A stretch of 64,000 nt of DNA. Origin: Centruroides vittatus. Its lineage: Eukaryota. Below are positions 1 through 64,000 of the stretch, piece by piece; positions within the stretch are counted from its first letter, which is position 1; the number at the start of each line of letters is the position of its first letter. The notes beneath the pieces were generated by a model. The model was given only the letters and a program-made list of their open reading frames with translations. It did not search any database and was not told where the DNA came from. A program made the translations under genes and the position numbers. Location of the stretch: contig NW_027122668.1 of the NCBI RefSeq assembly GCF_030686945.1, positions 188,099-252,098 of the forward strand. The letters are read 5' to 3'.

Positions 1-2261
1 CCGTGTTGAAAATTTGAAATCGTTGATGTAGTCTCCAATGGCAGATTTCTGTCTTCGTCTGAAGTAGCATTGAAAAATTTTCTCTGCGGTCTCCTACGTG
101 AATTGTCACATGTTAGATTTGTACCTTGAGGAAGCCACAGTAATCTCATCTACAGTAGTGGAACCAGATCAGATGTTAGGAGCCCCAAGTTAAAATTTAA
201 TATGAACTGCTACACATTTTAATAAATTTTTGCTGTTAATACTTATATAGATCACTATATCAGTAATTAACTCCACAATTACATTATTTTTATTAACTTT
301 TTCATTAAAGGAAAGGCTTGGACCCCATAGTTCCCTCCCTGGTTACATCAGTGGCCTTCTACTACATTTGTGTGACCAAAAAGACTAATCTTGTGCATAG
401 GGACTTAGTGACCACTTCATATTATAATTAAGACTTAGTTCATTTTTTTTGTGAAAATAATTATGTCAAATGTCAATAGCATTAAAATTTTAAAAAGAAT
501 AACACTAAATAGTTAAAAATATGTTTGATATATATACATTTGTGTTCAAAAAGTAAGCAATAACCATTAGTTTGCCATAAATCTCTGGAACTATTGATCA
601 AAACACTTAACATACAAACAGAACATTGTATTCTTTATGCAGCAAAACAATTGAAAAACAAAACTAAATTATATCAAACCAAAATTAACAAGAAAAAATA
701 TTAAGCATTATCATAAATGTTTTTGCACAGAAAAAGATTAACACAATGTTTTTCTTGCATGTACACTTGCTGTGCAGGTCTCATGCTGGTTGTAACATTG
801 ATTGACTCTGTCAGAGCTAAGTACATTCTCAAACAAGAGTATCTTGAAACTCCTCATGTTCTTGGAAGAGGCTGATAGGATGATGATCTTTTCCTTAAAG
901 CATCCCAACGTGTTCTATGGGACTTGGAATGGCCAGCAAAATCTCCATATCTATGTGGCAAATGTCATCATTGTCAAGAAAGTGCAGTGAAGATGACTGC
1001 AGCCCTTCCATACAGACATTTTCATCCATAAAAGTGAAATCTGCACCACAGCATGTCAGAAAAGTTGAATGGTTTTCAAAACCTTGTATCTGTACCTTCT
1101 TGTAGTAATGGTATTCCTTACAAAAATGTGAGCTCAGTGTGGCAATTAAGCATAATGCTGCCCCTTACCATGATACCTCCACAAAAAAATTTTTATCATG
1201 TACAGTACATGGGACTATATTAGGTTCTCCACTCTCTCCAATTTCTAATCAGATAAGAATCATTGTCTGGATTCTTCAGTGAACAGAACATTCTCCCATT
1301 CATTCAATGCCAATTTTGATATTCTTGATACTCTTAAAATTGCTTTTTTGTGCACATGATTCAATGGAATGCAACGTATTGGACATATGGAAAAAAATGA
1401 TTATTTGCCTTGCAATTTACTGTAGACAGTTTGTTGTGTAATTTTAATAGCAGTGGCCATAGACTGTTCTGTACAGAGCTACCTAACAAATTTTTTTTCT
1501 GTTATTGTCAAACCCAAGTCTTGGAGAGTAGTAGGATGATGCCTTTTCCACCTTAGCTGCTTGGCCATCGGGATGTCCAATATATCTTCCATTGGGGATG
1601 TGCTGGATATCCCTAATATCATCAGAAGTTGTAAGACAGTTGTAACATTTTTCCAGTTGGGTATATATATATATATATGTGAACTGTATTATTTATAAGA
1701 AACAGTTTTTTAAAATGTACCAAAATTTAAGGTATATTTATATCACAGATCTCAATTTAATGTGTAGCCTAACAGTAATTTTATTTTTGGAGATTCACAT
1801 TTGTACTGAAGACTGTTTAAAATCGTGCAAGTTATCTTACCAAATACATACAATTTTTTTCAATTTTACAGGGAAGCTGCAAAATTAATGGCCACTGTAC
1901 TGCATTTATCATATGTATAGAAGAAGAAGAAAAATGCATTGTGGAATATTGTTTACAACACTATGCACACAACATCGAAGTGGGAAATTTATCGTTGGAC
2001 GAAGACGAAAACCAGACAACCACTCGTGGCGATTCAAATAAACCTAATAAGCGGAAAAGAAATAAAAGGCCAACAATATATTGTCCAAAATAACCTATAG
2101 CACTCGAATGAAATTTATAAGAATTATTTTGATATTTATAAATTTATACTGTAAAAAGAACTGTATTATATTTGCTAAAAAAAATGAAATAAATTTGAAG
2201 TAAAACATGTTTTGTTTTGAAGAAGTGAGGCAACAAGTTGTCATTTTTCGAACAGAGAACT

Positions 2262-2697
2262 ACAGTAGAACCTCTATTATCCGGACTAATTGGGGATGAA
2301 GGTAGTCTGGATAAGGAAAAATCCGGATAATCGAAAATAATAATAATTGACAGTGCGTATAGCAGACGTGGGCAAATGTGGCTCCAAGAGCCGCATGCGG
2401 CTCTTGCTGAGTGTTAACCACTCGGTTACATCTTCGTCACATTCGGCACATATTGAAATTTGTGCTATTGCTTCTGCAATGTCTCCTATACCACTTTCTA
2501 CTGTTACTGGAATTTACTAATGGTCTTTTCAAAATTTTGTTCCATGCATTCCATCACGTAGTACATAAACAGTGTCGCAATTTGCCAAGTGCAAATCAGC
2601 AAATTCGTACAATTTTTGTTTATGTTGAACAATCCGGATAATCGAAAATCCGGATAATAGAGGTCCGGATAATGGAGGTTCTACAGTATTTCCAAAT
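2262..2697. mobile_element. MITE-like element (~436 bp) with ~22-bp TIRs (ACAGTAGAACCTCTATTATCCGG / rc) and subterminal CCGGATAAT repeats
   Basis: Left end 2262 'ctacagtagaacctctattatccgg'; right end 2660-2697 'ccggataatggaggttctacagta' is its reverse complement. Repeated 'tccggataat' motifs sit near both ends. TSD not resolvable. Confidence 0.5.
2365..2410 (-). repeat. Solo terminal fragment of the hAT-like MITE family that has a full member at 26640-26828
   Basis: 'cagacgtgggcaaatgtggctccaagagccgcatgcggctcttg' is close to the rc of the 26640-26828 MITE right terminus 'aagagccgcatgtggcttttggagccgcatttgcccatgcctg'. Confidence 0.35.
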
Positions 2698-3110
2698 TGG
2701 CACATTGTAACATGCATCCTGGGTGTCTTCCCTCCTTGCAAATCTATATTTGGAATATTTCAGTGTTGCATCTGGTTAACTTGTTCTTCAATTAAGTCAA
2801 TTAATATAATTATTGGTTTAGATCAGTCATTCTTAACAATAGTAAACTTCAATAATACACTTCTTAGCGATAATGCCTTGGCAAGAAGTACTAATTTATG
2901 TCTTGCCATCTAGTGAAGGGAGAGACGAATAGACAGACAGAAATTCGTTGCAGTTTTATGTAATTAATAAAAAATCTAGGTTTGATTAGTGGTAAACATT
3001 CCGGGATCATAAAGATACCGTTAAAATTTGGTAATGATTGATTGGTTCAGTAGTGTTCACGGTTACTGGTCACAAACAAAAAATACATTGTCTCTTTATA
3101 TAGTATAGAG

Positions 3111-3421
3111 CAGACCTGGCCAACCCGTGGGCCGCATGAGGCCCATCACGTTAAATTGTGTGGCCCGCTAAGCGATATTATATATCTATTAAAACTTTTG
3201 TTTCCCGTTGTGTATACCAAAACAATTAAATAAATGAAAATTTGCATGTGTCATTGTTATAATGCACAAGTACGAGTACGAACTCTTGGTATAACAATAA
3301 AAGCTTATTCATTTTGTATTTGTTTTACTTTTTTAAAAGCATGTTTGCCTAAATTGTGGCCCACCGTAATGTTACGCGTGATCAAAGTGGCCCGCGAAAC
3401 AATTTGGGTTGGCCAGGCCTG
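3111..3421. mobile_element. hAT-type MITE (311 bp), TIR CAGACCTGGCCAACCC / CAGGCCTGGCCAACCC, 8-bp TSD GTATAGAG
   Basis: TIRs read directly. An identical 8-bp direct repeat 'gtatagag' lies at 3103-3110 and 3422-3429 immediately outside the TIRs. No coding capacity. Confidence 0.65.
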
Positions 3422-3486
3422 GTATAGAGTATAGATATAGATTCCGAGATACGATAAATCTGTGTTTATGTAGTTTTGAAAATTAA

Positions 3487-4145
3487 AGTAGACCCCCTAT
3501 AACGCAGGTTCATATAAGACGGATTCGTATAACACGACGGAGAAATTGCGATCGTGTTCGTATAACATGCTAAAAGGCTCGTATAACACGGTTAAAAAAT
3601 GAGACAGATTGTCATGGCCGACTCGTGTCTCGACAGGATGGTCGAATCTGGACCAATAGTGGACATTGCACAAACCGTTGAGTTTAAACGAGCAGTGGAC
3701 CTACTATAAAACATTTATTATTCAACGGCCATAAAAATTATATTTCTATTAATGATGTCTCCAAAGTTTGGCGAATTTTTCGCAGAAAGAATATCTTATC
3801 AGGAAACGCGTCCGCCGTTCGACGAGCCGCTCCGCGACGAAAACAAGCTTAAGCAATGGCGTCTTCGAACGGTGCGTACTCGTTAAGTATTCCTACAATT
3901 TTTTGTTTATAGCATATTTTATATGGATTATTCCCAAAAAATTATACGTGTTTTGGAAATGTTCGAGTCAAATTAGTCTAGAATCGGTTAATTTTATGGA
4001 AGAAAACCTTTCAAACAGCCGTAGCCCCTAAACTGCACAAGTGTCGGGCTGTGAACTGCTCATGCATTTGTAAAATCTAAGTGGCTCGTGCAACATGGAA
4101 TTCATATAACACGGAACGTATCTACCGCGTTATAGGGGGTCTACT
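3487..4145 (+). mobile_element. Non-autonomous TIR element (~660 bp), TIR AGTAGACCCCCTATAACGCGG, with subterminal 'CGTATAACAC' repeats; second copy at 49751-50362 inverted
   Basis: Left 'agtagaccccctataacgcagg'; right 'ccgcgttatagggggtctact'. Internal repeats of 'cgtataacacg'. The whole segment recurs in reverse complement at 49751-50362 at roughly 85% identity. Confidence 0.55.
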
Positions 4146-4440
4146 GTACTTGCGTTACACATACCCCTTATTACTGAGAATCTTCTAATGCAATCGAATG
4201 TTTTCAATTTGATCAATTTTCTAGAACGTTTGCAATCGTTCTATAATCGAACAAATATGTAGTAACAAATTCGAAATTGAAACGGTCCGAACATTTGTTA
4301 AAAAATCGTAATACGTAAATATCAGTCACGAAAAGAAATTTTATATACTTAGATTAATTTTATTATTCCCTAATACATTCAACATTGTTTTTTGATGCCA
4401 ATAACTTTAAGGTTGTATTGTATGAAACGATTATACACCC

Positions 4441-4500
4441 TTTCGAGCGACTCGGATCTTCTTTCTTCGCCCTCTCGGGCTGACTCGGTATGACCGCAAC
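4441..4500. repeat. Isolated single monomer of the downstream satellite
   Basis: 'cgactcggatcttctttcttcgccctctcgggctgactcgg' matches the 5761-7110 satellite monomer but occurs once, 1.3 kb upstream of the array. Confidence 0.5.
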
Positions 4501-5760
4501 GTTTAAGTAAAAAAAAGTTCATTGTTTCGAGTCATCAGTCAAGGTCTACGCGGTTCTTTACGTGTGAGAAATACATTTCGAGCACGTTAATTTGTTTTAT
4601 TATTTACATTTAAATTACCTTGCTGGTATTTTATTTATTAACGAATAATACAATTGTGAGATCCCGGGAGGGAAGTAAGAGGAAGTCGTATCTCCCCTTC
4701 CGGTAACAGGTCGTAGACCCGCTCACTTGTCAAGGATGGCTGTTACGTTGATCGCGCTTTACGCGAGTGGAGGAGGTCAGCGGGGCCGACGATAAGGTGT
4801 GGCCAACAGTCGAGTAAAAACACCATTGTATAACAAAACAAGATTTATTAAAATCGAAACGAATAAAACTACATTTCTACCCTCATATACGCGAAAAGGG
4901 GTATCGAGAGAGAGAGTTTACAAATATCTTTTCATACCTCTTGGCAAAATTCCGTAAGAGACGGATCCCAGTGAATTTCCTAGGTTGGAATGGTCACTCG
5001 AAAGGGGCAATAGGTCACAATATATCTTCCTGATGGCGGAGGCGAGGCGGAACGTCAATTATCCGAAGATGGCACTTAGAAACACAGGATTTCGGACGTA
5101 GGAGCCGTGCACTTAATTAAGGAGACGATCAGAGACTCCCCGAGGGGGGGAAGGAAGCGTCTTTTATAGCTTTTCAATGGAAAACTCGGTCACGTGATTG
5201 ATAGCGGATTGCGATTAGGGATATAGGTGTTCCCGGGATTCAAAACAAAATGACGAATTCGGATGCTAACTGTAAATTATCGTGCAAGTTGAACTACCGA
5301 CTGCGAGGGAACAATGGCTTGTTGACGGTTAGTGGAAGATTGTTGATGGTCAGGAGTTTCATATTATTTTAGTTAAGGAATTTTATCGTCTAAGCTTTTA
5401 TATCACAGAAGTGGAAATAATTTAGAATTTTGGGTAATTAACTTCCCGATCTCACACAATAAAAATTTAGGAATCCAATTTTACTTAATAAGGGGAGAAA
5501 AAGTCTGTATAGTGCAAACATTTTTTTTGCGAACTTTGTATACTTTGTTTTAATTGAAAGAACATGTCGTACATTTTATAAAAATTGATATGACAGGCTA
5601 CCCTTTACCAAAAAGTTTGGCCCTGAAAAGGACCGTTTAATATTCTGAAGTTTACTTTGAACTGGTAGTTACAAGATGGCGTGTTTTCAACGAACGGCGT
5701 GCTTTTAACGAACGGCATGGTTAGCAATTCTCCGGGCAACAAAATAAGAACGGCAGTTTG

Positions 5761-7110
5761 GATTTCCTTCTTCGCCCCTACGGGCTGACTCGGATCTTCC
5801 TTCTTCGTTCTTCCGGGCGGTCTATCGATCTTCCTTCTTCACCCCTACGGGCTGACTCGGATCTTCTTTCTTCGCCCTGTCAGGGCTATCGATCTTCCTT
5901 CTTCGCCCCTATGGGCTGACTCGGATCTTCTTTCTTCGCCCTGTCGGGCTATCGATCTTCCTTCTTCGCCCCTACGGGCTGACTCGGATCTTCTTTCTTC
6001 GCCCTGTCGGGCTATCGATCTTCCTTCTTCGCCCCTACGGGCTGACTCGGATCTTCTTTCTTCGCCCTGTCGGGCTATCGATCTTCCTTCTTCGCCCCTA
6101 CGGGCTGACTCGGATCTTCTTTCTTCGCCCTGTCAGGCTATCGATCTTCCTTCTTCGCCCCTATGGGCTGACTCGGATCTTCTTTCTTCGCATTGTCGGG
6201 CTATCGATCTTCCTTCTTCACCCCTACGGGCTGACTCGGATCTTCCTTCTTCGTTCTTCCGGGCGGACTATCGATCGTCCTTCTTCGCCCCTACGGGCTG
6301 ACTCGGAGCTTCTTTCTTCGTTTTCCGGGCGGTCTATCGATCTTCCTTCTTCGCCCCTATGGGCTGACTCGGATCTTCTTTCTTCACCCTGTCGGGCTAT
6401 CGATCTTCCTTCTTCGCCCCTACGGGCTGACTCGGAGCTTCTTTCTTCGTTCTTCCGGGCGGTCTATCGATCTTCCTTCTTCACCCCTACGGGCTGACTC
6501 AGAGCTTCTTTCTTCGCCCTGTCGGGCTATCGATCTTCCTTCTTCGCCCCTACGGGCTGACTCGGATCTTCCTTCTTCGTTCTGTCGGGCGGTCTATCGA
6601 TCTTCCTTCTTCGCCCCTACGGGCTGACTCGGATCTTCTTTCTTCGCCCTGTCGGGCTATCGATCTTCCTTCTTCGCCCCTATGGGCTGACTCGGATCTT
6701 CTTTCTTCGCCCTGTCAGGCTATCGATCTTCCTTCTTCGCCCCTATGGGCTGACTCGGATCTTCTTTCTTCGCTCTGTCGGGCTATCGATCTTCCTTCTT
6801 CGCCCCTACGGGCTGACTCGGAGCTTCTTTCTTCGTTTTCCGGGCGGTCTATCGATCTTCCTTCTTCGCCCCTACGGGCTGACTCGGATCTTCTTTCTTC
6901 GCCCTGTCGGGCTATCGATCTTCCTTCTTCGTTCTTCCGGGCGGTCTATCGATCTTCCTTCTTCACCCCTACGGGCTGACTCGGATCTTCTTCTTCGCCC
7001 TGTCAGGCTATCGATCTTCCTTCTTCGCCCCTACGGGCTGACTCGGATCTTCTTTCTTCGCCCTGTCGGGCTATCGATCTTCCTTCTTCACCCCTACGGG
7101 CTGACTCGGG
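5761..7110. repeat. Satellite tandem array, ~21 copies of a 63-bp higher-order unit built from two ~31-bp subrepeats (A: gatcttccttcttcgcccctacgggctgactcg; B: gatcttctttcttcgccctgtcgggctatc), with a third variant (gatcttccttcttcgttcttccgggcggtctatc) sometimes substituting
   Basis: Directly visible periodicity: the occurrences starting at 5954 and 6017 are 63 bp apart. The array is GC-richer than its flanks. It is not a CRISPR array because there are no unique spacers. Confidence 0.95.
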
Positions 7111-8214
7111 TCTGCTATAAATATGTTTCAGTTGATCAGGAATAATTCTATTTTTGATTTCCTATAAATGAAAAATAACAACTTACTTACTGAAGTTTAT
7201 TTTTAATGAAAATTATTTTGGAAAATGTCATAAAAAAAGAAAAACGAGAAAATTTCCTCTTAATGCAAGTTAAATGTTTTGCAGTGTTATTGCAGTGGTA
7301 TTTGCATACCTTGCGAAGCATGCAGTAAGTTTACCTATATTTATTCCATGCTGAGAAGGTGATACGTTGCAAAATGCGCATGACGTGACAGTTACATGGG
7401 GTTTCTTTGAATAAAAGTGGTTTTGGTCTGTCTGTTATATATGTTAAAAAATGATTGGGCCCCATTGGTAAATGTCACAAATTGTAACCTCTGCTTTTTT
7501 ATTGAGAAAATGAAATTATTTTTTAGCTAATTTTGATTTATTTTGTATTTAGATTTCTTGGTTAGCTCACAGATGGTGGTTTTACGCTGTATAAGTGTGT
7601 TTTGTGCCGATCGATATCGATTAATCGATAGTTTTCCATGTTGGGAAACTATCCATTGGATTGACGTAGAAATTAAATTTTTGTGTTTTGCTTTTAAGTA
7701 TGGCGGTTACACTTCTTTGTTTTTTCCTGGATACTTCTCTTTATGATTTAAAATTTTTAAATATTTAATTGTTTTTTTTATCAATTTTGTTTATGTAATG
7801 TTGTAGTTAATTAATCAGTTTATTCCTGGCAAGAGGCTTCTTAATTTTCACAGCAACACATTACGTCACTGAGAATTATTTATTCACTTTAACGAACGTT
7901 TTCAACCTGTTCTACACGTTATCTTTATTTTTTTAAAATCTATGGAACATTGATAAGTTTTTTCCCGAATGTAACAATTAAGAACACATTTAAAATATAA
8001 AAATCTTTGGAATGTATTGCAATATTATATTAAACTTGTAATAATCCTTTATGGTAAGAATACTGTTGTATTACCCGCATCGTGTTTGAAATAAGTATAG
8101 TAAATAAATGAAGTGACAGGCCTAATACTTAGTACGGGTTACCGAACGTTTATTTTATGAATTATGTAAAAAGCGGTGACTAAAGGTACGGTTTGCTATG
8201 CAGCTCGTTCGGAA

Positions 8215-8565
8215 CGAAAATTATTTTGTTACACGAAGGACGAGAACCTAGCTTATAAGGACCTTTTGTCTTGGACTCTAGGCCATCGCAGGTTCGGCCG
8301 AATGGTAAGAAACACGGCCCGATATATCCGATTTACCCACAAAAATTTTCGAGTTTCTTAGCCCACCCGGATGCGATACCCGGTCTTGAGAGCCATAGGT
8401 TGATGTCTCAACCGCTCTGGTTTCACCAAAGACTATTAGTCTATTAGTACGTTTTTATAGAATTAAACCGTATCCTCGAACTCTTCACGTAGACAGCCAG
8501 ATGGTCGAACCGTAAAGGTGACAGCCTACCACTCCGGAGAACCCGAAATGGAATCCGGAGATAAG
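8215..8565. mobile_element. Degraded copies of the tRNA-derived SINE family (body fragment in minus orientation ~8280-8460; head fragment in plus orientation ~8490-8565)
   Basis: 8497-8560 'gccagatggtcgaaccgtaaaggtgacagcctaccactccggagaacccgaaatggaatccgg' resembles the SINE head at 58523. The rc of 8280-8385 resembles the SINE body ('...tcgggccgtg...ggccgaacc'). Confidence 0.4.
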
Positions 8566-9691
8566 GGAATTTCATAAGGGAAATTTATTTTGTTTCTTCG
8601 GCACAATGAAGTGCAATTGATTAAGATTCGTGCTGAAGAAACAAAGTAAATAAGAAGACGCAGTTTCAAATTTAATCGGGGAAATCCAATAATGGAATTT
8701 TGTTCCCTTGAGGAAACGTACGAAAATATTTCGATAATTTTCATAACACTTATATTAAATAAAGTGATTTACCCGTAATACGAATTCGTTTAAAATGGAT
8801 TCCTTCTATAATAATTTGTTGTGAGTTGGCTAATGACGACTTCCAAATGTTTCATTTGAGTTCTGTTTCCTTTACTGAAATACGGCGTTTCTGTCTTTCC
8901 CTTTTCCCTAGATTATTCTGCAAATTCTCGGCTTTTTTCTTCCGTTATTTTTTCTAAAACAAGAAAAAAAATTGGTATTTTTCTTGGAAAGTGCCGGCGA
9001 TACGAAAATGGAGTTTGGATTCAGACCAACAACAATGGCGTTTGTATTGTTGATTCGGTAACAATCACAGATGAAGCTGAAATTTAATTGTTGTCGTCGA
9101 TGACGTTTTGCGAATGACGTCATGAGCAGTGTTGACCAATTAGCAAAGTTTATAATATACAATAGCTTAACTTTTGCAAATTATTATAAAGATTACGGTA
9201 GTAAAATGTTTTTGCTCGCAATTCGTGTTTGTTTTGAAATATCCGGCCGACATAGACATAAGCTACTTTATTTATTTATTTATTTTTTTCTAAATTATTT
9301 ACTATAAAGTCTAAAACTATTTGTATTATATATTTAAATATTTTATAATAGCATAAGACTTAATAATGTCTATATTTATTTAATTCAAGTTAAATTACCA
9401 ATTGAATAAAAAATACTTCAGTGTGTTAAGTATGAATCGAACTTTTTGCTAAAATAAATTCGTAAAAATAATTAAAATTTATTAATTATAAATATTAACT
9501 TCGTAATTTATGAAATTATTATTTAATTAATAAAACAAATTAAAGTCTCAAAAAACAAAAGGAAGTTTTGATAAAGCCACTACCCATTTCCGTCTCCGGG
9601 TGGTGTTCTATATTTCACGCATGGTAGGCTCACGTGGTATTCTTTACTGTACAGTGTTTTGTAAAGCATCCTCCAACCAATCAATCGACCA

Positions 9692-9710
9692 TAACAACAA
9701 CAACAACAGC
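9692..9710. repeat. (CAA)6 microsatellite
   Basis: caacaacaacaacaacag. Confidence 0.8.
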
Positions 9711-9826
9711 GGATAAGTTAATATTTATTACGATGTTAATCTTTAGTATTGCCACATCAGTTCTATACGCGATTTCCAGAAACACGTTGTAATCGTGGGC
9801 AAGAAATTGAAATTTAAACAGTCGAA

Positions 9827-10203
9827 ATGAGTGCATTAAAAGCGGACAGGAATTATAACGAAGAAAAAATCATCAAAACACATCCTGTAGATACTAAAGA
9901 TGCTTATTCAATTACAGTTCTGTTCTGTTTCAAGATAGATCATTTATCAAATTCTGTAAAAATTCTCATTTGTTCTTTCCTTCTTTTTGTATTTTTTATT
10001 ATCTATGGTTATTTGCAGGTGAGTGGAGTTATTAAATGGATTACTTTGATTAATGTCGTCTACATAAAGGCTTTGTTTCAGGAATTGATTTTTCAGTTAG
10101 AAGAATTTAAACCTTTTGGAATGTATCTAACTTTCATGCAATTTTTATTATATTCTTTTATATCTTTTCTAGAATGGTGTGTAAATAAAAATTGTCATAG
10201 AAG
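9827..10203 (+). CDS. Candidate 5' coding exon of a multi-pass membrane protein, possibly nucleotide-sugar transporter (SLC35B-like); ends at donor GTAAGC
   Basis: ATG at 9827 and an open 126-codon frame ending at 'ag|gtaagc' (donor at 10204). It contains two hydrophobic helices (ILICSFLLFVFFIIYGYL; LTFMQFLLYSFISFL). The motif 'EEFKPFGMYLTFMQFLLYSFISFLEW' resembles the 'KHPGCGNIVTFAQFLFIAVEGFLFE' region of SLC35B4-type transporters; this comes from memory only. No downstream exon was identified. Confidence 0.3.
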
Positions 10204-10243
10204 GTAAGCTTAAATGTTTTTTGAGTCAATTATTGGTTAATGT

Positions 10244-10325
10244 TACCTATGGTAGCGAACATGGCGGCTCGTCTCTGAAACAGTGGGGTTGCACGTTCTA
10301 ACCTAACCTATTCTATTTATCCTAT
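10244..10325. mobile_element. Truncated member (one arm) of the GGTTAATGTTACCCTAGGTA MITE family, carrying (CCTAA)2
   Basis: 'ggttaatgttacctatggtagcgaacatggcggctcgtctctgaaacagtggggttgcacgttctaacctaacctattcta' matches the left arm of the 63314-63545 MITE. The partner arm is absent, and a foldback element follows at 10388. Confidence 0.5.
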
Positions 10326-10387
10326 TCTAAAATGTGCATACTTGATAGACGTTTCCAAAGCACACAGAATTATTTGTGCCGACTCGT

Positions 10388-10985
10388 ATGAAAAATGCTA
10401 TAAACAAAAGCCAATAGGACTAGTTGCCGACTCTGCACCGTTTGGGCTGCCATTGCTTAAGTTTATTTTCGTGGTGGAGCAGCTCGGTGTATGAGGGACG
10501 TGCACAAAATGTGTTACGTGACCCGGCTTCGACATCACTCTATTACGTGACTACCTAGAAAGGTCGGCCACGTGATGTCTCTGATGTATTTCCCGAGAAC
10601 TTTTCGGACTCCGAAGAGTTTGTGGACTATAGTTTGTTAAATTTGTTGTTTCCGGTAATACTGCAATATCCTAAAACAAAACTGATTGACTATTAACTTT
10701 TGTAAAAAACAATAAATAAATTGTAAAATTACTCGTGTAGCAGCCTTAAAACTTCAATTACATTAAGTTCTCGGGAAATACGTTAGAGATGTTACATGGC
10801 CGACATTTCTAGGTATTCACGTGACCGAGTCACATGGAAGCTAGGTCACGTCACATATTTTGTTCATGTTTTCCATTTATTGTGCTGCTCCACAACGAAA
10901 ATAAACTTAGGCAATGGCAGCCCAAACAGTGCAGAGTCGGCAAGTAGTTTGATTGGTTTTTATTTGTAGCATTTTTCATGTGATT
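10388..10985. mobile_element. Foldback-type element: ~285-bp inverted arms around a ~30-bp loop (centre ~10680)
   Basis: 10388-10660 is the reverse complement of 10700-10985, e.g. 'atgaaaaatgctataaacaaaagccaatagg...' against the rc of '...ccaatcaaactacttgccgactctgcac...catgtgatt'. Confidence 0.55.
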
Positions 10986-12120
10986 TGGACAAGTAATCCC
11001 GTGTTTTGGAAATGTGTGTCTTTTAAAAAACAAGTTAGAATGAAAATGAATAATGGTAAAAAACTATATAATTATTCTGCATTTTTTATTAAATTAAAGT
11101 AAATTAATTATTCTTAATACGTATATATCAACTTCTCGAAGCTTGATGTATTGATACAATGCCAAACGTTTACTTAGTTTCTAGTTATTAATTATAGCAT
11201 AATAATAGCCCGATTAATTATGGCGATCATTTTTCTCAGTATTCTCAATACATTTCATAAATTCTGCTATAATTCTAATCTTGTTAAGATGTGGTACTTG
11301 ATTAAAGATGGATATCATCTTAAGAGTAGTACGTTATACATAATCTAAAATTTTTTATTTATTAACTTAAAATAATTTAATACTCTAAAAATAATGAAAA
11401 AATGTACATACTTTTTCTTCAGACCACTAAATCTTTTCAGCCTTCAGCAAAGCGTGTAAAATGCTATTACAAATTCACAAATGTTTTCAGAATCCACTTG
11501 ATTCATTTCAAATTGGCAATGGTGCACCCTGTGGTTGGCCAAAGGGTCCTCACATCTCCAAAATTAAAGGAAAAGAAACATTGGTAAATTTTTTGAAAAA
11601 TATTTTCCTAAGTAAAATTTGTGTTTTTATTTATATAGTGTCATGTATTGTATTTTTATATTTCTTATGAATCAACAGTCACATAATTTGGGAAGTTTAT
11701 TGAGTTTGCATTAAAAATTTTTTTATCTGAACAACTTGGCTCTCCTGAAGAGTAAATCTTGAGTGTGCCACTGCAAATTGGAATGCGTATAATAGAACAT
11801 GAAAGCAATTCAAAACGAACTCTGTAAATTTGAAACTGGAATCGGGTAGATTCTGAAAACATTTGTTTGTTGCTATATTTTACATGTTTGGATGGAAGCT
11901 GAAGAGGTTTAGTGGTCTGAAAATATTACATGTTTCCAGTGTTAGTGAAGTACATTTTGTTATAAAGTAATATCTTGAGTTATGTAACACATGACTTAAG
12001 TAAATTCGCTGTTATGTAAAATGTAATTCTCAAAAATTGAAAAGAAGTCTGAGTAGAGTAATGTAATTTTACAAAGAATCTCTAATTCATACATTCTATT
12101 TCAAACATTCATTCATTCAT

Positions 12121-12138
12121 TCTCTCTCTCTCTCTCTT
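12121..12138. repeat. (CT)9 microsatellite
   Basis: tctctctctctctctctc. Confidence 0.8.
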
Positions 12139-14737
12139 TCTTTTGCACTGTACTGATTTATTACTTTATTGCTCTGCTAATCCTTCACTTTTCAGTCTAA
12201 TTGTAAGCACGTACATAAGAATACTGGGCACTTGTTCTCGTAAACAAGATTCTTCTACAGTACTCAGTGAAAGTCAAGCAGTGAAATCAAGCACATCTTC
12301 ATTGCTTGTTTTTCTATATTTATTGTTTCACGTCATTAGTGTAGTTTGCCTCGAGTGATTTGTTTAATACATAACCTGTTTACCACCGCTACATTTTACA
12401 TAGTGTTAATTGTTTAGTTACAGTAGCTACTGTACCGTTAAAATGCAATCGAAATGACAAACTGACTTTGTTGGAAAAAAATAATTAATATATGTACAGT
12501 GCACATATAATAATAAGCTCTTCAATTGATAATACTGTATTTATTTCAATAGTGACATATCTCTAGGAAATACAAATTTCCAAAAACTGCAAATTTTAAA
12601 TAATTGCTTATAATGTTAAGGTAAAACTTAATTATTGGTACAGAGCTTCATTTTTATATTCTGAATATATGTTTAATAGTGAAAAAAAATCCTAAGGCAA
12701 AAGAAATGGTAGTTTTGGCACTTCAAATCATGGACTTTCTGCAATTTAGTTTCAAAGTATTTAAATGGATAATGTAATAAAAACAACAAATCGATGGACA
12801 AAAACTTTTAATATATAAAAACAAAAGAGAGTATACAAAATACGATACAAAACAAAAATGAAAATCACACGAACCTTGTTCTTATGACTGAAGATAATAA
12901 AAAATGGTGTTTAAAAATCTATAGTAATTTCAAAAGAAAGAAGATTACATAAAATTAATAAAAATCATATTGTAATTGTTCTGTCACAGTATCTATTTAG
13001 AATCAATCACTTTCTAAACAGGAAAACACGTTTTGTAAAATGTCATTGCACTTATTCCCAGTTTATTTAAAAGTTTCTTCACATCATCAATCTTTTCCAG
13101 CTTAAGTTTATTCTCCAATGATAACAAATCAACTAATAGAATGACCATGTTTTACCTCCTTTTAAGATTGTTGAACAGAACTATTCTGATAGATGGAGAA
13201 TGTGCAAACATACAAACATATTTACAGTTCATTCTGATTAGTTTCATTTCAGATACTTTAAAATCCATTTTTGACTTAATGAGCAAATGAATTGCAAGTT
13301 TCCAATTACCAAATTACCAGTCTACCAAGAACATGTATTTGTCCTATATGCTCAAAAATTTTGTAGTCTTCTGGTAAAAGAAGCAGTTCAGTTTTCTTAA
13401 CATTTTTCTACCCTTCCAAAGGGCCGATCTATGGGTAAATAACTGTGGCCCTGCACTGGATATGTAATCTCAAAAGTTACACTATACATATCTGAAAGTT
13501 TACTTACCATTATTAAAAATGTGTAACGTTTGTTTTGTGCACCGCATCCATCACAGAACAAATTAATTTTCTTGATTTTTGGATTTTCTTTACGAAATTT
13601 TCTACAGTATAAGTACGCGACCTCTTTCTAGCATATCAACTAAATACTTTTTGAACTTCTCCAGAAAATGTGGCCATTATTAAAGAAAAATTAAGAAAAC
13701 AATCAAACACAATAGCACTTGCACTTGAGAAAGCAGTCATTACTGTTAAATAGTCAATGACCAATATACACTTTGTAATTGGCTGTTGTGGAAATGCGAC
13801 AGTTTGGAAATAAATACAAAACGAAAAACGTCACATTTGAAAAGAAACCAATTTTTTTAATACATTTTTCAACAGAAGAAACACCCGTTTCAGAAAAAAA
13901 ATATTGTAGCGCTATAGGGAAGCCTATTATCAATGTGTTGGTGCCATGAACTTAAAAAACAAATAAAAAATGGAGATACGTCACTTTGGAAATAAGCTCT
14001 TCAATTATGTAGTTACACTTAAGCAATTACAAATGTGAGTTATGTAAAGGTCTACAATCTGCATTACTTGTGTAACTCGGAGTATTACTGTACATCCTTT
14101 TAATTTGCTAATTTAGAGACCAAAATGTTTTAAATTACTTTATTTTGGAAACTTTCTGATTCTTCTCAAATCAGCTTCAGCCAAATTTCATATGAAATTG
14201 AAAGTAATAATAGAATAATAAAACGGTATTGAATCAATTCTTCAAAATTCAAATTATATTATATATTCAAATGATGTAGAAACTTTAAAATACAAATCTA
14301 TAAAATTAAAATAATCGGAAAATTTAATTTAATTTCAAAATGCATCCCATCATTTTAACTTTACAGAATTGTACGCTATAACATAAAAGTATCCAACAGC
14401 TGGAATAATTTTAATTTGCTCATTACATTAAAACTACACTTACCATACACAGAAACTTCGAGCAAATAATTTATATTTAAATTAAATACAAACAGAAAGT
14501 TTTTGGTCCTTTTTAGGGGCCTACGTGAAGCGCCAATCATTACAGAACATTAGAGATTGTAATTTTAGAACATTTTTTAAAATTATTTTTAAAAATGTTC
14601 TAAAATTAGATTATATGTTCTAAAGATAATTACCAAATGTTATAATTTTTCTAAAGATAATATTCATTTTTTCTATTTGAAAAATAGTTTAATTCACTTT
14701 ATAAAAATTCTTCTCTAGAATTATTAATTGTCGGAAC

Positions 14738-15072
14738 GTAGTGACGACTAATACTTGACTTTGTGCATTCCTTGTCAACAAAATAACTCTGGAATGGTTT
14801 GTCCGATCTTGATGAAATTATCTTGGACGACCCATCATCACTTAAGGATGAACTGATTAAAATTTTAACTTTCAGAAATGATCCGTTTTTGTAGAACTGG
14901 AGATGGGGGTTTTTCTTCAGTATGGATCATTTTTGAGAGTTGAAATTTTAATCATTTCATCCTTGAGTGAGAGTGAGTCGTCGTAGAAAATTTCATCAAG
15001 ATCGGACAACTCATTCTAGAGTTATAATGTTGACAAGGAATGCATGAAGTCAAGTGTTAGTCGCTTCCTGCA
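14738..15072. mobile_element. Hairpin or foldback MITE (~335 bp) with arms of ~150 bp
   Basis: 14749-14900 ('ctaatacttgactttgtgcattccttgtcaacaaaataactctggaatgg...') pairs with the rc of 14905-15061 ('...ccattctagagttataatgttgacaaggaatgcatgaagtcaagtgttag'). Confidence 0.55.
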
Positions 15073-15246
15073 CGCACGTGTAGAAGCGTCATCTAGTGGT
15101 CGGAAAATATGACAAGCATTAAAACAGTAATTTTGAAAGGTAAATGTTATCGCTAACTAGATACACAACAAATATAAAGAATCTTTATAGAATAATAAGT
15201 TAAAAAAGAAAACTTTTTTAACTTATTATTCTATAACAGAGCAGCA

Positions 15247-16216
15247 GTGATCAATATTGATGGCTTTACGATCCATTCTCTCCTTCGTCTTCCTATCGTT
15301 AGTACGAAATTTCGATCTCTAAATGAAGAAGCTGCACAGAGATTCCAGATTGAGATGAAGTCGCTCAAATTCATCATCATCGATGAAATGTCAATGATTG
15401 GTGCAAGAATGCTTTACATGATCGAGAGAAGATTGAGGGAGATAAACCCCAAGAAAGATGAGCCGTTTGGTGGATTCTTTATCTATTTGTTTGGTGATTT
15501 TCGTCAGCTTCCTCCTGTTAAAGATACTCCTCTCTACTCGAGTGTTTTTTACAATGTAATGTCCCAACAAGGTAGGGACCCTGTTGGGACATTACATTAC
15601 ATTTGCATTTGATTCTTTTGAGAAGTTCATTGAACTTAGTAATTCTCATAGACAAAATAGCACAGATAGTTCCTTCACAGATGTCTTACAACATCTAGCT
15701 TCGGGTGATTTCTCTGATACAGATCTGAACATTCTGACGACAAGAAATCGAGCCTGTTTATCCAGAGATGAACTTGATCAGTTCCAAACAGCAGTAGAGC
15801 TATATCCAACAAACGAGCAAGTTAAACAAAGCAACGAAAACTACTTGCAGTCAACTGGATGCTCTCTTGGTTATATAGCATCTGAAAACACTCCAGATAT
15901 TGCCCCGCCTTTGTCCAAAGATGACTCAGCTCTTGGTCTCTCTAAGTATTTGAATCTCTCAGTTAATGCCAGAATCGTGCTGAGAGTCAACTTATGGGTG
16001 CAAGGAGGTCTCGTCAATGGTTCACTGGAAACTAGACGCTACATTATATATGTTCCTAATGCTCGCCCTCCAGCTCTTCCTCTGTTTATTTTAGTGGAAT
16101 TCGATAGCTATCGGGGACCTTTAATCTATGGTAATCTGTTTCAAATAATTCCCATAACACCTCTTCGAATGATGGCAGTATATTGCGACCTTGTAGACAG
16201 TTTCCCCTTACCTTAG
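15247..16216 (+). pseudogene. PIF1-family (Helitron-type) DNA helicase domain fragment, frameshifted
   Basis: ORFs at 15247-15612 and 15584-16216 carry SF1/PIF1 motifs: 'FIIIDEMSMIG' (Walker B), 'FGGFFIYLFGDFRQLPPV' (motif III), 'IELSNSHRQ' (motif IV-like) and a C-terminal 'NARIVLRVNLWVQGGLVNGS' typical of PIF1/Helitron helicases. No Rep/HUH domain and no start codon are present. The frame is broken at ~15590. Confidence 0.7.
15562..15606. repeat. Perfect 20-bp-stem hairpin (aatgtaatgtcccaacaagg / ccctgttgggacattacatt) located exactly at the helicase frameshift
   Basis: 'caatgtaatgtcccaacaaggtagggaccctgttgggacattacatt' is palindromic with one mismatch. It lies between helicase motif III and motif IV, where the reading frame shifts. 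Confidence 0.6.
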
Positions 16217-16784
16217 CATACTCGATGACTATACATAAATCACAGGGATTAACTCTTCCAAAAATCAAAATAGATATAGGGAAAAAAGAGGCATCTATCA
16301 GTCTTACCTATGTTACACTTGAGTCGAGTGAAAAAAATAACTGACTCAGTATTTTTAGAGAGTTACAATAAAGATCGCTACGAGTCAATTTGTAAGTCCA
16401 AGGCCCATAGTGATAGACAGAATTTTGGGAGACGTTTGCATAGCAATTAATTAATGGCTTATTCTGACCTTATATTTGTACCTTTAAATGATCCAATAAA
16501 AATCAAATATATTGTTGAGAACGAATGATTCTGTTTCTTTTTCCCCTCATAATCTAGAAAATAAAGGTGCAAGTGGCTTCGTTCCGACTACATGCTGATA
16601 CAGCGTTACTTAACTAGTAATTAATAAAAACGAGGTTGAGGTCGAAGTTTTAAATGCAAAACGTGTATGTCAGATGTTCGACGCCACTTTCCTGTAAGCT
16701 TAGAAGTTTGACAATGGCATTTGGAAAGACGGTGGAATCATACTCGACATTACAAACATACTCATAATTATAGTTAGTTTATTT

Positions 16785-17732
16785 GGTTAATGTGAGCCTA
16801 GGTATACAAAATTGCGGCACTTCCGGTAACCTCGATGGCAAGTGTTTTTAGAAAAGAAATGTAGATGGCGTTGATAGTAATGATGCCTTCGTATGCAAAT
16901 ATCCATCAAAAAATTCCGTTCAGGAAACATGAGGAATAATGTGAATTTCGAATTTTGGTTACGAAGTAGACAGATTATGCACGTTGTTAATTTTTTTAAA
17001 AGTGTCTGTGTTTTTTTAAAGTTTGTACAATTTACTCGAAGTCTAAAGTTATCAAGGAGGAAAGTTTGTGAATGGTAATTAACATGTTAAACGTGTCCTT
17101 AATGTGTTTAATGAATGTTAAATGTCATGAAAGTGTATTAAAGGTGTGTTAACATTGTATAAGTGAGGTAAAAATTTTGTAAAGGGTTTATATGTGGTTC
17201 AGATGTGTGTTTAAAGTGTGTAAATGTGTGTTAAACGTGTTTAAACGTGGTTTAAATGTGCGTTTATAGTGTGTAAATGTGTTTTAAACTTGTTAAATTT
17301 GTCATAACCAAGGATATGTAATAGTGATTTCCGACCCAAAAGACAACGTGAACGACACATGGAAGGCTAGGTGGTTGTGGATCGCAGGTGCCACCCTCTA
17401 TGGAGACGCTGCCTATTGTAGATGAAAAGGCGAGAGATGTGAATCGTAAAACTGCAGTTCTTAAGAGGAGTAAAATTTATGTACAATACAGGCAAATTTT
17501 GTTCGAACCACTGACGTATAGAATCTCGTAATTCACTTCATCCATGCATCGATTGAATTTATAGGTAGTATGATGCCTTTTTTATTTTTCGTTTCTGGTC
17601 CAAGAGTAGGAAAAGTAACCAAAGGAGGGGAAAAAGTAAGTAGCAAATTTACGTTTTAAAAAAGTTTAAATATAGGCGCGTTTAGGTTATTGTCAATGGT
17701 CGCCATTTTGTATACCTAGGCTCACATTAACC
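16785..17732. mobile_element. Non-autonomous hAT-like element (948 bp), 28-bp TIR GGTTAATGTGAGCCTAGGTATACAAAAT, 8-bp TSD GTTTATTT; larger relative of the 63314 MITE family
   Basis: TIRs at 16785-16812 and 17705-17732 are reverse complements. The direct repeat 'gtttattt' lies at 16777-16784 and 17733-17740. The interior contains a degenerate tandem repeat. Confidence 0.65.
17085..17300. repeat. Degenerate tandem repeat of a ~12-13-bp unit (gtgtttaaacgtg-like) inside the 16785-17732 element
   Basis: Visible reiteration: 'gtgtgtttaaagtgtgtaaatgtgtgttaaacgtgtttaaacgtggtttaaatgtgcgtttatagtgtgtaaatgtgttttaaac'. Confidence 0.6.
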
Positions 17733-17828
17733 GTTTATTTATTTATTATAATCCTTAAGATAATAAAATATATAACAAATAACAACTTTGTATCTCAAAT
17801 TTTTGATTAAATTATGTGTTCGATGTAG

Positions 17829-17944
17829 CTGCTGCAACAGGAACTCCAATATTGGAAACTGTTCAAGACCAATTGGCATTGCAATATCCACATTCACCAG
17901 GAATTATGCCATTTGCTGGACACCAACCATTGGCTTATCCTCAG
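17829..17944 (+). CDS. Internal coding exon of a host gene (low-complexity Pro/Gln/His-rich protein)
   Basis: Acceptor 'ttcgatgtag|ct', donor 'cctcag|gtattc'. Open frame AATGTPILETVQDQLALQYPHSPGIMPFAGHQPLAYPQ. Third-position composition differs from the AT-rich flanks. Its phase matches the exon at 22708. Confidence 0.5.
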
Positions 17945-18214
17945 GTATTCAAATCTGTGGTGTTTGATATTTAAATACATTTTGTTTATAAATTAATTTT
18001 CCAAAATACTACAGACTAAAAAAACAACACATAATATAATAATACATAATACAATATATATAGTATATATTTTTTTGAATAACAATTAGATTACAGTGTA
18101 CTTTTGCTAATCTGAACTTTGCATAATCCAGTCTAATTTTGTTCATTTTTCCACATGTTCACAACAAAGGATCAAGAATTAGAGGTTAAACAATAAATGT
18201 TTACATACTCAAAT

Positions 18215-18518
18215 GGGACATTCCAATTTTCAACGCTGACTCAGTGCTGATCTCAACGTTCGCTAAAATTTGTTCCTTTTTTCAATGTTGAAGTGGTGCT
18301 GTTGTCAGCGATGACTCAACACACTCAGCACTCAACAGATATGTTGACTGCTACTTTCCAATGAATTGTGGGTAATTGGTACGACATTTGAATGGAATCC
18401 ATCTTGCTGAGAATGGAATTATGGGAACTAAGCACTTCGTACTCAAGTTGGAATGCTGTTGATGACGTCAAATTGTTAGTTTCAACACTCAACACTCGTG
18501 TTGAAAATTGGAATGTCC
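18215..18518. mobile_element. MITE (~304 bp) with TIR GGGACATTCCAATTTTCAACRC
   Basis: Left 'gggacattccaattttcaacgctgactcag'; right 'cgtgttgaaaattggaatgtccc'. Internal 'caacactcaacactc' repeats. TSD ambiguous. Confidence 0.5.
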
Positions 18519-21500
18519 CTAAAGTAACATGAATGGTAATTGGTTAACTTCTAACTGTAACTCTTGATCTTTGTACTGAATTTGGACATAAATGTTTCAG
18601 CTAAAGACAAAAACAGACCTAAATTATAATTTAAAAACGCAACAAATTTATAAAATAGACGTATATTACACAAATATACATAAACATATGCGACTAATAC
18701 AGAATAAAAGTTTTTTAACTATATGTATTTGTCTGTAGTTCTACATGCGTGTGCAGTAGAGTGTTCCTTATTTTCTGACTTCAAAATTTTTGAATGCCCA
18801 CCTGCCTGTTTTTTCCCTTTCACTCAAAAATATGTCCATATTTAATTTCTTGGCAATCAAAGAATATTAATCCATGCCATCTTGTGTGTCAATGTGTCTG
18901 GATATGCTGCACTTTGCTCAGGCCCGGACTGGTTGTTACACATGGAGCACTGTCAGTTTGTGTCTCGGTTTCTGTCAGTGTTAGATGTATTTGTGCTCTG
19001 TTATACTAATAATATGTCATATGATTTATGCAGTTCCAAGAACGTGAAACACCAAATAACTGTAGACAAATTTCCATCAAATAGACAAGTGCTGGGTGTT
19101 TTATTTTAAACAAAGCAAGAATTCTGACAAGATCTCTTCAGCATTGTGTAAAAACTCAGATTTATATTTGGAGTGGAGAAAATTACAAAAAAATTAAGAA
19201 AGTCTCAAGAGATTTTTAAGCACTGTGAAGCAGTGTTTCAAAACAATCTGAACAACCTGTTTGATATCACATATACAAATACTCTAAAAACCATCAAATT
19301 AGATGAGGATAGAATTTTTACTGTGGCAGAGACAGAGCAAAGAGACTGTCTTGTAGGTGTGGACTGAAAACTCACCAAAAAAGAACAGTCAAGGAAAAGG
19401 AAATTTGAAGGGAAGAAAAGACAACGTAAGCAATCAGTGGCATCCACCTCTTCGGCTGCACTTTCTCTCATCATCTAAAGATGAAGATGGCACATTTTTT
19501 TGGTATTGATGAATGCAGCAATGGTGAGTCGTCGTCGTCTACCATTTCTGGGTGATACACCAAGGCAGAATACTGCAAGATGCGGAACCAAAGATTTCAT
19601 TACTGACAAATTAGTGTAAGAGATGCTGTTTATATATTTTAGGCAACAGCAGAAGTATTTTGTTACAACACTGAAGAACTCTCTATTAATAGATATTTCA
19701 TTCATTGAATCAGGCAGAATAAAAGTAAAGAATGGACTGAAGCCATTAAAGCTGCATTTAATGATATCTCTGAAATTCTGACTGTTCACTGGGATGGTAA
19801 GCTATTAACTACATTGAATGTAAAGAAGAAAGAATCCCAATAGTCGTGACATTTGGAGATAAAGAACAGTTCATTGGTGTTCTAAAATTAGAAAATGCTT
19901 CTGGTAAAGAGCAGGCATGAGCTTTCCGCAATAACAGGTTGGAGTTTGGAAAATGATGTAAAATTCTTTGTAATGATACATTTGTCTCAAACACTGGCTG
20001 CTTAAATGGTGCATGCATCTTCATTGAACAAATATTGGATACAGAGTTGTTTTTCCCCTGTTGTCATCACATCTATGAATTTAAAAGCAAAATATGTGAG
20101 ATAACAAGTAGTCATGACATCTCTCTCTTCATACAATTAAGAGAAAGTTGGTAAAATGTTAATGCTAGTAATTATCAAAGTGGTAAAGATTATGTAGAGG
20201 AGTTTTTCAGTGAGTTAGAACTTCAAGAATTATTGGACTTCTATAAAGCTGAACTGCAGAAATAAATGCCAAGAAGTGGTTACCATAAATTTATAGAGCT
20301 ATGTGTACTATTTTTAAGAGGTGACACAGAGAAGAAATTAAAAGTGTCCTCCCTGCGCTATGCATCAAGCTCAATTGATGGCAAGTACAACTTATTCCCT
20401 AGAAAACGTTTCTCCTAAGGTTAAAACTTAAACTATTCATCAGAGAAGAATAAGCTTTACGTGATATTTCTCTGTTTGTGGTAACAATGGCTTAAGTGCC
20501 ATTCAGCTATAAAAGCCCCTAATCATAGATCTCTGCTTCTTCAAGTCCTTAAAATCATATGAAGTAATAGATACAACCATTTCTACAGCAGCTTTAAAGA
20601 AGCATAGCCAACACTTGTGATATTTATCCAAAGAACTGCTTAAGTGTTTGGTATTTCTTACTGATTTTTTGACATTAGCCCATGCTGACTCAAGTTTTGC
20701 ATTTGAGTCAGCACGGGTTAATGCCATCCTATATAAAACTTATCAAATGCAAGTTTTTACTAAGCTAAACAATTCTGTGCAACAATTAGTTTCAATTAGC
20801 AATAACACAATATACTCCAAATTGTATCTGATAAAATTTGCATATATTACAAATTCCAGCAAATTCAATGTAAAACAGTAAAGATTATTCATTTTTAATA
20901 TTTTGTTTTCTTTCTAATAAATATATTTAAAATATTTACTGTTTTATTAAATAAATTTTGAGTAAAAATATATATATATTTTCTATAATCATTAAATTTT
21001 GATTAATTATTGACATTAAATAGTGTATGTTTGATTGATTTAAAATGTCTTAATTTATTCATGAGAAGTATCAAAATAATTAGGATTATTCTATTTCATT
21101 AGTACTTCATAATTGCCTAACAATTTTTCATCCTCTTTTATATATACAGGTGCTTTTTTTAATATCTGTAGATAATTTTAGATTGATGCTTTACAGCAGC
21201 AGTTCCCAAACTATGGCCGAAAATTCTCGAAAGGGATGCAGAGTGGAGGAGAAAAGGAACAAGAAATGGAGATGCAAAGAAATTTTATTCTTAAACGAGT
21301 TAGTATAATAAATCAAATATTAGCTCTCCTCCCTAATAATTAAGTTTAGCATAAAGTTAAATAATTATCAAGGCAGGAGATAATTTATTTTCTACATGGT
21401 TTTATTTTGAAAGGGACCATAAGATGTTTGGGAAATGCTGCTCTTCTGCAAAATAATTTTACGTCTTCATTTTCACTTATTATTTTGAGAGGGAAACATT

Positions 21501-22707
21501 ATTTCTTTTGCTTGTCATCTGAAGAGTAAACGTAATTAATTCATCAGGTCTTGGAACTAACTACGAAACGGCAGCATGTTCGTAAACCTTCGAGTAATCT
21601 AATTTCAATTTAATTGATACATTAACAACCAATAGATAGATTGTGAGAAATTTGTAGGAAAATTTCTTAAAAACAAAATTCTGTAGCCTTTTATATTACA
21701 TGATGCCAAGATTTTTGTACTAAAAAATTTAAAAATACCATTTGAATTAAAAATCTTACTGCTTTTTTATTCCTCTAATTTGATTTAAAATTTTTAAATC
21801 TTTAAAAGTTTAAATATGGAAAAATAAATTGTAATACAATAGAGAGTTGGTAATTGGAACGATTTTCAGTCGGACTGTGTCGTGCTGAATCGAACGTTTT
21901 TGATACTAGATTTACTTCTAAAGTATAATTTTCATGTTTTTATATTCTTCAATATATTTATTTTGTTTGTACAAAATGAGGAAATAATTTTTAACGATAC
22001 GATAGCCTCGATTATTATTATAATAATTTTCATTAGGCTTAAAATCGACGAAAATTCAACACAAAGCAACATGCGACGGAGAAAAATTTGAACATCTAAC
22101 AGGTTAATGTATTTTTCAGTACATAATCGGTAATCGGAACAAATCACTAATCTGAACAAGTCCCCAATTGATTCCGATTAACGACTCTCTACTGTAATAA
22201 CTAGAAAACTTGAATTCACACACAATTAATTTTTTATTAATAAGATAATCATTTTAATTTACACCTTAGTCTCCTACCTTTAATCCAAGTTATGTTCTAT
22301 ATTTAACTACTAATTTATGGCCCAGTAAATTTGGCATTATCATTTAATTGATTTTAACTTGTTTTTCTTATGCAGTTGTAAATCATTTATTTCATATTTT
22401 TTGTTTTCTTTTTATCAACACTTTTCTGTTTATTTCAATATAAATATTGTTTTGGGAGCCTTATCATGATATGTTAGCATTACTTACCATATTTACATAA
22501 GTATACAATAAATAATTGCAATCTTTCCAAATATAGTTAATTTATATTGTTAATTGTTTAGATCTTTTCAGATTCATTAAATGCATTGATTTATTTAAAA
22601 AATATATATTATTAAAATAGCATGACTTTACGTAATTTAAAAATTAGTATTTAAATCTATTAATCAAAAATACTAATAGTTTTCTTCTGTATCACTTTAA
22701 ATTTTAG

Positions 22708-22816
22708 ATGTATCCAATGATTGGACCACGAGTATTGTCACCACAGCCGGTCGGAATAATGACTTCTGCTAATCCATCGCAAGGAGAGACTCCCCAATTT
22801 TCAACAAATCTTTGTA
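22708..22816 (+). CDS. Internal coding exon of the same host gene (109 nt, ends in phase 1)
   Basis: Acceptor 'aaattttag|atg', donor 'tttgta|gtgagt'. Frame MYPMIGPRVLSPQPVGIMTSANPSQGETPQFSTNLC. Its phase links to the exons at 17829 and 27828. Confidence 0.5.
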
Positions 22817-23108
22817 GTGAGTTGTTCATTTTATATTAATTAATAACTTTTGAAGAGAAATATTTAAAATAATATAGTCATCATTGTGCTGATTGATTGG
22901 ATGATTTGGAAATTGTTGTTATTTCCAATATCCAGTTGATAGAGCTACATTTGACGACGAATCAAAATTTGGTATCCTAAAACGTCTTGATTTATACCTT
23001 CTGAATGATGGGCAAATGATTAATATTTGAAGGAAAACAACACTATAAATCCACTAAAATACTTTTCAGATATTTAATTTCTTAATTTCTACTACAGACA
23101 GTTTAGAA

Positions 23109-26100
23109 CAGTGGTGGCGAACCTATGACCCGTGGGTCAGACACTGATCCATGCAGGTCTTTTAAATGACCCACACGTTGATTTTTATAAATTTATTTTT
23201 TATATCATAAAAGAGAGAACTGACAATCAAAAATATTTTAAAAAATAATGTACATATATCTAATGTCAAATTTTTTAAGGCCCAATGCAGGCATTGGGGC
23301 ATGCGCACGGTGTCATTCCATGGTATAAATAATAAATTCATAAATTAATAAATTCCTATTACAAATAAAAATAATAATATACTGAATTATACCATAAAAA
23401 TATAAAATAAATATAAAAGAATTTATATTGTTGATTTAGATAATAGCTAGGGGGGCCCCTAGTGGCTGTTTTTGGCATACCGTCACAGAACTGCCCGTTT
23501 CGATTTTATATAGCAGATATTTCCAAGTGGACATTGCCTAGCTGATTTTCTATTGTATCACTGCACCTGCATATGACACATGACAGTTAGTCATAAACTT
23601 GACGTGCGTACAGTACATGTTCGTTGCATTGTAGAATCGGGAGATGTACCAGTGCTGAACTAAATGGCAGTTTTGTCGTAGGCGTCTAGAAGTCTTTAAT
23701 AATTCAACATTATTATTATTTTTTATTATTAAAGTTTCTCGTCTACATATGTATGTATGTCAAGTACGTTAATAAGAAATTTCTTTTCAAATTATTGTAT
23801 TCTAAATATAAATATGTTTAGTCGTAGCCCTGTACTATGTCGGTGGTTAGAAAAATGAAAACAAACGATACAAGTTCCAGGCCATATCAAACAGAATGGT
23901 TTGATAAATATGGTGTGATTGAAAAGAATAAAATGACTTTGTGTATAATTTGTAACGAAAAAGTACGTACAATGTAAAAAGACATTTCGAAAAGTTGCAT
24001 TCTAATCTTGGCATTTCGACAGACGAAGAAAGAAGAACATATTTTTTACAAAAGAAAAAAGAGTCATTCACAAACCAGTGTTTTAAAAACTTTTTTGATT
24101 CCAAAAAACAACATTACGGCTGCTAGTTTTCAAGTTGCCCATTGCATTGCTCGCCACAGTGGAAACTCTTTCAGAAGGAGAGTTTGTAAAACAAGCATTT
24201 TTAGAATGAATTGCTACTTTGTTTGCAGATTTTAAAGAAAAGTATTGATTATAAAGCATATAAATGAGTTACCAATAAGTTGCAATACAATTAAAGATCG
24301 AGTAATAGAAATTAGAAATAAATATTTTTTCACACATATGTAATGACTTAAATTATACAGAAATGTATTTAATTGCTTTAGATGAGAGTAATGATGTAAA
24401 TGGTTATGCACAATTAGCAGATTTTGCTCGATATAAATCGGGCAATATAATGAAAGAAGAGCTAATGAAACTAATAACATTGAAAGGGAAGTGTATCGGT
24501 CTTGATATTTTTAAAGAATTTGATATTACATTTAAAGAAATGGATATTGACCTACGGAAAATTGTTTCTGTAACAACAGACGGTGCACCCAATATGGTGG
24601 GGAAAAACATTAGTTTTATTCAGTATCTTAAGCAAAATATTACACATTCTCTGATTGAATTTCATGTATAATACACCAGCAAGTTCTATGTGTGAAGCAA
24701 GGTTTAAAAACATTTTCCAATATAATGTCAGTTTTAATAAAAGTCATCAACTTTATAAATGCAAGAGGTCTTAATAAACGACAATTTGCACAATTACTAG
24801 AGGAAATTGAGTGCCAGTATTCGGGGATTTTGACACAACAATGTTCGATGGCTCAGTTGTGGTCAAGTTCTTAATCGGTTTGTCATTTTATTAGAAGAAA
24901 TTAAGCTCTTTTTGAATGAAGAAGACAATAGTTTTGATGAATTTTCAAATATAGATTGGTTAAACGATTTAATGTTCTTATGCGACATCACTCAGCATTT
25001 TAATGAACTGAATAAAAAACTTTGAAGAAATGGACAAATTATTTTAATGATGTTTGAAAATATTAAAATATTTATGAAGAAACTTGACATCTTTACTAAG
25101 GATTTGGAAATGAAAGTCATGAAATATTTTCTTCAATTACAAAAACATTTTCAGAACATAAAGATTTTTGAAAATAAGCTTGACATTCAAGAAAATGCAA
25201 TTAAAAAATATTTAATGATTATACAGGAAATAAAACAAGGTGTAGAGGAGAGATTTAATCAATTTAAAAGTTTGGAAAGTACATTTCACCTTATTTTATA
25301 TCCATACAAAATGGAATTCGAAACAGTGGAGTTTACTGAATTTATGTGGATAGGTATCCATGATTTAGAAATGGAATTAGTTGAATTTCAAAGCAGCATA
25401 GTGTGGAAAAATAAATTTGAAAACTTAATTATCAAAGTAGAAGGAAAAATGTCTGAAAATAGTGCAGATAATAATGATGCCACACAAAAAATTGAAAATA
25501 TTATATTAAACGTATGGGATTCTTTACCAAATAATTTTATATTAATGAAGAAATTTGCTAATGCTCTTTTAACAATGTTTGGGTCCACATATTCGTGTGA
25601 AAAATTGTTTTCTTTGATGAATTTTGTAAAATCTACCAATAGAAATAAACTTGGAAATGAAATGACTGTGAAATGAGTTAAACTAACGAATACGGAATAT
25701 GAACCTAATATTAAGAAACTATCTGAAAATAAACAACAGATTTCTCATTAAATATACTCAACTTTATTATACATACACATACCTGTAATTATATCTATTA
25801 ATAAATAATATTTCATAATACATATGTGATTTTCTTTATTCCTTGTTCATTCAAATACTTAGTGTGGGGATGATTGCCGACTGGGCGTGGTGTCACCTGG
25901 TGCGGTAATTCGTGGTATCACTCCATTGATATCAATTTTTTAACGTCGACCGTTATTTTTTGCTCTTCACTTGCAAAAGTAAAAGTTATAAAACAAAAAG
26001 GAAACGTAAACTTTTTGGAGGATTTTAAAAGCAAGAACCAAAAAAAAGTAGTTTTTAACCATCCTCTCCCCCTTTCCAAGTGACGCCAGTGACTTAGTGA

Positions 26101-26171
26101 CCCACGAGCTAGTACTAAAAAAAATAATGAACAAAATTTGACCCACTTCTCAAAAAGGTTCGCCATCACTG
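23109..26171 (+). mobile_element. Near-complete hAT superfamily DNA transposon (3,063 bp): 16-bp TIR CAGTGGTGGCGAACCT / CAGTGATGGCGAACCT, 8-bp TSD GTTTAGAA, internal Charlie/GTF2IRD2-like transposase inactivated by frameshifts
   Basis: TIRs at 23109-23124 and 26156-26171. An identical 'gtttagaa' lies at 23101-23108 and 26172-26179. The internal ORFs carry hAT DDE and hATC motifs. Confidence 0.8.
23855..25678 (+). pseudogene. hAT transposase (Charlie / GTF2IRD2 / FAM200-like), at least two frameshifts
   Basis: N-terminal 'YQTEWFDKYGVIEKNKMTLCIICNE'; 'FQVAHCIARHSGNSF...GEFVKQAFLE'; 'ALDESNDVNGYAQLADFARY' and 'SVTTDGAPNMVGKN' (hAT catalytic-region motifs); C-terminal hATC dimerisation motif 'FGSTYSCEKLFSLMNFVKSTNRNKL'. 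The pieces are spread over three frames (ORFs 24363-24671 and 25047-25676, among others). Confidence 0.75.
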
Positions 26172-26639
26172 GTTTAGAATGTAATTTAAACAGGAACTAA
26201 TCATCATTGGGTGCTAATTTGAGCTTTATAACTAAAACCAAAAAAATGTAAAACATTTCAAAATCTCAAGTAATCAGTTATACAAATATATATAGTTTAT
26301 TTGTTTTAAGATAATATTGTAATCAGGTTAGGTGTTTTGCCAAAACTACAAGCAACTTAAAAATGCTTAGTTACAAAACTGGAGTGTTCAGAATTGTATT
26401 GCATGTGTACCACCTTCTAGTGTTTATCAATTCTACAAATATAAGTTTTACATTATTTATTTTAATTGCATTTATATTTGCGTTATCTTTTGAGCAGAAT
26501 ATTAGCAACACAGTTACATTTAATTATTGAACTACAGAGTGATTCAGAAGTCTTTGTACAAAGGTAAAGGGATCACTTTATCATGTAGTCACTTATAAAT
26601 CATAGAATATGTGACTGCTATTTAAGTGATTGCATATAC

Positions 26640-26828
26640 CAGAGGTGGGCAAGCAAGAGTTCAGTGGGAGCCGAAATGTAGGTTTTGCAAAATGCATGGG
26701 AGCCACAGTTCTGTACTGTCATGGCGGATAGTATGGTAAGGCTGGAAAGGATAGTACTTTCAGGAAGAGCCACACATAACTCAAAAAGAGCCGCATGTGG
26801 CTTTTGGAGCCGCATTTGCCCATGCCTG
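26640..26828. mobile_element. hAT-type MITE (189 bp), TIR CAGAGGTGGGCAAGC / CAGGCATGGGCAAATG, 8-bp TSD GCATATAC
   Basis: An identical 'gcatatac' lies at 26632-26639 and 26829-26836. The internal near-palindrome 'gagccgcatgtggcttttggagccgcat' is read directly. Confidence 0.65.
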
Positions 26829-27827
26829 GCATATACGAATGCTTTCCGGCACTCAAAGCAAATGCATGTTACCTTTGGTTCTTACCTGAAAATTTCTTGA
26901 AAATTTCGGACTTTGTTAACCTGTGGTTAATAAAATCAAGGTTAGTAAGAGAAATTTAGTAAGAACCAGTAAGTAAGTAAGAGAATAACTGAAAATAGCA
27001 TGCATGAAAAATTCTCATTTGTGCCAGTAAAAGAGTTAACATAACTGATGTTAGAGTTACATATATTAAAGTATGTTCCTTCAGGTGGTCTGTGTTTTGT
27101 ATGGAGATTTTTGACTCGTTATAAACAAGCAGATAAATTATAGCTGAGTCCTGAATTATCTTTTTAGTAAATAAATTAGTCTATGTACTAAGTTATTTAG
27201 ATACATTTTTAAAAAAAATTAGTTTTCTATTTCTTTTATGCTGAATGTTCAAAACATTAAAAAATAAAAGAAATTATTTTTAAAGTCAAATTTGAAATGC
27301 TAATTTATATAGAGATTACATGCCAGCTTAAGCTAAGTATAATTTGCATACAACATAAATTTTCATATACATTTTCATGCCGAGAAAAAGACTCTTGATC
27401 TTCTGAATTATGTAATTTTTTTCATTTAATAATTTAAAGGAAAATGTAATAAAGTAAAATCTTTAAACATATTTTTACTAAATTAAATTTATTATTATTC
27501 CTTCTCATGCTTTTAATGCATTTAACAAGTTAAAACTTTTAAAATGTATTAGAAAATAATTTTTGCATTGAATTTTACTTTATATAATTAGTTTTAATAT
27601 GTCTACTCTTAATATTTTTAGAGGTTTAAAACTAGCATTTTTAACATCTAAATTTGTGAATAAGATTTAAAAATTTAAACTAATTTTCATTAATTTTATT
27701 TGTGGATCAAATTTTATATTGATTTTCTCTTGTGATTCGCAATTTATTTACATGAATTAATCTTTTACTTCTATAATTATGTTTAATGTAGTATAATATC
27801 CAAAACTATAGATGTATAATCTTTCAG

Positions 27828-28360
27828 TGCCACCACATCTGGGTACGTCAACTGCAGTGCCGTCACATACTATACCCGTTAACAGTGTACCACAAGGGTC
27901 GGTGGGATCACACTCTAATGCTTCGACTCCTCACTCTCACGCATCGTCTCCTGTAAATCAGCCGCCGTCAAACGGAACCCACATTACTCCTGCTCACACT
28001 CCTACCCCGACTGGACATCCCGGACCGGCTCTCACCCCTCAGCCGATCGTGTATCACGGACTCATACAACATTCTCTTCAGTCCGGCACTAATGTTCTTA
28101 ATTCTACAACCTCCCTGAATAATCACATAGCTCACTTTAATCAACATTCCCATAATAACCATCCTAATTACGAGGCACCGTCACACCCATTGGTGTTCGT
28201 GCCCAACAATTTCATCCGGTATTTCAGAGTTATCCTATCCACGGCCAGAATCCCGGCAACCATACAACTACACCCACCCAGATAATACCGCATAGCGTCA
28301 TTCACTCTAATGCCATTTCTACATCAATGGCAAGTGCTCCTTTTATACCGAATCATCAAG
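27828..28360 (+). CDS. Large exon of the same host gene (Pro/His/Ser/Thr/Asn-rich low-complexity region); the 3' boundary is ambiguous: either a stop at 28283-28285 or, after a +1 shift near 28215, continuation to the donor at 28361
   Basis: Acceptor 'taatctttcag|tgcc' completes phase 1 from the previous exon (a + tg = ATG codon). The frame '...PPHLGTSTAVPSHTIPVNSVPQGSVGSHSNASTPHSHASSPVNQPPSNGTHITPAHTPTPTGHPGPALTPQPIVYHGLIQHSLQSGTNVLNSTTSLNNHIAHFNQHSHNNHPNYEAPSHPLVFVPNNF...' is open. Third-codon positions are C-rich, unlike the surroundings. A GTATGT donor follows 'aatcatcaag' in the +1 frame. Confidence 0.45.
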
Positions 28361-29439
28361 GTATGTAAATTTCTTATATAAAATGAGGCATGCCTTAATA
28401 TTTTTAATGTTTATTTTAGCTTAATTTTAATAATAGCCGAAAATGTCGAGCGATCGATTAATGTCCGGATAAAATATTCGGACATTTTAAGTAAAAGCAC
28501 GTGCATAAAAGAGATAAAATATTAATTGTTTTAAGATTTTATTTTATAAGCAATGTGTCGTGAAAAACAATTGATTAAGGTAATGGTTATAAAGTAACTG
28601 TCATTTTTTATGTAAATTGTAATACACTGTCTTCCAAAAAGAATGCTACCATTTTAAATTATTGTAATTATGTTAATTATTATCCGAGAATGTTGTAATG
28701 CACACTCAGTTTCTGTGAGTGTGCATTACAACATTTCGTTTATTGAAAAAACAAACATTTTCTTTATTTATTTCAAAAAACTTTCAGACATTTTTGTCGG
28801 GTTGTTATACATTTCCGTCAACGAATATCTCTGAAAATTATGGAAAATGTTTGTTTTTTTCAATAAACGATCCTTTAGGAACCAGTACGGAAGTTGTCTG
28901 CGAGTGTTTATTTTACAGCTTTTGCAGTGTTTTTAGTTTTAATGTACAGTACATTGGAAAACTAATGTAAAAATGATCTTATCGTACATTAGCAAATAAT
29001 TTCAATATACAAACGTTTTCAACCCATTAATAGCTTATATCAGTTGAGGTATTCATGTCTTCTATTTATAGAATATATGAGTTCTAACGTGATTGTTACA
29101 AAATTCAAACTGTGGAATGATTTTGAAATTTACTAGCATGTTCTGTACAAAATTAACATATTGTATAATGATGTGTGATTTGGTAAAAAATTCAAAATTC
29201 CATTTTCCTGAGTTGTTCTCAAGTGGCCATACAAATATTTCTAGGTGGGTGATAACTTCTCATTGTCATTGAAATTGAAGCATTCTCTATTTGCCACCTT
29301 TAATATTTCCTTGGTCTCAAGGGATCTGGCTTGATGTGTGTGGAGGGTATGAGAGGGTAAAGAAAGAGAGTGGGAAAAGTGGTATGAAAAGCTTGAGACC
29401 AAGGAAGGAGAGAAGACTATATATAAAATAGCAAGAAAC

Positions 29440-30000
29440 AGAGCGAGTGCTAGAAGGGATATGTGAGTTTGCCGACAGGGTGCCGACTATGTCAAGAAGG
29501 TCGAGCGGTCGCGAAGTGTCGTATGTGGGCGATCGGCACTGAGACAGACTCTACGGTTACAAGAAACCGTTTATTTGACACGAAAGAAGCTTACAAGATT
29601 TCCGCGATCTTGGAAGTTCTAGGTCGGCAGCAGCCTCTGGGTCTTCCTCTCCTTTCGAATATAGTCTCATTTTGAAGGAGTGTCCCTAGGTCGCGAATGG
29701 CCAGTTCCCTCGACGACTCCGCGACTCCAGGACGATGCGGTCGACTTCCGTTGATGGAAAGATGTCGATCCGAGGTCGGGAGACGGAGACGAAGATGGGC
29801 ACCAGACACACACACAACAATAGATCCGTCACTTGGAACTTTCGGGAGAAGAAGCCCTCACGTCCTTGAATTCTCAGGTTTTATCTGTTTTCCTCCGATT
29901 CCGCTTTCCGATTGGTCTCTTCTCGTCACCCGGTGACAATTCGAAACCTTTCGGGGGCGCGGGAGAGGTCAAAATCGAAGTTTAATTCGATTCCCACTCG
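29440..30000 (+). repeat. Copy 1 of an unclassified GC-rich dispersed repeat family (second diverged copy at 48130-48590)
   Basis: Shared blocks include 'gtatgtgggcg', 'aaaccgtttatttgRcac', 'gcttaca', 'ttccgattggtctct' and 'cgggggcgcgggagaggtc ~ cgggtcgcgggaaaggtc', all in the same order. ORFs on both strands here are probably GC-driven artefacts. Confidence 0.4.
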
Positions 30001-33000
30001 GAGATAGACGATCTACGTTTCCCCATTGTTCTATTGTTTAAAAGTTCGCGTCGTTTTCTTTAAGAAAAACTATTTCTAACTTCTATTTTTTTTCCTCTAA
30101 AAAAATAATTTTTTTCTAAAAATAAATGATTTTAACGCGAATTTCAGTGAGGTTCGGACCTATCCAGAGCCTCACAGAGCTTCCCGCCAATTTAAAATGT
30201 CATAACGGAATAACGACATTTTAGCTGGCAGCTCTGAAAGCTGACAGTCCTTTCTCCCTTTGTTTGCTAAGTGACGTAACAGAGATACTTGTCTGAGAAT
30301 CCAGCCTTCTCTGGCGCGCGTTCGGTTTCGCGTTACAACAAAGTTTTTTTTTTCGATACATTATTGAATGGTATAGAATATCGTTTACAATTCATCGAAA
30401 TGTTTGTGTAACATCACATGTCTGTTTATAAGATTGGTTACAAATAATCAAATAACAATCACGGTCATCGAATAATATTTTAACAACATAAATGATCGAC
30501 AAACTATTTTCTAAAACATGTGAGTTTTTTTTTTTTTTTTCGTTTTCAGACTGAGCAATTCACACAATCTCAAAATTTTCAGAAAATGGTCTGAAACGGA
30601 GGGGGGGAGGAATGGAATGTATTCGTGTTACCTTCCTAATTTTTCGGAACATCTGATTCGGAAATCTGATAACAGGTTCAACGTTTAGTTTGATTGGCCT
30701 GTTTCAATCAGAATTGGAACTTGGGAACTTCATAGCCATTTCCGGTGCACGTGTAGTGCGGAGTTCTCTGGATCTAAGTTGAAGACACGTGCTTTTCGAA
30801 GTTATGCATCTAGTTCCGTTCCAAGTTTTCTGAAAAACTTCGTCTTTACCATGGGGGTCGAATCTTTTCCATTTTTTTTTTTTTTTTGTACTGGACCGAA
30901 AGAGGATCATGAAGCATTGACGGTGTGCAGTTGTGATCTTGCCAATGTCTTTACGGCCATAACTTCCGGATGTCAGTCTCTTGAACCAGTGACAGTTTTC
31001 TATCATCGGTTTTCCGACGCAGATTACCGCTAATCAAGGTCACGCAGTTCAGAGTGTTGTTCCGTAACTTCCGTTTGATCTGGTCAGAGTCTATTCGCAG
31101 TCTCAACTGTGACAGGTATGATCAATCATCATGTACACAAAAAAGGAAAAAATTTTCTGACATTTTGACTATATAAATTACTCAATCTATAACAGAAGTT
31201 TTCATCAATGTTTTGGTCGCGACAAAATTGTTTTCCGATGAGCGTGAATCAAATAGAAGATTATCGTTAAGTTTTCTCGAGAGTGATCAAATCCTCATTC
31301 TCTCTAGGACGGCCAAAGTGACAATTTTCTGTCATCTATCCTAAGTATGAGAAAATTTTGGAAAGGCGTTGACCAAGGAGATAAGTCGCTTCCCCGACAT
31401 GACTCTCTTCCCTTGACCAGTGTAGGCTCAATCGTGAGCGCTTCGTAAGGGATGGACAGAACAGTTTACACGAAACAAAAACAATACTATGGCTCCCTTT
31501 CGAAATGCACCACGCTCACATTGACTTGAATTCCGATTCGCGACAATTTTAACATTTAAGCACGTTTTTTGCATACATTTTTTTTCAGCGACAATTTTTA
31601 TTTTCAGAAAACGTGAATTCAATTAAAATTAACATTCGCTTTTGTTTTTATGATGATCTCTCCTCTCCAGAATGAAAGTTCATCATTCACAGTTCGCAAA
31701 ACCGGACCGATAGAAAATAGAGAGTAGGATACCGTAATCGCTTATAATCTTGACCTTAGGTTAAAGTTGCTATATTTTTTTTGCAATTGACAATCTGCTT
31801 GCTTTGCGTCTACCTTGGGACTGAGAAAAGCTAAGCATCTAGTTGCGGTCGCATTGGCCTGTTTCCGGGCTAATACTGTCAGAAAATCCTCTACATAAAG
31901 TGCCTGTTCTAAATTTCAATCAACTTCGGATTCGATTTGCCTATTCTGCGATTGATGAAAGAGTATCTACTGAAATAATTAGCCTATATCGCAATGAATA
32001 CGATGGATTTATAATCGGAACCTGCAACGCATTGGCCTCGATCTCCACTCGACTAGAGATGGCAGAGGGACGTTCTTTTCTCCGTACCAATCGGGCGACA
32101 GTGGTTGCATGTTATGAGGTTGTGAAAAGCATTGCAGCGAATTCGGATAGGGGTGTGCGTTTCCTACTTCGCTATTCCCTCGTTCCATGGGTTGTCCTGT
32201 TTGTTTATTCTGAATATTATCTTTGCGCACCAGTTATCTGTACTGACAATGTTCGATTATCTAACAATTTTTCCTAAAGGGATCCTGTTCAGAGGGATCC
32301 TACCTTTCTCTACTGCTTGTCTCCTCTCCCTCCTTCTTCCCTCCCCCTTTTCCTTACCCTCTTTTTTGCCAGCTAAACACTTCGTGTACGGCCAATGTCT
32401 TTCTTGTATGTATATTTGGTGGAGTCTTTGATTGTACTACACATTTGGATTTATCTGCATTTTGGTGGCTCTTAGAATTTTTTAGGAGTATGTTCATTTG
32501 CTTTACATGCATACACAAGCACCTATCTGTGTACCATCTTTCTACAATATCCATGCTTCAGTATGTTTTTTTGATGTGTTTTAATTCATCCAATGTATCA
32601 AGGATGTTTGAGCAGTGTTTGAACACTCATCTTTAGTTAGAGCCCTGAATGCCACCTCGTTGTAATTTTAAGGATTGCTGAGGAATCCAAAATAAATAAT
32701 GGTCAGTGTTCTGGTTTATAATTTATCCTAGTTTCGATGTGACCACCTTCGAATTGTACGTTCAGGTCTAAAAAGTGCAGAGGTATTGCTGAACTGTTTA
32801 AGAGTGGGCCCTTATGTATTGTTGTTGATATGTTCTAAAAAGATGTTAATGTCTGGTTTTGATTTCCAAATGATGAGGATGTCTTCAATATACCTTGCAT
32901 AAAATATGATATTTGGGAGAAAAAAACAGGTAATAACTTTTTGTAGCATATAAGCAACCAGTTCACATATCTGCTGAAAGGGGGCTTACCATTGGTATCC

Positions 33001-35749
33001 CCTGCACTGCAGGTAAAAGATATTATTGAATTTGAAACATGAAGAATAGCATGTATACTAGCTCTAATACCTGACTGTAGAGGTGTGGACCATTCACAGT
33101 TTCAAACAACCAATCCTGTAAGGTACAAAAGCAAGGTTGTGAAGAAATGAAGATATAAAGAAACAAAGTCCAATACAGTCGTATGTTCATTGTTAAATAA
33201 CATAATGTAATGTAATCTCTTCACTAGCTTCCATGAGTCTTTTTAATAGAAAATTCTGTCTCTCTCTCTCCAATAAATGGTTCAGTGGTCTCTCTTTGTC
33301 TATTATAAATCTTGGTAGGGTGCCTAGTACGTTCATTTTCACAAAAACAAAAAGCCTGAATGTGTCTGGAGATTTAACCCACTGCTCTAAATGTAATGTT
33401 TTAGCTATCAAAATACATGCAAATGGAGTATTTAATTAAAAACAATTTTGTAATAGAACATACAAATACATTGATCTAATGACATTGTCACTCCTTACAC
33501 AGCAGCTATAATTCTACAGCTTCTCCAGTTCCTCCAAATTACTCATGTTATGCAATTACGAGTGATTCCTACTTTTAAATTGCAGAAGACAAAATTTCTT
33601 TTCTATGGCAATTTGCCATTTTCATTTACAAAACTTAAAGATAGTAGAAAACAAGATATTTGAAGGCAGATGAGAGATTAAACTCTGATGGTTACTCTAT
33701 CAATTGGTGTAAATTGCATACCTCTCAGATGATAATTAATATAATTACAATAAAATATAAAAAAACATTTGCACAATTGGAAGAAATGATAAATGTCTTC
33801 TTCTTTTGTCTTTTTCAATATCTCAAGAATGTTTATGGCAGAGTCAACCTTTTATTTGAGGTTACTCATCTGTCTCAATATTCAAAAATGTTAAAAATAT
33901 CATGACAACGGCACAACCATAAATGTATAGTATAAAATGTCAACTCCACTGTAAAATCTGTTGTTCCCGAGATGTTGAAAAGGACAAAATTTCAAGATAT
34001 TTGTCATTTCTTCCAATTTTGTGAATATATTTTTATATTTTATTATTCTCCTGGCCATTTACTTATTAGATAATTATAATAATTTGAAATGGTAACATTA
34101 CTAAATTATTTTTACAGATAAAATTATCTATCTTTTGCAACATACACATTTGTTCACAAACAAATGTGTATCAGTGCAGACATATCCATTCATAACACTC
34201 ACAATATGCAAAATACTTACCGTGAAAAATGTGTAACTAACTTATATAAAATGAGCAAAAATTATTGTAAAACCATCACAGCAATTTCTAATCTTATTTT
34301 TAATTTAAAATATATGCTACAGATTTTACCCCTGTGCATCATACCGTTCCTGACAACTACAGAGTCATGCCTGTCATCTATCTAACTCCGTTGTGGAGAA
34401 AATGTTTGAATTGATATCACGTAACGTCTTATTCATACTGGAAGTTCGTATATAGTTAATTAATTAATCGTATATAGTACTCAATTAACTATATAAGAAC
34501 TTCGAGACCAGACAAGGAAAGCTCAGGGGGCAGGAGGCCCTAAGCTTCCTTTGTCTGGTCTGAGCTTTCATCTGTTTGTTCCAAGATTAAAGAAGGATGG
34601 ACAAACAGATGCCAGTGCGAATTATAAGTCTGCAATTTGAAAATTGCAATCCAACTCGGTTAGCGTGCACAGAAAATGCACCTATGGTGCCTAGATTCTG
34701 CTCTTCCACATGTTCTACATACACAAGACGAAAGTCTAGTAATATTAGTCACACTATAGAAAGCGGTAACATTAAATATATGCCACTTTAAAACTTTTTA
34801 AACTTGTATACCCTTAAAGATACTTAATAATTATAGTAATTTGTTGTAGCTGTCTTCATAAATATTTTAATTTATTAACATTAAAAGATTATTTATCTTT
34901 AAAATTAATTAATACTATAAAATTATTATTTACAGGTAACAACGCTTGAGGATCAAAGAATATTAGAAGAAATAATAGCTAAACTAACTTATAAAAAAAT
35001 ATATAGAAAGTTATTCTTGGATATGATCATTTCAGAATTCCACATCGTCATTCTTCGCTCTATACTTCTGCAAAAATTCAGATCCATTCGAAATTTTAAT
35101 AGTCAGATTAATATATACATGGATCTAAGCAATATATACATATAAATATATATCTATACTAATCTTATATGTCTTAAAAATTATTTTAAATTCCTTTTTT
35201 TTGCTTTGTGGTATTTTTCTGAAAGATAATTACATTATTCTGACTCTTCATTAACTAACAGTGACATGCCGTGACATTTGATGATAGGGAAGCTGTGTTT
35301 CTGTAAGAAGCCGACTTCCAGGGGCAATCAGTTAGTTGCGTGTCAGTGATGGTCTAGGGTAGTGTTCCGCAAACTTTTTGTGTTCAAGGTACACCTACCA
35401 AATCAAGAAATTTTAGAGGTACACCAAAGGAAAAACCAATGTTTATTTAATATTTATTTATTATAAAAATCAGTACAATGTTTAATGAGAAATGTGAGCC
35501 TGCTTAACTGAGCACAGGCGATCAAAATTTGGAACAATCGTTGATAAGGCTGCTCTCATCTCTTGGTCGATCGTCCTCAAGCGTTCTCTTTTTCTTGATT
35601 TAATCGTAGTGAGAGTTGAAAACCCCAATTCGCATAAGTAGGTCGTTTAATAATAAAATTTTATGTAATCTCTTTTTTACATAAATTACATAAAATTTTC
35701 TCACCTCTCAGCTCGAGAATAACGTGTGGCACAGAATATCAGAGATGTG

Positions 35750-37015
35750 GTTAATGAGATACAAGATCTAATTTTAATGGACGATGAAGTTGAACTGTAA
35801 TGGACTACGAAAGCTTATACCCCTCTATAAAAATTGAATCATGCAAGGTAGCGCTTTTAGATTTCATGCACAGCAAGAGCCCAGATTTGGCAAATTACAA
35901 TAATGATTTGATAGAACTAGCTAACCTTATCTGCTATGAATATTTTTTTGCCTTTAATGGCCGTCAATACAAACAAAAAAGGGGATTCCCAATGGGAAAT
36001 CCCATGTCAGGATTGTTGTGTGAACTTGTATTGAGAAAGTTAGAAAAAAGTGTTCTTTGTGGATTCATGAATGACATGGTGTATTTTAAAAGATACTTAG
36101 ACGATGTCTTTGTAATATGGAAGAATGACCAAAAAATCGAGGAATTTATTAATAAGATCAACAACAACGATGACGGCCTCATGCTAAAGATTGAACAAGT
36201 GTTCCTCACGGATACATTTTTTAGACATTGACATTGAATTCAAGGAAGGACATTTGGTCACTAAGGTGTACGTAAAACCGACGCATAGCCCTCTGTACAT
36301 TCCGTCCCACTCGAATGATCCTTACCAATGGCTGCCTTCCGTGCCCTCGTTCAAAGGGCTTTTCTCTATTGCAGTAATGTGGTGGATAGGCAAAAAGAAA
36401 TCTACAGGATATCACATATCGCTAGAACTCTAGGGTACAGAGCGGATATGATAACAGCACTAATCAAAAACTACAAGATAAACAAAACAAAGGCTCAAAG
36501 CGGGGATTTCGGCAAAGTCACAAAGTTCACGTATGATAGAAAGAAAAAAGCTATCATGAAGGAAATCTCAGCCCGCAAAAAGTTCAAATTAGTTTTCAAG
36601 AGAGCTCCCAACCTGTACAAATTATTAAGGAACGACAAAGACAACATTGATAAAGAAAGAAGAGCTGGAGTATACAAAAAAAATAAATTGAAAACCAGGA
36701 ACTAGGCATTAATAGAAATTACATTGGTATCACTAATAGAAACTTAGGAGTCAGATTAAGAGAACACAAGTACAATATCGGCAAAAGGTCTGACGCCACA
36801 ATACTATCGCAGATGGCGCAGGTTGAGGGCTCAGTAGTCAAATGGAACGAAGCAAGTATTATTAAACCTGTACATTCACCGACGTTAGCGATTAGCGCCG
36901 AAAAAATTGAAATATTTAAGAGCAGATTGCATGATACCTGCATTAATGCTAGGGATGCTGAAGGGTTGCCTTCAGCCTGGAAATACTTAATTAAAAGATT
37001 AGAGAGCTCTTAATT
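35750..37015 (+). mobile_element. Penelope-like element (PLE), copy 1: 5'-truncated RT plus GIY-YIG endonuclease, degraded by frameshifts
   Basis: RT motifs 'YKQKRGFPMGNPMSGLLCELVL' and 'YLDDVFVIW'. GIY-YIG: 'AGVYKK...YIGITNRNLGVRLREHKYNIGK' and C-terminal 'SAWKYLIKRLESS'. The pieces are spread over ORFs 35800-36231, 36191-36433, 36328-36705 and 36813-37013. About 60% amino-acid identity to copy 2 at 45072-46175. Confidence 0.8.
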
Positions 37016-37082
37016 TAATGCCTTGAATTTGTTATCTTTGCATATCTTGCATTTCTTCGAGTTGCATATAATATATTATTAT

Positions 37083-39784
37083 ATGAAGCATGCAATGCCA
37101 TAAGGTTGTAAATGCCATTTTTCTCAAAATACGTTTTATTGAAGAAATGAATTTTAAATGCAATGTTTTTTCCTACAAAAAAATATTGTGGTGATTGTGG
37201 CGCTCTAAGTGGCTATATTTCGAAGATGACGTTATGTGCAAGCCATAACGTTTTAAGCGTCAAAGTGCAAGCCACGTGACTTTTGGCACATAAAATGTTA
37301 CGGTTTACATTTACATCATTTTGTCATTCTAATTTGTAACGCAGTGAGTTTTTTATGAGTGAAATGAATTCCTTAAAGTATGAAATACCTAAAAGAAGAA
37401 AGAAATGTGCAGAAAAATGGAAGAAGAACATTCGAAAGAAACAAAAAAATAGTGGCTTAGAGTACATTTCTCCTATATCACAGAAAGTTAATCCGAGAAA
37501 GGATCCACCAACAGGGGTAAGTAAAAGACTTAATACTTCAAAAATATAGACGTAGATTTGAGATTTGCAAGATATGGATAGTCATTGTGTCTATGCATGG
37601 GTGAACAACTTGTATATGACTGTTTCCAACAAGTTTGTCAAACTTTTTGTTTACGTTACAGGTGACTTGCAAGTGTTCCTTCGCTTGCAAAAACGTAATG
37701 TTGGCTTACCATCAGGAACTCTTCCAACAATTTTATGAACTGGCTGACTACAATAAGCAACAGAGTTATCTTCAAAGACTTGTTCATCCCCAGATGATAA
37801 AAAGGAGATGATATGGGAAGTACCACCATCCTTCTGGAAGTAGAAGGCAACACTCTTTCAGTTATCATTTGCTTCTTCCCAGTGGAAGTGAAATAAGAGT
37901 TTGCCTTAAGACTTTGTGTAATACATTCGGGGTTACTGCAAGAAGAATTCAGTTGATTGGAGAAAAGATTTTGGAAGGAAAAATGGATGCTACTGATCAA
38001 AGAGGAGGCCAGCGAAAATGTACTGAAAAGCAGTTGTGGACGGAAAAAATAATTGAACACATTAAGAGTTTTCCAAGTGAAGAAAGTCATTATGCTCGAG
38101 CCAAAAGTACAGGTAAAATGTACTTATCACCTGATCTCAATGTTAGCAGAATGTACAGAGCCTTCCTTGAGAAATATTGTCAACAGTATGCTAGGAGCAA
38201 AGCCCCAGTTACTCGACAATGGTACAATGAAATTTTCCTAACCAAATTCAATCTATCTTTTCAAAGACCTCGCATGGACACTTGCTCAACTTGTGACCGC
38301 CTTGATGTACGAATAAAAGCTGGTGATGCATCAGCAAAAACAGAACTGGAATTACATCATTACAGAGCTGAAGTAACCACAAAAGACATGTCTGATGACA
38401 CAAAAAATGCTAAAACCTCAGATTCGTATGTTATATCTTTTGACTTGCAGCAGCAAATGTATATACCACAATTAACACACACTGAAATGTATTATGCTCA
38501 ACAATTGGCATGCTACAACCTTGGAATTCACGATTCAATTAAAGAGAAAGGATGCATGTGTTTGTGGAGTGAGAATTTTGGAGGAAGAGGGTCTTTGGAA
38601 ATATCATCCTGTATATACCATTATATTACTACTGAGGCTGCTAGTGGTGACCGAAAGAAGCTGACTTTGTGAACAGACAATTGTGTTGGTCAAAACAAAA
38701 ATCAATACGTGATAGCCATGTATCTGGTGTTATTGGCCAATAATGTATTTTCAGAAATAACACATAAATACCCTGTAAAGGGTCACACATTTCTCAGCTG
38801 TGATCGAGACTTTGCTCTAATTGAAAAACGGAGGAAAAAATGCAAAGCTTACACACTAAAGGATCTTGTGGACATCATTAAAAGTGCAGGGACCAAAAAC
38901 CCTTTTACCTGCATCGTATTTGAGAAATTTCATGACTTTAAATCGATTCCCCATGCATTTTTGAATACAAAAGACCTGGGAATCTCAACAGCATCCCAAA
39001 TTAGACTCTCATCAAATAACTTTGGTAAAGTTATGATTGCTAAAGGTGGAGGTAAAGCAGCAAGGTGGTGCACTGGGCTTAATGTGCTGAAAAATGGAGT
39101 TAGCATTGATGATTTCAAAAATCTTCCACTTCCTCTTGCTCACTCCCATTTTGGGATTCCTCAAAAGAAGAAACCTGACATTGGTAAAATGATACCATTT
39201 TTAAATCCAATAGCACAAACCTATTTCAAGGAGATGCTAGCAGAACCGGATAACTAAATGCCAGTTTATTAATAGTTAACCTGTCACTTTATTATTTGAT
39301 ATTTCAAAATGATATTTGGACTTCCATTAATCTTTCAAATTTGAAGTTTTTAAATACGTTTTAACTTTTATTACACTAAATTAAAACCTTATTGATAAAG
39401 ATTACAGCCCAGTTCAAGTCACTAATAGATTATTGTCAGTTTTTAATGTTAAAATTGATATTGAATTTGTAAATTGTGTTTAATAATTTAAATGTAAGTT
39501 TTTGGTATTCAAGACTGTTTTTCAGCTGTAGAAACATTAATTTTATGACTGCAATCGTTTTTGGCATTTACAACGTTATGGCTCTAACCCTGTTTTTAAA
39601 CTTTTTTTGTTTCCTTACTATCATTCTTCTTAGGTGTTTGAAATTAAACCCAATGTTTTATTCCAAACTGTAAATTGTTAAAATAGCATTTGATTAAAGT
39701 TTGTTCATTAGAAAAAGTGTTTTTTCTCTCTCCTGAAAAATTTGTTTTTTGGCATTTACAACCTTATGGCATTGCACGCTTCAT
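37083..39784 (+). mobile_element. Complete TIR-bounded DNA transposon (~2.7 kb) of unassigned superfamily; ~34-bp TIR ATGAAGC(A/G)TGCAATGCCATAAGGTTGTAAATGCCA
   Basis: 37083-37117 'atgaagcatgcaatgccataaggttgtaaatgcca' matches the rc of 39751-39784 'tggcatttacaaccttatggcattgcacgcttcat'. A subterminal partial copy lies at 39553-39590. The element encloses a single transposase-like gene. The flanks are AT-rich and the TSD is unresolved (TA or TAT possible). Confidence 0.6.
37355..39257 (+). pseudogene. Transposase-like gene of the 37083-39784 element: exon 1 37355-37516, GT-AG intron 37517-37661, exon 2 from 37662; inactivated by one frameshift (~37810-37870) and one in-frame TGA (38673-38675); ~600 aa when repaired
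   Basis: Canonical intron 'gtaagt...ttacag'. Basic N-terminus (KRRKKCAEKWKKNIRKKQK), a Cys cluster 'CKCSFACKN', then a conserved-looking core with acidic candidate catalytic motifs 'VISFDLQQQMYIP', 'TDNCVGQNKNQYV' and 'LSCDRDFALIEKRRKK' in RNase-H/DDE-like spacing. I cannot assign it to a named superfamily from memory. Confidence 0.5.
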
Positions 39785-42452
39785 TATAGTGTCTTAATAT
39801 TTATTTATTTAACCTATACATGTCACAATTTATATACATATTTTGATATTTATAATTATTTTTATTTTATTGTATTTTTATACATGTATATTTCATTTGT
39901 ATTTAAATTTTTTGTTCCATTTTGTTTGCATTCGAATATGTTTAACCTGATGATGGCCAATGGGTTTGGCTGAAAACGTTTGTTACGTTTTTTATTAAAT
40001 TTTCTCAGCAACTTAAGTTGTTTTAGTCTTTTCTGATCTAACTATCGGTGTTCGGTCTTTTATCAATTCGGCTAATGAAGGACATTTAAGAAAGTATCGT
40101 TTGGAAATGAAAAAATCCATGGCAAGTGTTATATGCTACCTGTCACAGTAATTAAGTGAATGTAATATACATTTTTTTTGTAAGAATTATGTTTAGTTTA
40201 TGATTTTGTTAAATTTTTTGCCAATAGATGGTGCTACATGTAAATTAGCAAGTGGAATGTAGATAGAAATTAATTGATTTACAGAAATTCAATAGATATT
40301 TTGGGCTGGGATGTACGACATTATCTAAGATAGAAGTATGCAAATGTAACTGCCAAGTTTCGTTGCAATTGGTCGAACGGCGTAGGAGTGTATAGCGGAC
40401 AAACAAACAACAAACATCCTAATGCCTTTGGTTATTGTTACCAAGAACAAGAGTTTTCAAGTGGTACAAGATGTTTAAATGTAGTTTGTCATTGAAAGAC
40501 AGAGAACGCGTCGATGAACCACGTTCTGGTAGGTCATCTGTGAGGTGTGAAGCGCGATAGGAATACACAGACACGTGAATTCAATTAAAACGAATTTAAT
40601 TTCGCGATAAACAATATATACAGATGAGTTCTTTTGGATTCCCTCGGTCCAATTTCTCTTACTGTCCGATAGTAACAAAAACCCTGTAAAGTACTATTTT
40701 AGTTTACAACGATTATCGACTCTACCGTGTCGGAAACAACCGTTAACCTACCGGGTACTTTACTCGGATTCGCGTTAGCGTGCCAGGCCTGGACTTTAAG
40801 CGTGCACCGAATTAAATAAAGACAATATTTGTCAATAGAAAAAAACCAAAGATTTAATTAGTCGTTTAGCAATAACTATGTACAAGATTTAGTAAAAATC
40901 AAACAATAATTTATTCTAAGAAATTCAACAAAGTCAACCCGACAATTCTCAATTCAAATCTATATCTAACTTAACTATTCCCCTTGGGAATCCGACAAAA
41001 CCAAAAGCTTAACTTATAACAATAATTCTTATAAACTAGAGATCCTAATCGTCACCTCAATATACTCGGAACCTATTTCCTCAAACTCTCAAGACTTTCT
41101 CAGACTGTCGATCCAAATTCGAATCACTTCAAATCACCTTGGAACTATTCGAGATCCTATCGGACACCTCTCTATTACTGCTGCAAAGCTCACCAAGCTC
41201 GTTGCTATCAGAATTCACCTCTCCGTCTTCACTTGAGACTCGGGATTTATAGTGTGAGGTGACGTCACAATTCTGAATGCGGTCACTCCCCTCATTTACA
41301 TACTTAAATGCTAACAATAACGTTTTTCATCGTCTGGCAGCCCTTTTTCCGACAGTTTACTCACTAACCTTTTACATTATTTGTTTTTACAATTCTTTCC
41401 GGGACGTTTTTATTACTTAAGGTTTAGCGAGTTTTATTTCGTGCTTGTAGGTTCTCCCCCCCCTCTTCTCGGTGCGGACCTATTCTTTGCCGCTCGGGGA
41501 GCGAAACTGTGCGTGAGTCTTATGGCGCTTTTCTTTCGTCGGTGAGTTGGGTTTTATTTCTTCTCTTTTTAAATACTGAAGGTGAATGGTGAGGAAACCT
41601 TCGTCCTAACAAAACATAAGCCCCAAACAAAAATAGAATAATAAGCAAAATAAAAGTAAAATAAAAATAACGCTCGGACTTGGTTCCTTACAACCCAAGT
41701 AGCTTACCTTCTTGGAAACTACTTGCCCGACAATACTAATGAAATCCGCGCGATCCTTAACTAACTTAAACCTAAGGATAGAAAAGTATAGAGATGGGAA
41801 GTGAGAAGAATTGATAGGATAGTGGGGTACCCTTGTTCTCGCTGAACTCCGATGCCGGCTGGTGCTTTATTCTGCGTGTCTCTGGGTTCGTCAATGTTTT
41901 AAATCTCTTCTACTATAATTTCTTTTCGGTGTCTCTGATTCTACAGTCCGGATCCTCACCTCACGGCTTTCTATTCGGCCCTCATGGAATTCCGTCTCAC
42001 GAGCTCGCTGTTTCGTCCGTGCTTCCTCGTGTCCGGCTGGAGAAAAAGTGACCCTTCGTGACCCAGATTTGACTCGTCCACAACTCGAAGTCTTTGTCTC
42101 ACACGGCCCCCTGGTGGGTGGGGAGTGGAAAGCCCCTGTTCCCAGAAGCCAGAACAATGAACAAAGGAAGTTAGAAAGAAGGGTTAAGAAAGAGAGAAAA
42201 TTATTAAAACTAATTAAATCTATAATACATATGTACAAAATATATGGCGTACAGCCACACATCCACTTCAACTGATGAGCAACACGTCGCTCGATTCAGA
42301 GATATGATGCTCGACGATGATCGTCGTTAACAATTAAAAATATTAAACACGTTTCGGTCTCATTTGGATTTTGTCGAGCAATTGTAAAAAATCATTCGGG
42401 CATGCAACTCGTCGCTTCTCGAGTCGTCCCGAAAACATTGAATTTTTTCCAA

Positions 42453-43103
42453 AATTAACTATATAAGAACTTCCGATGCAAACCGGAAGTTACGGTTTTT
42501 AATTCGAAACTCCACCTGCCGAAAGCAGTTAATAGATGACCTATTAACACGACTCTATTGTTAAAGAGAAAGTATGATGTACAGAGGCAAGCCACTACTA
42601 ATTTGAGGTGGAAAGCACATGTTTTAAATTAAATGATTTAAAACTATGATTAAAATTTGCATCCCCGGCATTGTGACGGCTTCACAATAAACAATTGCTC
42701 GTAGCTGTAGTTTGTGTGTGAAAACTTTGGTTTCAACTCGTGAAAATATTTACAATGACAAACTACATTTTGTCGTGTTATGAACCACAATATTGAAATT
42801 AAAATCCTTTTAAGAGGTAATAAAAAGTTAATAATTGTGGGAAATGGAAGAAGCGTTGCATTTTTCCATCAAAAATAAACAGAGAAGTGCAAGAGACTGA
42901 TATGCAGAAACTACGCCATTAAGATGTGCACTATATCCATCATTGTGGATAACACAGTATATTAAGGCGAACTAACATTTTGTTCGTTATGTTGGAGACA
43001 CTGAAGCCGTAAGCCCGAATGGGGATTAGAAAATTACCAATCAAAAATGCATTCTTAAATAGGCGAAATAAAGAGAACTGTTTTAATCTCGGTCTCTGCT
43101 AGT
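42453..43103 (+). repeat. Unclassified non-autonomous repeat 'X' (~650 bp), copy 1; starts AATTAACTATATAAGAACTTCCGATGC
   Basis: The same ~650-bp sequence recurs at 59297-59651 plus 61114-61404, where it is split by an insertion, at ~93% identity. No TIRs. The internal palindrome 'cttccgatgcaaaccggaagtt' is read directly. Confidence 0.55.
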
Positions 43104-44291
43104 TGTGTATAATTAAGAAAGACGTGATAAATATTACTAGTCTGGCAATTGGGAGAAGAAACCTTCACTTATAACTTTTTATACGTTCTCCAGCCTGACG
43201 AAACAGAGTCTGTCTCCTCGAAGGCTTTGTACATTTCTAACCTTTCAAGTTGTTTCGGCCGAGGCACTATTTTCTCTCGATGGCGTCCTTTTGCTTTCTA
43301 AGGAGTGAAAAAATTGTAGGGTTCTTCTAAAACTCTACAATTTCCTCAGTCCTTAGAATTCTGTGCTTACTACATCAGGATCTATCTCTTTATAGATGGA
43401 ACAGAGGGCCTTGTGGTATGTGACTACCACACCGTGTGATAGAACTTCCTGGGCTGAAACATTTGAAAAGGATAGATATCTGCAAACCGTTCGAAATAAG
43501 GACAGCATGAACATACATAGTCCATTTATATGTTACTGTAGGCCTATTATGACACAATTTAGCAAAATCGCTGTAGAAAAAATTGCCGTTATAAACAATG
43601 TTGATATAAAATTAGATGACATCATCGTTTTGTTACAAAATATACTTTAAATTATCATTACGTTACTAAACGCCGTTTAGTAAAATCGTTATAAAAAGTT
43701 TTAATTGGCATAAATTTGAGCTTTTGTAACATTTTGAATAAAATGCATTTTATATGCATAAAATGAAGCCGTAAAACTAAATTAGCTCCATGGGAAACCC
43801 CCGTGAACTTTGACCTATAGACCCGGAAGTGTCGCTGATAACGAGAAAGGCTTAAGTTTAAAATTTGAGCTTTCTTGACCCAGTGGTTTCTCTCTACGAT
43901 TGTCTGCAGTGCCGGATGAAGAAAATACCGCTTTTTTGCAGATTTTTGCACTTTTCGATTGCTTATATTTCGGCAACCGCTTTATACAAAATCTTGAAAT
44001 TTTGCACACTACCTAAGAGAACAATTTTCCTTCGAACGACGAAATTACAATAAGTGTTTGAGGGACGGAGAAATCGGCCACCGAAAATCGGCAACTCTTA
44101 TATAATTATTCCTGTATACGTAGTTTACTTGCCGGGGAGTCACTAGTCACTACCATCACTCCTGATATAAGACACTAGATTATTGGATCAAATTTCATCC
44201 GTTATTATTAAATACAGAACGTCCTCAATATACGTCATGCTTAAGTTCCTAAAACTTGTCGTGAATGAAATGGTGTACTGTACATCGAATA

Positions 44292-44340
44292 TCAATTTCT
44301 CACCGAAATAATATATTATGGTACATTGCTGACCAACTAA
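44292..44340 (+). repeat. Left copy of a 49-bp perfect direct repeat flanking the PLE composite (putative long TSD)
   Basis: 'tcaatttctcaccgaaataatatattatggtacattgctgaccaactaa' is identical to 46501-46549. Confidence 0.6.
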
Positions 44341-45050
44341 TAATACACAAACACCTAATTACTTGCTGAGCTTGCTGATTTCTTTATTCTCTAACGTTTT
44401 CAACCTAATTTTTATAGGTCATCTTCAGGAAAAAATTTATTACATTTCCAAATTCGAATATAAAGCTTTCGAATGCTCGCGACACTTAAAACTTTTCGAA
44501 TCTTTACAAATTTTAACGGTTTAAATAATAACGGATTAAACATTAAACCAACTACAAACACATTAAAATCATTACTAATCAACAAACAAAATAAATAAAT
44601 AAATAAATAAATAAATATTGTATCAAAAGTAGATTAAACTAGTTAATGCTGCCATGTCCTTTCTACGGGTTTTTTAATCCCATTTCTTTTTCTATTATGT
44701 ATTTCCATGCCGTTGGAAGATTATTTGCGTCTTTTGCATTTAAACATTTGTTTTCCACCTTACTCTTATATATTTCTACTTTTTCCATCCCTAACGCAAT
44801 CGTAGGTGAATGGACTGCCTTTACTATTCTCGCTTCATCCCATTTTACGTTCGCTCCTTCCTCTTGTCCCATGATCGCCAAAATGGTGTTATTGTGCCCT
44901 TTTTTTACATCATATTTGTGTTCTTTTATACGTGTTGCCAAATTACGTCTAGTTACTCCAATATATTCTTTTGTTACCGCTAATTGCTCGTTCTCAAATG
45001 GAATCTTATAAACCCCCGCCTTATCCTGCATTCTCATTGCGTCCTTATCA
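44341..45050 (-). mobile_element. Inverted partial copy (GIY-YIG endonuclease region plus 3' UTR) of the adjacent Penelope-like element
   Basis: 44341-45050 is the reverse complement of 45787-46500. The ORF at 44663-45037 (-) is identical to the C-terminal 124 aa of the 45072-46175 ORF. Confidence 0.8.
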
Positions 45051-46500
45051 TGTTGAGGAATCTGTATATGCTTGGGATCTTTTATAAATCATTTTTGTGG
45101 ATTTGATGGGGTGACATACAAGCAAAAGAAAGGTGTCCCGATGGGAAGTCCCATGTCGGGACTCCTATGCGAGTTAGTAGTACGTCAACTAGAAAAAGAT
45201 ATCCTAAGATCATTTGAGGAGTACATTGTAATGTACAAAAGATATGTGGATGACGTATTGATAATTTGGAAAGATGAACGAAAGATTGGAGATTTTTTAA
45301 TTGCTATGAATGACAATCCGCATGGGTTACAGCTAAAAATGGAACAAAAAAGCCGTACGCAGCTCCATTTTCTGGACATAAATATAAAATTTAGAAGGGG
45401 AGATATACAAACTTCAGTATATTTAAAACCAACGCTTGCGCCCCTATATATACCGGCGTGGTCTAATGATCCGTTCAAATATAAGATGGCAGCGTTTAAA
45501 GCGCTTATTAAAAGGGCGTACGTATATTGCACAGATGTACGAGATCAAATTAAGGAGATTGACAGAATTAAAAAAGTGGCAAAACAGTTGGGTTATAAAG
45601 AGAACGTAATAGGAGGGTTAATTAAGAGTTACAAACAGCATAGACACAGAGGATTTAATAGAGAGGATCGGATCAGCAAGTTCACGTACGACAGAAAAAT
45701 GGAAGGAGTGATAGAAGAGTTATGTAGATATAAAGGCACAAAAATGATTTATAAAAGAGCACCAAGCATATACAGATTACTTAGAAATGATAAGGACGCA
45801 ATGAGAATGCAGGATAAGGCGGGGGTTTATAAGATTCCATTTGAGAACGAGCAATTAGCGGTAACAAAAGAATATATTGGAGTAACTAGACGTAATTTGG
45901 CAACACGTATAAAAGAACACAAATATGATGTAAAAAAAGGGCACAATAACACCATTTTGGCGATCATGGGACAAGAGGAAGGAGCGAACGTAAAATGGGA
46001 TGAAGCGAGAATAGTAAAGGCAGTCCATTCACCTACGATTGCGTTAGGGATGGAAAAAGTAGAAATATATAAGAGTAAGGTGGAAAACAAATGTTTAAAT
46101 GCAAAAGACGCAAATAATCTTCCAACGGCATGGAAATACATAATAGAAAAAGAAATGGGATTAAAAAACCCGTAGAAAGGACATGGCAGCATTAACTAGT
46201 TTAATCTACTTTTGATACAATATTTATTTATTTATTTATTTATTTATTTTGTTTGTTGATTAGTAATGATTTTAATGTGTTTGTAGTTGGTTTAATGTTT
46301 AATCCGTTATTATTTAAACCGTTAAAATTTGTAAAGATTCGAAAAGTTTTAAGTGTCGCGAGCATTCGAAAGCTTTATATTCGAATTTGGAAATGTAATA
46401 AATTTTTTCCTGAAGATGACCTATAAAAATTAGGTTGAAAACGTTAGAGAATAAAGAAATCAGCAAGCTCAGCAAGTAATTAGGTGTTTGTGTATTATTA
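45051..46500 (+). mobile_element. Penelope-like element, copy 2 (5'-truncated, 3' end intact) with a 3' UTR containing (AAATA)n-like repeats
   Basis: It contains the intact ORF at 45072-46175. The 3' region at 46200-46500 is mirrored upstream. It is flanked on the right by the 49-bp direct repeat. Confidence 0.85.
45072..46175 (+). CDS. Intact 367-aa PLE ORF: C-terminal part of the reverse transcriptase (motifs B to C, 'YVDDVLIIW') fused to the GIY-YIG endonuclease ('GVYKIPFENEQLAVTKEYIGVTRRNLATRIKEHK')
   Basis: Uninterrupted frame. 'KKGVPMGSPMSGLLCELV' and 'YVDD' are RT motifs. The GIY-YIG motifs match the Penelope endonuclease. It lacks RT motifs 1-3, so it is 5'-truncated and probably non-functional on its own. 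Confidence 0.7.
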   Translation: MGSFINHFCGFDGVTYKQKKGVPMGSPMSGLLCELVVRQLEKDILRSFEEYIVMYKRYVDDVLIIWKDERKIGDFLIAMNDNPHGLQLKMEQKSRTQLHFLDINIKFRRGDIQTSVYLKPTLAPLYIPAWSNDPFKYKMAAFKALIKRAYVYCTDVRDQIKEIDRIKKVAKQLGYKENVIGGLIKSYKQHRHRGFNREDRISKFTYDRKMEGVIEELCRYKGTKMIYKRAPSIYRLLRNDKDAMRMQDKAGVYKIPFENEQLAVTKEYIGVTRRNLATRIKEHKYDVKKGHNNTILAIMGQEEGANVKWDEARIVKAVHSPTIALGMEKVEIYKSKVENKCLNAKDANNLPTAWKYIIEKEMGLKNP

Positions 46501-46549
46501 TCAATTTCTCACCGAAATAATATATTATGGTACATTGCTGACCAACTAA
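46501..46549 (+). repeat. Right copy of the 49-bp perfect direct repeat flanking the PLE composite
   Basis: Identical to 44292-44340. Confidence 0.6.
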
Positions 46550-48129
46550 AAACAGTTTATGTGCAAGTGTCTAGTGTACAATAGGAAACTGTTTATATGG
46601 AAGTGTCGCTACTCGTTATACCAACCATACCTTTCTACATTCAACGGTTGACTCAACGGTGAGAGAACATTTCTAAATGGACCGTTGAGTTCTCCGTTGA
46701 GACTAGTGACGTCAACGCTGTTTCACCGTTGAGCTCAACGACCTCAAAGACTGTTGAGTATTCAACAAACTAATGTGGCCGTCGGCCATATTAATGTATA
46801 TTTTTGTAGTTTATAAATTTATGTTAGATTTAAGATTTCTCTTGTTTCTCTCCCTTTTCTGTTGACAATAAAGATCTCCTTCTTAATCACTTTACGATCT
46901 AATTGTTTTACCACCGGATGGGGAGTGATGCCTCCAGTAACGTTGTGAAAAAAAAAACAAAGTAATAAAAAATTGAGGGAAAGAGGAGGAAAAGAAGAAA
47001 GGAAGAGGAGAAGCGAGCTCGGCTCTCGACGAGAAAAGGTCGAGGAGCACGGGTTGTGAGTTGGAACGAGATAGGTAAAAGATCGAAGCTCGACGAGCGA
47101 GGTCGACACGAGGAAGACCTAGTGTTATAGTAGATAAAGGACTTCCTGACGGACTGACAATCGTACTGGACAGATTTGAGTGGATTATCGTCCAATGAAC
47201 GAGAGGGATCTACCGAAACAGAGGATACGAGGCATCAGTAACCCCGCTCAGCATCACGAAGCCAATAGCAAAATTCCCGGGTATTTCCACCTTCCCCTTT
47301 CTCTATACTTATATTCTCTCTCTCTTCAATTCTCATAGTCTGTAAGTGGATTTAAGATAGTTAAGGACCCTTAGTAATATTGATAGTTTTATATTACATA
47401 ATTTGGACATTGTCATACCACCGCTCACACGTTGGGATCTGTGTAAAAAAAGAACCTTGTAGCTTAGCGAATAAAGATATTGTTTTTTTTTTTTTTGTAA
47501 AATTAACAACGTGTATTTGTCAATCATTGCATACCATTCGCTGTCGGCTATAACACTAACATGGCGGCTTCCACGAAAAAGTAAATTTCGCTTATAGAAA
47601 CTATCCATTCGCTGCTGTGGATACTGTAATAGCAGAGAGATTAATGAACGATCTGTATATGATAAAACATGTGATTGCACGATTATGTTGGATAATTTAA
47701 TCAATATTGAAATATTAAGATTTGTTTTTATTTGTCCAAAATTGATTACGACCAATATTTAGCCCTCTAATTCTTCCTAATGATATAAATATTCAAGAAA
47801 AGTATACAAGAAAATGATACAGATATGGGTTCATTTGAATAAAAGGATATATTCGAATAATGGTTAAGCAAGCTACTTTAATTATTTAGCAAAACAGTGA
47901 CGATCGCCGACACAGGGCCGGATCATCGAATAGACAAATGAGGCAAATGTCTAGGGCCCGGATTTTTGAAGGGCCCGGTCAAACTGTCTACTGTATTTTG
48001 AAAAGATGTAAGGTTTGCCGACTTTAAAGGGGATACAATTAATCCCGCGTCACTGACATCAGTGTAAGATTTGGACTGGTGTAGACTGGGCTTAAATATC
48101 CCGCGTCAGGATGAGCTTAAGGGAACCCG

Positions 48130-48590
48130 TGTATGTGGGCGGTTGCGAAGGAGGCAAATGATGACAAGTGTTTACATGTGGAAAACCGTTTATTTGGACG
48201 AATACATGCTTACATCGGTTTGATGGTATCCAAATCTCAGCTATCTTCAGTAACGTGCACGAGTCCGGTTGGTCGCTTTATCCAGTCCCGGGCGACGAGA
48301 AGGCCATTCGGCGATGTTGACGGGCGGTGGCACACTTAAAGTTCCGAGGGACGACACTGCACACACTGGTTTAATCCTCAAGAGGCACGTCTGTCATTCC
48401 GAAAAACTCTTCTTTTGACCTTGAAGTCCCAGTTTTTATACGTTTTTCTCGTGTCCTGTCCACCTTGCGGATTGGTCCCTCGTCCCTTTCCTCGCTTCCC
48501 GATTGGTCTCTCCTTTGTTTTCAAGCGCAAAACGAGACCATGTCGGGTCGCGGGAAAGGTCCGATTCGAGGTGTCTATTTGACACCCTTT
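48130..48590 (+). repeat. Copy 2 of the GC-rich dispersed repeat family seen at 29440-30000
   Basis: See 29440-30000. Roughly 70-75% identity by eye, in the same orientation. Confidence 0.4.
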
Positions 48591-49194
48591 GTCGACTATG
48601 CTCCAAGATTGTTGATAGAACCACAACACCTGCACTCATAATTTAATCCGTTGTTTGCAATTGATGTCATTTTGGAATTCTAACGATCACGCGATATTTT
48701 TCTATCTCTCCAATTTTTCCCTTTTTCTGAAATTGTTTTCCTAAGTTCAATTTTTTTCTTTGAATACTTGTGTCAAACTTATACCTCTTTATGAGTGCGT
48801 GTGTCAGAGTTCTACCTTTGGATTAAACATTAACAGGTCGTTTAACACGCGTTGACGTCATCCCGAGACTCGTTGTTTACATTTTTCGTTACGTTGTTTT
48901 GATTAAGAGTTTTTTTTCTCTCTCTCTCTCTTACATAATTTATCGTTATTTTTTTCACAACAGAATTCTGCATTTTTTGCGATTTCGGACCTCGTCTGGG
49001 TCCTTACAAAGATTTGTAAATAAGATAGTTTACTTTTCTGTTGGACAACTGTATATAATAAACAAATAAAAACATATTGCTTTCTATATCGTTATTATGA
49101 ATTCTAAAATCTAAAGAAAATATGTTCTTACGTTTCTTCTTATTGAAAGTAATTCTTCCGATAATTTAGAATTTTTTTATAGCGATAAGAATAA

Positions 49195-49430
49195 TATTGT
49201 TAAACTAGCCGCCCGGGACGCCCCTAGTGGGCATTTATATATAATAATATACTCAATTATACCAGAGTCGGTAGATTATACTGAATAAAAGCTGAAAATC
49301 ATCGCTCGGTGCCCGTGTGGATGTTTTTGGCAATGTCTGTAAATCTAGTAGCAGCAGTGTCATTCTGTGATAATAATATTTATATTGTTAATTTAAATAG
49401 TAGCTAGGGCGCCCCTAGTGTTTAACAGTG
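49195..49430. repeat. Fragment related to the subterminal 5' region of the hAT element (compare 23330-23480)
   Basis: Shared blocks: 'aataatatactgaattatacc' and 'atattgttaatttaaatagtagctagggcgcccctagtg' against 'tatattgttgatttagataatagctaggggggcccctagtggc'. Confidence 0.4.
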
Positions 49431-49750
49431 TGAAGTTCGTTGCAAGTGTGAATTTTGAATTCTTTACTTTTCTACTGTAAGGCAAGTTGAACACTTCATC
49501 AATAGATTTAACAGTAGTCCGAACCCTCCCTCCAATTTACTGGGCACACGCCGACCTTCCTCCTCTTCAGCACGTGGAAGCTTTAGAACGTTTTATATAT
49601 CGTTCGAACCGCTTCGTATAATCGTTAAGCGGTGTACATCGGAGAAAAGGCCAACAGGCTAAAATCTCCATATAAACTGGAACAAAGAAGAAGAAGAAGA
49701 AGAAGGCAAGTTGAGGTTCAGAGGTAGGTCATTTACCATTATTATAATAG

Positions 49751-50362
49751 AGTAGACAACCGTATAACACGGTAGATACCTTCCGTGTTATATGAATTCC
49801 GTGTTGTACGAGTCATTTAGATTTTACAAATACGTGAGCCCGGCGCTCGTGCACTTTAGCGGGTACGGCTGTTTGAAAGGTTTTCTCCCATAAAATTAAT
49901 CGATTCTAGACTAATTTGACTCGAACATTTCCAAAACATGTATCATTTTTTGGGAATGATCTATATAAACTGTTATAAACAAAAAATTGTAGGAATACCG
50001 AATGCGCGTCGTTCGAACACGCCCATGCTTAAGCTTGTTTTCGTCGCGGAGCGGCTCATCGAACGGCGGACGTGGGCTTCCCGATAAGTTATTCTTTCTG
50101 CGAAAAATTCGCTGAACTTTGGAGACGTCATTAATAGAAATATAATTTTTATAGCTGTTGAATAATAAATGTTTTTTAGTAGGTCCGCTGCTCGTTTAAA
50201 CTCAACGGTTTGTGCAATGTCCACTATTGGTCCAGATTCGACCAATCCTGTCGAGACACGCACGAGTCGGCCATGACAATCTGACTCATTCTTTTACCGT
50301 GTTATACTGGTACGATCCGCTTTTAGCGTGTTATACGAACCCGTGTTATAGGGGGATCTACT
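49751..50362 (-). mobile_element. Second copy (inverted) of the non-autonomous 'TATAACACGG' TIR element seen at 3487-4145
   Basis: rc alignment with 3487-4145 across the whole length. Termini are 'agtagacaaccgtataacacgg' and 'ccgtgttatagggggatctact'. Confidence 0.6.
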
Positions 50363-50424
50363 GTAATTTTATAATTTTGATTATTCGAGCTTGTTAAATT
50401 ATAAATTTTAATATATTAGAGAAA

Positions 50425-52955
50425 ATGAATTATCATCACGCTTCGGGTTCTGAGAAAAGAAAGTACATGAAGAAGTTGGAGGAAGAAGCAAATAAACAGA
50501 AACGCTCTGCTAAAATATGTTATTCATACAAAAGTAGACAATATCAATGTGGAAGTTGAGCCTGAAGAAAAGGACGTTGGTGAATATTCTGGAAACAGTG
50601 AAAATCAAGAAGTACAAATAGAGAAGACAGAAAACAATGAAAATATAATTGAAGTAGTTGAAATGAAAAATATAGAAGACAAAAACATACCAGAGGTTGA
50701 GAAGAAAAACGAAAATGCAATTAATGAAGTAGAAATACAAAATGTAGAAGGTAGATCCAACATCGTTAATGATATTTTAATTTTTGACAATTTGGACATT
50801 TCATTATGGCCTTTAAATTTAACAACAGACACGCAACATTATTTGCTTAAAAATAAACCATCGTCAAATATTTCTCTTGTACACACCGCTAAAAAAGTAG
50901 TGACAGAAGGTGGGAAAACTGTAACTCGGACATTAAAGAAAAATATTTTTACTCGTAACAAGGCAAACGGTGAAAAAATTGAGCGAGAATGGTTAGTGTA
51001 TAGCCCAAGAAGTAAAGCAATGAACTGCTATGTTTGCAAGATATTTGCGATCAGAAGAACCGCTTTTACAGAAGGCTACTCGGACTGGAAAAATGTAAAT
51101 GTAAGAGTAAAAAAACATGAACGTTCTACTGACCATAGGCATTCTATTGAAATTTTGATAGTAAGAAATTCAGTTGAGCGACGTGTAGATACTATAGTTG
51201 AAAAAAGTATTTAGAAAAAAAAATACTGGAGAAAAGTACTGCTGCGGGTAGTAGCAACAATAAAATTTTTAGCTAAAAATTCTCTTGCATTTCGTGGCTC
51301 TAATGAACTCTTTTCTGAATGTCAAAGCGGGAATTACATTGGAACTCTTGAATATTTGGTAGAATTTGATGAGTTTTTAGCATCGCATATAAAACAATAT
51401 GGATCAGCTGGAAAAGGCAACGTGAGTTATCTTTCTTCGACTATTTGTGATGAATTTATTGAAATATTGAACAAGAAAATGTTAGAAACATTTGTGTCAG
51501 AAGTTAAAGCTGCCAAATATTTTTCTATAATAATTGACTCTACTCCTGATATGACACATGTAGACCAATTAACTTTTATATTGCGCTATTTATCAGAAGA
51601 TGGAACCCCAATCGAGAGATTTTTTGGATTTATTCCCATTTATTCTCACTCGGGGGGAATCATCAGAAAATGAACTTTTACAGAATATTGCAAAATTAGG
51701 ACTTGATATTAGCAATTGTAAAGGACAAAGCTACGATAATGCAGCAAATATGTCCGGCAAATACAATGGGCTCCAAAACCGCATTAAAAGACATAGTGAA
51801 ACAGCCCATTACGTTCCTTGTGCTTCGCATTCATTAAATCTAGTAATAAATAGTGCTAGTGAATCATGCTTGCAGGCAATAACATATTTTAATTTACTGG
51901 AAATCATTTATACCTTTTTTTCGGCTTCTACGTATAGGTGGAACATTTTAGAAAAAACTTTTGCCGCAAATAATAAACATTTTACAGTAAAAAAGTTATG
52001 TACTACGAGATGGTCTTGTAGAGCTGATGCAGTTAAAGCAATTCGCGCTGGGTTCGACCAAATAGAAAGTGCTCTTCTTGAAATATCTTTAGACGAATCT
52101 CAGAAATGTTCTGTTAAAGAAGAATCACGAAAAATAGCAAACAAAATGAATACTTTAGAATTAATTTTGTTAACAGTTATTTGGGATAAAATTCTTTCCA
52201 GAATGAATGCGAGCATTTTGCAGTAAATATTTTTGACAATTTATATCATTACGTTAATAGTTTAAGAAGTTCATTTCTGGAAATAGAAGCAGAGGCATTA
52301 AGCACGTCAGAAATAAAAGTGTATTGTGATTTTAAAAAAAGGTCCCAAAAAAGAAAACGTTTCTTTGATGATGCTTATAATGATGAGGGAAATGTAAGTT
52401 TTTGTCAGAGCCAAGAAATGTTTAAGCGAAATTGTTTCTACGTAATTTGTGATAAAATATCTCTTCAATTAAAAGTTAGAAGCAAAAGTTACAAAGATAT
52501 TGATGAAAATTTTTAAAACTCTTCGTACAAACATAGCTGCCGACGAAGACGTATCAATTAATACCGCATTGCTAAAAAAATGGTACAGTGGCGACATTGA
52601 TACTGAAGAATTGGACGAGGAATTGTTGCAATTTAAATTAATTTGCAAAAGCCAAAATTTAACGTTGCCATCTGATATGCTGCAATTTATAAAGAGCACA
52701 AAAATAGTATCAACATTTCCAAATACAGAGATATTATTACGAATGTATTTAACTTTGCCTATATCAAATGCATCTGGTGAAAGGTCATTCTCAGTATTAA
52801 AACGTGTAAAAAATTATTTACTAAACTCACTGAATGCATCAAAATTAAATTCGTTAGCTGTTTTATACATCGAACAAAATGCTTTGGATAATATTAATTA
52901 TGATGAAATAATTGATAATTTTGCTGAATTAAAGACTAGAAAACAGAATTTTTAA
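50425..52955 (+). pseudogene. hAT transposase of the ZMYM1-like type (TTF-type zinc finger plus DUF4371-like core plus hATC), with about four frame disruptions; no identifiable TIRs of its own
   Basis: N-terminal 'SGSEKRKYMKKLEEEANKQKRS'; TTF zinc finger 'CYVCKIFAIRRTAFTEGYSDWKNVNVRVKKHERSTDH'; 'RVVATIKFLAKNSLAFRGSNE'; 'YFSIIIDSTPDMTHVDQLTFILRY'; 'CKGQSYDNAANMSGKYNGLQ' and 'HYVPCASHSLNLV' (hAT DDE motifs); hATC 'SNASGERSFSVLKRVKNYLLNSL'. The pieces lie in the ORFs at 50549-51214, 51356-51673, 51600-52226 and 52500-52955. Confidence 0.8.
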
Positions 52956-52971
52956 ATAAAGTTTATTTAAA

Positions 52972-53720
52972 CAGTAATACCTCGGTTTTTGTTGACTTCG
53001 GTTATCGTCGATTTTTTCGCGAAAAATTTGTCTTTGTTTTCGTCGATTGCCTCGGATTTCGTCGGCGTGCTCGAGTGACCTCGCTGCTAATTTTGCGAAA
53101 ACAAAGGGCGACCCACGCGTTTTCCGGCGCAGTGTGGCGTTATTTCTCGTTGTGTGAATATTACCCCGCGACGGCCCGCCATTGGCCAACGGTTCCGTTT
53201 CCTGAACACTGGGAGTTCAGTCGTGGGTTCGCGCTTTGCCAGGGCGGGCTGGCCACGTGAAGTTTTCCGGGTTTTCTCCACGTCTGTAACGCCTGAATAG
53301 GGGCCAGTAACCCTTAAACGGAATTCCCGGAAGGCATTATTCCCTCGATACGACCATCATAAACGCATACAACTACTATTACGTGACAATTACGTCACAC
53401 TTTACCACGGGGCGATATAGGCTAGAAGCTCGTGTCCAACTAGCTTCTACAAGATAAGACCCCGCGTGTCTAGCCGAACAATTCCATTGCTTTTATCTTA
53501 ATGCTAATTAGTTTTTTATATTAATTTCTTATTTCTTTTAGTATTTAACGCTATATTAATTCTCTATAAAATGTGTTTTTGGTATGTATTTTGGAGTGTC
53601 TAGAACAAATTAATTGGATTTACATTGATTCGTATGGAAATAATTGCCTCGGTTTTCATCGGTTTCGAATTTCGCCGATTGTTTTCGGACGGATTATCGA
53701 CGAAAACCGAGGTATCACTG
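52972..53720. mobile_element. hAT-like MITE (749 bp), TIR CAGTAATACCTCGGTTTT / CAGTGATACCTCGGTTTT, near-identical 8-bp TSD (TATTTAAA / TATTTATA); GC-rich interior
   Basis: Termini are read directly. The flanking 8-mers match at 7 of 8 positions. It begins 17 bp after the stop codon of the ZMYM1-like ORF. Confidence 0.6.
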
Positions 53721-55845
53721 TATTTATATACTTACTTTTTCAAAACTATCTTGGCTTTCATTTAAATTATTTTTTTCATTATTCAATTTACCTCTCATGG
53801 GTAAAATATTATATTATTTAAATATTAACCAAAAAAATTAAATTAAACTATTAATATTTTAAGGTAATATCGTTATTGTATAACAACTTTTGTTAGACAT
53901 TTAATAAAATAAATTTCAATTTTTTTAAATTTATAAACAAACTTTTCTAGAAAAACTAAAATTTTTTGTTGTATATTAAATATTTTTTATTAATAAAAAT
54001 TTAAGATTTGTTTTAGTTTTTCACATTACAGTAGTACCTCAGAATACGAAATTAATCCGTTCCTAAACTGTCATGAAAATGTCGTAAGGTGAATCATTTT
54101 TCCTCATATGATTACGTGTAAAACCAAATAATCCGTTCCAACACGAAAAACACACTCAAATTAAAGCTAAGTAGTACATTGAAAAAAATAACTTTAGTAA
54201 GGAAAACACTGAAAAATGCGTTTTGTAGTTGTAAATGTATAAATAACCATAATAGAATAACAATTGATTAAAAAAATGTAGCTTTATTTGCACTTTACCT
54301 TTGAGGATAGACGACGATGGAGGCGTAAACTGGTGGTGGAAAAGAGGGAGAAGGGAAATGATACTAAAACTTAACTTACATAACATAATGTATCAATAAC
54401 TAAAAATAACTTAACACTAATTTTTTTTAATCTTCTCTGTTTTATATATTTTTTAAAATTTTTTATTCACTGCTTTTTGCTTTCTTTCCTTCACTTCCAC
54501 CAGCACTTTCACTGGATAGAGGTCGCTTGGTAAAATATCTATCCAAAGAGGTTTGGCTTTGCCTACTTTTTAAAATGTTTCTAAAATGACTTAGGCAAAT
54601 GTCATTAAACTGAGCAGCAATGCGGCCAGTGTGAACCTTTTCGGGATGTTTCTTTTCAATAAAATCGGTCACAGTCACAATCAGAAAGAACACGTGATCA
54701 TGACGGTGGCGCTGCGAACTAATGTAACGTCGTATGGTGAGCTTTTGTTCGTACCGTGGAGCAAAAATGTGTTCGAATTTCATGTCGTATACTGAAAATT
54801 TCGTATGTAGAGGTATTACTGTATTTAGTTTTGTTTTATATTTGTTGTGTGCATTATTTCTTGTGGGAGAGGGAGGGGGCCCGGTAGGAAGAAATGTCTT
54901 AGCCCCCAAAATGGGTTAATCCGGCCCTGCGTGGACACCTCGTTACTTAAGTCAGCCATCTTGAAAAGCCACCTCAACGAAAGCGTTTCTTTTTTATGCA
55001 AAACATGACGTCAGATTGTTCAACGGAGGGACTCAACGGAAAATTCACTGTTAAGTCAACCGTTAAATAAAGAAACGTACGGCTAGTATAACAAGGTGAC
55101 AGCCAAATGTTTGAGCGGTTAAGACTTCGGTCTACCGTTCTGACATCGATTCGGCTCTGTCAAGTCCCGTTCCATACAGTTCAGCTGCCCACGTCATGGA
55201 TCTTTTCTTACCACACTAAATTTAACAGAAAAATTCATCACAAAACGATTATTGATGCTAATGTGTGAAATTCTGTTTAATCCATGCAAGATGTGTAATT
55301 ACCAGAGCCCCTTCGGCCGCCAATTTAAAGTCTTTTAATCTTTAAAATTGGCGTTTCCACTTCCCGGGACGAGGACCCAGGGGTTGGATTTGTGGGAAGC
55401 GAGTGTTCGGGTTGTTTCATTGTGTGGAATTACACAGAACGAGGCGCTTGGCGTATAAGTGCGTGAGTGAGAGAATTCGAGTAAAGGTTAAACGATGTAT
55501 ATCTTCGTGTACAGTGATGTTATGTCCGTGCGTGTGTGTGTAATCGAAGAACATCTTCGGCATGTCTATAAACAGAAAACAGTAAATTACAATACGAGAA
55601 TAAGATGTGTTGAAAATGAAACGAAAGCGTTCTTACCATCGGAGATTTCGGAAAATATGCACTTGTCCACTTGGTCCTGTTGGTGGTAAAGTTGGGGAGG
55701 GAGAGGAATCTCCCTCCCAAATGTTCCTAGAAAACACAAAGGCAGTGAGAAAACGAGAAGTTCATTCATTTATTACCTAAGGTTAATATTATTACCTTTA
55801 TCAGACAGTCTTTCTTCCCGAACAGTGTTATGAGAAGAGCGAAAA

Positions 55846-55885
55846 ACCTGACCTGGCCTAGCCTAGCCTAATCTAACCTACCCTA
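55846..55885. repeat. Degenerate interstitial telomeric-type repeat, about seven units of CCTAA / CCTAG (complement of arthropod TTAGG)
   Basis: 'cctggcctagcctagcctaatctaacctaccctaacc'. Confidence 0.5.
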
Positions 55886-55902
55886 ACCGGAAGCTCAAAC
55901 CT

Positions 55903-56968
55903 CATAACAGCTGATTTTGTCGAAACCGTGTTGTGTTTGATTAGTGTGTACAGGCACGATGAAGTGACGTTTATTTTTTCAACACTAGGCTAGTTGAATC
56001 TTTATTTAGTTAGAACGTGTTTTTCTACATCGACGTTTCGGGCTTCAGCCCCTCATCAGCTAACTAAACATATATAAAAAATATATTTTCTACATGGCAT
56101 AAATAAAAATCAAAAAACTAAAAACTCACATAAATTCTTTGTAGACCATACCTTGCTTTTGCATGGGTACTATACACACAGCAGAAATCGGACGACACTT
56201 AGGCTTTACATTTTCAATATCAATTTTTTCTCGCAACTTTAACTCCATAAAAACCAAACCGTTTTTTCATTTTATTACATAAATAAGATAACTTCTGTAG
56301 AAATTAAAAAATTAAAAACCAAAATTTACAAATTCCAAAGGTCGTTTTTACTACCTCATCGACCAATCCGACAATTTGCATATAGCACTGTGTGCCGTAA
56401 GTTGCACCTATTAACAAATTAATTAGCAACATTTGAACCCTTAAGGGTTTCTAAATGTTGGCTAATTAATTTGTTAATAGGTGCAACTTACGGCACACAG
56501 TGCTATATGCAAATTGTCGGATTGGTCGATGAGGTAGTAAAAACGACCTTTTGGAATTTGTAAATTTTGGTTTTTAATTTTTTAATTTCTACAGAAGTTA
56601 TCTTATTTATGTAATAAAATGAAAAAACGGTTTGGTTTTTATGGAGTTAAAGTTGCGAGAAAAAATTGATATTGAAAATGTAAAGCCTAAGTGTCGTCCG
56701 ATTTCTGCTGTGTGTATAGTACCCATGCAAAAGCAAGGTATGGTCTACAAAGAATTTATGTGAGTTTTTAGTTTTTTGATTTTTATTTATGCCATGTAGA
56801 AAATATATTTTTTATATATGTTTAGTTAGCTGATGAGGGGCTGAAGCCCGAAACGTCGATGTAGAAAAACACGTTCTAACTAAATAAAGATTCAACTAGC
56901 CTAGTGTTGAAAAAATAAACGTCACTTCATCGTGCCTGTACACACTTCACTAACAGCTGTTTGGGAAG
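55903..56968. repeat. Near-perfect long palindrome (inverted duplication): two ~530-bp arms with no spacer, centre at ~56442/56443 within 'gaaccctt|aagggtt'
   Basis: The arm 55938-56442 is the reverse complement of 56443-56950 with only a few indels (a 2-bp difference beside the centre and an ~25-bp deletion in the outer part of one arm). The outer ends are both 'aacagctg'. AT-rich and non-coding. Confidence 0.85.
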
Positions 56969-56984
56969 AAAGGTCGGCCGAATG

Positions 56985-57200
56985 TCGCATCCGATGAGTA
57001 GAAGTGTCAGGTCCGGGTGGTCACAATCGGGAGTCATATCCGTCGTTGTCGGGCTTGTCTCCCGAGTGTCACGTTCGGGAGACAAGTCCGTGGGTCACGA
57101 CCGAGTAAGAGAAGTCACGTCCGGGAAAAGGTGTCGAGTCCGGGTGAAAAGTGTCGAATCCGGTAAGAAAGTCGCATCCGGGTGAAGAAGAGGAAATCGA
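56985..57200. repeat. Degenerate tandem repeat of a ~20-bp GC-rich unit (aagtgtcgaRtccggKtRaaa-like) at the edge of a CpG-rich island
   Basis: 'gtcacgtccgggaaaaggtgtcgagtccgggtgaaaagtgtcgaatccggtaagaaagtcgcatccgggtgaagaag', with further diverged units upstream. Confidence 0.45.
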
Positions 57201-57206
57201 AGAGGA

Positions 57207-57689
57207 TCACCGCCTAGGCCAAGGGAACCGCAGCCGTCCGCAGCAACGAAACCACGGACAGCACGGTCCCTCAACTTCGGCGGCTCTCTTCTCCGATTCC
57301 TCCCCGTTCTGACTTCGGCAAGGCGGTGGCGTCGCCGTCGCGGACGAACGGGCAGAACGCGACCAACCAGAAAATGTCAACTCGGACGAGCTGTCATTTT
57401 CTATATCCTCCACAGCAAGGTCTGTGGCCGGATGACCCCCGAAGACCTTGGCCAAGTGCACTGGACCCAGGGTGTAGCATCGCATGATCCCGACTCCGGG
57501 AGGATGCCACGCCACGCGCACTTGGGGAAGGTCTTCTTTACTCGCTGCCTCTCGCTCGTCGAGCCCCCGCTCCTCCAACGGCACGGAACGACAGACTCGT
57601 TCCGCGTCGTCCGAGAAACCCCCTCCCTCCGGCGCCACCGTCTGCCTCCGCCGGAATCTCCTCCAAAGCCGCACCAACGTCGTCATCCT
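57207..57689 (-). CDS. Candidate minus-strand coding exon in a CpG-rich island (ATG immediately after a polypyrimidine/AG acceptor); speculative
   Basis: On the minus strand 'ttttctttttttacag|gATGacgacgttggtg' opens a 160-codon GC-rich frame, MTTLVRLWRRFRRRQTVAPEGGG...GPCCPWFRCCGRLRFPWPRR, that ends in TGA. No recognisable domain. A GC-driven spurious ORF cannot be excluded, and overlapping ORFs exist on the plus strand. Confidence 0.2.
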   Translation of the reverse strand, partial: RMTTLVRLWRRFRRRQTVAPEGGGFSDDAERVCRSVPLEERGLDEREAASKEDLPQVRVAWHPPGVGIMRCYTLGPVHLAKVFGGHPATDLAVEDIENDSSSELTFSGWSRSARSSATATPPPCRSQNGEESEKRAAEVEGPCCPWFRCCGRLRFPWPRR

Positions 57690-58522
57690 GTAAAAAAAGA
57701 AAATTTGCAATTAGTCCGGTGAAAACAAAAGCTTAAATTAATGCTTAAATTCTTCCGAGAAAAGCAAAATGCTGACCGCAGCTGCCTTTTTAAATCTAAA
57801 AGATTCGAATCCGAAGCGCAAACGGCCGACCATCGAACGATGTGCCGAGATGTCTTCTGAGACCGTTCCTTCAAGTAATATTAAATAAATTCTTACGTCT
57901 AAAGTCAATATGGACTAAGACTTACCTGAAAAATCTTTAATCTTCTCTGCAAAAGTCCTCAAACCGCAAAAAACAGCACGCAATCGAAGAGCACAACAGA
58001 AGCACGTCCGACCACAACAAGAAACACAATCGAACTGCGAATCGTCATGCGTGACGAATTTCGAATAACGTTAAAAGACGCGTCAACAATGTTCGAATTA
58101 CGTAAAAATTCGAATTAAAAAAAATCAATTTTATTTTTTTAAAATTAATTTATAATTTTTTTTTCTTTTTAAATTTTGCTTCAACCATTTTCTTGTGTTT
58201 GGAATTTGATAAATAAATTATCTTCTGCATTTACATGGTACAGAATGGCCACCGTGGAGAGGTGAAAGACGATCTTTTGAAATTTTACGTCACGAGGCTT
58301 GACCATCTCCGAAAATTGCCCGAAATTCGTTTGAATACGTTGATAAATATCTTTTTCGGTCGAAAAACTATTAATCGGATGAAACCAATCAAATTCTTAG
58401 GATTTCGATTTATTTCGCCCAATATTATTTCGCTTTACGGAAAGATTCATCGGTCGCCGTCGGGGTTGCGGGTTTCGCGTATTAATGCAACGTCAAACTG
58501 TATAAAGTTAATATTAAAAATA

Positions 58523-58775
58523 CGGCCGGATGGCCGAGCGGTCAAGGTGGCAGCCTACCGCTCTGGGGAACCCGGGTTCGAATCCCGACGGGTCGAAAAA
58601 TCCCCAGGAATTTTTCGGGGGGTGGTCCGTCCGGATATGTCGGGCCCCGTCCCTCACCACCCGGTCGCCCCATTGTGGGCCTGGCCGAACCCATAATGGC
58701 TTGCATAAAGAGGCCCTCTTAGTGCCCACAGGGCGGAAAGAGTTAAAAAATATATATATATATATATATATTAAA
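58523..58775 (+). mobile_element. tRNA-derived SINE (~250 bp) with Pol III A box (TGGCCGAGCGG) and B box (GGTTCGAATCC), GC-rich body and an A/(AT)n tail
   Basis: The head 'cggccggatggccgagcggtcaaggtggcagcctaccgctctggggaacccgggttcgaatcccgacgggtcg' is tRNA-like but does not fold into a complete tRNA by eye. The same ~250-bp unit recurs at 62071-62323 at ~85% identity. Confidence 0.7.
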
Positions 58776-59296
58776 AATACCGAAAAACCTTTATAATGAA
58801 CGAAAATGAAGTCCGAGACAACGGGGAAACCGACACGGAGGAAAACAGACTGAGTTGGGGAGAAGCCACCATTCTTTCTCCCTGAATTTCTGGCTTTTTA
58901 AAGGATCTATCCCCTAAATTCTTAATTTAGAGGACACTTCCGCTCGACTTGGTCCGCAAGTGTTGATCCAACTTTGAAACTTTCGCTCGCCATGATATTT
59001 TATTTTTTGGCGGCTAATAATTTTTTTTTTTTTTTTTTGCCTTCATTACTTACAGCGCGACAATTTTGCTTTCGAAGGAATCTACATTTATTTCCAAATT
59101 TTGTCATGTCTACGAGAGTCAGAGTCAGCTGTTTCCCATCGGCATTGCAATCCGTTAGTTCGCGTCGACCCGTGACCTCGGGGACTGCAATTGGAAAAAA
59201 TTGTATACCTGTAAATTCCCACTGTCTGTCTTAATCTCGAGAACGGAGTTAGATGAAATCCGAGACCAGATATGGAAATTTTAGGAACGGGAGGTC

Positions 59297-59651
59297 CAAT
59301 TAACTATATAAGAACTTCCGATGCAAACCGGAAGTTACGGTTTTTAATTCGAAACTCCACCTCCCGAAAGCAGTTAATAGATGACCTATTAACACGAATC
59401 CATTGTTAAAGAGAAAGTATGATGTACAGGGGCAAGCCACTACTAATTTGAGTTGGAAAGCACATGTTTTAAATTAAATGATTTAAAAGTATGATTAAAA
59501 TTTGCATCCCCGGCATTGTGACGGCGTCACAATAAACAATTGCTTGTAGTTGTCTGTGGAAACTTTGGTTTCAACTTGTGAAAATATTTACAATGACAAA
59601 CTACATTTTGTCGTGTTATGAACCACAATATTGAAGTTAAAATCCTTCTAA
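59297..59651 (+). repeat. Repeat X, copy 2, 5' part (interrupted by element Y)
   Basis: Collinear with 42453-42815 of copy 1. Confidence 0.55.
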
Positions 59652-61113
59652 CAAGGAGACCCTACGGCTTTGGGGAAACGGATTTTGATGATCTTCGGTG
59701 TGGAGGTAGTACACCGTGTGAGTGTACTACCTGTAAAATACTAAAGTGCAATACTCAAATGTAATCGAGAAAAATGAACTTAAAGTTTTCTTTAGCACTT
59801 TATGTATAAGTTACGCGTACTATGGCTCGAGCGTACTGTGGCGTGAGTGGTAACGCTCCTGACTCGTGCGCTGGCGTGCTCGGGTTCAATTCTCTTGTGT
59901 ATAATTTTTTTTTATTCATAAATACTTATAATGTATTTATTATTTATTTATTTTAATTTAATTTCTACTGTTCCAAGCCTAATATTTTTTTCTGAAAAAC
60001 TCACCTTTTTCAAGTTGAGAGAGAACTATTAATACTTATGCCGGGTTTGAACATGGGTCTACAGTCTTTCTCACTCACTCTAACTCTTTGTTGACCAATT
60101 TCCACGCCCCCTTGTTTACTTTTAGTTTGTAAAACGACCGAAGGCACTACTCCATGTTTTAGCCGCTGCTTCGATACATCACTGTATAAAGAGTGATCAT
60201 CAACAGTTTTTTCGTCACAACGTGAGGAACTTGCTTCTCTTGATGACATTTTTGTAATTATAAAATAACTTTTCAAAATAAATTTCACTGAACAAATACG
60301 TCTATTCGAGTCGAAATTCAGAAACGAACGTTATATAGAGTTTTACAAAACAATATTTCACGTCTTTCTAGCGTAGTAGTGCCAAAAAATAACTAGACAA
60401 TGTTAATTTTGACAAAAAGTTACAAATAATGAAGTTTAAATGTCAGTTCAGATATATATATATATATTCTTATTAATTTCTCTAACAAAATATATTGAAA
60501 AATATCGTATTTAAACTAAAGATATTAATAAATGTACGCGATTTTCTTTCATACGAATATAATGATAATTTGATTTTTGGTGAATTTTTTAAAATAATAT
60601 TCCTGACTGACCAGTATTGCCCTCGGTTGTTTTACAAACTAAAAGTAAACAAGGGGGCGTGGAAATTGGTCAACAAAGAGTTAGAGTGAGTGAGAAAGAC
60701 TCTAGACCCATGTTCAAACCCGGCATAAGTATTAATAGTTCTCTCTCAACTTGAAAAAGGTGAGTTTTTCAGAAAAAAATATTAGGCTTGGAACAGTAGA
60801 AATTAAATTAAAATAAATAAATAATAAATACATTATAAGTATTTATGAATAAAAAAAAAATTATACACAAGAGAATTGAACCCGAGCACGCCAGCGCACG
60901 AGTCAGGAGCGTTACCACTCACGCTACAGTACGCTCGAGCCATAGTACGCGTAACTTATACATAAAGTGCTAAAGAAAACTTTAAGTTCATTTTTCTCGA
61001 TTACATTTGAGTATTGCACTTTAGTATTTTACAGGTAGTACACTCACACGGTGTACTACCTCCACACCAAAGATCATCAAAATCCGTTTCCCCAAAGCCG
61101 TAGGGTCTCCTTG
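59652..61113. mobile_element. Foldback-type non-autonomous element 'Y' (1,462 bp) with ~500-bp terminal inverted repeats (CAAGGAGACCCTACGGCTTTGGGGAAACGG...) and an AT-rich centre including (AT)n; inserted into repeat X
   Basis: 59652-60160 is the rc of 60620-61113. Relative to the uninterrupted copy 1 of X ('aatccttTTAAgagg'), the insertion lies at a TTAA, now flanked by the degraded copies 'ctaa' and 'ttag'. The arms contain tRNA-like A-box and B-box sequences ('tggcgtgagtgg', 'gggttcaattc'). Confidence 0.7.
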
Positions 61114-61404
61114 TTAGAGGATTAATAACTTCAATATTGTGGGAAACTGGAAGAAGCGTTGCATTTTCCCATCAAAAATAAACAGAGAAGTGCAAGAGAC
61201 TGATATGTAGAAACTACACCATTAAGATGTGCACTATATCCATCATAGTGGATAACACAAGTATATTAAGGCGAACTAACATTTTGTTCGTTATGTTGGA
61301 GACACTGAAGCCGTAAGCCCGAATGGGGATTAGAAAATTACCAATCAAAAATGCATTCTTAAATAGGCGAAATAAAGAGAACTGTTTTAATCTCGGTCTC
61401 CGCT
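61114..61404 (+). repeat. Repeat X, copy 2, 3' part
   Basis: Collinear with 42816-43103 of copy 1. Confidence 0.55.
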
Positions 61405-61959
61405 TTTTAGGCCGGAGACTTACTGTTGGGGTGAATCATATTCGTTATTGTAAACCGCGCTTTAGTTTGGCGCCATCTGTTTATTTGTTTTGCACGCCCG
61501 ACCATCGACAGACCGTCTCTTTATAACTTGAAACTTTGTCGGTCATTTATACATGTATATACAAAAGGTAAATTGTTTACAAACTAAGTCTTTGTTCATT
61601 GTCTAATAAATGTACACCTTTCTTGTCAATTGTTTACATTGGGTAGATGCTTTTTGTGTAAGATCCAAGTCGGATATACGTAAGATAACAAACGTTCTCG
61701 TTAATTTTATTCCCGCCTTTTGATTCGTTCACGGTCAAAGAAATCACCACACTTACCCAAGTCCGAAAGTAAGGTATATTTTTGTTTTGGAGGAGAGATG
61801 TCCGAGTGGCTAAGATGGCAAACTCTTGCTCTGGGGAATCCGTCTGATCCCCAGAGGAAGAATTTGCCATCTTAGCATTCTATTTTTTATAACTGGATAT
61901 TTTAAATTGCTTTTTGTTGTATTAAAATCGCCGTCCGGATATTTTGCTCTGCAACGAAT

Positions 61960-62070
61960 ACGAACGGATGGAAAAAGGAATTTTTCGGGGTGGTCCGGAT
62001 ATGTCGGACCGTGCCCTTCACCATCCAGCCGACCCCGTGATGCGCTTGCTAATAAGAAACGCTCTTAGTA
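61960..62070 (+). mobile_element. 5'-truncated SINE copy (body only) directly abutting the next full SINE
   Basis: 'gaatttttcggggtggtccggatatgtcggaccgtgcccttcaccatccagccgaccccgtgatgcgcttgctaataagaaacgctcttagtacagacagggg' matches the SINE body. Confidence 0.55.
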
Positions 62071-62323
62071 CAGACAGGGGCTGACTAGTGAATGGCTGAG
62101 CATCAAAGTAGCAGCCTATCTCTCTGAAGGACCCGGGTTCGAATCCGGACGGGTCGATAAATCTCCAGGAATTTTTCGGGGAGTGATCCGTCTGGATATG
62201 TTCGTGTCCCGTTCCTCATCACCCGACCACCCCATTGTGGTCCTGGCCGAACTCATGGTCTTGCTGAAAGAGGCCCTCATAATGCCCACAGGACGGAAAG
62301 GGTTTTTAATTTAAAAAAAAAAA
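62071..62323 (+). mobile_element. tRNA-derived SINE, full copy with A-rich tail
   Basis: Head '...gaatggctgagcatcaaagtagcagcctatctctctgaaggacccgggttcgaatccggacgggtcg', then the body, then 'ggacggaaagggtttttaatttaaaaaaaaaaa'. Confidence 0.65.
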
Positions 62324-63313
62324 TGCCAACAGGACAAAAGGAATTTGAAAAAATACTCGCCGAGAGGATAGATTTTTTTTTTTTAAATGCTAAAAATAAT
62401 TATTTTATTACATAAAATTTTAATTTATAACAAAAAGTTATCGATATAGACTTTTTAATATTTTATTAATTAATCCACAGGTAAATAACGTTTAAACCGG
62501 AAATTCGCAGATTATTGTTGAGTACGTGCACCATGTCTTTGATGGCAAATTAATTAATATTATTTATTTTGTTTTTCTTTTGTGATGCAAGTTTTACGAA
62601 CCGAAACTTACGATGTCTATGAACCCGACATGTGAATCGCACGAGCCCAAATTCCCGCGAGTAATGTCAAACTTTAATATTTGTACATTTTAAAACAGAG
62701 AAGTAATAACTGTACATAGTCATATACAGTATTTTGAAAACGAGATTGACTTTTCTACGAAATTTTAAAAAGTTTTCTTGTATTTTAGTCCTTGAATCAT
62801 GTTGAAACTTGTCACATTGTCTAGTGGGTAAACGTTACCTTCAGGTAAATTATGTATAAACACATACCTAAACATTTACCTAAAAGTAACTTTCACTGAT
62901 TGTCTTATAATGTGGATTTAAGTGCTTACTAGTAGGTGATGTGAAAAGAAATGCCTTCCACAAGTAAGTTGATTGATATTTTGATTTTTGGTTATTAAAT
63001 TGTACTAAAACATTTCAAAATTTTTTTAATTTTCTTTTATATATTGTTAAGATGCAGGTGTTTGCCATTTAATTATGGTAAAACAGTCTATTTACACCAC
63101 TGTCATGCTCTTAAATAAGGGGTGTGGTTATGTGCAGGGCTGTCAAGAGCTTTATGATGCCTGGGAATAGATTGGGGCCTTTTTTTTAATGAGTTTTGTG
63201 TGTAGAATGTTTCATTATTAATTAATAAAAAGCAGTCTTAAGTAATTTATTTTTCCAAGGATGTATCTAGAAATTTCTGAGTGTGGATCACCCACATTGC
63301 TGATTGTTTAGAC

Positions 63314-63545
63314 GGTTAATGTTACCCTAGGTATCGAGATAGCAGCTCGTCTCCGATCTCAGCAATCAGAAGACAGGGAACAGTGGGGACGCACATTCTA
63401 ACCTAACCTAACCTAACCTATTCTAATAAATTAGCATAATTATTAGAAAAGGTTAGGTTAGAATGTGCGTCCCCACTGTTCCCTGTCTTCTGATTGCTGG
63501 GGTCGGAGATGAGCTGCCATCTCGATACCTAGGGTAACATTAACC
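63314..63545. mobile_element. hAT-type palindromic MITE (232 bp), TIR GGTTAATGTTACCCTAGGTATCGAGAT, perfect 8-bp TSD GTTTAGAC, with internal (CCTAA)4 telomeric-type repeat
   Basis: 'gtttagac' lies at 63306-63313 and 63546-63553. The two halves are near-perfect reverse complements around an AT-rich loop. 'ctaacctaacctaacctaacc' is present in the left arm. Confidence 0.7.
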
Positions 63546-64000
63546 GTTTAGACCAAGGGTTGCCAAACTTTTTTGATCGTCGACCCCCTACAAGTTTTCG
63601 AAACCTCGCGTCGACCCCAACCAAAAAGTTTGTGTTACAAGCAAAACAAAGCACTTACTATTTTAATATATTTCTCTTTAATTTTGCATTTGTTTTTCAT
63701 TTATTGTATATTTGTTAATAATAATTTTTGTAACTGACAATCGGTGAGACGGATAAGCTTGATCCTTAGCTCCCCCTTATCCTTAGCCTAAGCTTGATAA
63801 TCGACCCCCTAATAATGTTATATCGACCACTTTGGTGACCCCTGGTTTAGACTGAACATATGAGTTGACTACTGTAAAAATGCAATTACGCAAGATCACT
63901 TACAACACATTATTGTGCCAAGAGCTGTCATATCATGCAATTGATAGACGTGATAATACTCAATTAAAAAGTCTGAACAAGTAAAGCATTAAATTTTATT

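Follow-up and report, generated by a model that had tools for sequence, protein, structure and literature searches.

A 2.16-kb insert bracketed by a perfect direct repeat in the genome of the bark scorpion Centruroides vittatus stems from a Penelope-like element (PLE) that inserted very recently and was dead on arrival. The insert is a composite of two copies of the 3' part of the element in opposite orientations. They share one terminal element nucleotide, and at this outer end each of them meets one of the two copies of the 51-nt repeat; the inner ends, which lie ~764 nt and ~1400 nt from the 3' end, differ and are joined head-to-head. We consider it probable, at roughly three chances in four, that a single, recent retrotransposition of an endonuclease-containing (EN+) PLE of Centruroides made the whole composite. 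The head-to-head shape is already known for PLEs, and the locus is an unusually clean example of it rather than a new kind of insertion. Positions given below are those of the window, i.e. the whole stretch of 64,000 nucleotides analysed, which is free of Ns and holds no further copies of the element found at 44292-46549.

Anatomy and age of the composite

The left copy of the direct repeat, a putative target-site duplication (TSD), lies at 44290-44340 and is identical to the right copy at 46499-46549. A repeat search paired 44290-44343 with 46499-46552, of which the leading 51 nt are identical (TATCAATTTCTCACCGAAATAATATATTATGGTACATTGCTGACCAACTAA). The left copy shares its final 3 nt (TAA) with the inverted arm's terminus, and the right copy its first 2 nt (TA) with the terminus of the element; since these nucleotides may equally belong to the element, the true duplication is 46-51 nt long. 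An earlier, sequence-only reading of this DNA had described a perfect 49-bp flanking repeat, which is right as to perfection but is a subset of the full 51 nt (46-51 nt when the microhomology is considered). The two 51-mers appear to be a TSD made at insertion, and they cannot be an extension of the inverted arms because the repeat copies stand in direct orientation. The target is AT-rich (70.6% A+T in the repeat) and, in this single insertion, not a (TA)n microsatellite.

No second copy of the immediate flanks was found in the window or in four related loci fetched from C. sculpturatus (L001-L004), so that no paralogous empty site is present there. Within 10 kb of the insertion no convincing host exon was seen. 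Neighbouring hAT/ZMYM1-like ORFs match only C. vittatus proteins, and the DUF7869 transposon ORFs match only insect proteins and Logan/JGI/ENA contigs. At least four PLE-derived pieces make the window rich in PLEs, and a symmetric inverted case with a palindromic centre lies at 55934-56955.

The inverted arm is a 5'-truncated copy of the 3' part of the element (~764 nt, minus strand, 44338-45099), whose terminus abuts the left repeat and which pairs with 45737-46500. Over 714 nt (44338-45051 and 45787-46500) the arms are 100% complementary, and the homology extends to 45099/45737, for an identity of 99.2% over 764 nt. Both values agree with the identity of over 99% noted in the sequence-only reading. 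The inverted upstream copy that it reported is indeed present, although its length of 710 bp has to be revised to 714 identical nucleotides, or 764 nt with the error-rich last 50 nt included. This arm contains the 3' tail (to 44662) and a nuclease-coding remnant at 44663-45037, seen as a mirrored ORF of 124 aa. A perfect inverted repeat of 714 nt that is flanked at either end, without a gap, by a 51-nt perfect direct repeat excludes a chance origin of the arrangement.

The direct copy (~1.4 kb, plus strand, 45100-46500) is also 5'-truncated, and comprises motifs 4-7 of the reverse transcriptase (RT), the thumb/linker region, the GIY-YIG domain (~45798-46172), a stop codon (46173-46175) and the 3' tail (46176-46498/46500). 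The element end carries no poly(A). A 367-aa open frame on the plus strand (45072-46175) corresponds to the part of a family protein (length at least ~710 aa) from about residue 347 to the end; homology to the C. vittatus protein P0003 begins at residue ~347-349 of the latter. The TTG start and the first ~9 codons of this frame come by chance from the inverted arm, and no in-frame Met precedes residue 24. The RT fragment matches Pfam RVT_1 (E 7e-8). As the N-terminal half of the RT is missing the copy is non-autonomous; without RT motifs 1-3, no active RT can be encoded by the frame. The frame does join an RVT_1 match to a nuclease of predicted GIY-YIG fold (see below), as had been claimed for it, but with RT motifs 1-3 missing it is not the intact unit that it was taken for.

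The T-rich head-to-head junction (TTTTGTGGATTT) occupies 45093-45104: the homology with the inverted arm stops at 45099, and that with the family RT starts from ~45099-45105. The junction may contain microhomology (TCNTTTTT), as judged from protein P0003 and from the codons at the same place in L001 and L002, the parental codons being guessed. No palindrome is found at the junction. All six differences between the arms are confined to an error-rich patch of the inverted copy (minus strand, 45052-45077), with four substitutions and two 1-nt deletions in 26 nt, located 22-47 nt from the junction. We assign these changes to the inverted copy because it is the direct copy that, compared with P0003, stays in the reading frame of the family. 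The patch could alternatively reflect a switch to a diverged template.

Across the 714 + 51 paired positions of the arms and repeats the divergence is zero (95% upper bound 0.39%), which supports a recent insertion, as the sequence-only reading had proposed. This identity also bears on the number of events. PLEs have been reported to insert into or beside existing copies (PMC6765202, PMC11167929), and with at least four PLE-derived pieces in the window one could suppose two independent events here, i.e. a simple 5'-truncated insertion and, later, an adjacent second insertion or a replication-based inverted duplication. The identity of the arms (714/714) and of the repeats (51/51), however, gives both parts the same, essentially zero, age. 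Moreover, the sole direct-repeat pair brackets the whole composite, with no duplication belonging to the left arm itself, and a secondary duplication would have had to begin at the very terminus and to come to lie precisely where the left repeat meets the 5' truncation point. We therefore regard two events as very improbable.

Perfect identity of the arms would also be expected from an assembly or read artefact, such as a chimeric long read folded back on itself, or a repeat that was collapsed or misjoined, in which case the genome would contain the simple truncated copy only, and PLE tandem and inverted structures are said to trouble assemblies (PMC8557442). We rate this slightly lower still. 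There are no Ns in the sequence, and a fold-back would neither bring the 3' terminus of the element exactly up to 51 nt of directly repeated flank nor yield six clustered differences beside the junction. In addition, the same architecture is seen in four loci of the independent assembly of C. sculpturatus, elsewhere in the window, and in the literature.

Affiliation of the element

Homologues of the 367-aa frame are exclusively Centruroides 'uncharacterized proteins' with RVT_1, the closest being P0003 and P0004 of C. vittatus. In a search with a profile of this family, canonical PLE proteins combining an RT with a CxxC-GIY-YIG nuclease (P0311, P0313, P0334 and P0374) were matched over nearly their full length at E ~1e-72 to 1e-82. 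The frame itself aligns end-to-end by BLASTP with the PLE-type proteins P0070 and P0071 (E 2e-22 and 4e-23), both of which pass Pfam GIY-YIG. These similarities argue for an EN+ PLE of Centruroides scorpions, with an RT related to PLE RTs.

Pfam did not call GIY-YIG on the whole ORF. Among isolated nuclease domains of family members it was the top family for 10 of 12, at sub-threshold level (20.2 vs 22.6 bits gathering score), and the motif GVY..YIG.T.R..R.KEH..E..N aligns with the Pfam-positive GIY-YIG of P0070 and P0071. A fold search with an AF2 model of the nuclease (pLDDT 85.6) returned the I-TevI catalytic domain as the top PDB match (probability 1.00, TM 0.68-0.75); a profile of the family's nuclease domain had no match among PDB sequences at E<=10. 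On the strength of the model, the C-terminal nuclease is predicted to adopt the GIY-YIG fold. Its GIY-to-YIG stretch (IPFENEQLAVTKEYIGVT) has no Cys, and the second His position is taken by Met or another residue. The CCHH zinc-finger motif is absent from 14 aligned nuclease-bearing scorpion proteins and also from the nearest non-scorpion relatives (P0292, P0294, P0301 and P0306), while the linker (...KFTYDRKMEGVIEELCRYKGTKMIYKRAPSIYRLLRNDK...) holds a single Cys, with only one conserved Cys before LN. Absence of CCHH is known from the Hydra and Chlamys clades.

The element tail carries a putative PLE-type minimal hammerhead, at 46409-46446 of the direct arm (plus strand, 52 nt before the element end) and, in mirror image, at 44392-44429 of the inverted arm (minus strand). 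It is composed of the core CUGAAGA, an unpaired U, a 6-bp helix II and GAAA, with H17 = A at 46446, and a palindrome, AACGUU, replaces helix III. The motif was found by pattern search and then submitted to a covariation test on seven copies, which gave 90.9% paired cells, five pairs with double changes, and a score of 0.476, compared with 0.18 for shuffled copies and reached by none of 500 shuffles. Core covariation from C3-G8 to U3-A8 and an unpaired nucleotide 5' of stem II were seen among the copies, both features having been described for PLE minimal hammerheads (PMC4209133). Rfam returned no hammerhead at E<=1 on 43-48 kb, at E<=10 on the tail and the canonical-core copy of L003, or at gathering score on the whole window. 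For annotation the practical point is that minimal hammerheads of this scorpion family escape Rfam models.

All four fetched loci of C. sculpturatus have an upstream inverted 3' fragment (1033, 62-68, 42 and 340 nt in L001-L004), which makes the head-to-head shape normal for the lineage; L002 is also partly tandem. A conserved, one-sided 'tail' of 26-31 nt occurs in L001-L003 and is absent from the C. vittatus copy. TSD candidates of 12 nt, which may overlap tail sequence, were identified in L001 and L003, and none was found at L002 or L004. The putative TSD of 51 nt in C. vittatus is much longer than these candidates, and it likewise contrasts with the 8-10 nt duplicated by PLEs of A. vaga. 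The possibility that the 51-mer is itself element sequence (a PLE 'tail') or old PLE DNA was considered and rejected, as it is unlike the tails or any part of L001-L004.

Typical PLE insertions have an inverted, 5'-truncated upstream copy, a variable TSD and a 30-40-nt tail (PMC8557442, PMC3846280). The match to published integration products drawn in the sequence-only reading thus stands, the four C. sculpturatus loci being alike in this respect, and so does its description of the locus as a head-to-head PLE composite, for which we can point to the located repeats and arms, the RT, the nuclease of predicted GIY-YIG fold and the putative PLE-type hammerhead. We compared the scorpion element with the canonical EN+ PLEs Penelope (Drosophila virilis), Pen2a (Adineta vaga) and Poseidon/Xena (fish, lizards). 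Like these, it has a single ORF for an RT and, C-terminal to it, a GIY-YIG nuclease, 5' truncation, an upstream inverted 5'-truncated copy, a variable flanking duplication, no poly(A), a hammerhead motif in the terminal repeat or tail and, in the relatives L001-L003, the optional one-sided tail of 30-40 nt. Unlike these, the scorpion nuclease lacks the two Cys of the GIY-YIG spacer and the second His of CCHH, its spacer is five residues longer, and the family has ADKT or ADKS at the N-terminal DKG position, a region before which the C. vittatus copy is truncated. This copy also differs in having no direct pLTR, tandem partner or tail. The CCHH motif, which includes two Cys in the GIY-YIG spacer, marks the canonical Penelope/Poseidon, Neptune, Nematis and Naiad groups.

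Judged by its described motifs, the scorpion family partly resembles the Hydra clade (Craig et al. 2021, PMC8557442). Shared features are a C-terminal GIY-YIG without CCHH, the RWK motif (YFRWK in the scorpion family proteins), the replacement of DKG by DKT (scorpion consensus ADKSK/ADKTK), short elements, and the presence of a hammerhead. In contrast to the Hydra clade, however, the scorpion family has neither the CxCX5C linker motif nor CxxC/CxH around E and N, its hammerhead is minimal where that of Hydra has the canonical form, and its host is a terrestrial chelicerate, Hydra having been described from aquatic invertebrates. The C. vittatus insertion also lies outside any (TA)n microsatellite, a difference that as a single insertion is weak evidence.

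A proposed route of insertion

In the single event that we favour, the GIY-YIG nuclease, probably in a dimeric RNP, would nick the bottom strand at ...TTGATA^TTCG... and, at a distance of 46-51 nt, the top strand at ...CCAACTAA^AAAC..., and these staggered nicks would leave two 3' overhangs. Each 3'-OH would prime reverse transcription at the same initiation site, aided by 2-3 nt of TA(A) microhomology to the RNA end ...UAUUAUUA. The two cDNAs would grow towards each other until a template switch or microhomology-mediated end joining in the T-rich stretch joined them, an event that would leave the tip of the shorter cDNA rich in errors, and fill-in of both overhangs would give the 51-nt duplication. 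Since both arms are without a tail, both would have used the proximal RT start site. The GIY-YIG-linked insertion put forward in the sequence-only reading is in keeping with the GIY-YIG-fold model of the nuclease and with published PLE architecture; the mechanistic step itself, dual priming from both strands, we infer from how the insert is arranged and from in vitro results for a distant PLE.

In purified form, the Poseidon protein both cuts and extends the two strands of DNA, with a preference for AT-rich sites; it is a predicted dimer, and starts reverse transcription at defined sites (PMC11167929), which explain the PLE 'tail' (Frangieh et al. 2024, PMC11167929). The scorpion geometry is what would be expected as the genomic product of the reaction of this Poseidon (PAc) of Anolis, although PAc belongs to another clade and another host and was reported as an in vitro reaction, not as resolved insertions.

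The same element could, in a single event, have acquired its inverted copy by self-priming or template switching of one cDNA, either by snap-back or, as has been suggested for the Penelope elements of rotifers, with an antisense transcript as template, and with no second target-primed initiation on the top strand. Self-priming was inferred by Arkhipova et al. 2013 from palindromes at inverted junctions (PMC3846280); the palindrome-centred, symmetric case at 55934-56955 is of this kind, and the error-rich patch near our junction also fits template jumping. Yet the arms of the composite are of unequal length (764 vs ~1400 nt), 637 nt of unique sequence separate them, and their junction has no palindrome. 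Furthermore, the inverted arm ends at exactly the terminal nucleotide of the direct arm and is there joined to the duplicated target at its top-strand end. A shared terminal nucleotide is expected if both arms began at the RT initiation site, but would be a coincidence for a snap-back or for the 5' end of an antisense RNA, and a snap-back into the flank would have copied flanking DNA in inverted, not direct, orientation. We consider self-priming unlikely, if less so than two events or an artefact.

Priming from both strands also recalls the twin priming of LINE-1. In the account reportedly given by Ostertag and Kazazian in 2001, the top-strand 3' overhang of staggered nicks acts as a second primer. 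The products are said to consist of inverted 5' and direct 3' segments within one TSD, with microhomology at the inner junction; the second primer reportedly anneals internally, and the inverted and direct segments are then adjacent, non-overlapping parts of the element. The scorpion cDNAs, in contrast, would share their 3' start site, so that 764 nt are present twice. Given a GIY-YIG rather than an APE-type nuclease, the lack of poly(A) and the longer stagger, the likeness is one of geometry only.

We also tentatively put forward a broader reading, to which we give somewhat less than even odds: that the composite is a genomic 'fossil' of symmetric, two-ended target-primed reverse transcription and comes from an undescribed, terrestrial-chelicerate lineage of C-terminal-nuclease PLEs. 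A dimeric PLE particle would nick both strands ~50 nt apart and make cDNA from both at the same RNA site. Were this so, the locus would show in vivo what has so far been seen only in vitro, the cleavage and extension of both strands, and would explain mechanistically the frequent head-to-head inverted copies of PLEs. As to the lineage, it may have lost CCHH and have no linker zinc finger, with Hydra-like RWK/DKT motifs, yet be distinct from Hydra.

PLE integration is the least understood of retrotransposon mechanisms, and the literature still describes the origin of tandem and inverted composites as undefined. A copy of zero divergence offers a useful natural data point, with both outer junctions, the inner one and the duplication legible to the single base; that of C. 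vittatus would fix the polarity and stagger of the two nicks, the derivation of both arms from one RT start site, and the error-rich join. Young Centruroides copies, surveyed genome-wide, could test the two-ended priming model, and the scorpion family adds a terrestrial arachnid lineage to the CCHH-less PLEs. For genome annotation, the 367-aa ORF is a dead fragment to be masked, not called as a gene. The main possible consequence of the copy, if it is transcribed, is hairpin RNA or small RNAs.

Anatomy of the composite insertion

To define the composite at 44290-46549, we searched positions 43000-48000 for repeats. A direct pair, identical over its initial 51 nt, lies at 44290-44343 and 46499-46552, and an inverted pair at 44338-45051 and 45787-46500 has arms of 714 nt that are 100% complementary. 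A BLAST comparison of this region with the window extended the arm homology to 45099/45737 (764 nt, 99.2% identity) and found the element nowhere else in the 64 kb; the sequence contains no Ns. The inverted partial copy that the sequence-only reading placed upstream of the main copy is thus present, at the identity of over 99% estimated there, while the 49-bp flanking repeat described in the same reading is a subset of the perfect 51-nt repeat. The final TAA of the left 51-mer and the initial TA of the right one coincide with the bases that end the element (...GTGTATTATTA), so that the true putative duplication measures 46-51 nt.

The arms differ at six positions (four substitutions and two single-base deletions), every one of them in the left arm at 45052-45077, a cluster spanning 26 nt of the inverted copy and lying 22-47 nt from the inner junction. 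Since the family reading frame survives in the direct copy, we assign these errors to the inverted one; the cluster may have been left by error-prone synthesis or by a template switch where the arms were joined. The remaining 714 arm positions and the 51-nt repeats show no differences (divergence at most 0.39%, 95% upper bound), which supports the recent insertion proposed earlier. Neither two separate insertions nor a later duplication would account for such a structure: a single repeat pair bracketing the entire unit, and arms of equal (zero) age, would not be expected from them. Nor would an artefact of assembly place a direct flank repeat against both termini or produce clustered differences, and the head-to-head architecture is seen again in the independent assembly of C. 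sculpturatus. The finding is real and its first interpretation essentially right: the composite is a clean, very young case of an insertion type already known, and its family is uncharacterised. Modestly new are the 46-51-nt stagger, the common start site of both arms and the cluster of errors at the join.

The encoded protein and its family

The 367-aa frame at 45072-46175 matches only RVT_1 in Pfam. Every homologue comes from a bark scorpion, Centruroides vittatus or C. sculpturatus, and is named 'uncharacterized protein'; C. vittatus P0003 ranks first (98% identity; by tblastn, 95% over residues 347-616). These matches, like those of the neighbouring hAT-like ORFs, make C. vittatus the most likely source of the window. 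The frame opens at a TTG within the inverted arm. Because genuine homology starts only at about residue 347-349 of P0003, reverse transcriptase (RT) motifs 1-3 and the entire N-terminal region are absent, and this copy is consequently unable to make an active RT. Over its last 125 residues the frame aligns with the nucleases of P0070 and P0071, ordinary Penelope-like element (PLE) proteins that both pass Pfam GIY-YIG, and it retains the nuclease residues GVY, YIG.T, R, KEH, E and N. When nuclease domains were isolated, GIY-YIG was the best Pfam family in 10 of 12 family members, under the gathering score. For an AlphaFold model of the nuclease built from the family alignment (pLDDT 85.6), the three best matches in the PDB were all to the I-TevI catalytic domain (probability 1.00, TM 0.68-0.75). 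The frame had been described as an intact RT C-terminus plus GIY-YIG; the RVT_1 match and the predicted I-TevI-like fold uphold the two domains, but the first codons derive from the inverted arm and RT motifs 1-3 are missing.

A profile of full-length scorpion proteins retrieved 34,289 relatives, including typical 800-aa RT plus CxxC-GIY-YIG proteins (E ~1e-75 to 1e-82). The scorpion family itself lacks the CCHH finger's second His and both Cys that lie between GIY and YIG, has a GIY-YIG spacer longer by 5 residues (alignments A1, A2 and A4; e.g. P0002, P0025, P0018), and carries ADKT/ADKS (DKT/DKS) in place of DKG, together with a YFRWK motif. Hydra, a clade with a C-terminal nuclease, is characterized by loss of CCHH, by DKT, RWK and hammerheads, and also by a CxCX5C linker, (TA)n targets and aquatic hosts (Craig et al., PMC8557442). 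The scorpion family shares the first three traits (CCHH loss, DKG change, RWK) and the hammerhead motif, but its proteins lack the CxCX5C linker zinc finger, and the target of the composite, a single insertion, is not a microsatellite. The closest non-scorpion relatives (P0292, P0294, P0301 and P0306, from Logan contigs of 2.6-3.3 kb) likewise have no Cys between GIY and YIG, and carry DKS/DKT. By its motifs the family appears 'Hydra-like', and its nuclease, which lacks the zinc finger, represents a lineage-level variant known before from the Hydra clade.

Related loci and the 3'-tail hammerhead motif

Four C. sculpturatus loci (L001-L004) were chosen solely for encoding homologues, and all four carry an inverted copy of the element 3' end upstream (1033, 62-68, 42 and 340 nt, respectively); L002 is a partial tandem as well. 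Published PLE insertions are 5'-truncated and often tandem (Craig et al., PMC8557442), those of Adineta vaga are alike, with target-site duplications (TSDs) of 8-10 bp proven by an empty site (Arkhipova et al., PMC3846280), and D. virilis copies are bracketed by large inverted repeats of variable size (Schostak et al., PMC2377424). The composite architecture is thus typical of PLEs, and the proposed match to known integration products with an inverted upstream copy holds in relatives and literature alike.

L001, L002 and L003 also have a conserved 26-31-nt extension (..GTATAC.GCTGAGGAGG..; ..TTGTAAGTATAC.GCTGAGGAGGT..) past the usual 3' end, at a single end of each composite (L001 7097-7127; L002 ~3690-3722, inverted; L003 3884-3909, inverted). 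It corresponds to the PLE 'tail', a feature attributed to a second RT start site; both arms of the window composite lack it. The L001 inverted arm ends 117 nt short of the element end, within the hammerhead core.

The 3' tail of the composite carries CCUGAAGA-U-GACCUA...UAGGUU-GAAA-ACGUU-A at 46409-46446, with a mirror copy at 44392-44429. L001-L004 each have the motif at the equivalent position past their stop codon, and it also occurs in another PLE of the window, a decayed one (39947-39980). In an alignment of seven copies, scored over helices I and II plus the C3-G8 core pair, 90.9% of cells in the predicted pairs were paired and five pairs had changed on both sides; U3-A8 replaces C3-G8 in one copy. 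The covariation score was 0.476 versus 0.18 when shuffled (0 of 500 shuffles reached 0.476), and slid controls gave at most 0.255. Every copy has a single unpaired nucleotide 5' of stem II, a helix I that is short, and the palindrome AACGUU for helix III. Precisely this set is reported for metazoan PLE minimal hammerheads, which form dimers (Cervera and de la Pena, PMC4209133). We regard the motif as a putative PLE-type minimal hammerhead matching the published features exactly. Rfam models found no hammerhead in the composite or its 3' tail; those of Rfam 15 miss 46409-46446, 39947-39980, 56830-56857 and the motifs of the fetched loci, a miss that persists at E<=10 on a 160-nt stretch with a canonical CUGAUGA core.

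Proposed origin and surroundings

The inverted-arm terminus abuts the left repeat copy and the direct-arm terminus the right one. For such fusions, the bottom strand must have offered a 3'-OH where the 51-mer begins on the left (...TTGATA^TTCG...) and the top strand one where it ends on the right (...CTAA^AAAC...). The two nicks would result in a pair of 3' overhangs, 46-51 nt long, from which cDNA was extended starting at one common element nucleotide; both primers finish in TA(A), which matches the RNA end UAUUAUUA. Purified Poseidon protein, which is predicted to dimerise, cleaves and extends both strands, favours AT-rich sites and begins reverse transcription at defined sites (Frangieh et al., PMC11167929); joining of two cDNAs (764 and ~1400 nt) from a Poseidon-like reaction would leave the composite seen. 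The head-to-head join sits in a T-rich stretch where, judging from P0003 and L001/L002 codons, the parent sequence probably has TCNTTTTT in common with the other arm, and the clustered errors suggest that, shortly before joining, synthesis was of low fidelity or switched template. We infer this whole scenario, including the order of events and the duplication at insertion, from the anatomy. Making of the inverted arm by snap-back or antisense-template self-priming suits symmetric palindromic cases such as window 55934-56955 but fits the composite poorly: the composite is asymmetric, a palindrome is absent from its junction, and the inverted arm stops exactly at the canonical terminus.

The ~1-kb palindrome at 55934-56955 is near-perfect (arms 55934-56339 and 56550-56955, 99% complementary), with 90% homology onward to a centre, AACCCTTAAGGGTT, that is itself palindromic. 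Each arm bears a more canonical-looking minimal hammerhead, CTGATGAGGGGCTGAAGCCCGAAACGTC (56830-56857, plus strand; 56059-56032, minus strand). An ORF and a clear TSD are absent, there being just a 9-mer, TAACAGCTG, near both edges; the whole resembles two pseudo-LTR fragments of another PLE family set head-to-head, a case of the symmetric 'snap-back' type.

No second copy of the composite's flanks occurs in the window or in L001-L004, and no host exon is evident nearby; the surroundings look intergenic or intronic and rich in transposons. The decayed PLE, of another subfamily (35685-40032, plus strand; 83% nucleotide identity to L003), retains RT/nuclease ORF fragments at 35800-36231 and 36328-36705 and coding homology to ~37000. 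Since ~2.8 kb separates this coding part from the 3' tail, another transposon is apparently nested there, encoding a DUF7869-type protein in two adjacent ORFs (267 and 182 aa; 37869-39257, plus strand). Its named homologues are from insects (Diabrotica, Graphocephala, Timema; 60-69% identity) and the others from Logan/JGI/ENA contigs; the homologue search gave no Centruroides proteins, and the element could be an unannotated scorpion family or horizontally acquired. A third PLE-derived RT fragment lies at 32438-33278 on the minus strand (tblastn, 26-48% amino acid identity to scorpion family proteins).

Other transposon-derived ORFs occur at 15247-16216, 25047-25676 and 50549-52955; by eye, one is Helitron/Pif1-helicase-like, one GTF2IRD2/hAT-like, and the third a hAT 'zinc finger MYM-type 1-like' gene split into three ORFs (91-95% identity to C. 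vittatus proteins). We found no annotated C. sculpturatus counterparts of the neighbouring transposon ORFs, the hAT/ZMYM1-like ones matching only C. vittatus proteins. Just upstream of the composite, two segments of 42453-43100 recur at 59298-59651 and 61108-61404 (94-95% identity) and are a dispersed repeat.

Follow-up and report, generated by a model that had tools for sequence, protein, structure and literature searches.

The palindrome at the center of this study is quite probably the product of a single retrotransposition event carried out by the machinery of Penelope-like elements (PLEs) in a Centruroides genome. It lies within a 64-kb window, by which we mean the whole stretch of DNA that was analyzed, and the source of this window is a TE-rich scorpion genome. 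We favor this reading because hammerhead ribozyme motifs that face outward, a 9-bp target-site duplication, and a candidate tail that is restricted to one side all fit it. The earlier proposal of a mobile-element origin is borne out by these same features.

Architecture of the palindrome

Repeat finding, global alignment and self-BLAST agree that the palindrome is real, that it lies where the earlier note had placed it, and that it is loop-less with few indels. The left arm spans 55943-56442 and has its sense on the minus strand, and the right arm spans 56443-56946 and has its sense on the plus strand. These orientations are taken from the hammerhead motifs described below, and they direct the 3' end of each unit toward the adjacent flank. 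In a global alignment the arms are reverse complements with zero spacer and zero substitutions. They are distinguished by four 1-nt indels, one of which is an A-run difference near 56338 while the other three lie at most 25 nt from the axis, and three of the four sit in homopolymer runs. Perfect arms are about 500 nt long; the previously stated length of about 530 bp counts an extension of 29 nt (55914-55942) that is present on one side.

The center of symmetry is a 10-bp perfect palindrome, CCCTTAAGGG, at 56438-56447, and the axis falls between 56442 and 56443, in agreement with the earlier placement of the center at 56442. Judged from the sequence, this axis is the head-to-head junction of two unit 5' ends, joined with zero spacer, and the 5' end of the arm unit reads AAGGGTTTCTAAATG. 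The two copies are inverted, and repeat finding reveals no direct or tandem repeats within 55900-56990. Likewise, TRF detects no tandem repeats between 55887 and 57118, and hence none inside the arms. Single-stranded DNA of the palindrome region is predicted to fold into one hairpin with a free energy of -603.5 kcal/mol.

Because the arms share zero substitutions, the structure appears to be young, as was also suspected in the earlier note, and the insertion is possibly still polymorphic. Ongoing homogenization, which had been offered as another way to explain the identity of the arms, is unneeded since both arms would be copied from one template simultaneously.

Outward-facing hammerhead motifs

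A scan with a custom descriptor identifies a type-I hammerhead motif in each arm, at 56819-56886 on the plus strand (right arm) and at 56003-56070 on the minus strand (left arm). In the right-arm motif, helix I is formed by pairing of 56819-56829 with 56876-56886, and an unpaired G at 56837 sits just after the core sequence CUGAUGA (56830-56836). Helix II (56838-56849) consists of GGGC/GCCC with a UGAA loop, GAAA occupies 56850-56853, and helix III pairs ACGU at 56853-56856 with ACGU at 56871-56874. Cleavage is predicted to occur after U56875. The left-arm motif has a helix I of 11 bp, a helix III of 4 bp, and a complete core (CUGAUGA...GAAA...UH); its helix II forms five pairs in the best register of the scan, whereas the register that we have adopted gives 4 bp and leaves one base unpaired. 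Each arm thus carries a complete type-I hammerhead motif in the sense orientation, for which catalysis is putative.

The type-I descriptor scan of the whole window yields four matches: one in each palindrome arm, and one in each of the inverted arms of a coding PLE (46405-46451 on the plus strand and 44387-44433 on the minus strand). The background of the loose descriptor is 0.185 matches per shuffled window, and matches of the quality seen in the arms occur in 0 of 300 shuffled windows. Furthermore, the minimum-energy fold of the arm-motif RNA is a three-way junction (z = -3.0). The motif shares with the PLE hammerheads described previously (PMC4209133) a base left unpaired between positions 9 and 10.1, pairing of G10.1 with C11.1, and an ACGU palindrome in helix III. 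The predicted cleavage triplet is GUU, which is permitted, although GUC is usual. The helix III of the arm motif is full and closes a 14-nt loop, whereas the coding PLEs examined here have minimal motifs.

Rfam reports nothing at gathering score in the window or the palindrome region, and no hammerhead family is matched at the arm-motif site even at E <= 10. This negative result for hammerheads is uninformative because Rfam likewise misses the motif of the coding PLE in the window, which served as a control.

Both arm motifs face outward and stop some 60 nt short of the outer end of the arm, and therefore the unit 5' ends are central and the 3' ends lie against the flanks. The distance from motif to arm end is 60 nt in the palindrome, 47 nt in the coding PLE of the window, and 62 nt in a PLE from C. 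sculpturatus.

Target duplication and a candidate one-sided tail

The 9-bp sequence TAACAGCTG is present as a direct repeat on the plus strand on both outer sides of the palindrome, at 55905-55913 and 56951-56959. A direct repeat of at least 9 nt between two 45-nt flanks has a probability of 0.004 as estimated by shuffling, and 0.02 as estimated from random genomic pairs. There is no duplication immediately beside the perfect arms. Rather, the gap between arm and duplication is 29 nt on the left versus 4 nt on the right, and the two sides have unrelated terminal bases. The left gap is an AC-rich extension (55914-55942, minus strand) that is found on the left arm alone and is a candidate PLE 'tail'; when read in sense, and including base 55943, its sequence is TAATCAAACACAACACGGTTTCGACAAAAT. 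The corresponding 30-mer (55914-55943) is unique in the window. The right gap (56947-56950, plus strand) is the filler TCAC. An AC-rich stem-loop is predicted at the putative start sites of reverse transcription, and was dropped as evidence because it is no better than shuffles (z = -0.2).

Searches for relatives of the arm

The arms are AT-rich and non-coding. They contain no RT or GIY-YIG ORF, as their longest ORF is 43 aa, tblastn is empty, and a search with concatenated six-frame arm peptides against 5.8 billion proteins recovers no homologue. Exact-protein look-ups of the arm ORF, the PLE ORF of the window, and the ORF of the neighboring GC-rich block also return no match. BLAST with a word size of 7 locates no second copy of the arm within the 64-kb window, and an exact 25-mer of the ribozyme core is not found in JGI metagenome contigs.

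No similarity to any coding PLE that we examined, whether in the window or at six C. sculpturatus loci, is evident in the arm. Specifically, BLAST gives no match between the arm and the six C. sculpturatus PLE loci (138 kb in total), and the arm has no similarity to the 3' region of the PLE in the window. The possibility that the arm is a decayed PLE coding region was considered and rejected, as tblastn of the PLE protein of the window against the arm is empty. At best, then, the palindrome is a 5'-truncated or non-autonomous PLE product, and not an autonomous PLE.

Coding PLEs in Centruroides

Two coding elements serve as the principal comparators. The region at 44290-46552 of the window is a PLE with RT and GIY-YIG that is arranged as a head-to-head pair; the two copies are unequal, at 764 and 1401 nt, and the duplication measures about 50 bp. 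Locus L004 of C. sculpturatus (KZ495085.1, 7495-11362) is also a coding PLE in a head-to-head pair; here the duplication, ATGTAATTTTCA, is 12 bp long, and a tail of 37 nt is confined to one arm. The same tail is present in L005, an independent C. sculpturatus copy, and is missing from L003a, L003b and L004R. The center of L004 is an assembly gap (N-gap 8887-9971), such that comparison with this locus is limited to the sequenced parts of the arms and the outer junctions. An apparent perfect palindrome of 1797 nt in L004 was discarded, its length being inflated by the same gap.

DNA flanking the insertion

The left flank contains a degenerate (CCTAA/CCTAG)n tract at 55846-55890 that is TTAGG-like on the minus strand, TTAGG being the arthropod telomeric unit. 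This decayed tract is made of about eight phased pentamers, two of which are exact CCTAA. It yields three overlapping matches to (CCTAA)4 at three or fewer mismatches versus zero expected, indicating that it is non-random. The earlier note was correct that such a tract lies near the palindrome, although its spacing of 20 bp needs revising: 15 bp separate the tract from the duplicated target site, and 53 bp separate it from the perfect arm. The tract belongs to the target DNA that was there before the insertion, and is outside the element.

EN-minus PLEs attach to telomeric repeats. We nonetheless set aside a telomere connection as an explanation for the palindrome, given that the tract is 15 bp off the duplication and that the other PLE insertions examined are in plain AT-rich DNA. 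A second pentanucleotide tract of this type is found at 63397-63426, inside a MITE-like palindrome, and therefore such tracts may here be microsatellites borne by TEs.

To the right of the insertion is a GC-rich block (56960-57720), with repeats of about 20 bp that resemble GTCnnnTCCGGGTGAAAAGT at 57119-57186. This block is likewise pre-existing target DNA outside the element. Its description as a GC-rich CpG island is accurate as to composition (59% GC and a CpG o/e of 1.18 for 56985-57720), but the CpG label says little because the CpG o/e of the whole window is already 1.0. The candidate exon that had been proposed within the block is unsupported: a 167-aa ORF on the minus strand (57207-57710) has no Pfam match and no homologue among the 5.8 billion proteins. 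Putative neighboring exons on the minus strand (55523-55769) also have no homologue in that protein collection.

A model for the formation of the palindrome

Inverted copies placed head-to-head, a hammerhead motif, duplicated target sequence and a tail of 30-40 nt at one side together make up the published signature of endonuclease-containing PLEs. These elements are known to generate inverted, 5'-truncated copies that can bear a 30-40 bp tail at one end, and to carry hammerheads in their pseudo-LTRs (PMC8557442). Dual hammerheads on opposite strands, 100-700 bp apart, have been documented (PMC4209133), as have a 9-bp duplication, a 31-bp tail on one inverted pseudo-LTR, and palindromes at head-to-head junctions (PMC3846280). 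Moreover, a PLE protein in purified form cuts both strands and extends them, with reverse transcription starting from two internal sites, one on either side of the tail (PMC11167929).

On this basis, we propose that the GIY-YIG endonuclease of an element would cut both target strands 9 nt apart around TAACAGCTG, at a pre-insertion (empty) site that would read CCTCATAACAGCTGTTTGGGAAG. From each of the resulting 3' ends, one and the same short, non-coding RNA bearing the hammerhead would then be reverse-transcribed. One cDNA would begin at the proximal start site and give the arm end ...CCTGTACACACT, whereas the other would begin about 29 nt further 3' and so acquire the 'tail'. The alternative 3' ends of the unit, about 29 nt apart, would thus be ...CCTGTACACACT and that sequence plus AATCAAACACAACACGGTTTCGACAAAAT. 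Finally, the two cDNAs would meet 5'-end to 5'-end, leaving inverted and spacer-less copies inside the 9-bp duplication. What can be read directly in the DNA is the pair of arms and the way they point, together with the ribozyme motif, the duplication and the extension on one side; that both strands are cleaved and extended, and that there are two internal starts separated by 30-40 nt, we infer from the published biochemistry. A hairpin- or template-switch-type event during DNA synthesis, which the earlier note had listed among the possible causes, is judged probable.

The equal lengths of the two arms are atypical for PLE pairs, as illustrated by the 764- and 1401-nt copies in this window. 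Equal arm ends could arise in either of two ways. The arms may be full-length copies of an RNA with a fixed 5' end (for example, the transcript of a solo pseudo-LTR or a non-autonomous, retrozyme-like unit), or else a single cDNA may have snapped back and copied itself.

A more specific version of this idea, to which we assign a low probability, is that every arm constitutes one complete unit of a hitherto undescribed family of retrozyme-like, non-coding elements in scorpions. Such a unit would be about 0.5 kb in length with a full three-helix hammerhead, would be moved in trans by the RT/EN of PLEs, and would be inserted as whole head-to-head dimers. If so, the duplication and tail would be insertion-site evidence that PLE machinery moves retrozyme-type RNAs, and every insertion would create a perfect hairpin that could feed siRNA silencing of the family.

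Other explanations for the palindrome

Several explanations that do not involve PLEs were also weighed. Cut-and-paste insertion by a transposase, whether of a foldback element, a Mutator-like DNA transposon or a MITE with long TIRs, would be expected to leave a 9-bp duplication of the type made by FB elements and MULEs, and other long inverted-repeat elements do reside in the window (for example, one with 530-nt arms at 59623-61142, and palindromes of the MITE-like type at 14745-15063 and 63306-63553). However, the inverted repeat of the palindrome falls short of the duplication on both sides (by 29 nt on the left, by 4 nt on the right), no duplication directly borders the perfect arms, and the arms lack tandem sub-repeats. 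These observations also count against the foldback transposon end envisioned in the earlier note. Furthermore, a DNA transposon leaves unexplained why a complete, outward-facing hammerhead is located at a PLE-typical distance from each end, and we consider this origin improbable. We regard as very improbable a local inverted duplication by template switching or fold-back break repair, in which one arm would be ancestral and transposition would play no part. The zero spacer, the short perfect palindrome CCCTTAAGGG at the axis, and arms that are identical but for indels would all be natural outcomes of this process, but such events give no direct duplication on both outer sides. Both outer ends of the palindrome instead resemble element 3' ends, and its layout mirrors that of coding PLEs of the same genus. 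As for the other events that had been suggested, nothing points to breakage-fusion or to a regulatory cruciform.

The palindromic nature of the locus also raises the concern that a chimeric fold-back read or a collapsed repeat made a single arm appear palindromic. Palindromes assemble poorly, the L004 counterpart is gapped at its center, and the four differences between the arms, each a 1-nt indel and three in homopolymers, are like the consensus errors of long reads. Against such an artefact, the palindrome is internal with unique flanks on either side, and the asymmetric 29-nt extension is unlike a mirror-image artefact. In addition, the flanking direct duplication makes sense only with two outer element 3' ends, and hence only with two inverted copies; we see very little chance that the structure is an assembly error. 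Least probable of all, in our estimation, is a hairpin-RNA (endo-siRNA) gene under selection, or a structural or regulatory cruciform kept for its function. A perfect 500-bp hairpin would be a Dicer substrate if transcribed, and Rfam models for long-hairpin miRNAs give sub-threshold matches at the center. Because the matches to MIR9563 and mir-968 are both-stranded and below the gathering score, they are best viewed as artefacts of a perfect hairpin. In addition, no counterpart is present in the sampled C. sculpturatus DNA, and zero substitutions are indicative of a young structure rather than one that is selectively kept. This reading is nonetheless compatible with PLE-mediated insertion because it concerns the consequence of the palindrome more than its origin.

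Implications

Retrotransposition by PLE machinery accounts for a striking palindrome without recourse to fragile sites, breakage-fusion or regulatory cruciforms. The structure is most likely an ordinary PLE footprint, in which a single staggered cut received two short, non-coding hammerhead units in head-to-head orientation. In invertebrate assemblies, perfect palindromes on the kilobase scale can be routine products of Penelope-like retrotransposition, and annotators can look for hammerheads that point outward, duplicated target sequence, and a tail of about 30 nt on one side as cues.

The palindrome is a clean specimen, with zero substitutions, zero spacer and both junctions intact, and it therefore offers a natural substrate for choosing between priming on both strands and snap-back self-priming. 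It is also a likely site of assembly trouble and dsRNA production. Its transcription would yield a perfect RNA hairpin of about 500 bp. If the arm does represent a retrozyme-like non-autonomous family, then retrozymes would be tied to PLE integration by insertion signatures.

Comparison with known systems

Long inverted arms and a 9-bp duplication are shared with Drosophila FB elements and long-TIR MULEs, as FB elements and MULEs generate duplications of this size. FB arms, however, are composed of tandem sub-repeats, and their inverted repeat extends to the very ends; neither feature is found in the palindrome. The inversions attributed to L1 'twin priming', said to have been described by Ostertag and Kazazian in 2001, are similar in that both target strands prime and in that inverted segments reside in one insertion flanked by a duplication. 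Unlike the palindrome arms, the L1 segments are different parts of one RNA and form no palindrome, and they are not known to be accompanied by a ribozyme or a tail.

[quoted passage not shown] Similar to these, the arms are non-coding and AT-rich, they carry a type-I hammerhead with a stable helix III of the kind reported in invertebrate retrozymes, and PLEs are present in the same genome. In contrast, the defining feature of retrozymes is a tandem array of direct repeats, about 150-400 bp in size and with a ribozyme apiece, that yields circular RNAs, whereas the palindrome consists of two inverted copies of about 500 nt with no direct repeat.

The palindrome resembles EN+ PLE insertions (Pen2a_Av; Penelope/Poseidon, PMC8557442) in its head-to-head copies, its sense hammerhead within the repeat, and its palindromic junction. 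It differs from them by having no RT or GIY-YIG ORF, equal arms with no unique sequence between, a full helix III, and no similarity to a coding PLE. The correspondence with Pen2a_Av of Adineta vaga (PMC3846280) extends to the insertion site, where both have a 9-bp duplication, and where the 31-bp tail on one arm of Pen2a_Av has a candidate counterpart in the 29-nt extension here. Finally, the coding PLEs of the same genus (L004 and the element at 44290-46552) encode RT/EN in their arms and have minimal hammerheads, and that of the window further departs from the palindrome in its unequal copies and its duplication of about 50 bp. Yet they share with it a target duplication and outward-facing hammerheads 47-62 nt from the arm end, and in L004 the tail, like the candidate tail of the palindrome, is restricted to one arm.

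Results

The earlier note had described a near-perfect, spacer-less palindrome with arms of about 530 bp. The palindrome is genuine and well beyond what chance would give, since region reading, repeat finding, global arm alignment and a self-BLAST of the window all agree that positions 55943-56442 and 56443-56946 are reverse complements with zero spacer. Only the arm length needs revision, in that the perfect arms measure about 500 nt. The symmetry axis falls between 56442 and 56443, within CCCTTAAGGG. When one arm is globally aligned with the other in reverse complement, no base is substituted and the only differences are four 1-nt indels: one falls in an A-run close to 56338 and three no more than 25 nt from the axis. 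These last three could reflect end-joining, repair of the palindrome centre, or consensus errors. As single-stranded DNA, the region is predicted to form one hairpin (-603.5 kcal/mol).

The arms lack internal tandem repeats and contain no ORF longer than 43 aa. No further arm copy was found in the window by self-BLAST, in a metagenome scan, in 138 kb of C. sculpturatus sequence, or among 5.8 billion proteins searched with the six-frame arm peptides.

A descriptor scan located a complete type-I hammerhead motif in both arms. In the right arm (+ strand), helix I (11 bp) pairs 56819-56829 with 56876-56886, and the core CUGAUGA (56830-56836) is followed by an unpaired G, a helix II composed of GGGC/GCCC with a UGAA closing loop, and then GAAA. 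Helix III (ACGU/ACGU) carries a loop of 14 nt, and U16.1 and U17 are present, with cleavage predicted to occur after 56875. When applied to both strands of the whole window, the descriptor returned only four matches, namely the two palindrome arms and the two inverted arms of a coding Penelope-like element (PLE). The loose form of the descriptor has a background of 0.185 hits per shuffled window, and matches of arm-motif quality were absent from 300 shuffles. At minimum energy, the RNA of the arm motif folds into a three-way junction (z = -3.0). An Rfam search gave no hammerhead family at this location, even at E <= 10, but this negative result carries little weight because the database likewise has no match for the hammerhead motif of the coding PLE. 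Cervera and de la Peña list an extra base between positions 9 and 10.1, a G10.1-C11.1 pair and a palindromic helix III core as traits of PLE hammerheads (PMC4209133), and the arm motif exhibits all three. The same authors describe paired PLE motifs residing on opposite strands, 100-700 bp apart (PMC4209133).

Both arm hammerheads point outward, with the RNA-sense strands running from the centre to the flanks. As a result, the 5′ ends join at the axis and the 3′ ends adjoin flanking DNA. Beyond the arms, positions 55905-55913 and 56951-56959 hold a direct repeat of 9 bp, TAACAGCTG (shuffling gives P = 0.004, and random genomic pairs give 0.02). Only 4 nt (TCAC) separate the arm from this repeat on the right side, whereas 29 nt (55914-55942) do so on the left. 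This left extension, together with base 55943, reads TAATCAAACACAACACGGTTTCGACAAAAT in the sense orientation, is AC-rich, and is found once in the window. The empty target site is reconstructed as CCTCATAACAGCTGTTTGGGAAG.

Coding PLEs of the genus provide comparators. The ORF at 45072-46175 of the window encodes a reverse transcriptase (RT) domain (RVT_1) and a weak match to a GIY-YIG endonuclease (EN), and its protein shares 98% identity with Centruroides vittatus proteins and 70% with those of C. sculpturatus, which places the window in a bark scorpion, most likely C. vittatus. The element (44290-46552) is a head-to-head pair composed of a 764-nt inverted copy and a 1401-nt right copy, with arms that are 99.2% identical. 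Its minimal hammerheads (46405-46451, + strand; 44387-44433, - strand) point outward, each 47 nt short of its arm end, and its topology is identical to that of the palindrome. The direct repeat flanking this element (44290-44343 and 46499-46552) is unusually long, at about 49-54 bp, and looks like a target-site duplication. In the C. sculpturatus homologue of the hammerhead at 46405-46451 (L001, ~11480-11530), core C3 is replaced by U, a change that probably inactivates the motif, and an A:U pair of helix II has become G:C through compensatory change.

Six C. sculpturatus loci were retrieved via exact-protein look-ups. Locus L004 (KZ495085.1, 7495-11362) holds a coding PLE (ORF 10001-11149) whose two copies, 7495-8886 and 9972-11362, lie head-to-head. 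An assembly gap (N at 8887-9971) occupies the centre, so the apparently perfect 1.8-kb arms given by repeat finding consist in part of N aligned with N. The minimal hammerheads of the pair point outward, each 62 nt short of its arm end, a 12-bp duplication, ATGTAATTTTCA, brackets the whole, and the left arm alone bears a 37-nt extension. The same 37 nt recur in the independent copy L005, while L003a, L003b and L004R end without them; the extension is the PLE ‘tail’, and one family has two alternative 3′ ends. In its duplication, its candidate tail on a single arm and its outward-pointing hammerheads, which end 60 nt short of the arm end, the palindrome matches L004 point for point.

The earlier note had also placed the palindrome next to a telomeric-repeat tract and a CpG island, but nothing connects either to its origin. 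The pentanucleotide tract (55846-55890), 15 bp outside the 9-bp duplication, is non-random yet decayed. The GC-rich block has 59% GC and a CpG o/e of 1.18, compared with 1.0 for the window overall, and its candidate exon amounts to a 167-aa ORF with no family and no homologue. Both are landing-site DNA of the element. The block opens (56985-57190) with imperfect repeats of ~20 bp that follow the pattern GTCnnnTCCGGGTGAAAAGT (TRF 57119-57186) and that could be sub-terminal repeats of another element. The window’s second TTAGG-like tract (63397-63426) resides inside a MITE-like palindrome (63306-63553; 250 bp, 88% identity) with (CTAAC)4.6 facing (GTTAG)2 at its centre, suggesting that tracts of this kind can be carried by TEs here.

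The window is AT-rich (35% GC) and dense in mobile elements, including a second PLE fragment, hAT-like, Pif1/Helitron-like and DUF7869 ORFs, and several further inverted-repeat elements detected by self-BLAST. A 2.1-kb element at 59298-61404, with ends CACAATATTG..., has 530-nt internal inverted arms (59623-60151 and 60613-61142, 98.1% identity), and 42453-43100 resembles a copy of it shortened to 650 bp by internal deletion, in which only the outer ~30 nt of each arm remain. Older palindromes or inverted repeats (78-80% identity) occur at 14745-15063 and 10349-11015, and at L001 19346-20130; foldback-like structures are common in these scorpion genomes. Also present are a GC-rich, C-skewed 63-bp minisatellite (5764-7116, ~21 copies, 88% identity) and a tRNA-Gly(ACC)-like sequence (58523-58596) heading a SINE-like repeat, which has two copies in the window (58530-58744 and 62092-62304, 83% identity) and one in C. 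sculpturatus (L001 11977-12167).

Discussion

The structure, orientation, motif, duplication and one-sided extension of the palindrome can be read directly from the sequence. Most likely, a non-coding unit with a hammerhead motif was inserted here head-to-head, leaving all the structural hallmarks of Penelope-like retrotransposition. The insertion is real, young and well preserved.

A foldback or MULE-type DNA transposon would be compatible with the 9-bp duplication, but is contradicted by termini that are asymmetric rather than inverted and by arms without sub-repeats, and it leaves the ribozyme geometry unexplained. Duplication through template switching during replication does not predict a direct duplication at both outer sides. 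That the arm differences are all indels is what might be seen in an assembly artefact, yet an artefact would not produce the duplication, the asymmetric extension and the unique flanks. Selection for a hairpin-RNA gene gains no support from conservation in the C. sculpturatus DNA sampled, and concerns consequence rather than origin.

The insertion mechanism can be framed by published biochemistry, from which we take two-strand priming and dual start sites as most likely for the palindrome. Purified PLE protein cuts and extends both DNA strands, and reverse transcription begins at two internal sites in an AC-rich stem-loop, with the tail being the sequence between them (Frangieh et al., PMC11167929). 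At the palindrome, a PLE RT/EN protein would cut the target with a 9-nt stagger, and both 3′ ends would prime cDNA synthesis on template RNA of the same kind. One cDNA would begin at the proximal start site and the other at the distal site, yielding the tail, and the two would then be joined 5′-to-5′.

The equal arm ends leave two options. Each arm may represent the full length of a short RNA whose 5′ end is fixed, such as the transcript of a solo pseudo-LTR or a retrozyme-like unit that is non-autonomous. Alternatively, one cDNA may snap back and copy itself, the copy joining the other target side before reaching the tail. A constant 5′ end among genomic copies would favour the former. By analogy, the unit may belong to a repeated family partnered with an autonomous PLE, and the 29 nt may be element-derived. 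The main value of the palindrome is as a clean specimen for how PLEs produce inverted copies.

PLE insertions are 5′-truncated, frequently with an inverted 5′-truncated copy at the 5′ end; one of their ends bears a tail of 30-40 bp, and their pseudo-LTRs contain hammerheads (Craig et al., PMC8557442). In Adineta vaga, the typical Penelope structure combines an inverted pseudo-LTR with a 9-bp duplication, and one of the inverted pseudo-LTRs carries a tail of 31 bp; head-to-head junction palindromes are abundant and ascribed to self-priming (Arkhipova et al., PMC3846280). The arm hammerhead is not of the minimal type seen in the coding PLEs examined here, and instead resembles motifs with a stable helix III that have been described in invertebrate retrozymes (PMC7761336), which have been proposed as non-autonomous PLE derivatives (bioRxiv 10.64898/2026.07.22.740005). 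Because the tandem arrangement that defines retrozymes is absent, we do not class the palindrome as one. It may nevertheless connect RNAs of the retrozyme-like kind with integration by PLEs.

Follow-up and report, generated by a model that had tools for sequence, protein, structure and literature searches.

A long palindromic insert nested in one of two copies of a repeat in the scorpion Centruroides vittatus

Repeats of the window and the two copies of X

The stretch analysed here, referred to as the window, comprises 64,000 nucleotides of the Centruroides vittatus genome (assembly GCF_030686945.1, contig NW_027122668.1, positions 188,099 to 252,098) and is dense in transposon remains. Penelope-like elements, with matches of the RVT_1 and HTH_animal types, are found at 44646-46192 and 35800-36705. 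The 3' end of the former is duplicated in inverted orientation, with identical 121-aa open reading frames at 44646-45011 (+) and 45827-46192 (-), and the best matches of this element's reverse-transcriptase frame (45072-46175) are in C. vittatus itself (98%) and in C. sculpturatus (70%). PIF1-type (Helitron-like) helicase fragments, two hAT-like elements and a DUF7869 protein occupy 15247-16216, 25047-25676, 50549-52955 and 37869-39257, the domains of the hAT-like elements being Dimer_Tnp_hAT, DUF4371 and zf-C17orf113. A frame at 9827-10207 shows a weak match to the N-terminus of a UAA transporter (SLC35-like) and is possibly a host exon; a spliced guess at its protein had no homologue, and a protein search for an orthologous locus by way of this exon gave no candidate. 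A tRNA-derived SINE-like repeat is present at 58524-58744 and 62092-62304, in copies that are 83% identical and flank the locus described below. The first of these has a tRNA-Gly(acc) head according to ARAGORN and scores 23 bits against the Rfam tRNA model, below the gathering threshold.

Within this setting, two copies of a repeat, here called X, are found in direct orientation, one of them uninterrupted (X1) and the other (X2) split by an extra 1462 bp, here called Y (Table 1). According to BLAST, X1 42453-42813 and X2 59298-59651 are 94.5% identical, and X1 42805-43100 and X2 61108-61404 are 94.6% identical; outside the centre of X, identity amounts to 94.9% in the left part and 96.6% in the right part. 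The distribution of X in a related species was assessed on eight loci of C. sculpturatus, amounting to 268 kb of non-N sequence. In these loci, the first ~250-262 bp of X are matched by BLAST at 72-86% identity, in no fewer than three long copies and in a number of fragments, and the remaining ~400 bp, which is seen only in X1 and X2, gave no match. The C. sculpturatus copies run ~115 bp further upstream, and this extension is homologous to window positions 59182-59297. Since these 115 bp belong to the same repeat, X as originally drawn is not a complete element, and the true start of X2 lies near 59182, not at 59298. The unit shared between the two species is a repeat of ~370 bp, frequent in C. 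sculpturatus, which runs from GGGCTGCAATT... to ...AATTGCTYGT and has short imperfect inverted ends. X2 holds a whole copy of this repeat (59182-59547), followed by the ~400 bp found only in X1 and X2, and Y is positioned ~100 bp past the 3' end of the unit.

Table 1. Features of the X2/Y locus and its uninterrupted counterpart, in window coordinates
Feature	Position	Strand	Basis or remark
X1, uninterrupted copy of X	42453..43103	+	pairwise comparison
Module U, the upstream part of the ~370-bp Centruroides repeat, adjoining X2	59182..59297	+	C. sculpturatus copies
X2, interrupted copy of X, left part	59298..59651	+	matches X1
XL module of the ~370-bp repeat, within X2 left part	59298-59547	+	C. 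sculpturatus copies
Start of the stretch common to X1 and X2 only	59548-59651	+	comparison
Mirrored left flank of Y	59623..59651	+	27/29 identity to X1 42785-42813; ends in CTAA
Y, left arm	59652..60151	+	inverted-repeat comparison; terminus CAAGGAGACCCTACGG...
A-box-like TGGCGTGAGTGG	59839-59850	+	motif
B-box-like GGGTTCAATTC	59882-59892	+	motif; 32 nt downstream of the A-like box
T9 run	59905-59913	+	12 nt after the B-like box; T10 in the other arm
Y, loop	60152..60612	.	unique sequence; 461 nt, GC 0.27, has an (AT)8 run
Y, right arm	60613..61113	-	inverted-repeat comparison
Mirror copy of the A/B-like box segment	60851-60926	-	right arm
Mirror of left flank, right side of Y	61114..61142	-	27/30; replaces X1 42814-42840; starts with TTAG
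X2, right part	61143..61404	+	96.6% identity to X1 42843-43100

Upstream of X1, only a weak and strongly diverged counterpart of module U is found, at 42372-42452 (GCAATTGTAAAAAAT versus GCAATTGGAAAAAAT). The identity of X1 and X2 is ~60-65% upstream of the TTAA at 42455 and 95% downstream of it, which indicates that both are mosaic. The treatment of X as a single repeat, in an earlier note made from the sequence of the window, had to be abandoned, because the first ~250 bp and the 115 bp upstream belong to the separate ~370-bp repeat; X is either a longer, lineage-specific variant of that repeat or a duplicated segment. A third copy of the ~370-bp repeat is found on the minus strand at 34320-34680 and is ~70-75% diverged. 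It carries a ~70-bp insert at an internal TTAA, at the point where the region of high identity between X1 and X2 begins. The insert is composed of two back-to-back hairpins made of inverted copies of the flank (34438-34466/34478-34506 and 34505-34528/34538-34561), and looks like a footprint of hairpin-mediated repair.

Anatomy and junctions of Y

The insert is a near-perfect palindrome, with two inverted arms of 500 nt (98.6% identical) enclosing a unique loop. The arms differ from each other at only 4 positions in their outer 484 nt and at 3 in the innermost 16, and their GC content is 0.37, versus 0.27 in the loop. The predicted fold of single-stranded Y is one long hairpin of -635 kcal/mol, and this anatomy is far beyond chance. 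The ends of Y read CAAGGAGACCC...GGGTCTCCTTG (terminal sequence CAAGGAGACCCTACGGCTTTGG), and the 22-nt terminus, found in inverted orientation at these two ends, has no other occurrence in the window with up to 3 mismatches allowed. The ~500-bp inverted arms and AT-rich loop described in the earlier note are thus borne out, and the nesting of a palindromic insert in one of two copies of X is real, with homology to X resuming on both sides. An assembly fold-back artefact was ruled out on inspection, given the asymmetric, unique loop of 461 nt and the correct resumption of X beyond the insert.

Y has no coding capacity. No Pfam domain was found in any of its frames (E<=1-10), and the longest frame of the loop, on the minus strand, spans 92-106 aa. 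The longest open reading frame of Y had no homologue among 5.8 billion proteins in a word-indexed search and 0 matches in a full HMMER search of 1.84 billion representatives. A remnant of a THAP protein or transposase in the loop frame, for which a 'VVPSV' motif had been taken as a hint, was rejected for want of a Pfam match at E<=10. No transposase able to recognise the termini of Y is visible in the window, and none of its helicase, hAT-like and DUF7869 elements has such termini. Searches for further copies were likewise negative. There is no second copy of Y in the 64-kb window, and the 268 kb of C. sculpturatus yielded just AT-rich low-complexity matches, with the neighbouring SINE-like repeat, which served as positive control, found three times at full length in the same loci, with identities of up to 91% (for instance, L004 28486-28705). 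No exact match to sequences of 20-24 nt from the terminus of Y, its box region or its inner arm turned up in metagenome and viral contig collections, and an exact-sequence look-up of Y and of the window's open reading frames in a contig index returned no record.

The uninterrupted copy provides a candidate empty site. In X1 the sequence reads CCTT-TTAA-GAGG, with the TTAA at 42810-42813, and the junctions in X2 read CCTT-CTAA-[Y]-TTAG-AGG. The inverted repeat does not stop at these junctions. It extends 29 bp past Y on each side (59623-61142) and is without mismatch over the outermost 17 bp (CCACAATATTGAAGTTA). The right flank (61114-61142) agrees with the reverse-complemented left flank at 27 of 30 positions and with its X1 counterpart at only ~22 of 30, so that, relative to X1, X2 has ~28 bp replaced by Y together with a mirror image of the left flank. 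The three differences between the mirrored flanks all fall in the 12 bp next to Y, as compared with only 4 in 484 nt of the arms. The mirror ends exactly at a 7-bp inverted pair that is also present in X1, where positions 42785-42840 form a weak 56-bp palindrome in which only CCACAAT/ATTGTGG pairs robustly and whose centre is not a significant hairpin (fold z -1.07). Because the right 29 bp mirror the left flank rather than match X1, the boundaries of Y and its TSD are ambiguous, and the earlier claim that the comparison with X1 defines the insertion precisely, at 59652-61113, is not sustained.

The target sequence is subject to the same ambiguity. However the boundaries are drawn, no intact TTAA duplication results, and TA/TA, obtained when Y is read 1 bp shifted as ACAAGG...CCTTGT, is the sole exact direct repeat at the junctions; under this reading the right junction is short of one A relative to X1. 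A TWA reading, corresponding to the 3-bp duplication of PIF/Harbinger elements, places TAA before Y and TTA after it, which is an inverted pair and not a direct repeat. Each of the TTAA, TA and TWA models requires at least one additional 1-bp indel to account for the right junction. X1, 651 bp long, has 16 TTAA (1 per 41 bp; ~11.7 per kb across the window) and 55 TA. With TTAA this common, finding it at the X1 site is weak evidence for a target, and there is roughly a one-in-ten chance that it lies at the breakpoint by coincidence. Of the TTAA target previously proposed for Y, what stands is the TTAA of X1 at the point of discontinuity; against it, Y is flanked by CTAA and TTAG, a single site is available and TA fits equally well.

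Origin of Y

The best explanation for these observations, in which we place about even confidence, is that Y is a non-autonomous cut-and-paste element with long TIRs, that it entered X2 after the divergence of the two copies of X, at or directly beside a TTAA or TA, and that its right junction was later remodelled. In favour of an insertion are the discrete presence and absence of Y in copies that are otherwise 95-97% identical, the homology that resumes on both sides and the location of the X1 TTAA exactly at the discontinuity. In this model, a transposase encoded elsewhere would recognise the CAAGGAGACCC... termini, and Y would have inserted into X2 at or beside the TTAA/TA that X1 keeps at 42810-42813. 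A later break near the right end of Y would then have been repaired with the left arm as template; repair synthesis would have continued past the arm through 29 bp of the left flank and joined up again at the ATTGTGG that is in any case present on that side of X. The three differences in the mirrored 29 bp, far above the rate seen in the arms, are awkward for a single recent repair of this kind. The arms are ~99% identical, versus ~95-97% for X1 and X2, so that Y, or at least the last homogenisation of its arms, is younger than the duplication of X. Furthermore, the absence of Y from 268 kb of C. sculpturatus in which the neighbouring SINE-like repeat and the 5' part of X recur fits a young or lineage-specific family. 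Y is best read as a young, presumably mobile element, either low-copy or lineage-specific, nested in an older repeat and seen in a single copy. The earlier suggestion of a non-autonomous TTAA-specific element survives in part: Y is most readily understood as a non-autonomous DNA transposon, but neither the termini of piggyBac or Kolobok nor a TTAA duplication was found.

The continuity of the inverted repeat from the arms into the flanks, with its perfect outer 17 bp, admits a reversed polarity, of the kind that the earlier note had named as a refutation, in which the unit would be the 1520 bp at 59623-61142, with CCACAATATTGAAGTTA as its termini, and would represent the ancestral state, X1 being a collapsed derivative with a 56-bp remnant at 42785-42840. 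Such a history would account for the outer ends CCACAAT...ATTGTGG that X1 keeps around its TTAA and for the GAA that both copies of X have on either side, and it avoids the coincidence of an insertion at the centre of a pre-existing palindrome. Within the 29-bp flanks, however, the 12 bp by Y carry 3 differences between the two sides, and this fall in identity coincides exactly with the onset of homology to X1, so that 59651/59652 is a real boundary. Moreover, the two halves of the presumed remnant behave differently, the left matching X2 at 27 of 29 positions and the right being only ~70-75% like the right flank of X2, and the centre of X1, as noted above, forms no significant hairpin (z -1.07). 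A collapse from an ancestral 1520-bp unit is accordingly regarded as unlikely.

The single copy of Y and its mirrored host flank could also be the outcome of a one-off rearrangement, in which foreign or filler DNA consisting of one arm and the loop would have been taken up where X2 was broken, to be duplicated afterwards in inverted orientation by snap-back synthesis that also took in 29 bp of the left flank. The two back-to-back inverted flank duplications at the internal TTAA of the 34320-34680 repeat copy indicate that hairpin-type repair products do occur in this genome. On the other hand, a rearrangement of this type requires two events, capture followed by fold-back, and leaves the source of the arm and loop sequence unexplained, and the arms end in sharp, identical termini at the very point where homology to X1 stops; an origin by rearrangement alone appears quite unlikely. 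A combined scenario, which seems to us very unlikely, would refer the mirrored flank of Y and the double hairpin at 34.4 kb to one recurrent process, in which TTAA breaks, left for example by the excision of TTAA-specific elements, would be sealed via hairpin intermediates that copy tens of flanking bases in inverted orientation. Y would then have grown outward by capturing flank, and its arms would carry a relic Pol III unit.

The motifs behind this last suggestion had led to the proposal that Y might be a SINE-derived or tRNA-promoter-bearing foldback, with arms of tRNA origin and working Pol III A and B boxes. A perfect 4-bp stem (GCGT/ACGC), in the position of a D-stem, encloses the A-like box, the B-like box follows at tRNA-like spacing and the T-run lies 12 nt further downstream (T9-T10). 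With a loosened A+B pattern, the window gives matches in the true tRNA-derived SINE at 58531 and in both arms of Y and nowhere else, and 200 shuffles give 0, but this pattern was fitted after the sequence had been seen, and the strict A and B box consensus is unmatched in the Y segment. The Rfam tRNA covariance model gave nothing at E<=10, either in 3.1 kb or in a 121-nt slice, and ARAGORN made no call in Y at its default or 90% threshold. At 80%, a tRNA-Thr(cgt) call at 59829-59907 was discarded as noise, since the window yields 31 such calls and shuffled sequence a mean of 26. The fold of the box region, which the earlier note had put forward as the check for a tRNA-like structure, is not a cloverleaf (z -1.27), and the segment can be aligned only loosely to the head of the window's SINE. 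It sits 170 nt inside the arm, pointing inward to its own terminator, so that transcription starting from it would not yield the element. The quoted box-like motifs are present, and no tRNA-like structure was found. At the level of motifs only, 59839-59913 resembles a Pol III type-2 unit and may be a decayed relic of tRNA type, and it is very doubtful that Y is a foldback with a functional tRNA promoter.

Affinities of Y and its significance

If Y is indeed a non-autonomous DNA transposon, its features overlap with those of several known groups. Elements of the piggyBac type have 5'-CCC...GGG-3' termini and TIRs of a few tens of nucleotides. Y resembles their non-autonomous derivatives in being non-coding, in having inverted termini and in the TTAA of the X1 empty site, but it differs from them in its CTAA/TTAG flanks devoid of an exact TTAA duplication, in its CAAGG...CCTTG termini and in its 500-nt TIRs, and no piggyBac transposase frame (DDE_Tnp_1_7) is found in the window. 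Kolobok elements and their MITEs, which are known in arthropods, combine a TTAA TSD with 5'-RR...YY-3' termini (PMC9587614). A TTAA target would be common to Y and this superfamily, but under the TTAA reading Y ends in 5'-CA...TG-3' and has no detected THAP or transposase remnant. Non-autonomous elements derived from Tc1/mariner (Stowaway-like) have a TA TSD (PMC5199201), and Y is flanked by TA/TA if read as ACAAGG...CCTTGT, although the dinucleotide is uninformative in so TA-rich a sequence. Usage of the term MITE implies a length below 800 bp and many copies (PMC5199201); Y is likewise non-coding with inverted ends, but at 1462 bp, with far longer TIRs and one copy in 64 kb, it falls outside this usage.

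In overall foldback anatomy, Y agrees with Drosophila Foldback (FB) and Galileo-type elements, in which very long inverted arms surround a short unique middle (PMC4079207, PMC4168063). The arms of Drosophila FB, however, are made of tandem sub-repeats and the element has a 9-bp TSD, whereas the arms of Y are free of sub-repeats (TRF reports short AT-rich microsatellites only) and no TSD of 7-9 bp, as in FB or Galileo, is found at either candidate boundary. With tRNA-derived SINEs, lastly, Y shares A- and B-box-like motifs followed by a T-run, but its segment is internal to an inverted arm instead of forming a 5' end, and lacks both the tRNA model match and the cloverleaf. The best reading is that Y functions in the manner of a non-autonomous DNA transposon with long TIRs, and it agrees in full with none of the families compared here.

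The nested structure is real but ordinary for a transposon-rich scorpion genome, the mirrored flank being its only mildly unusual point, and Y opens no larger question. Its value is practical and lies in the repeat annotation of Centruroides genomes, where Y would represent an unnamed, probably young, long-TIR non-autonomous family; X proves to be composite, and the ~370-bp repeat that underlies it is abundant and shared with C. sculpturatus. Near-perfect palindromes of this length could, in addition, give rise to hairpin RNA and to genome instability.
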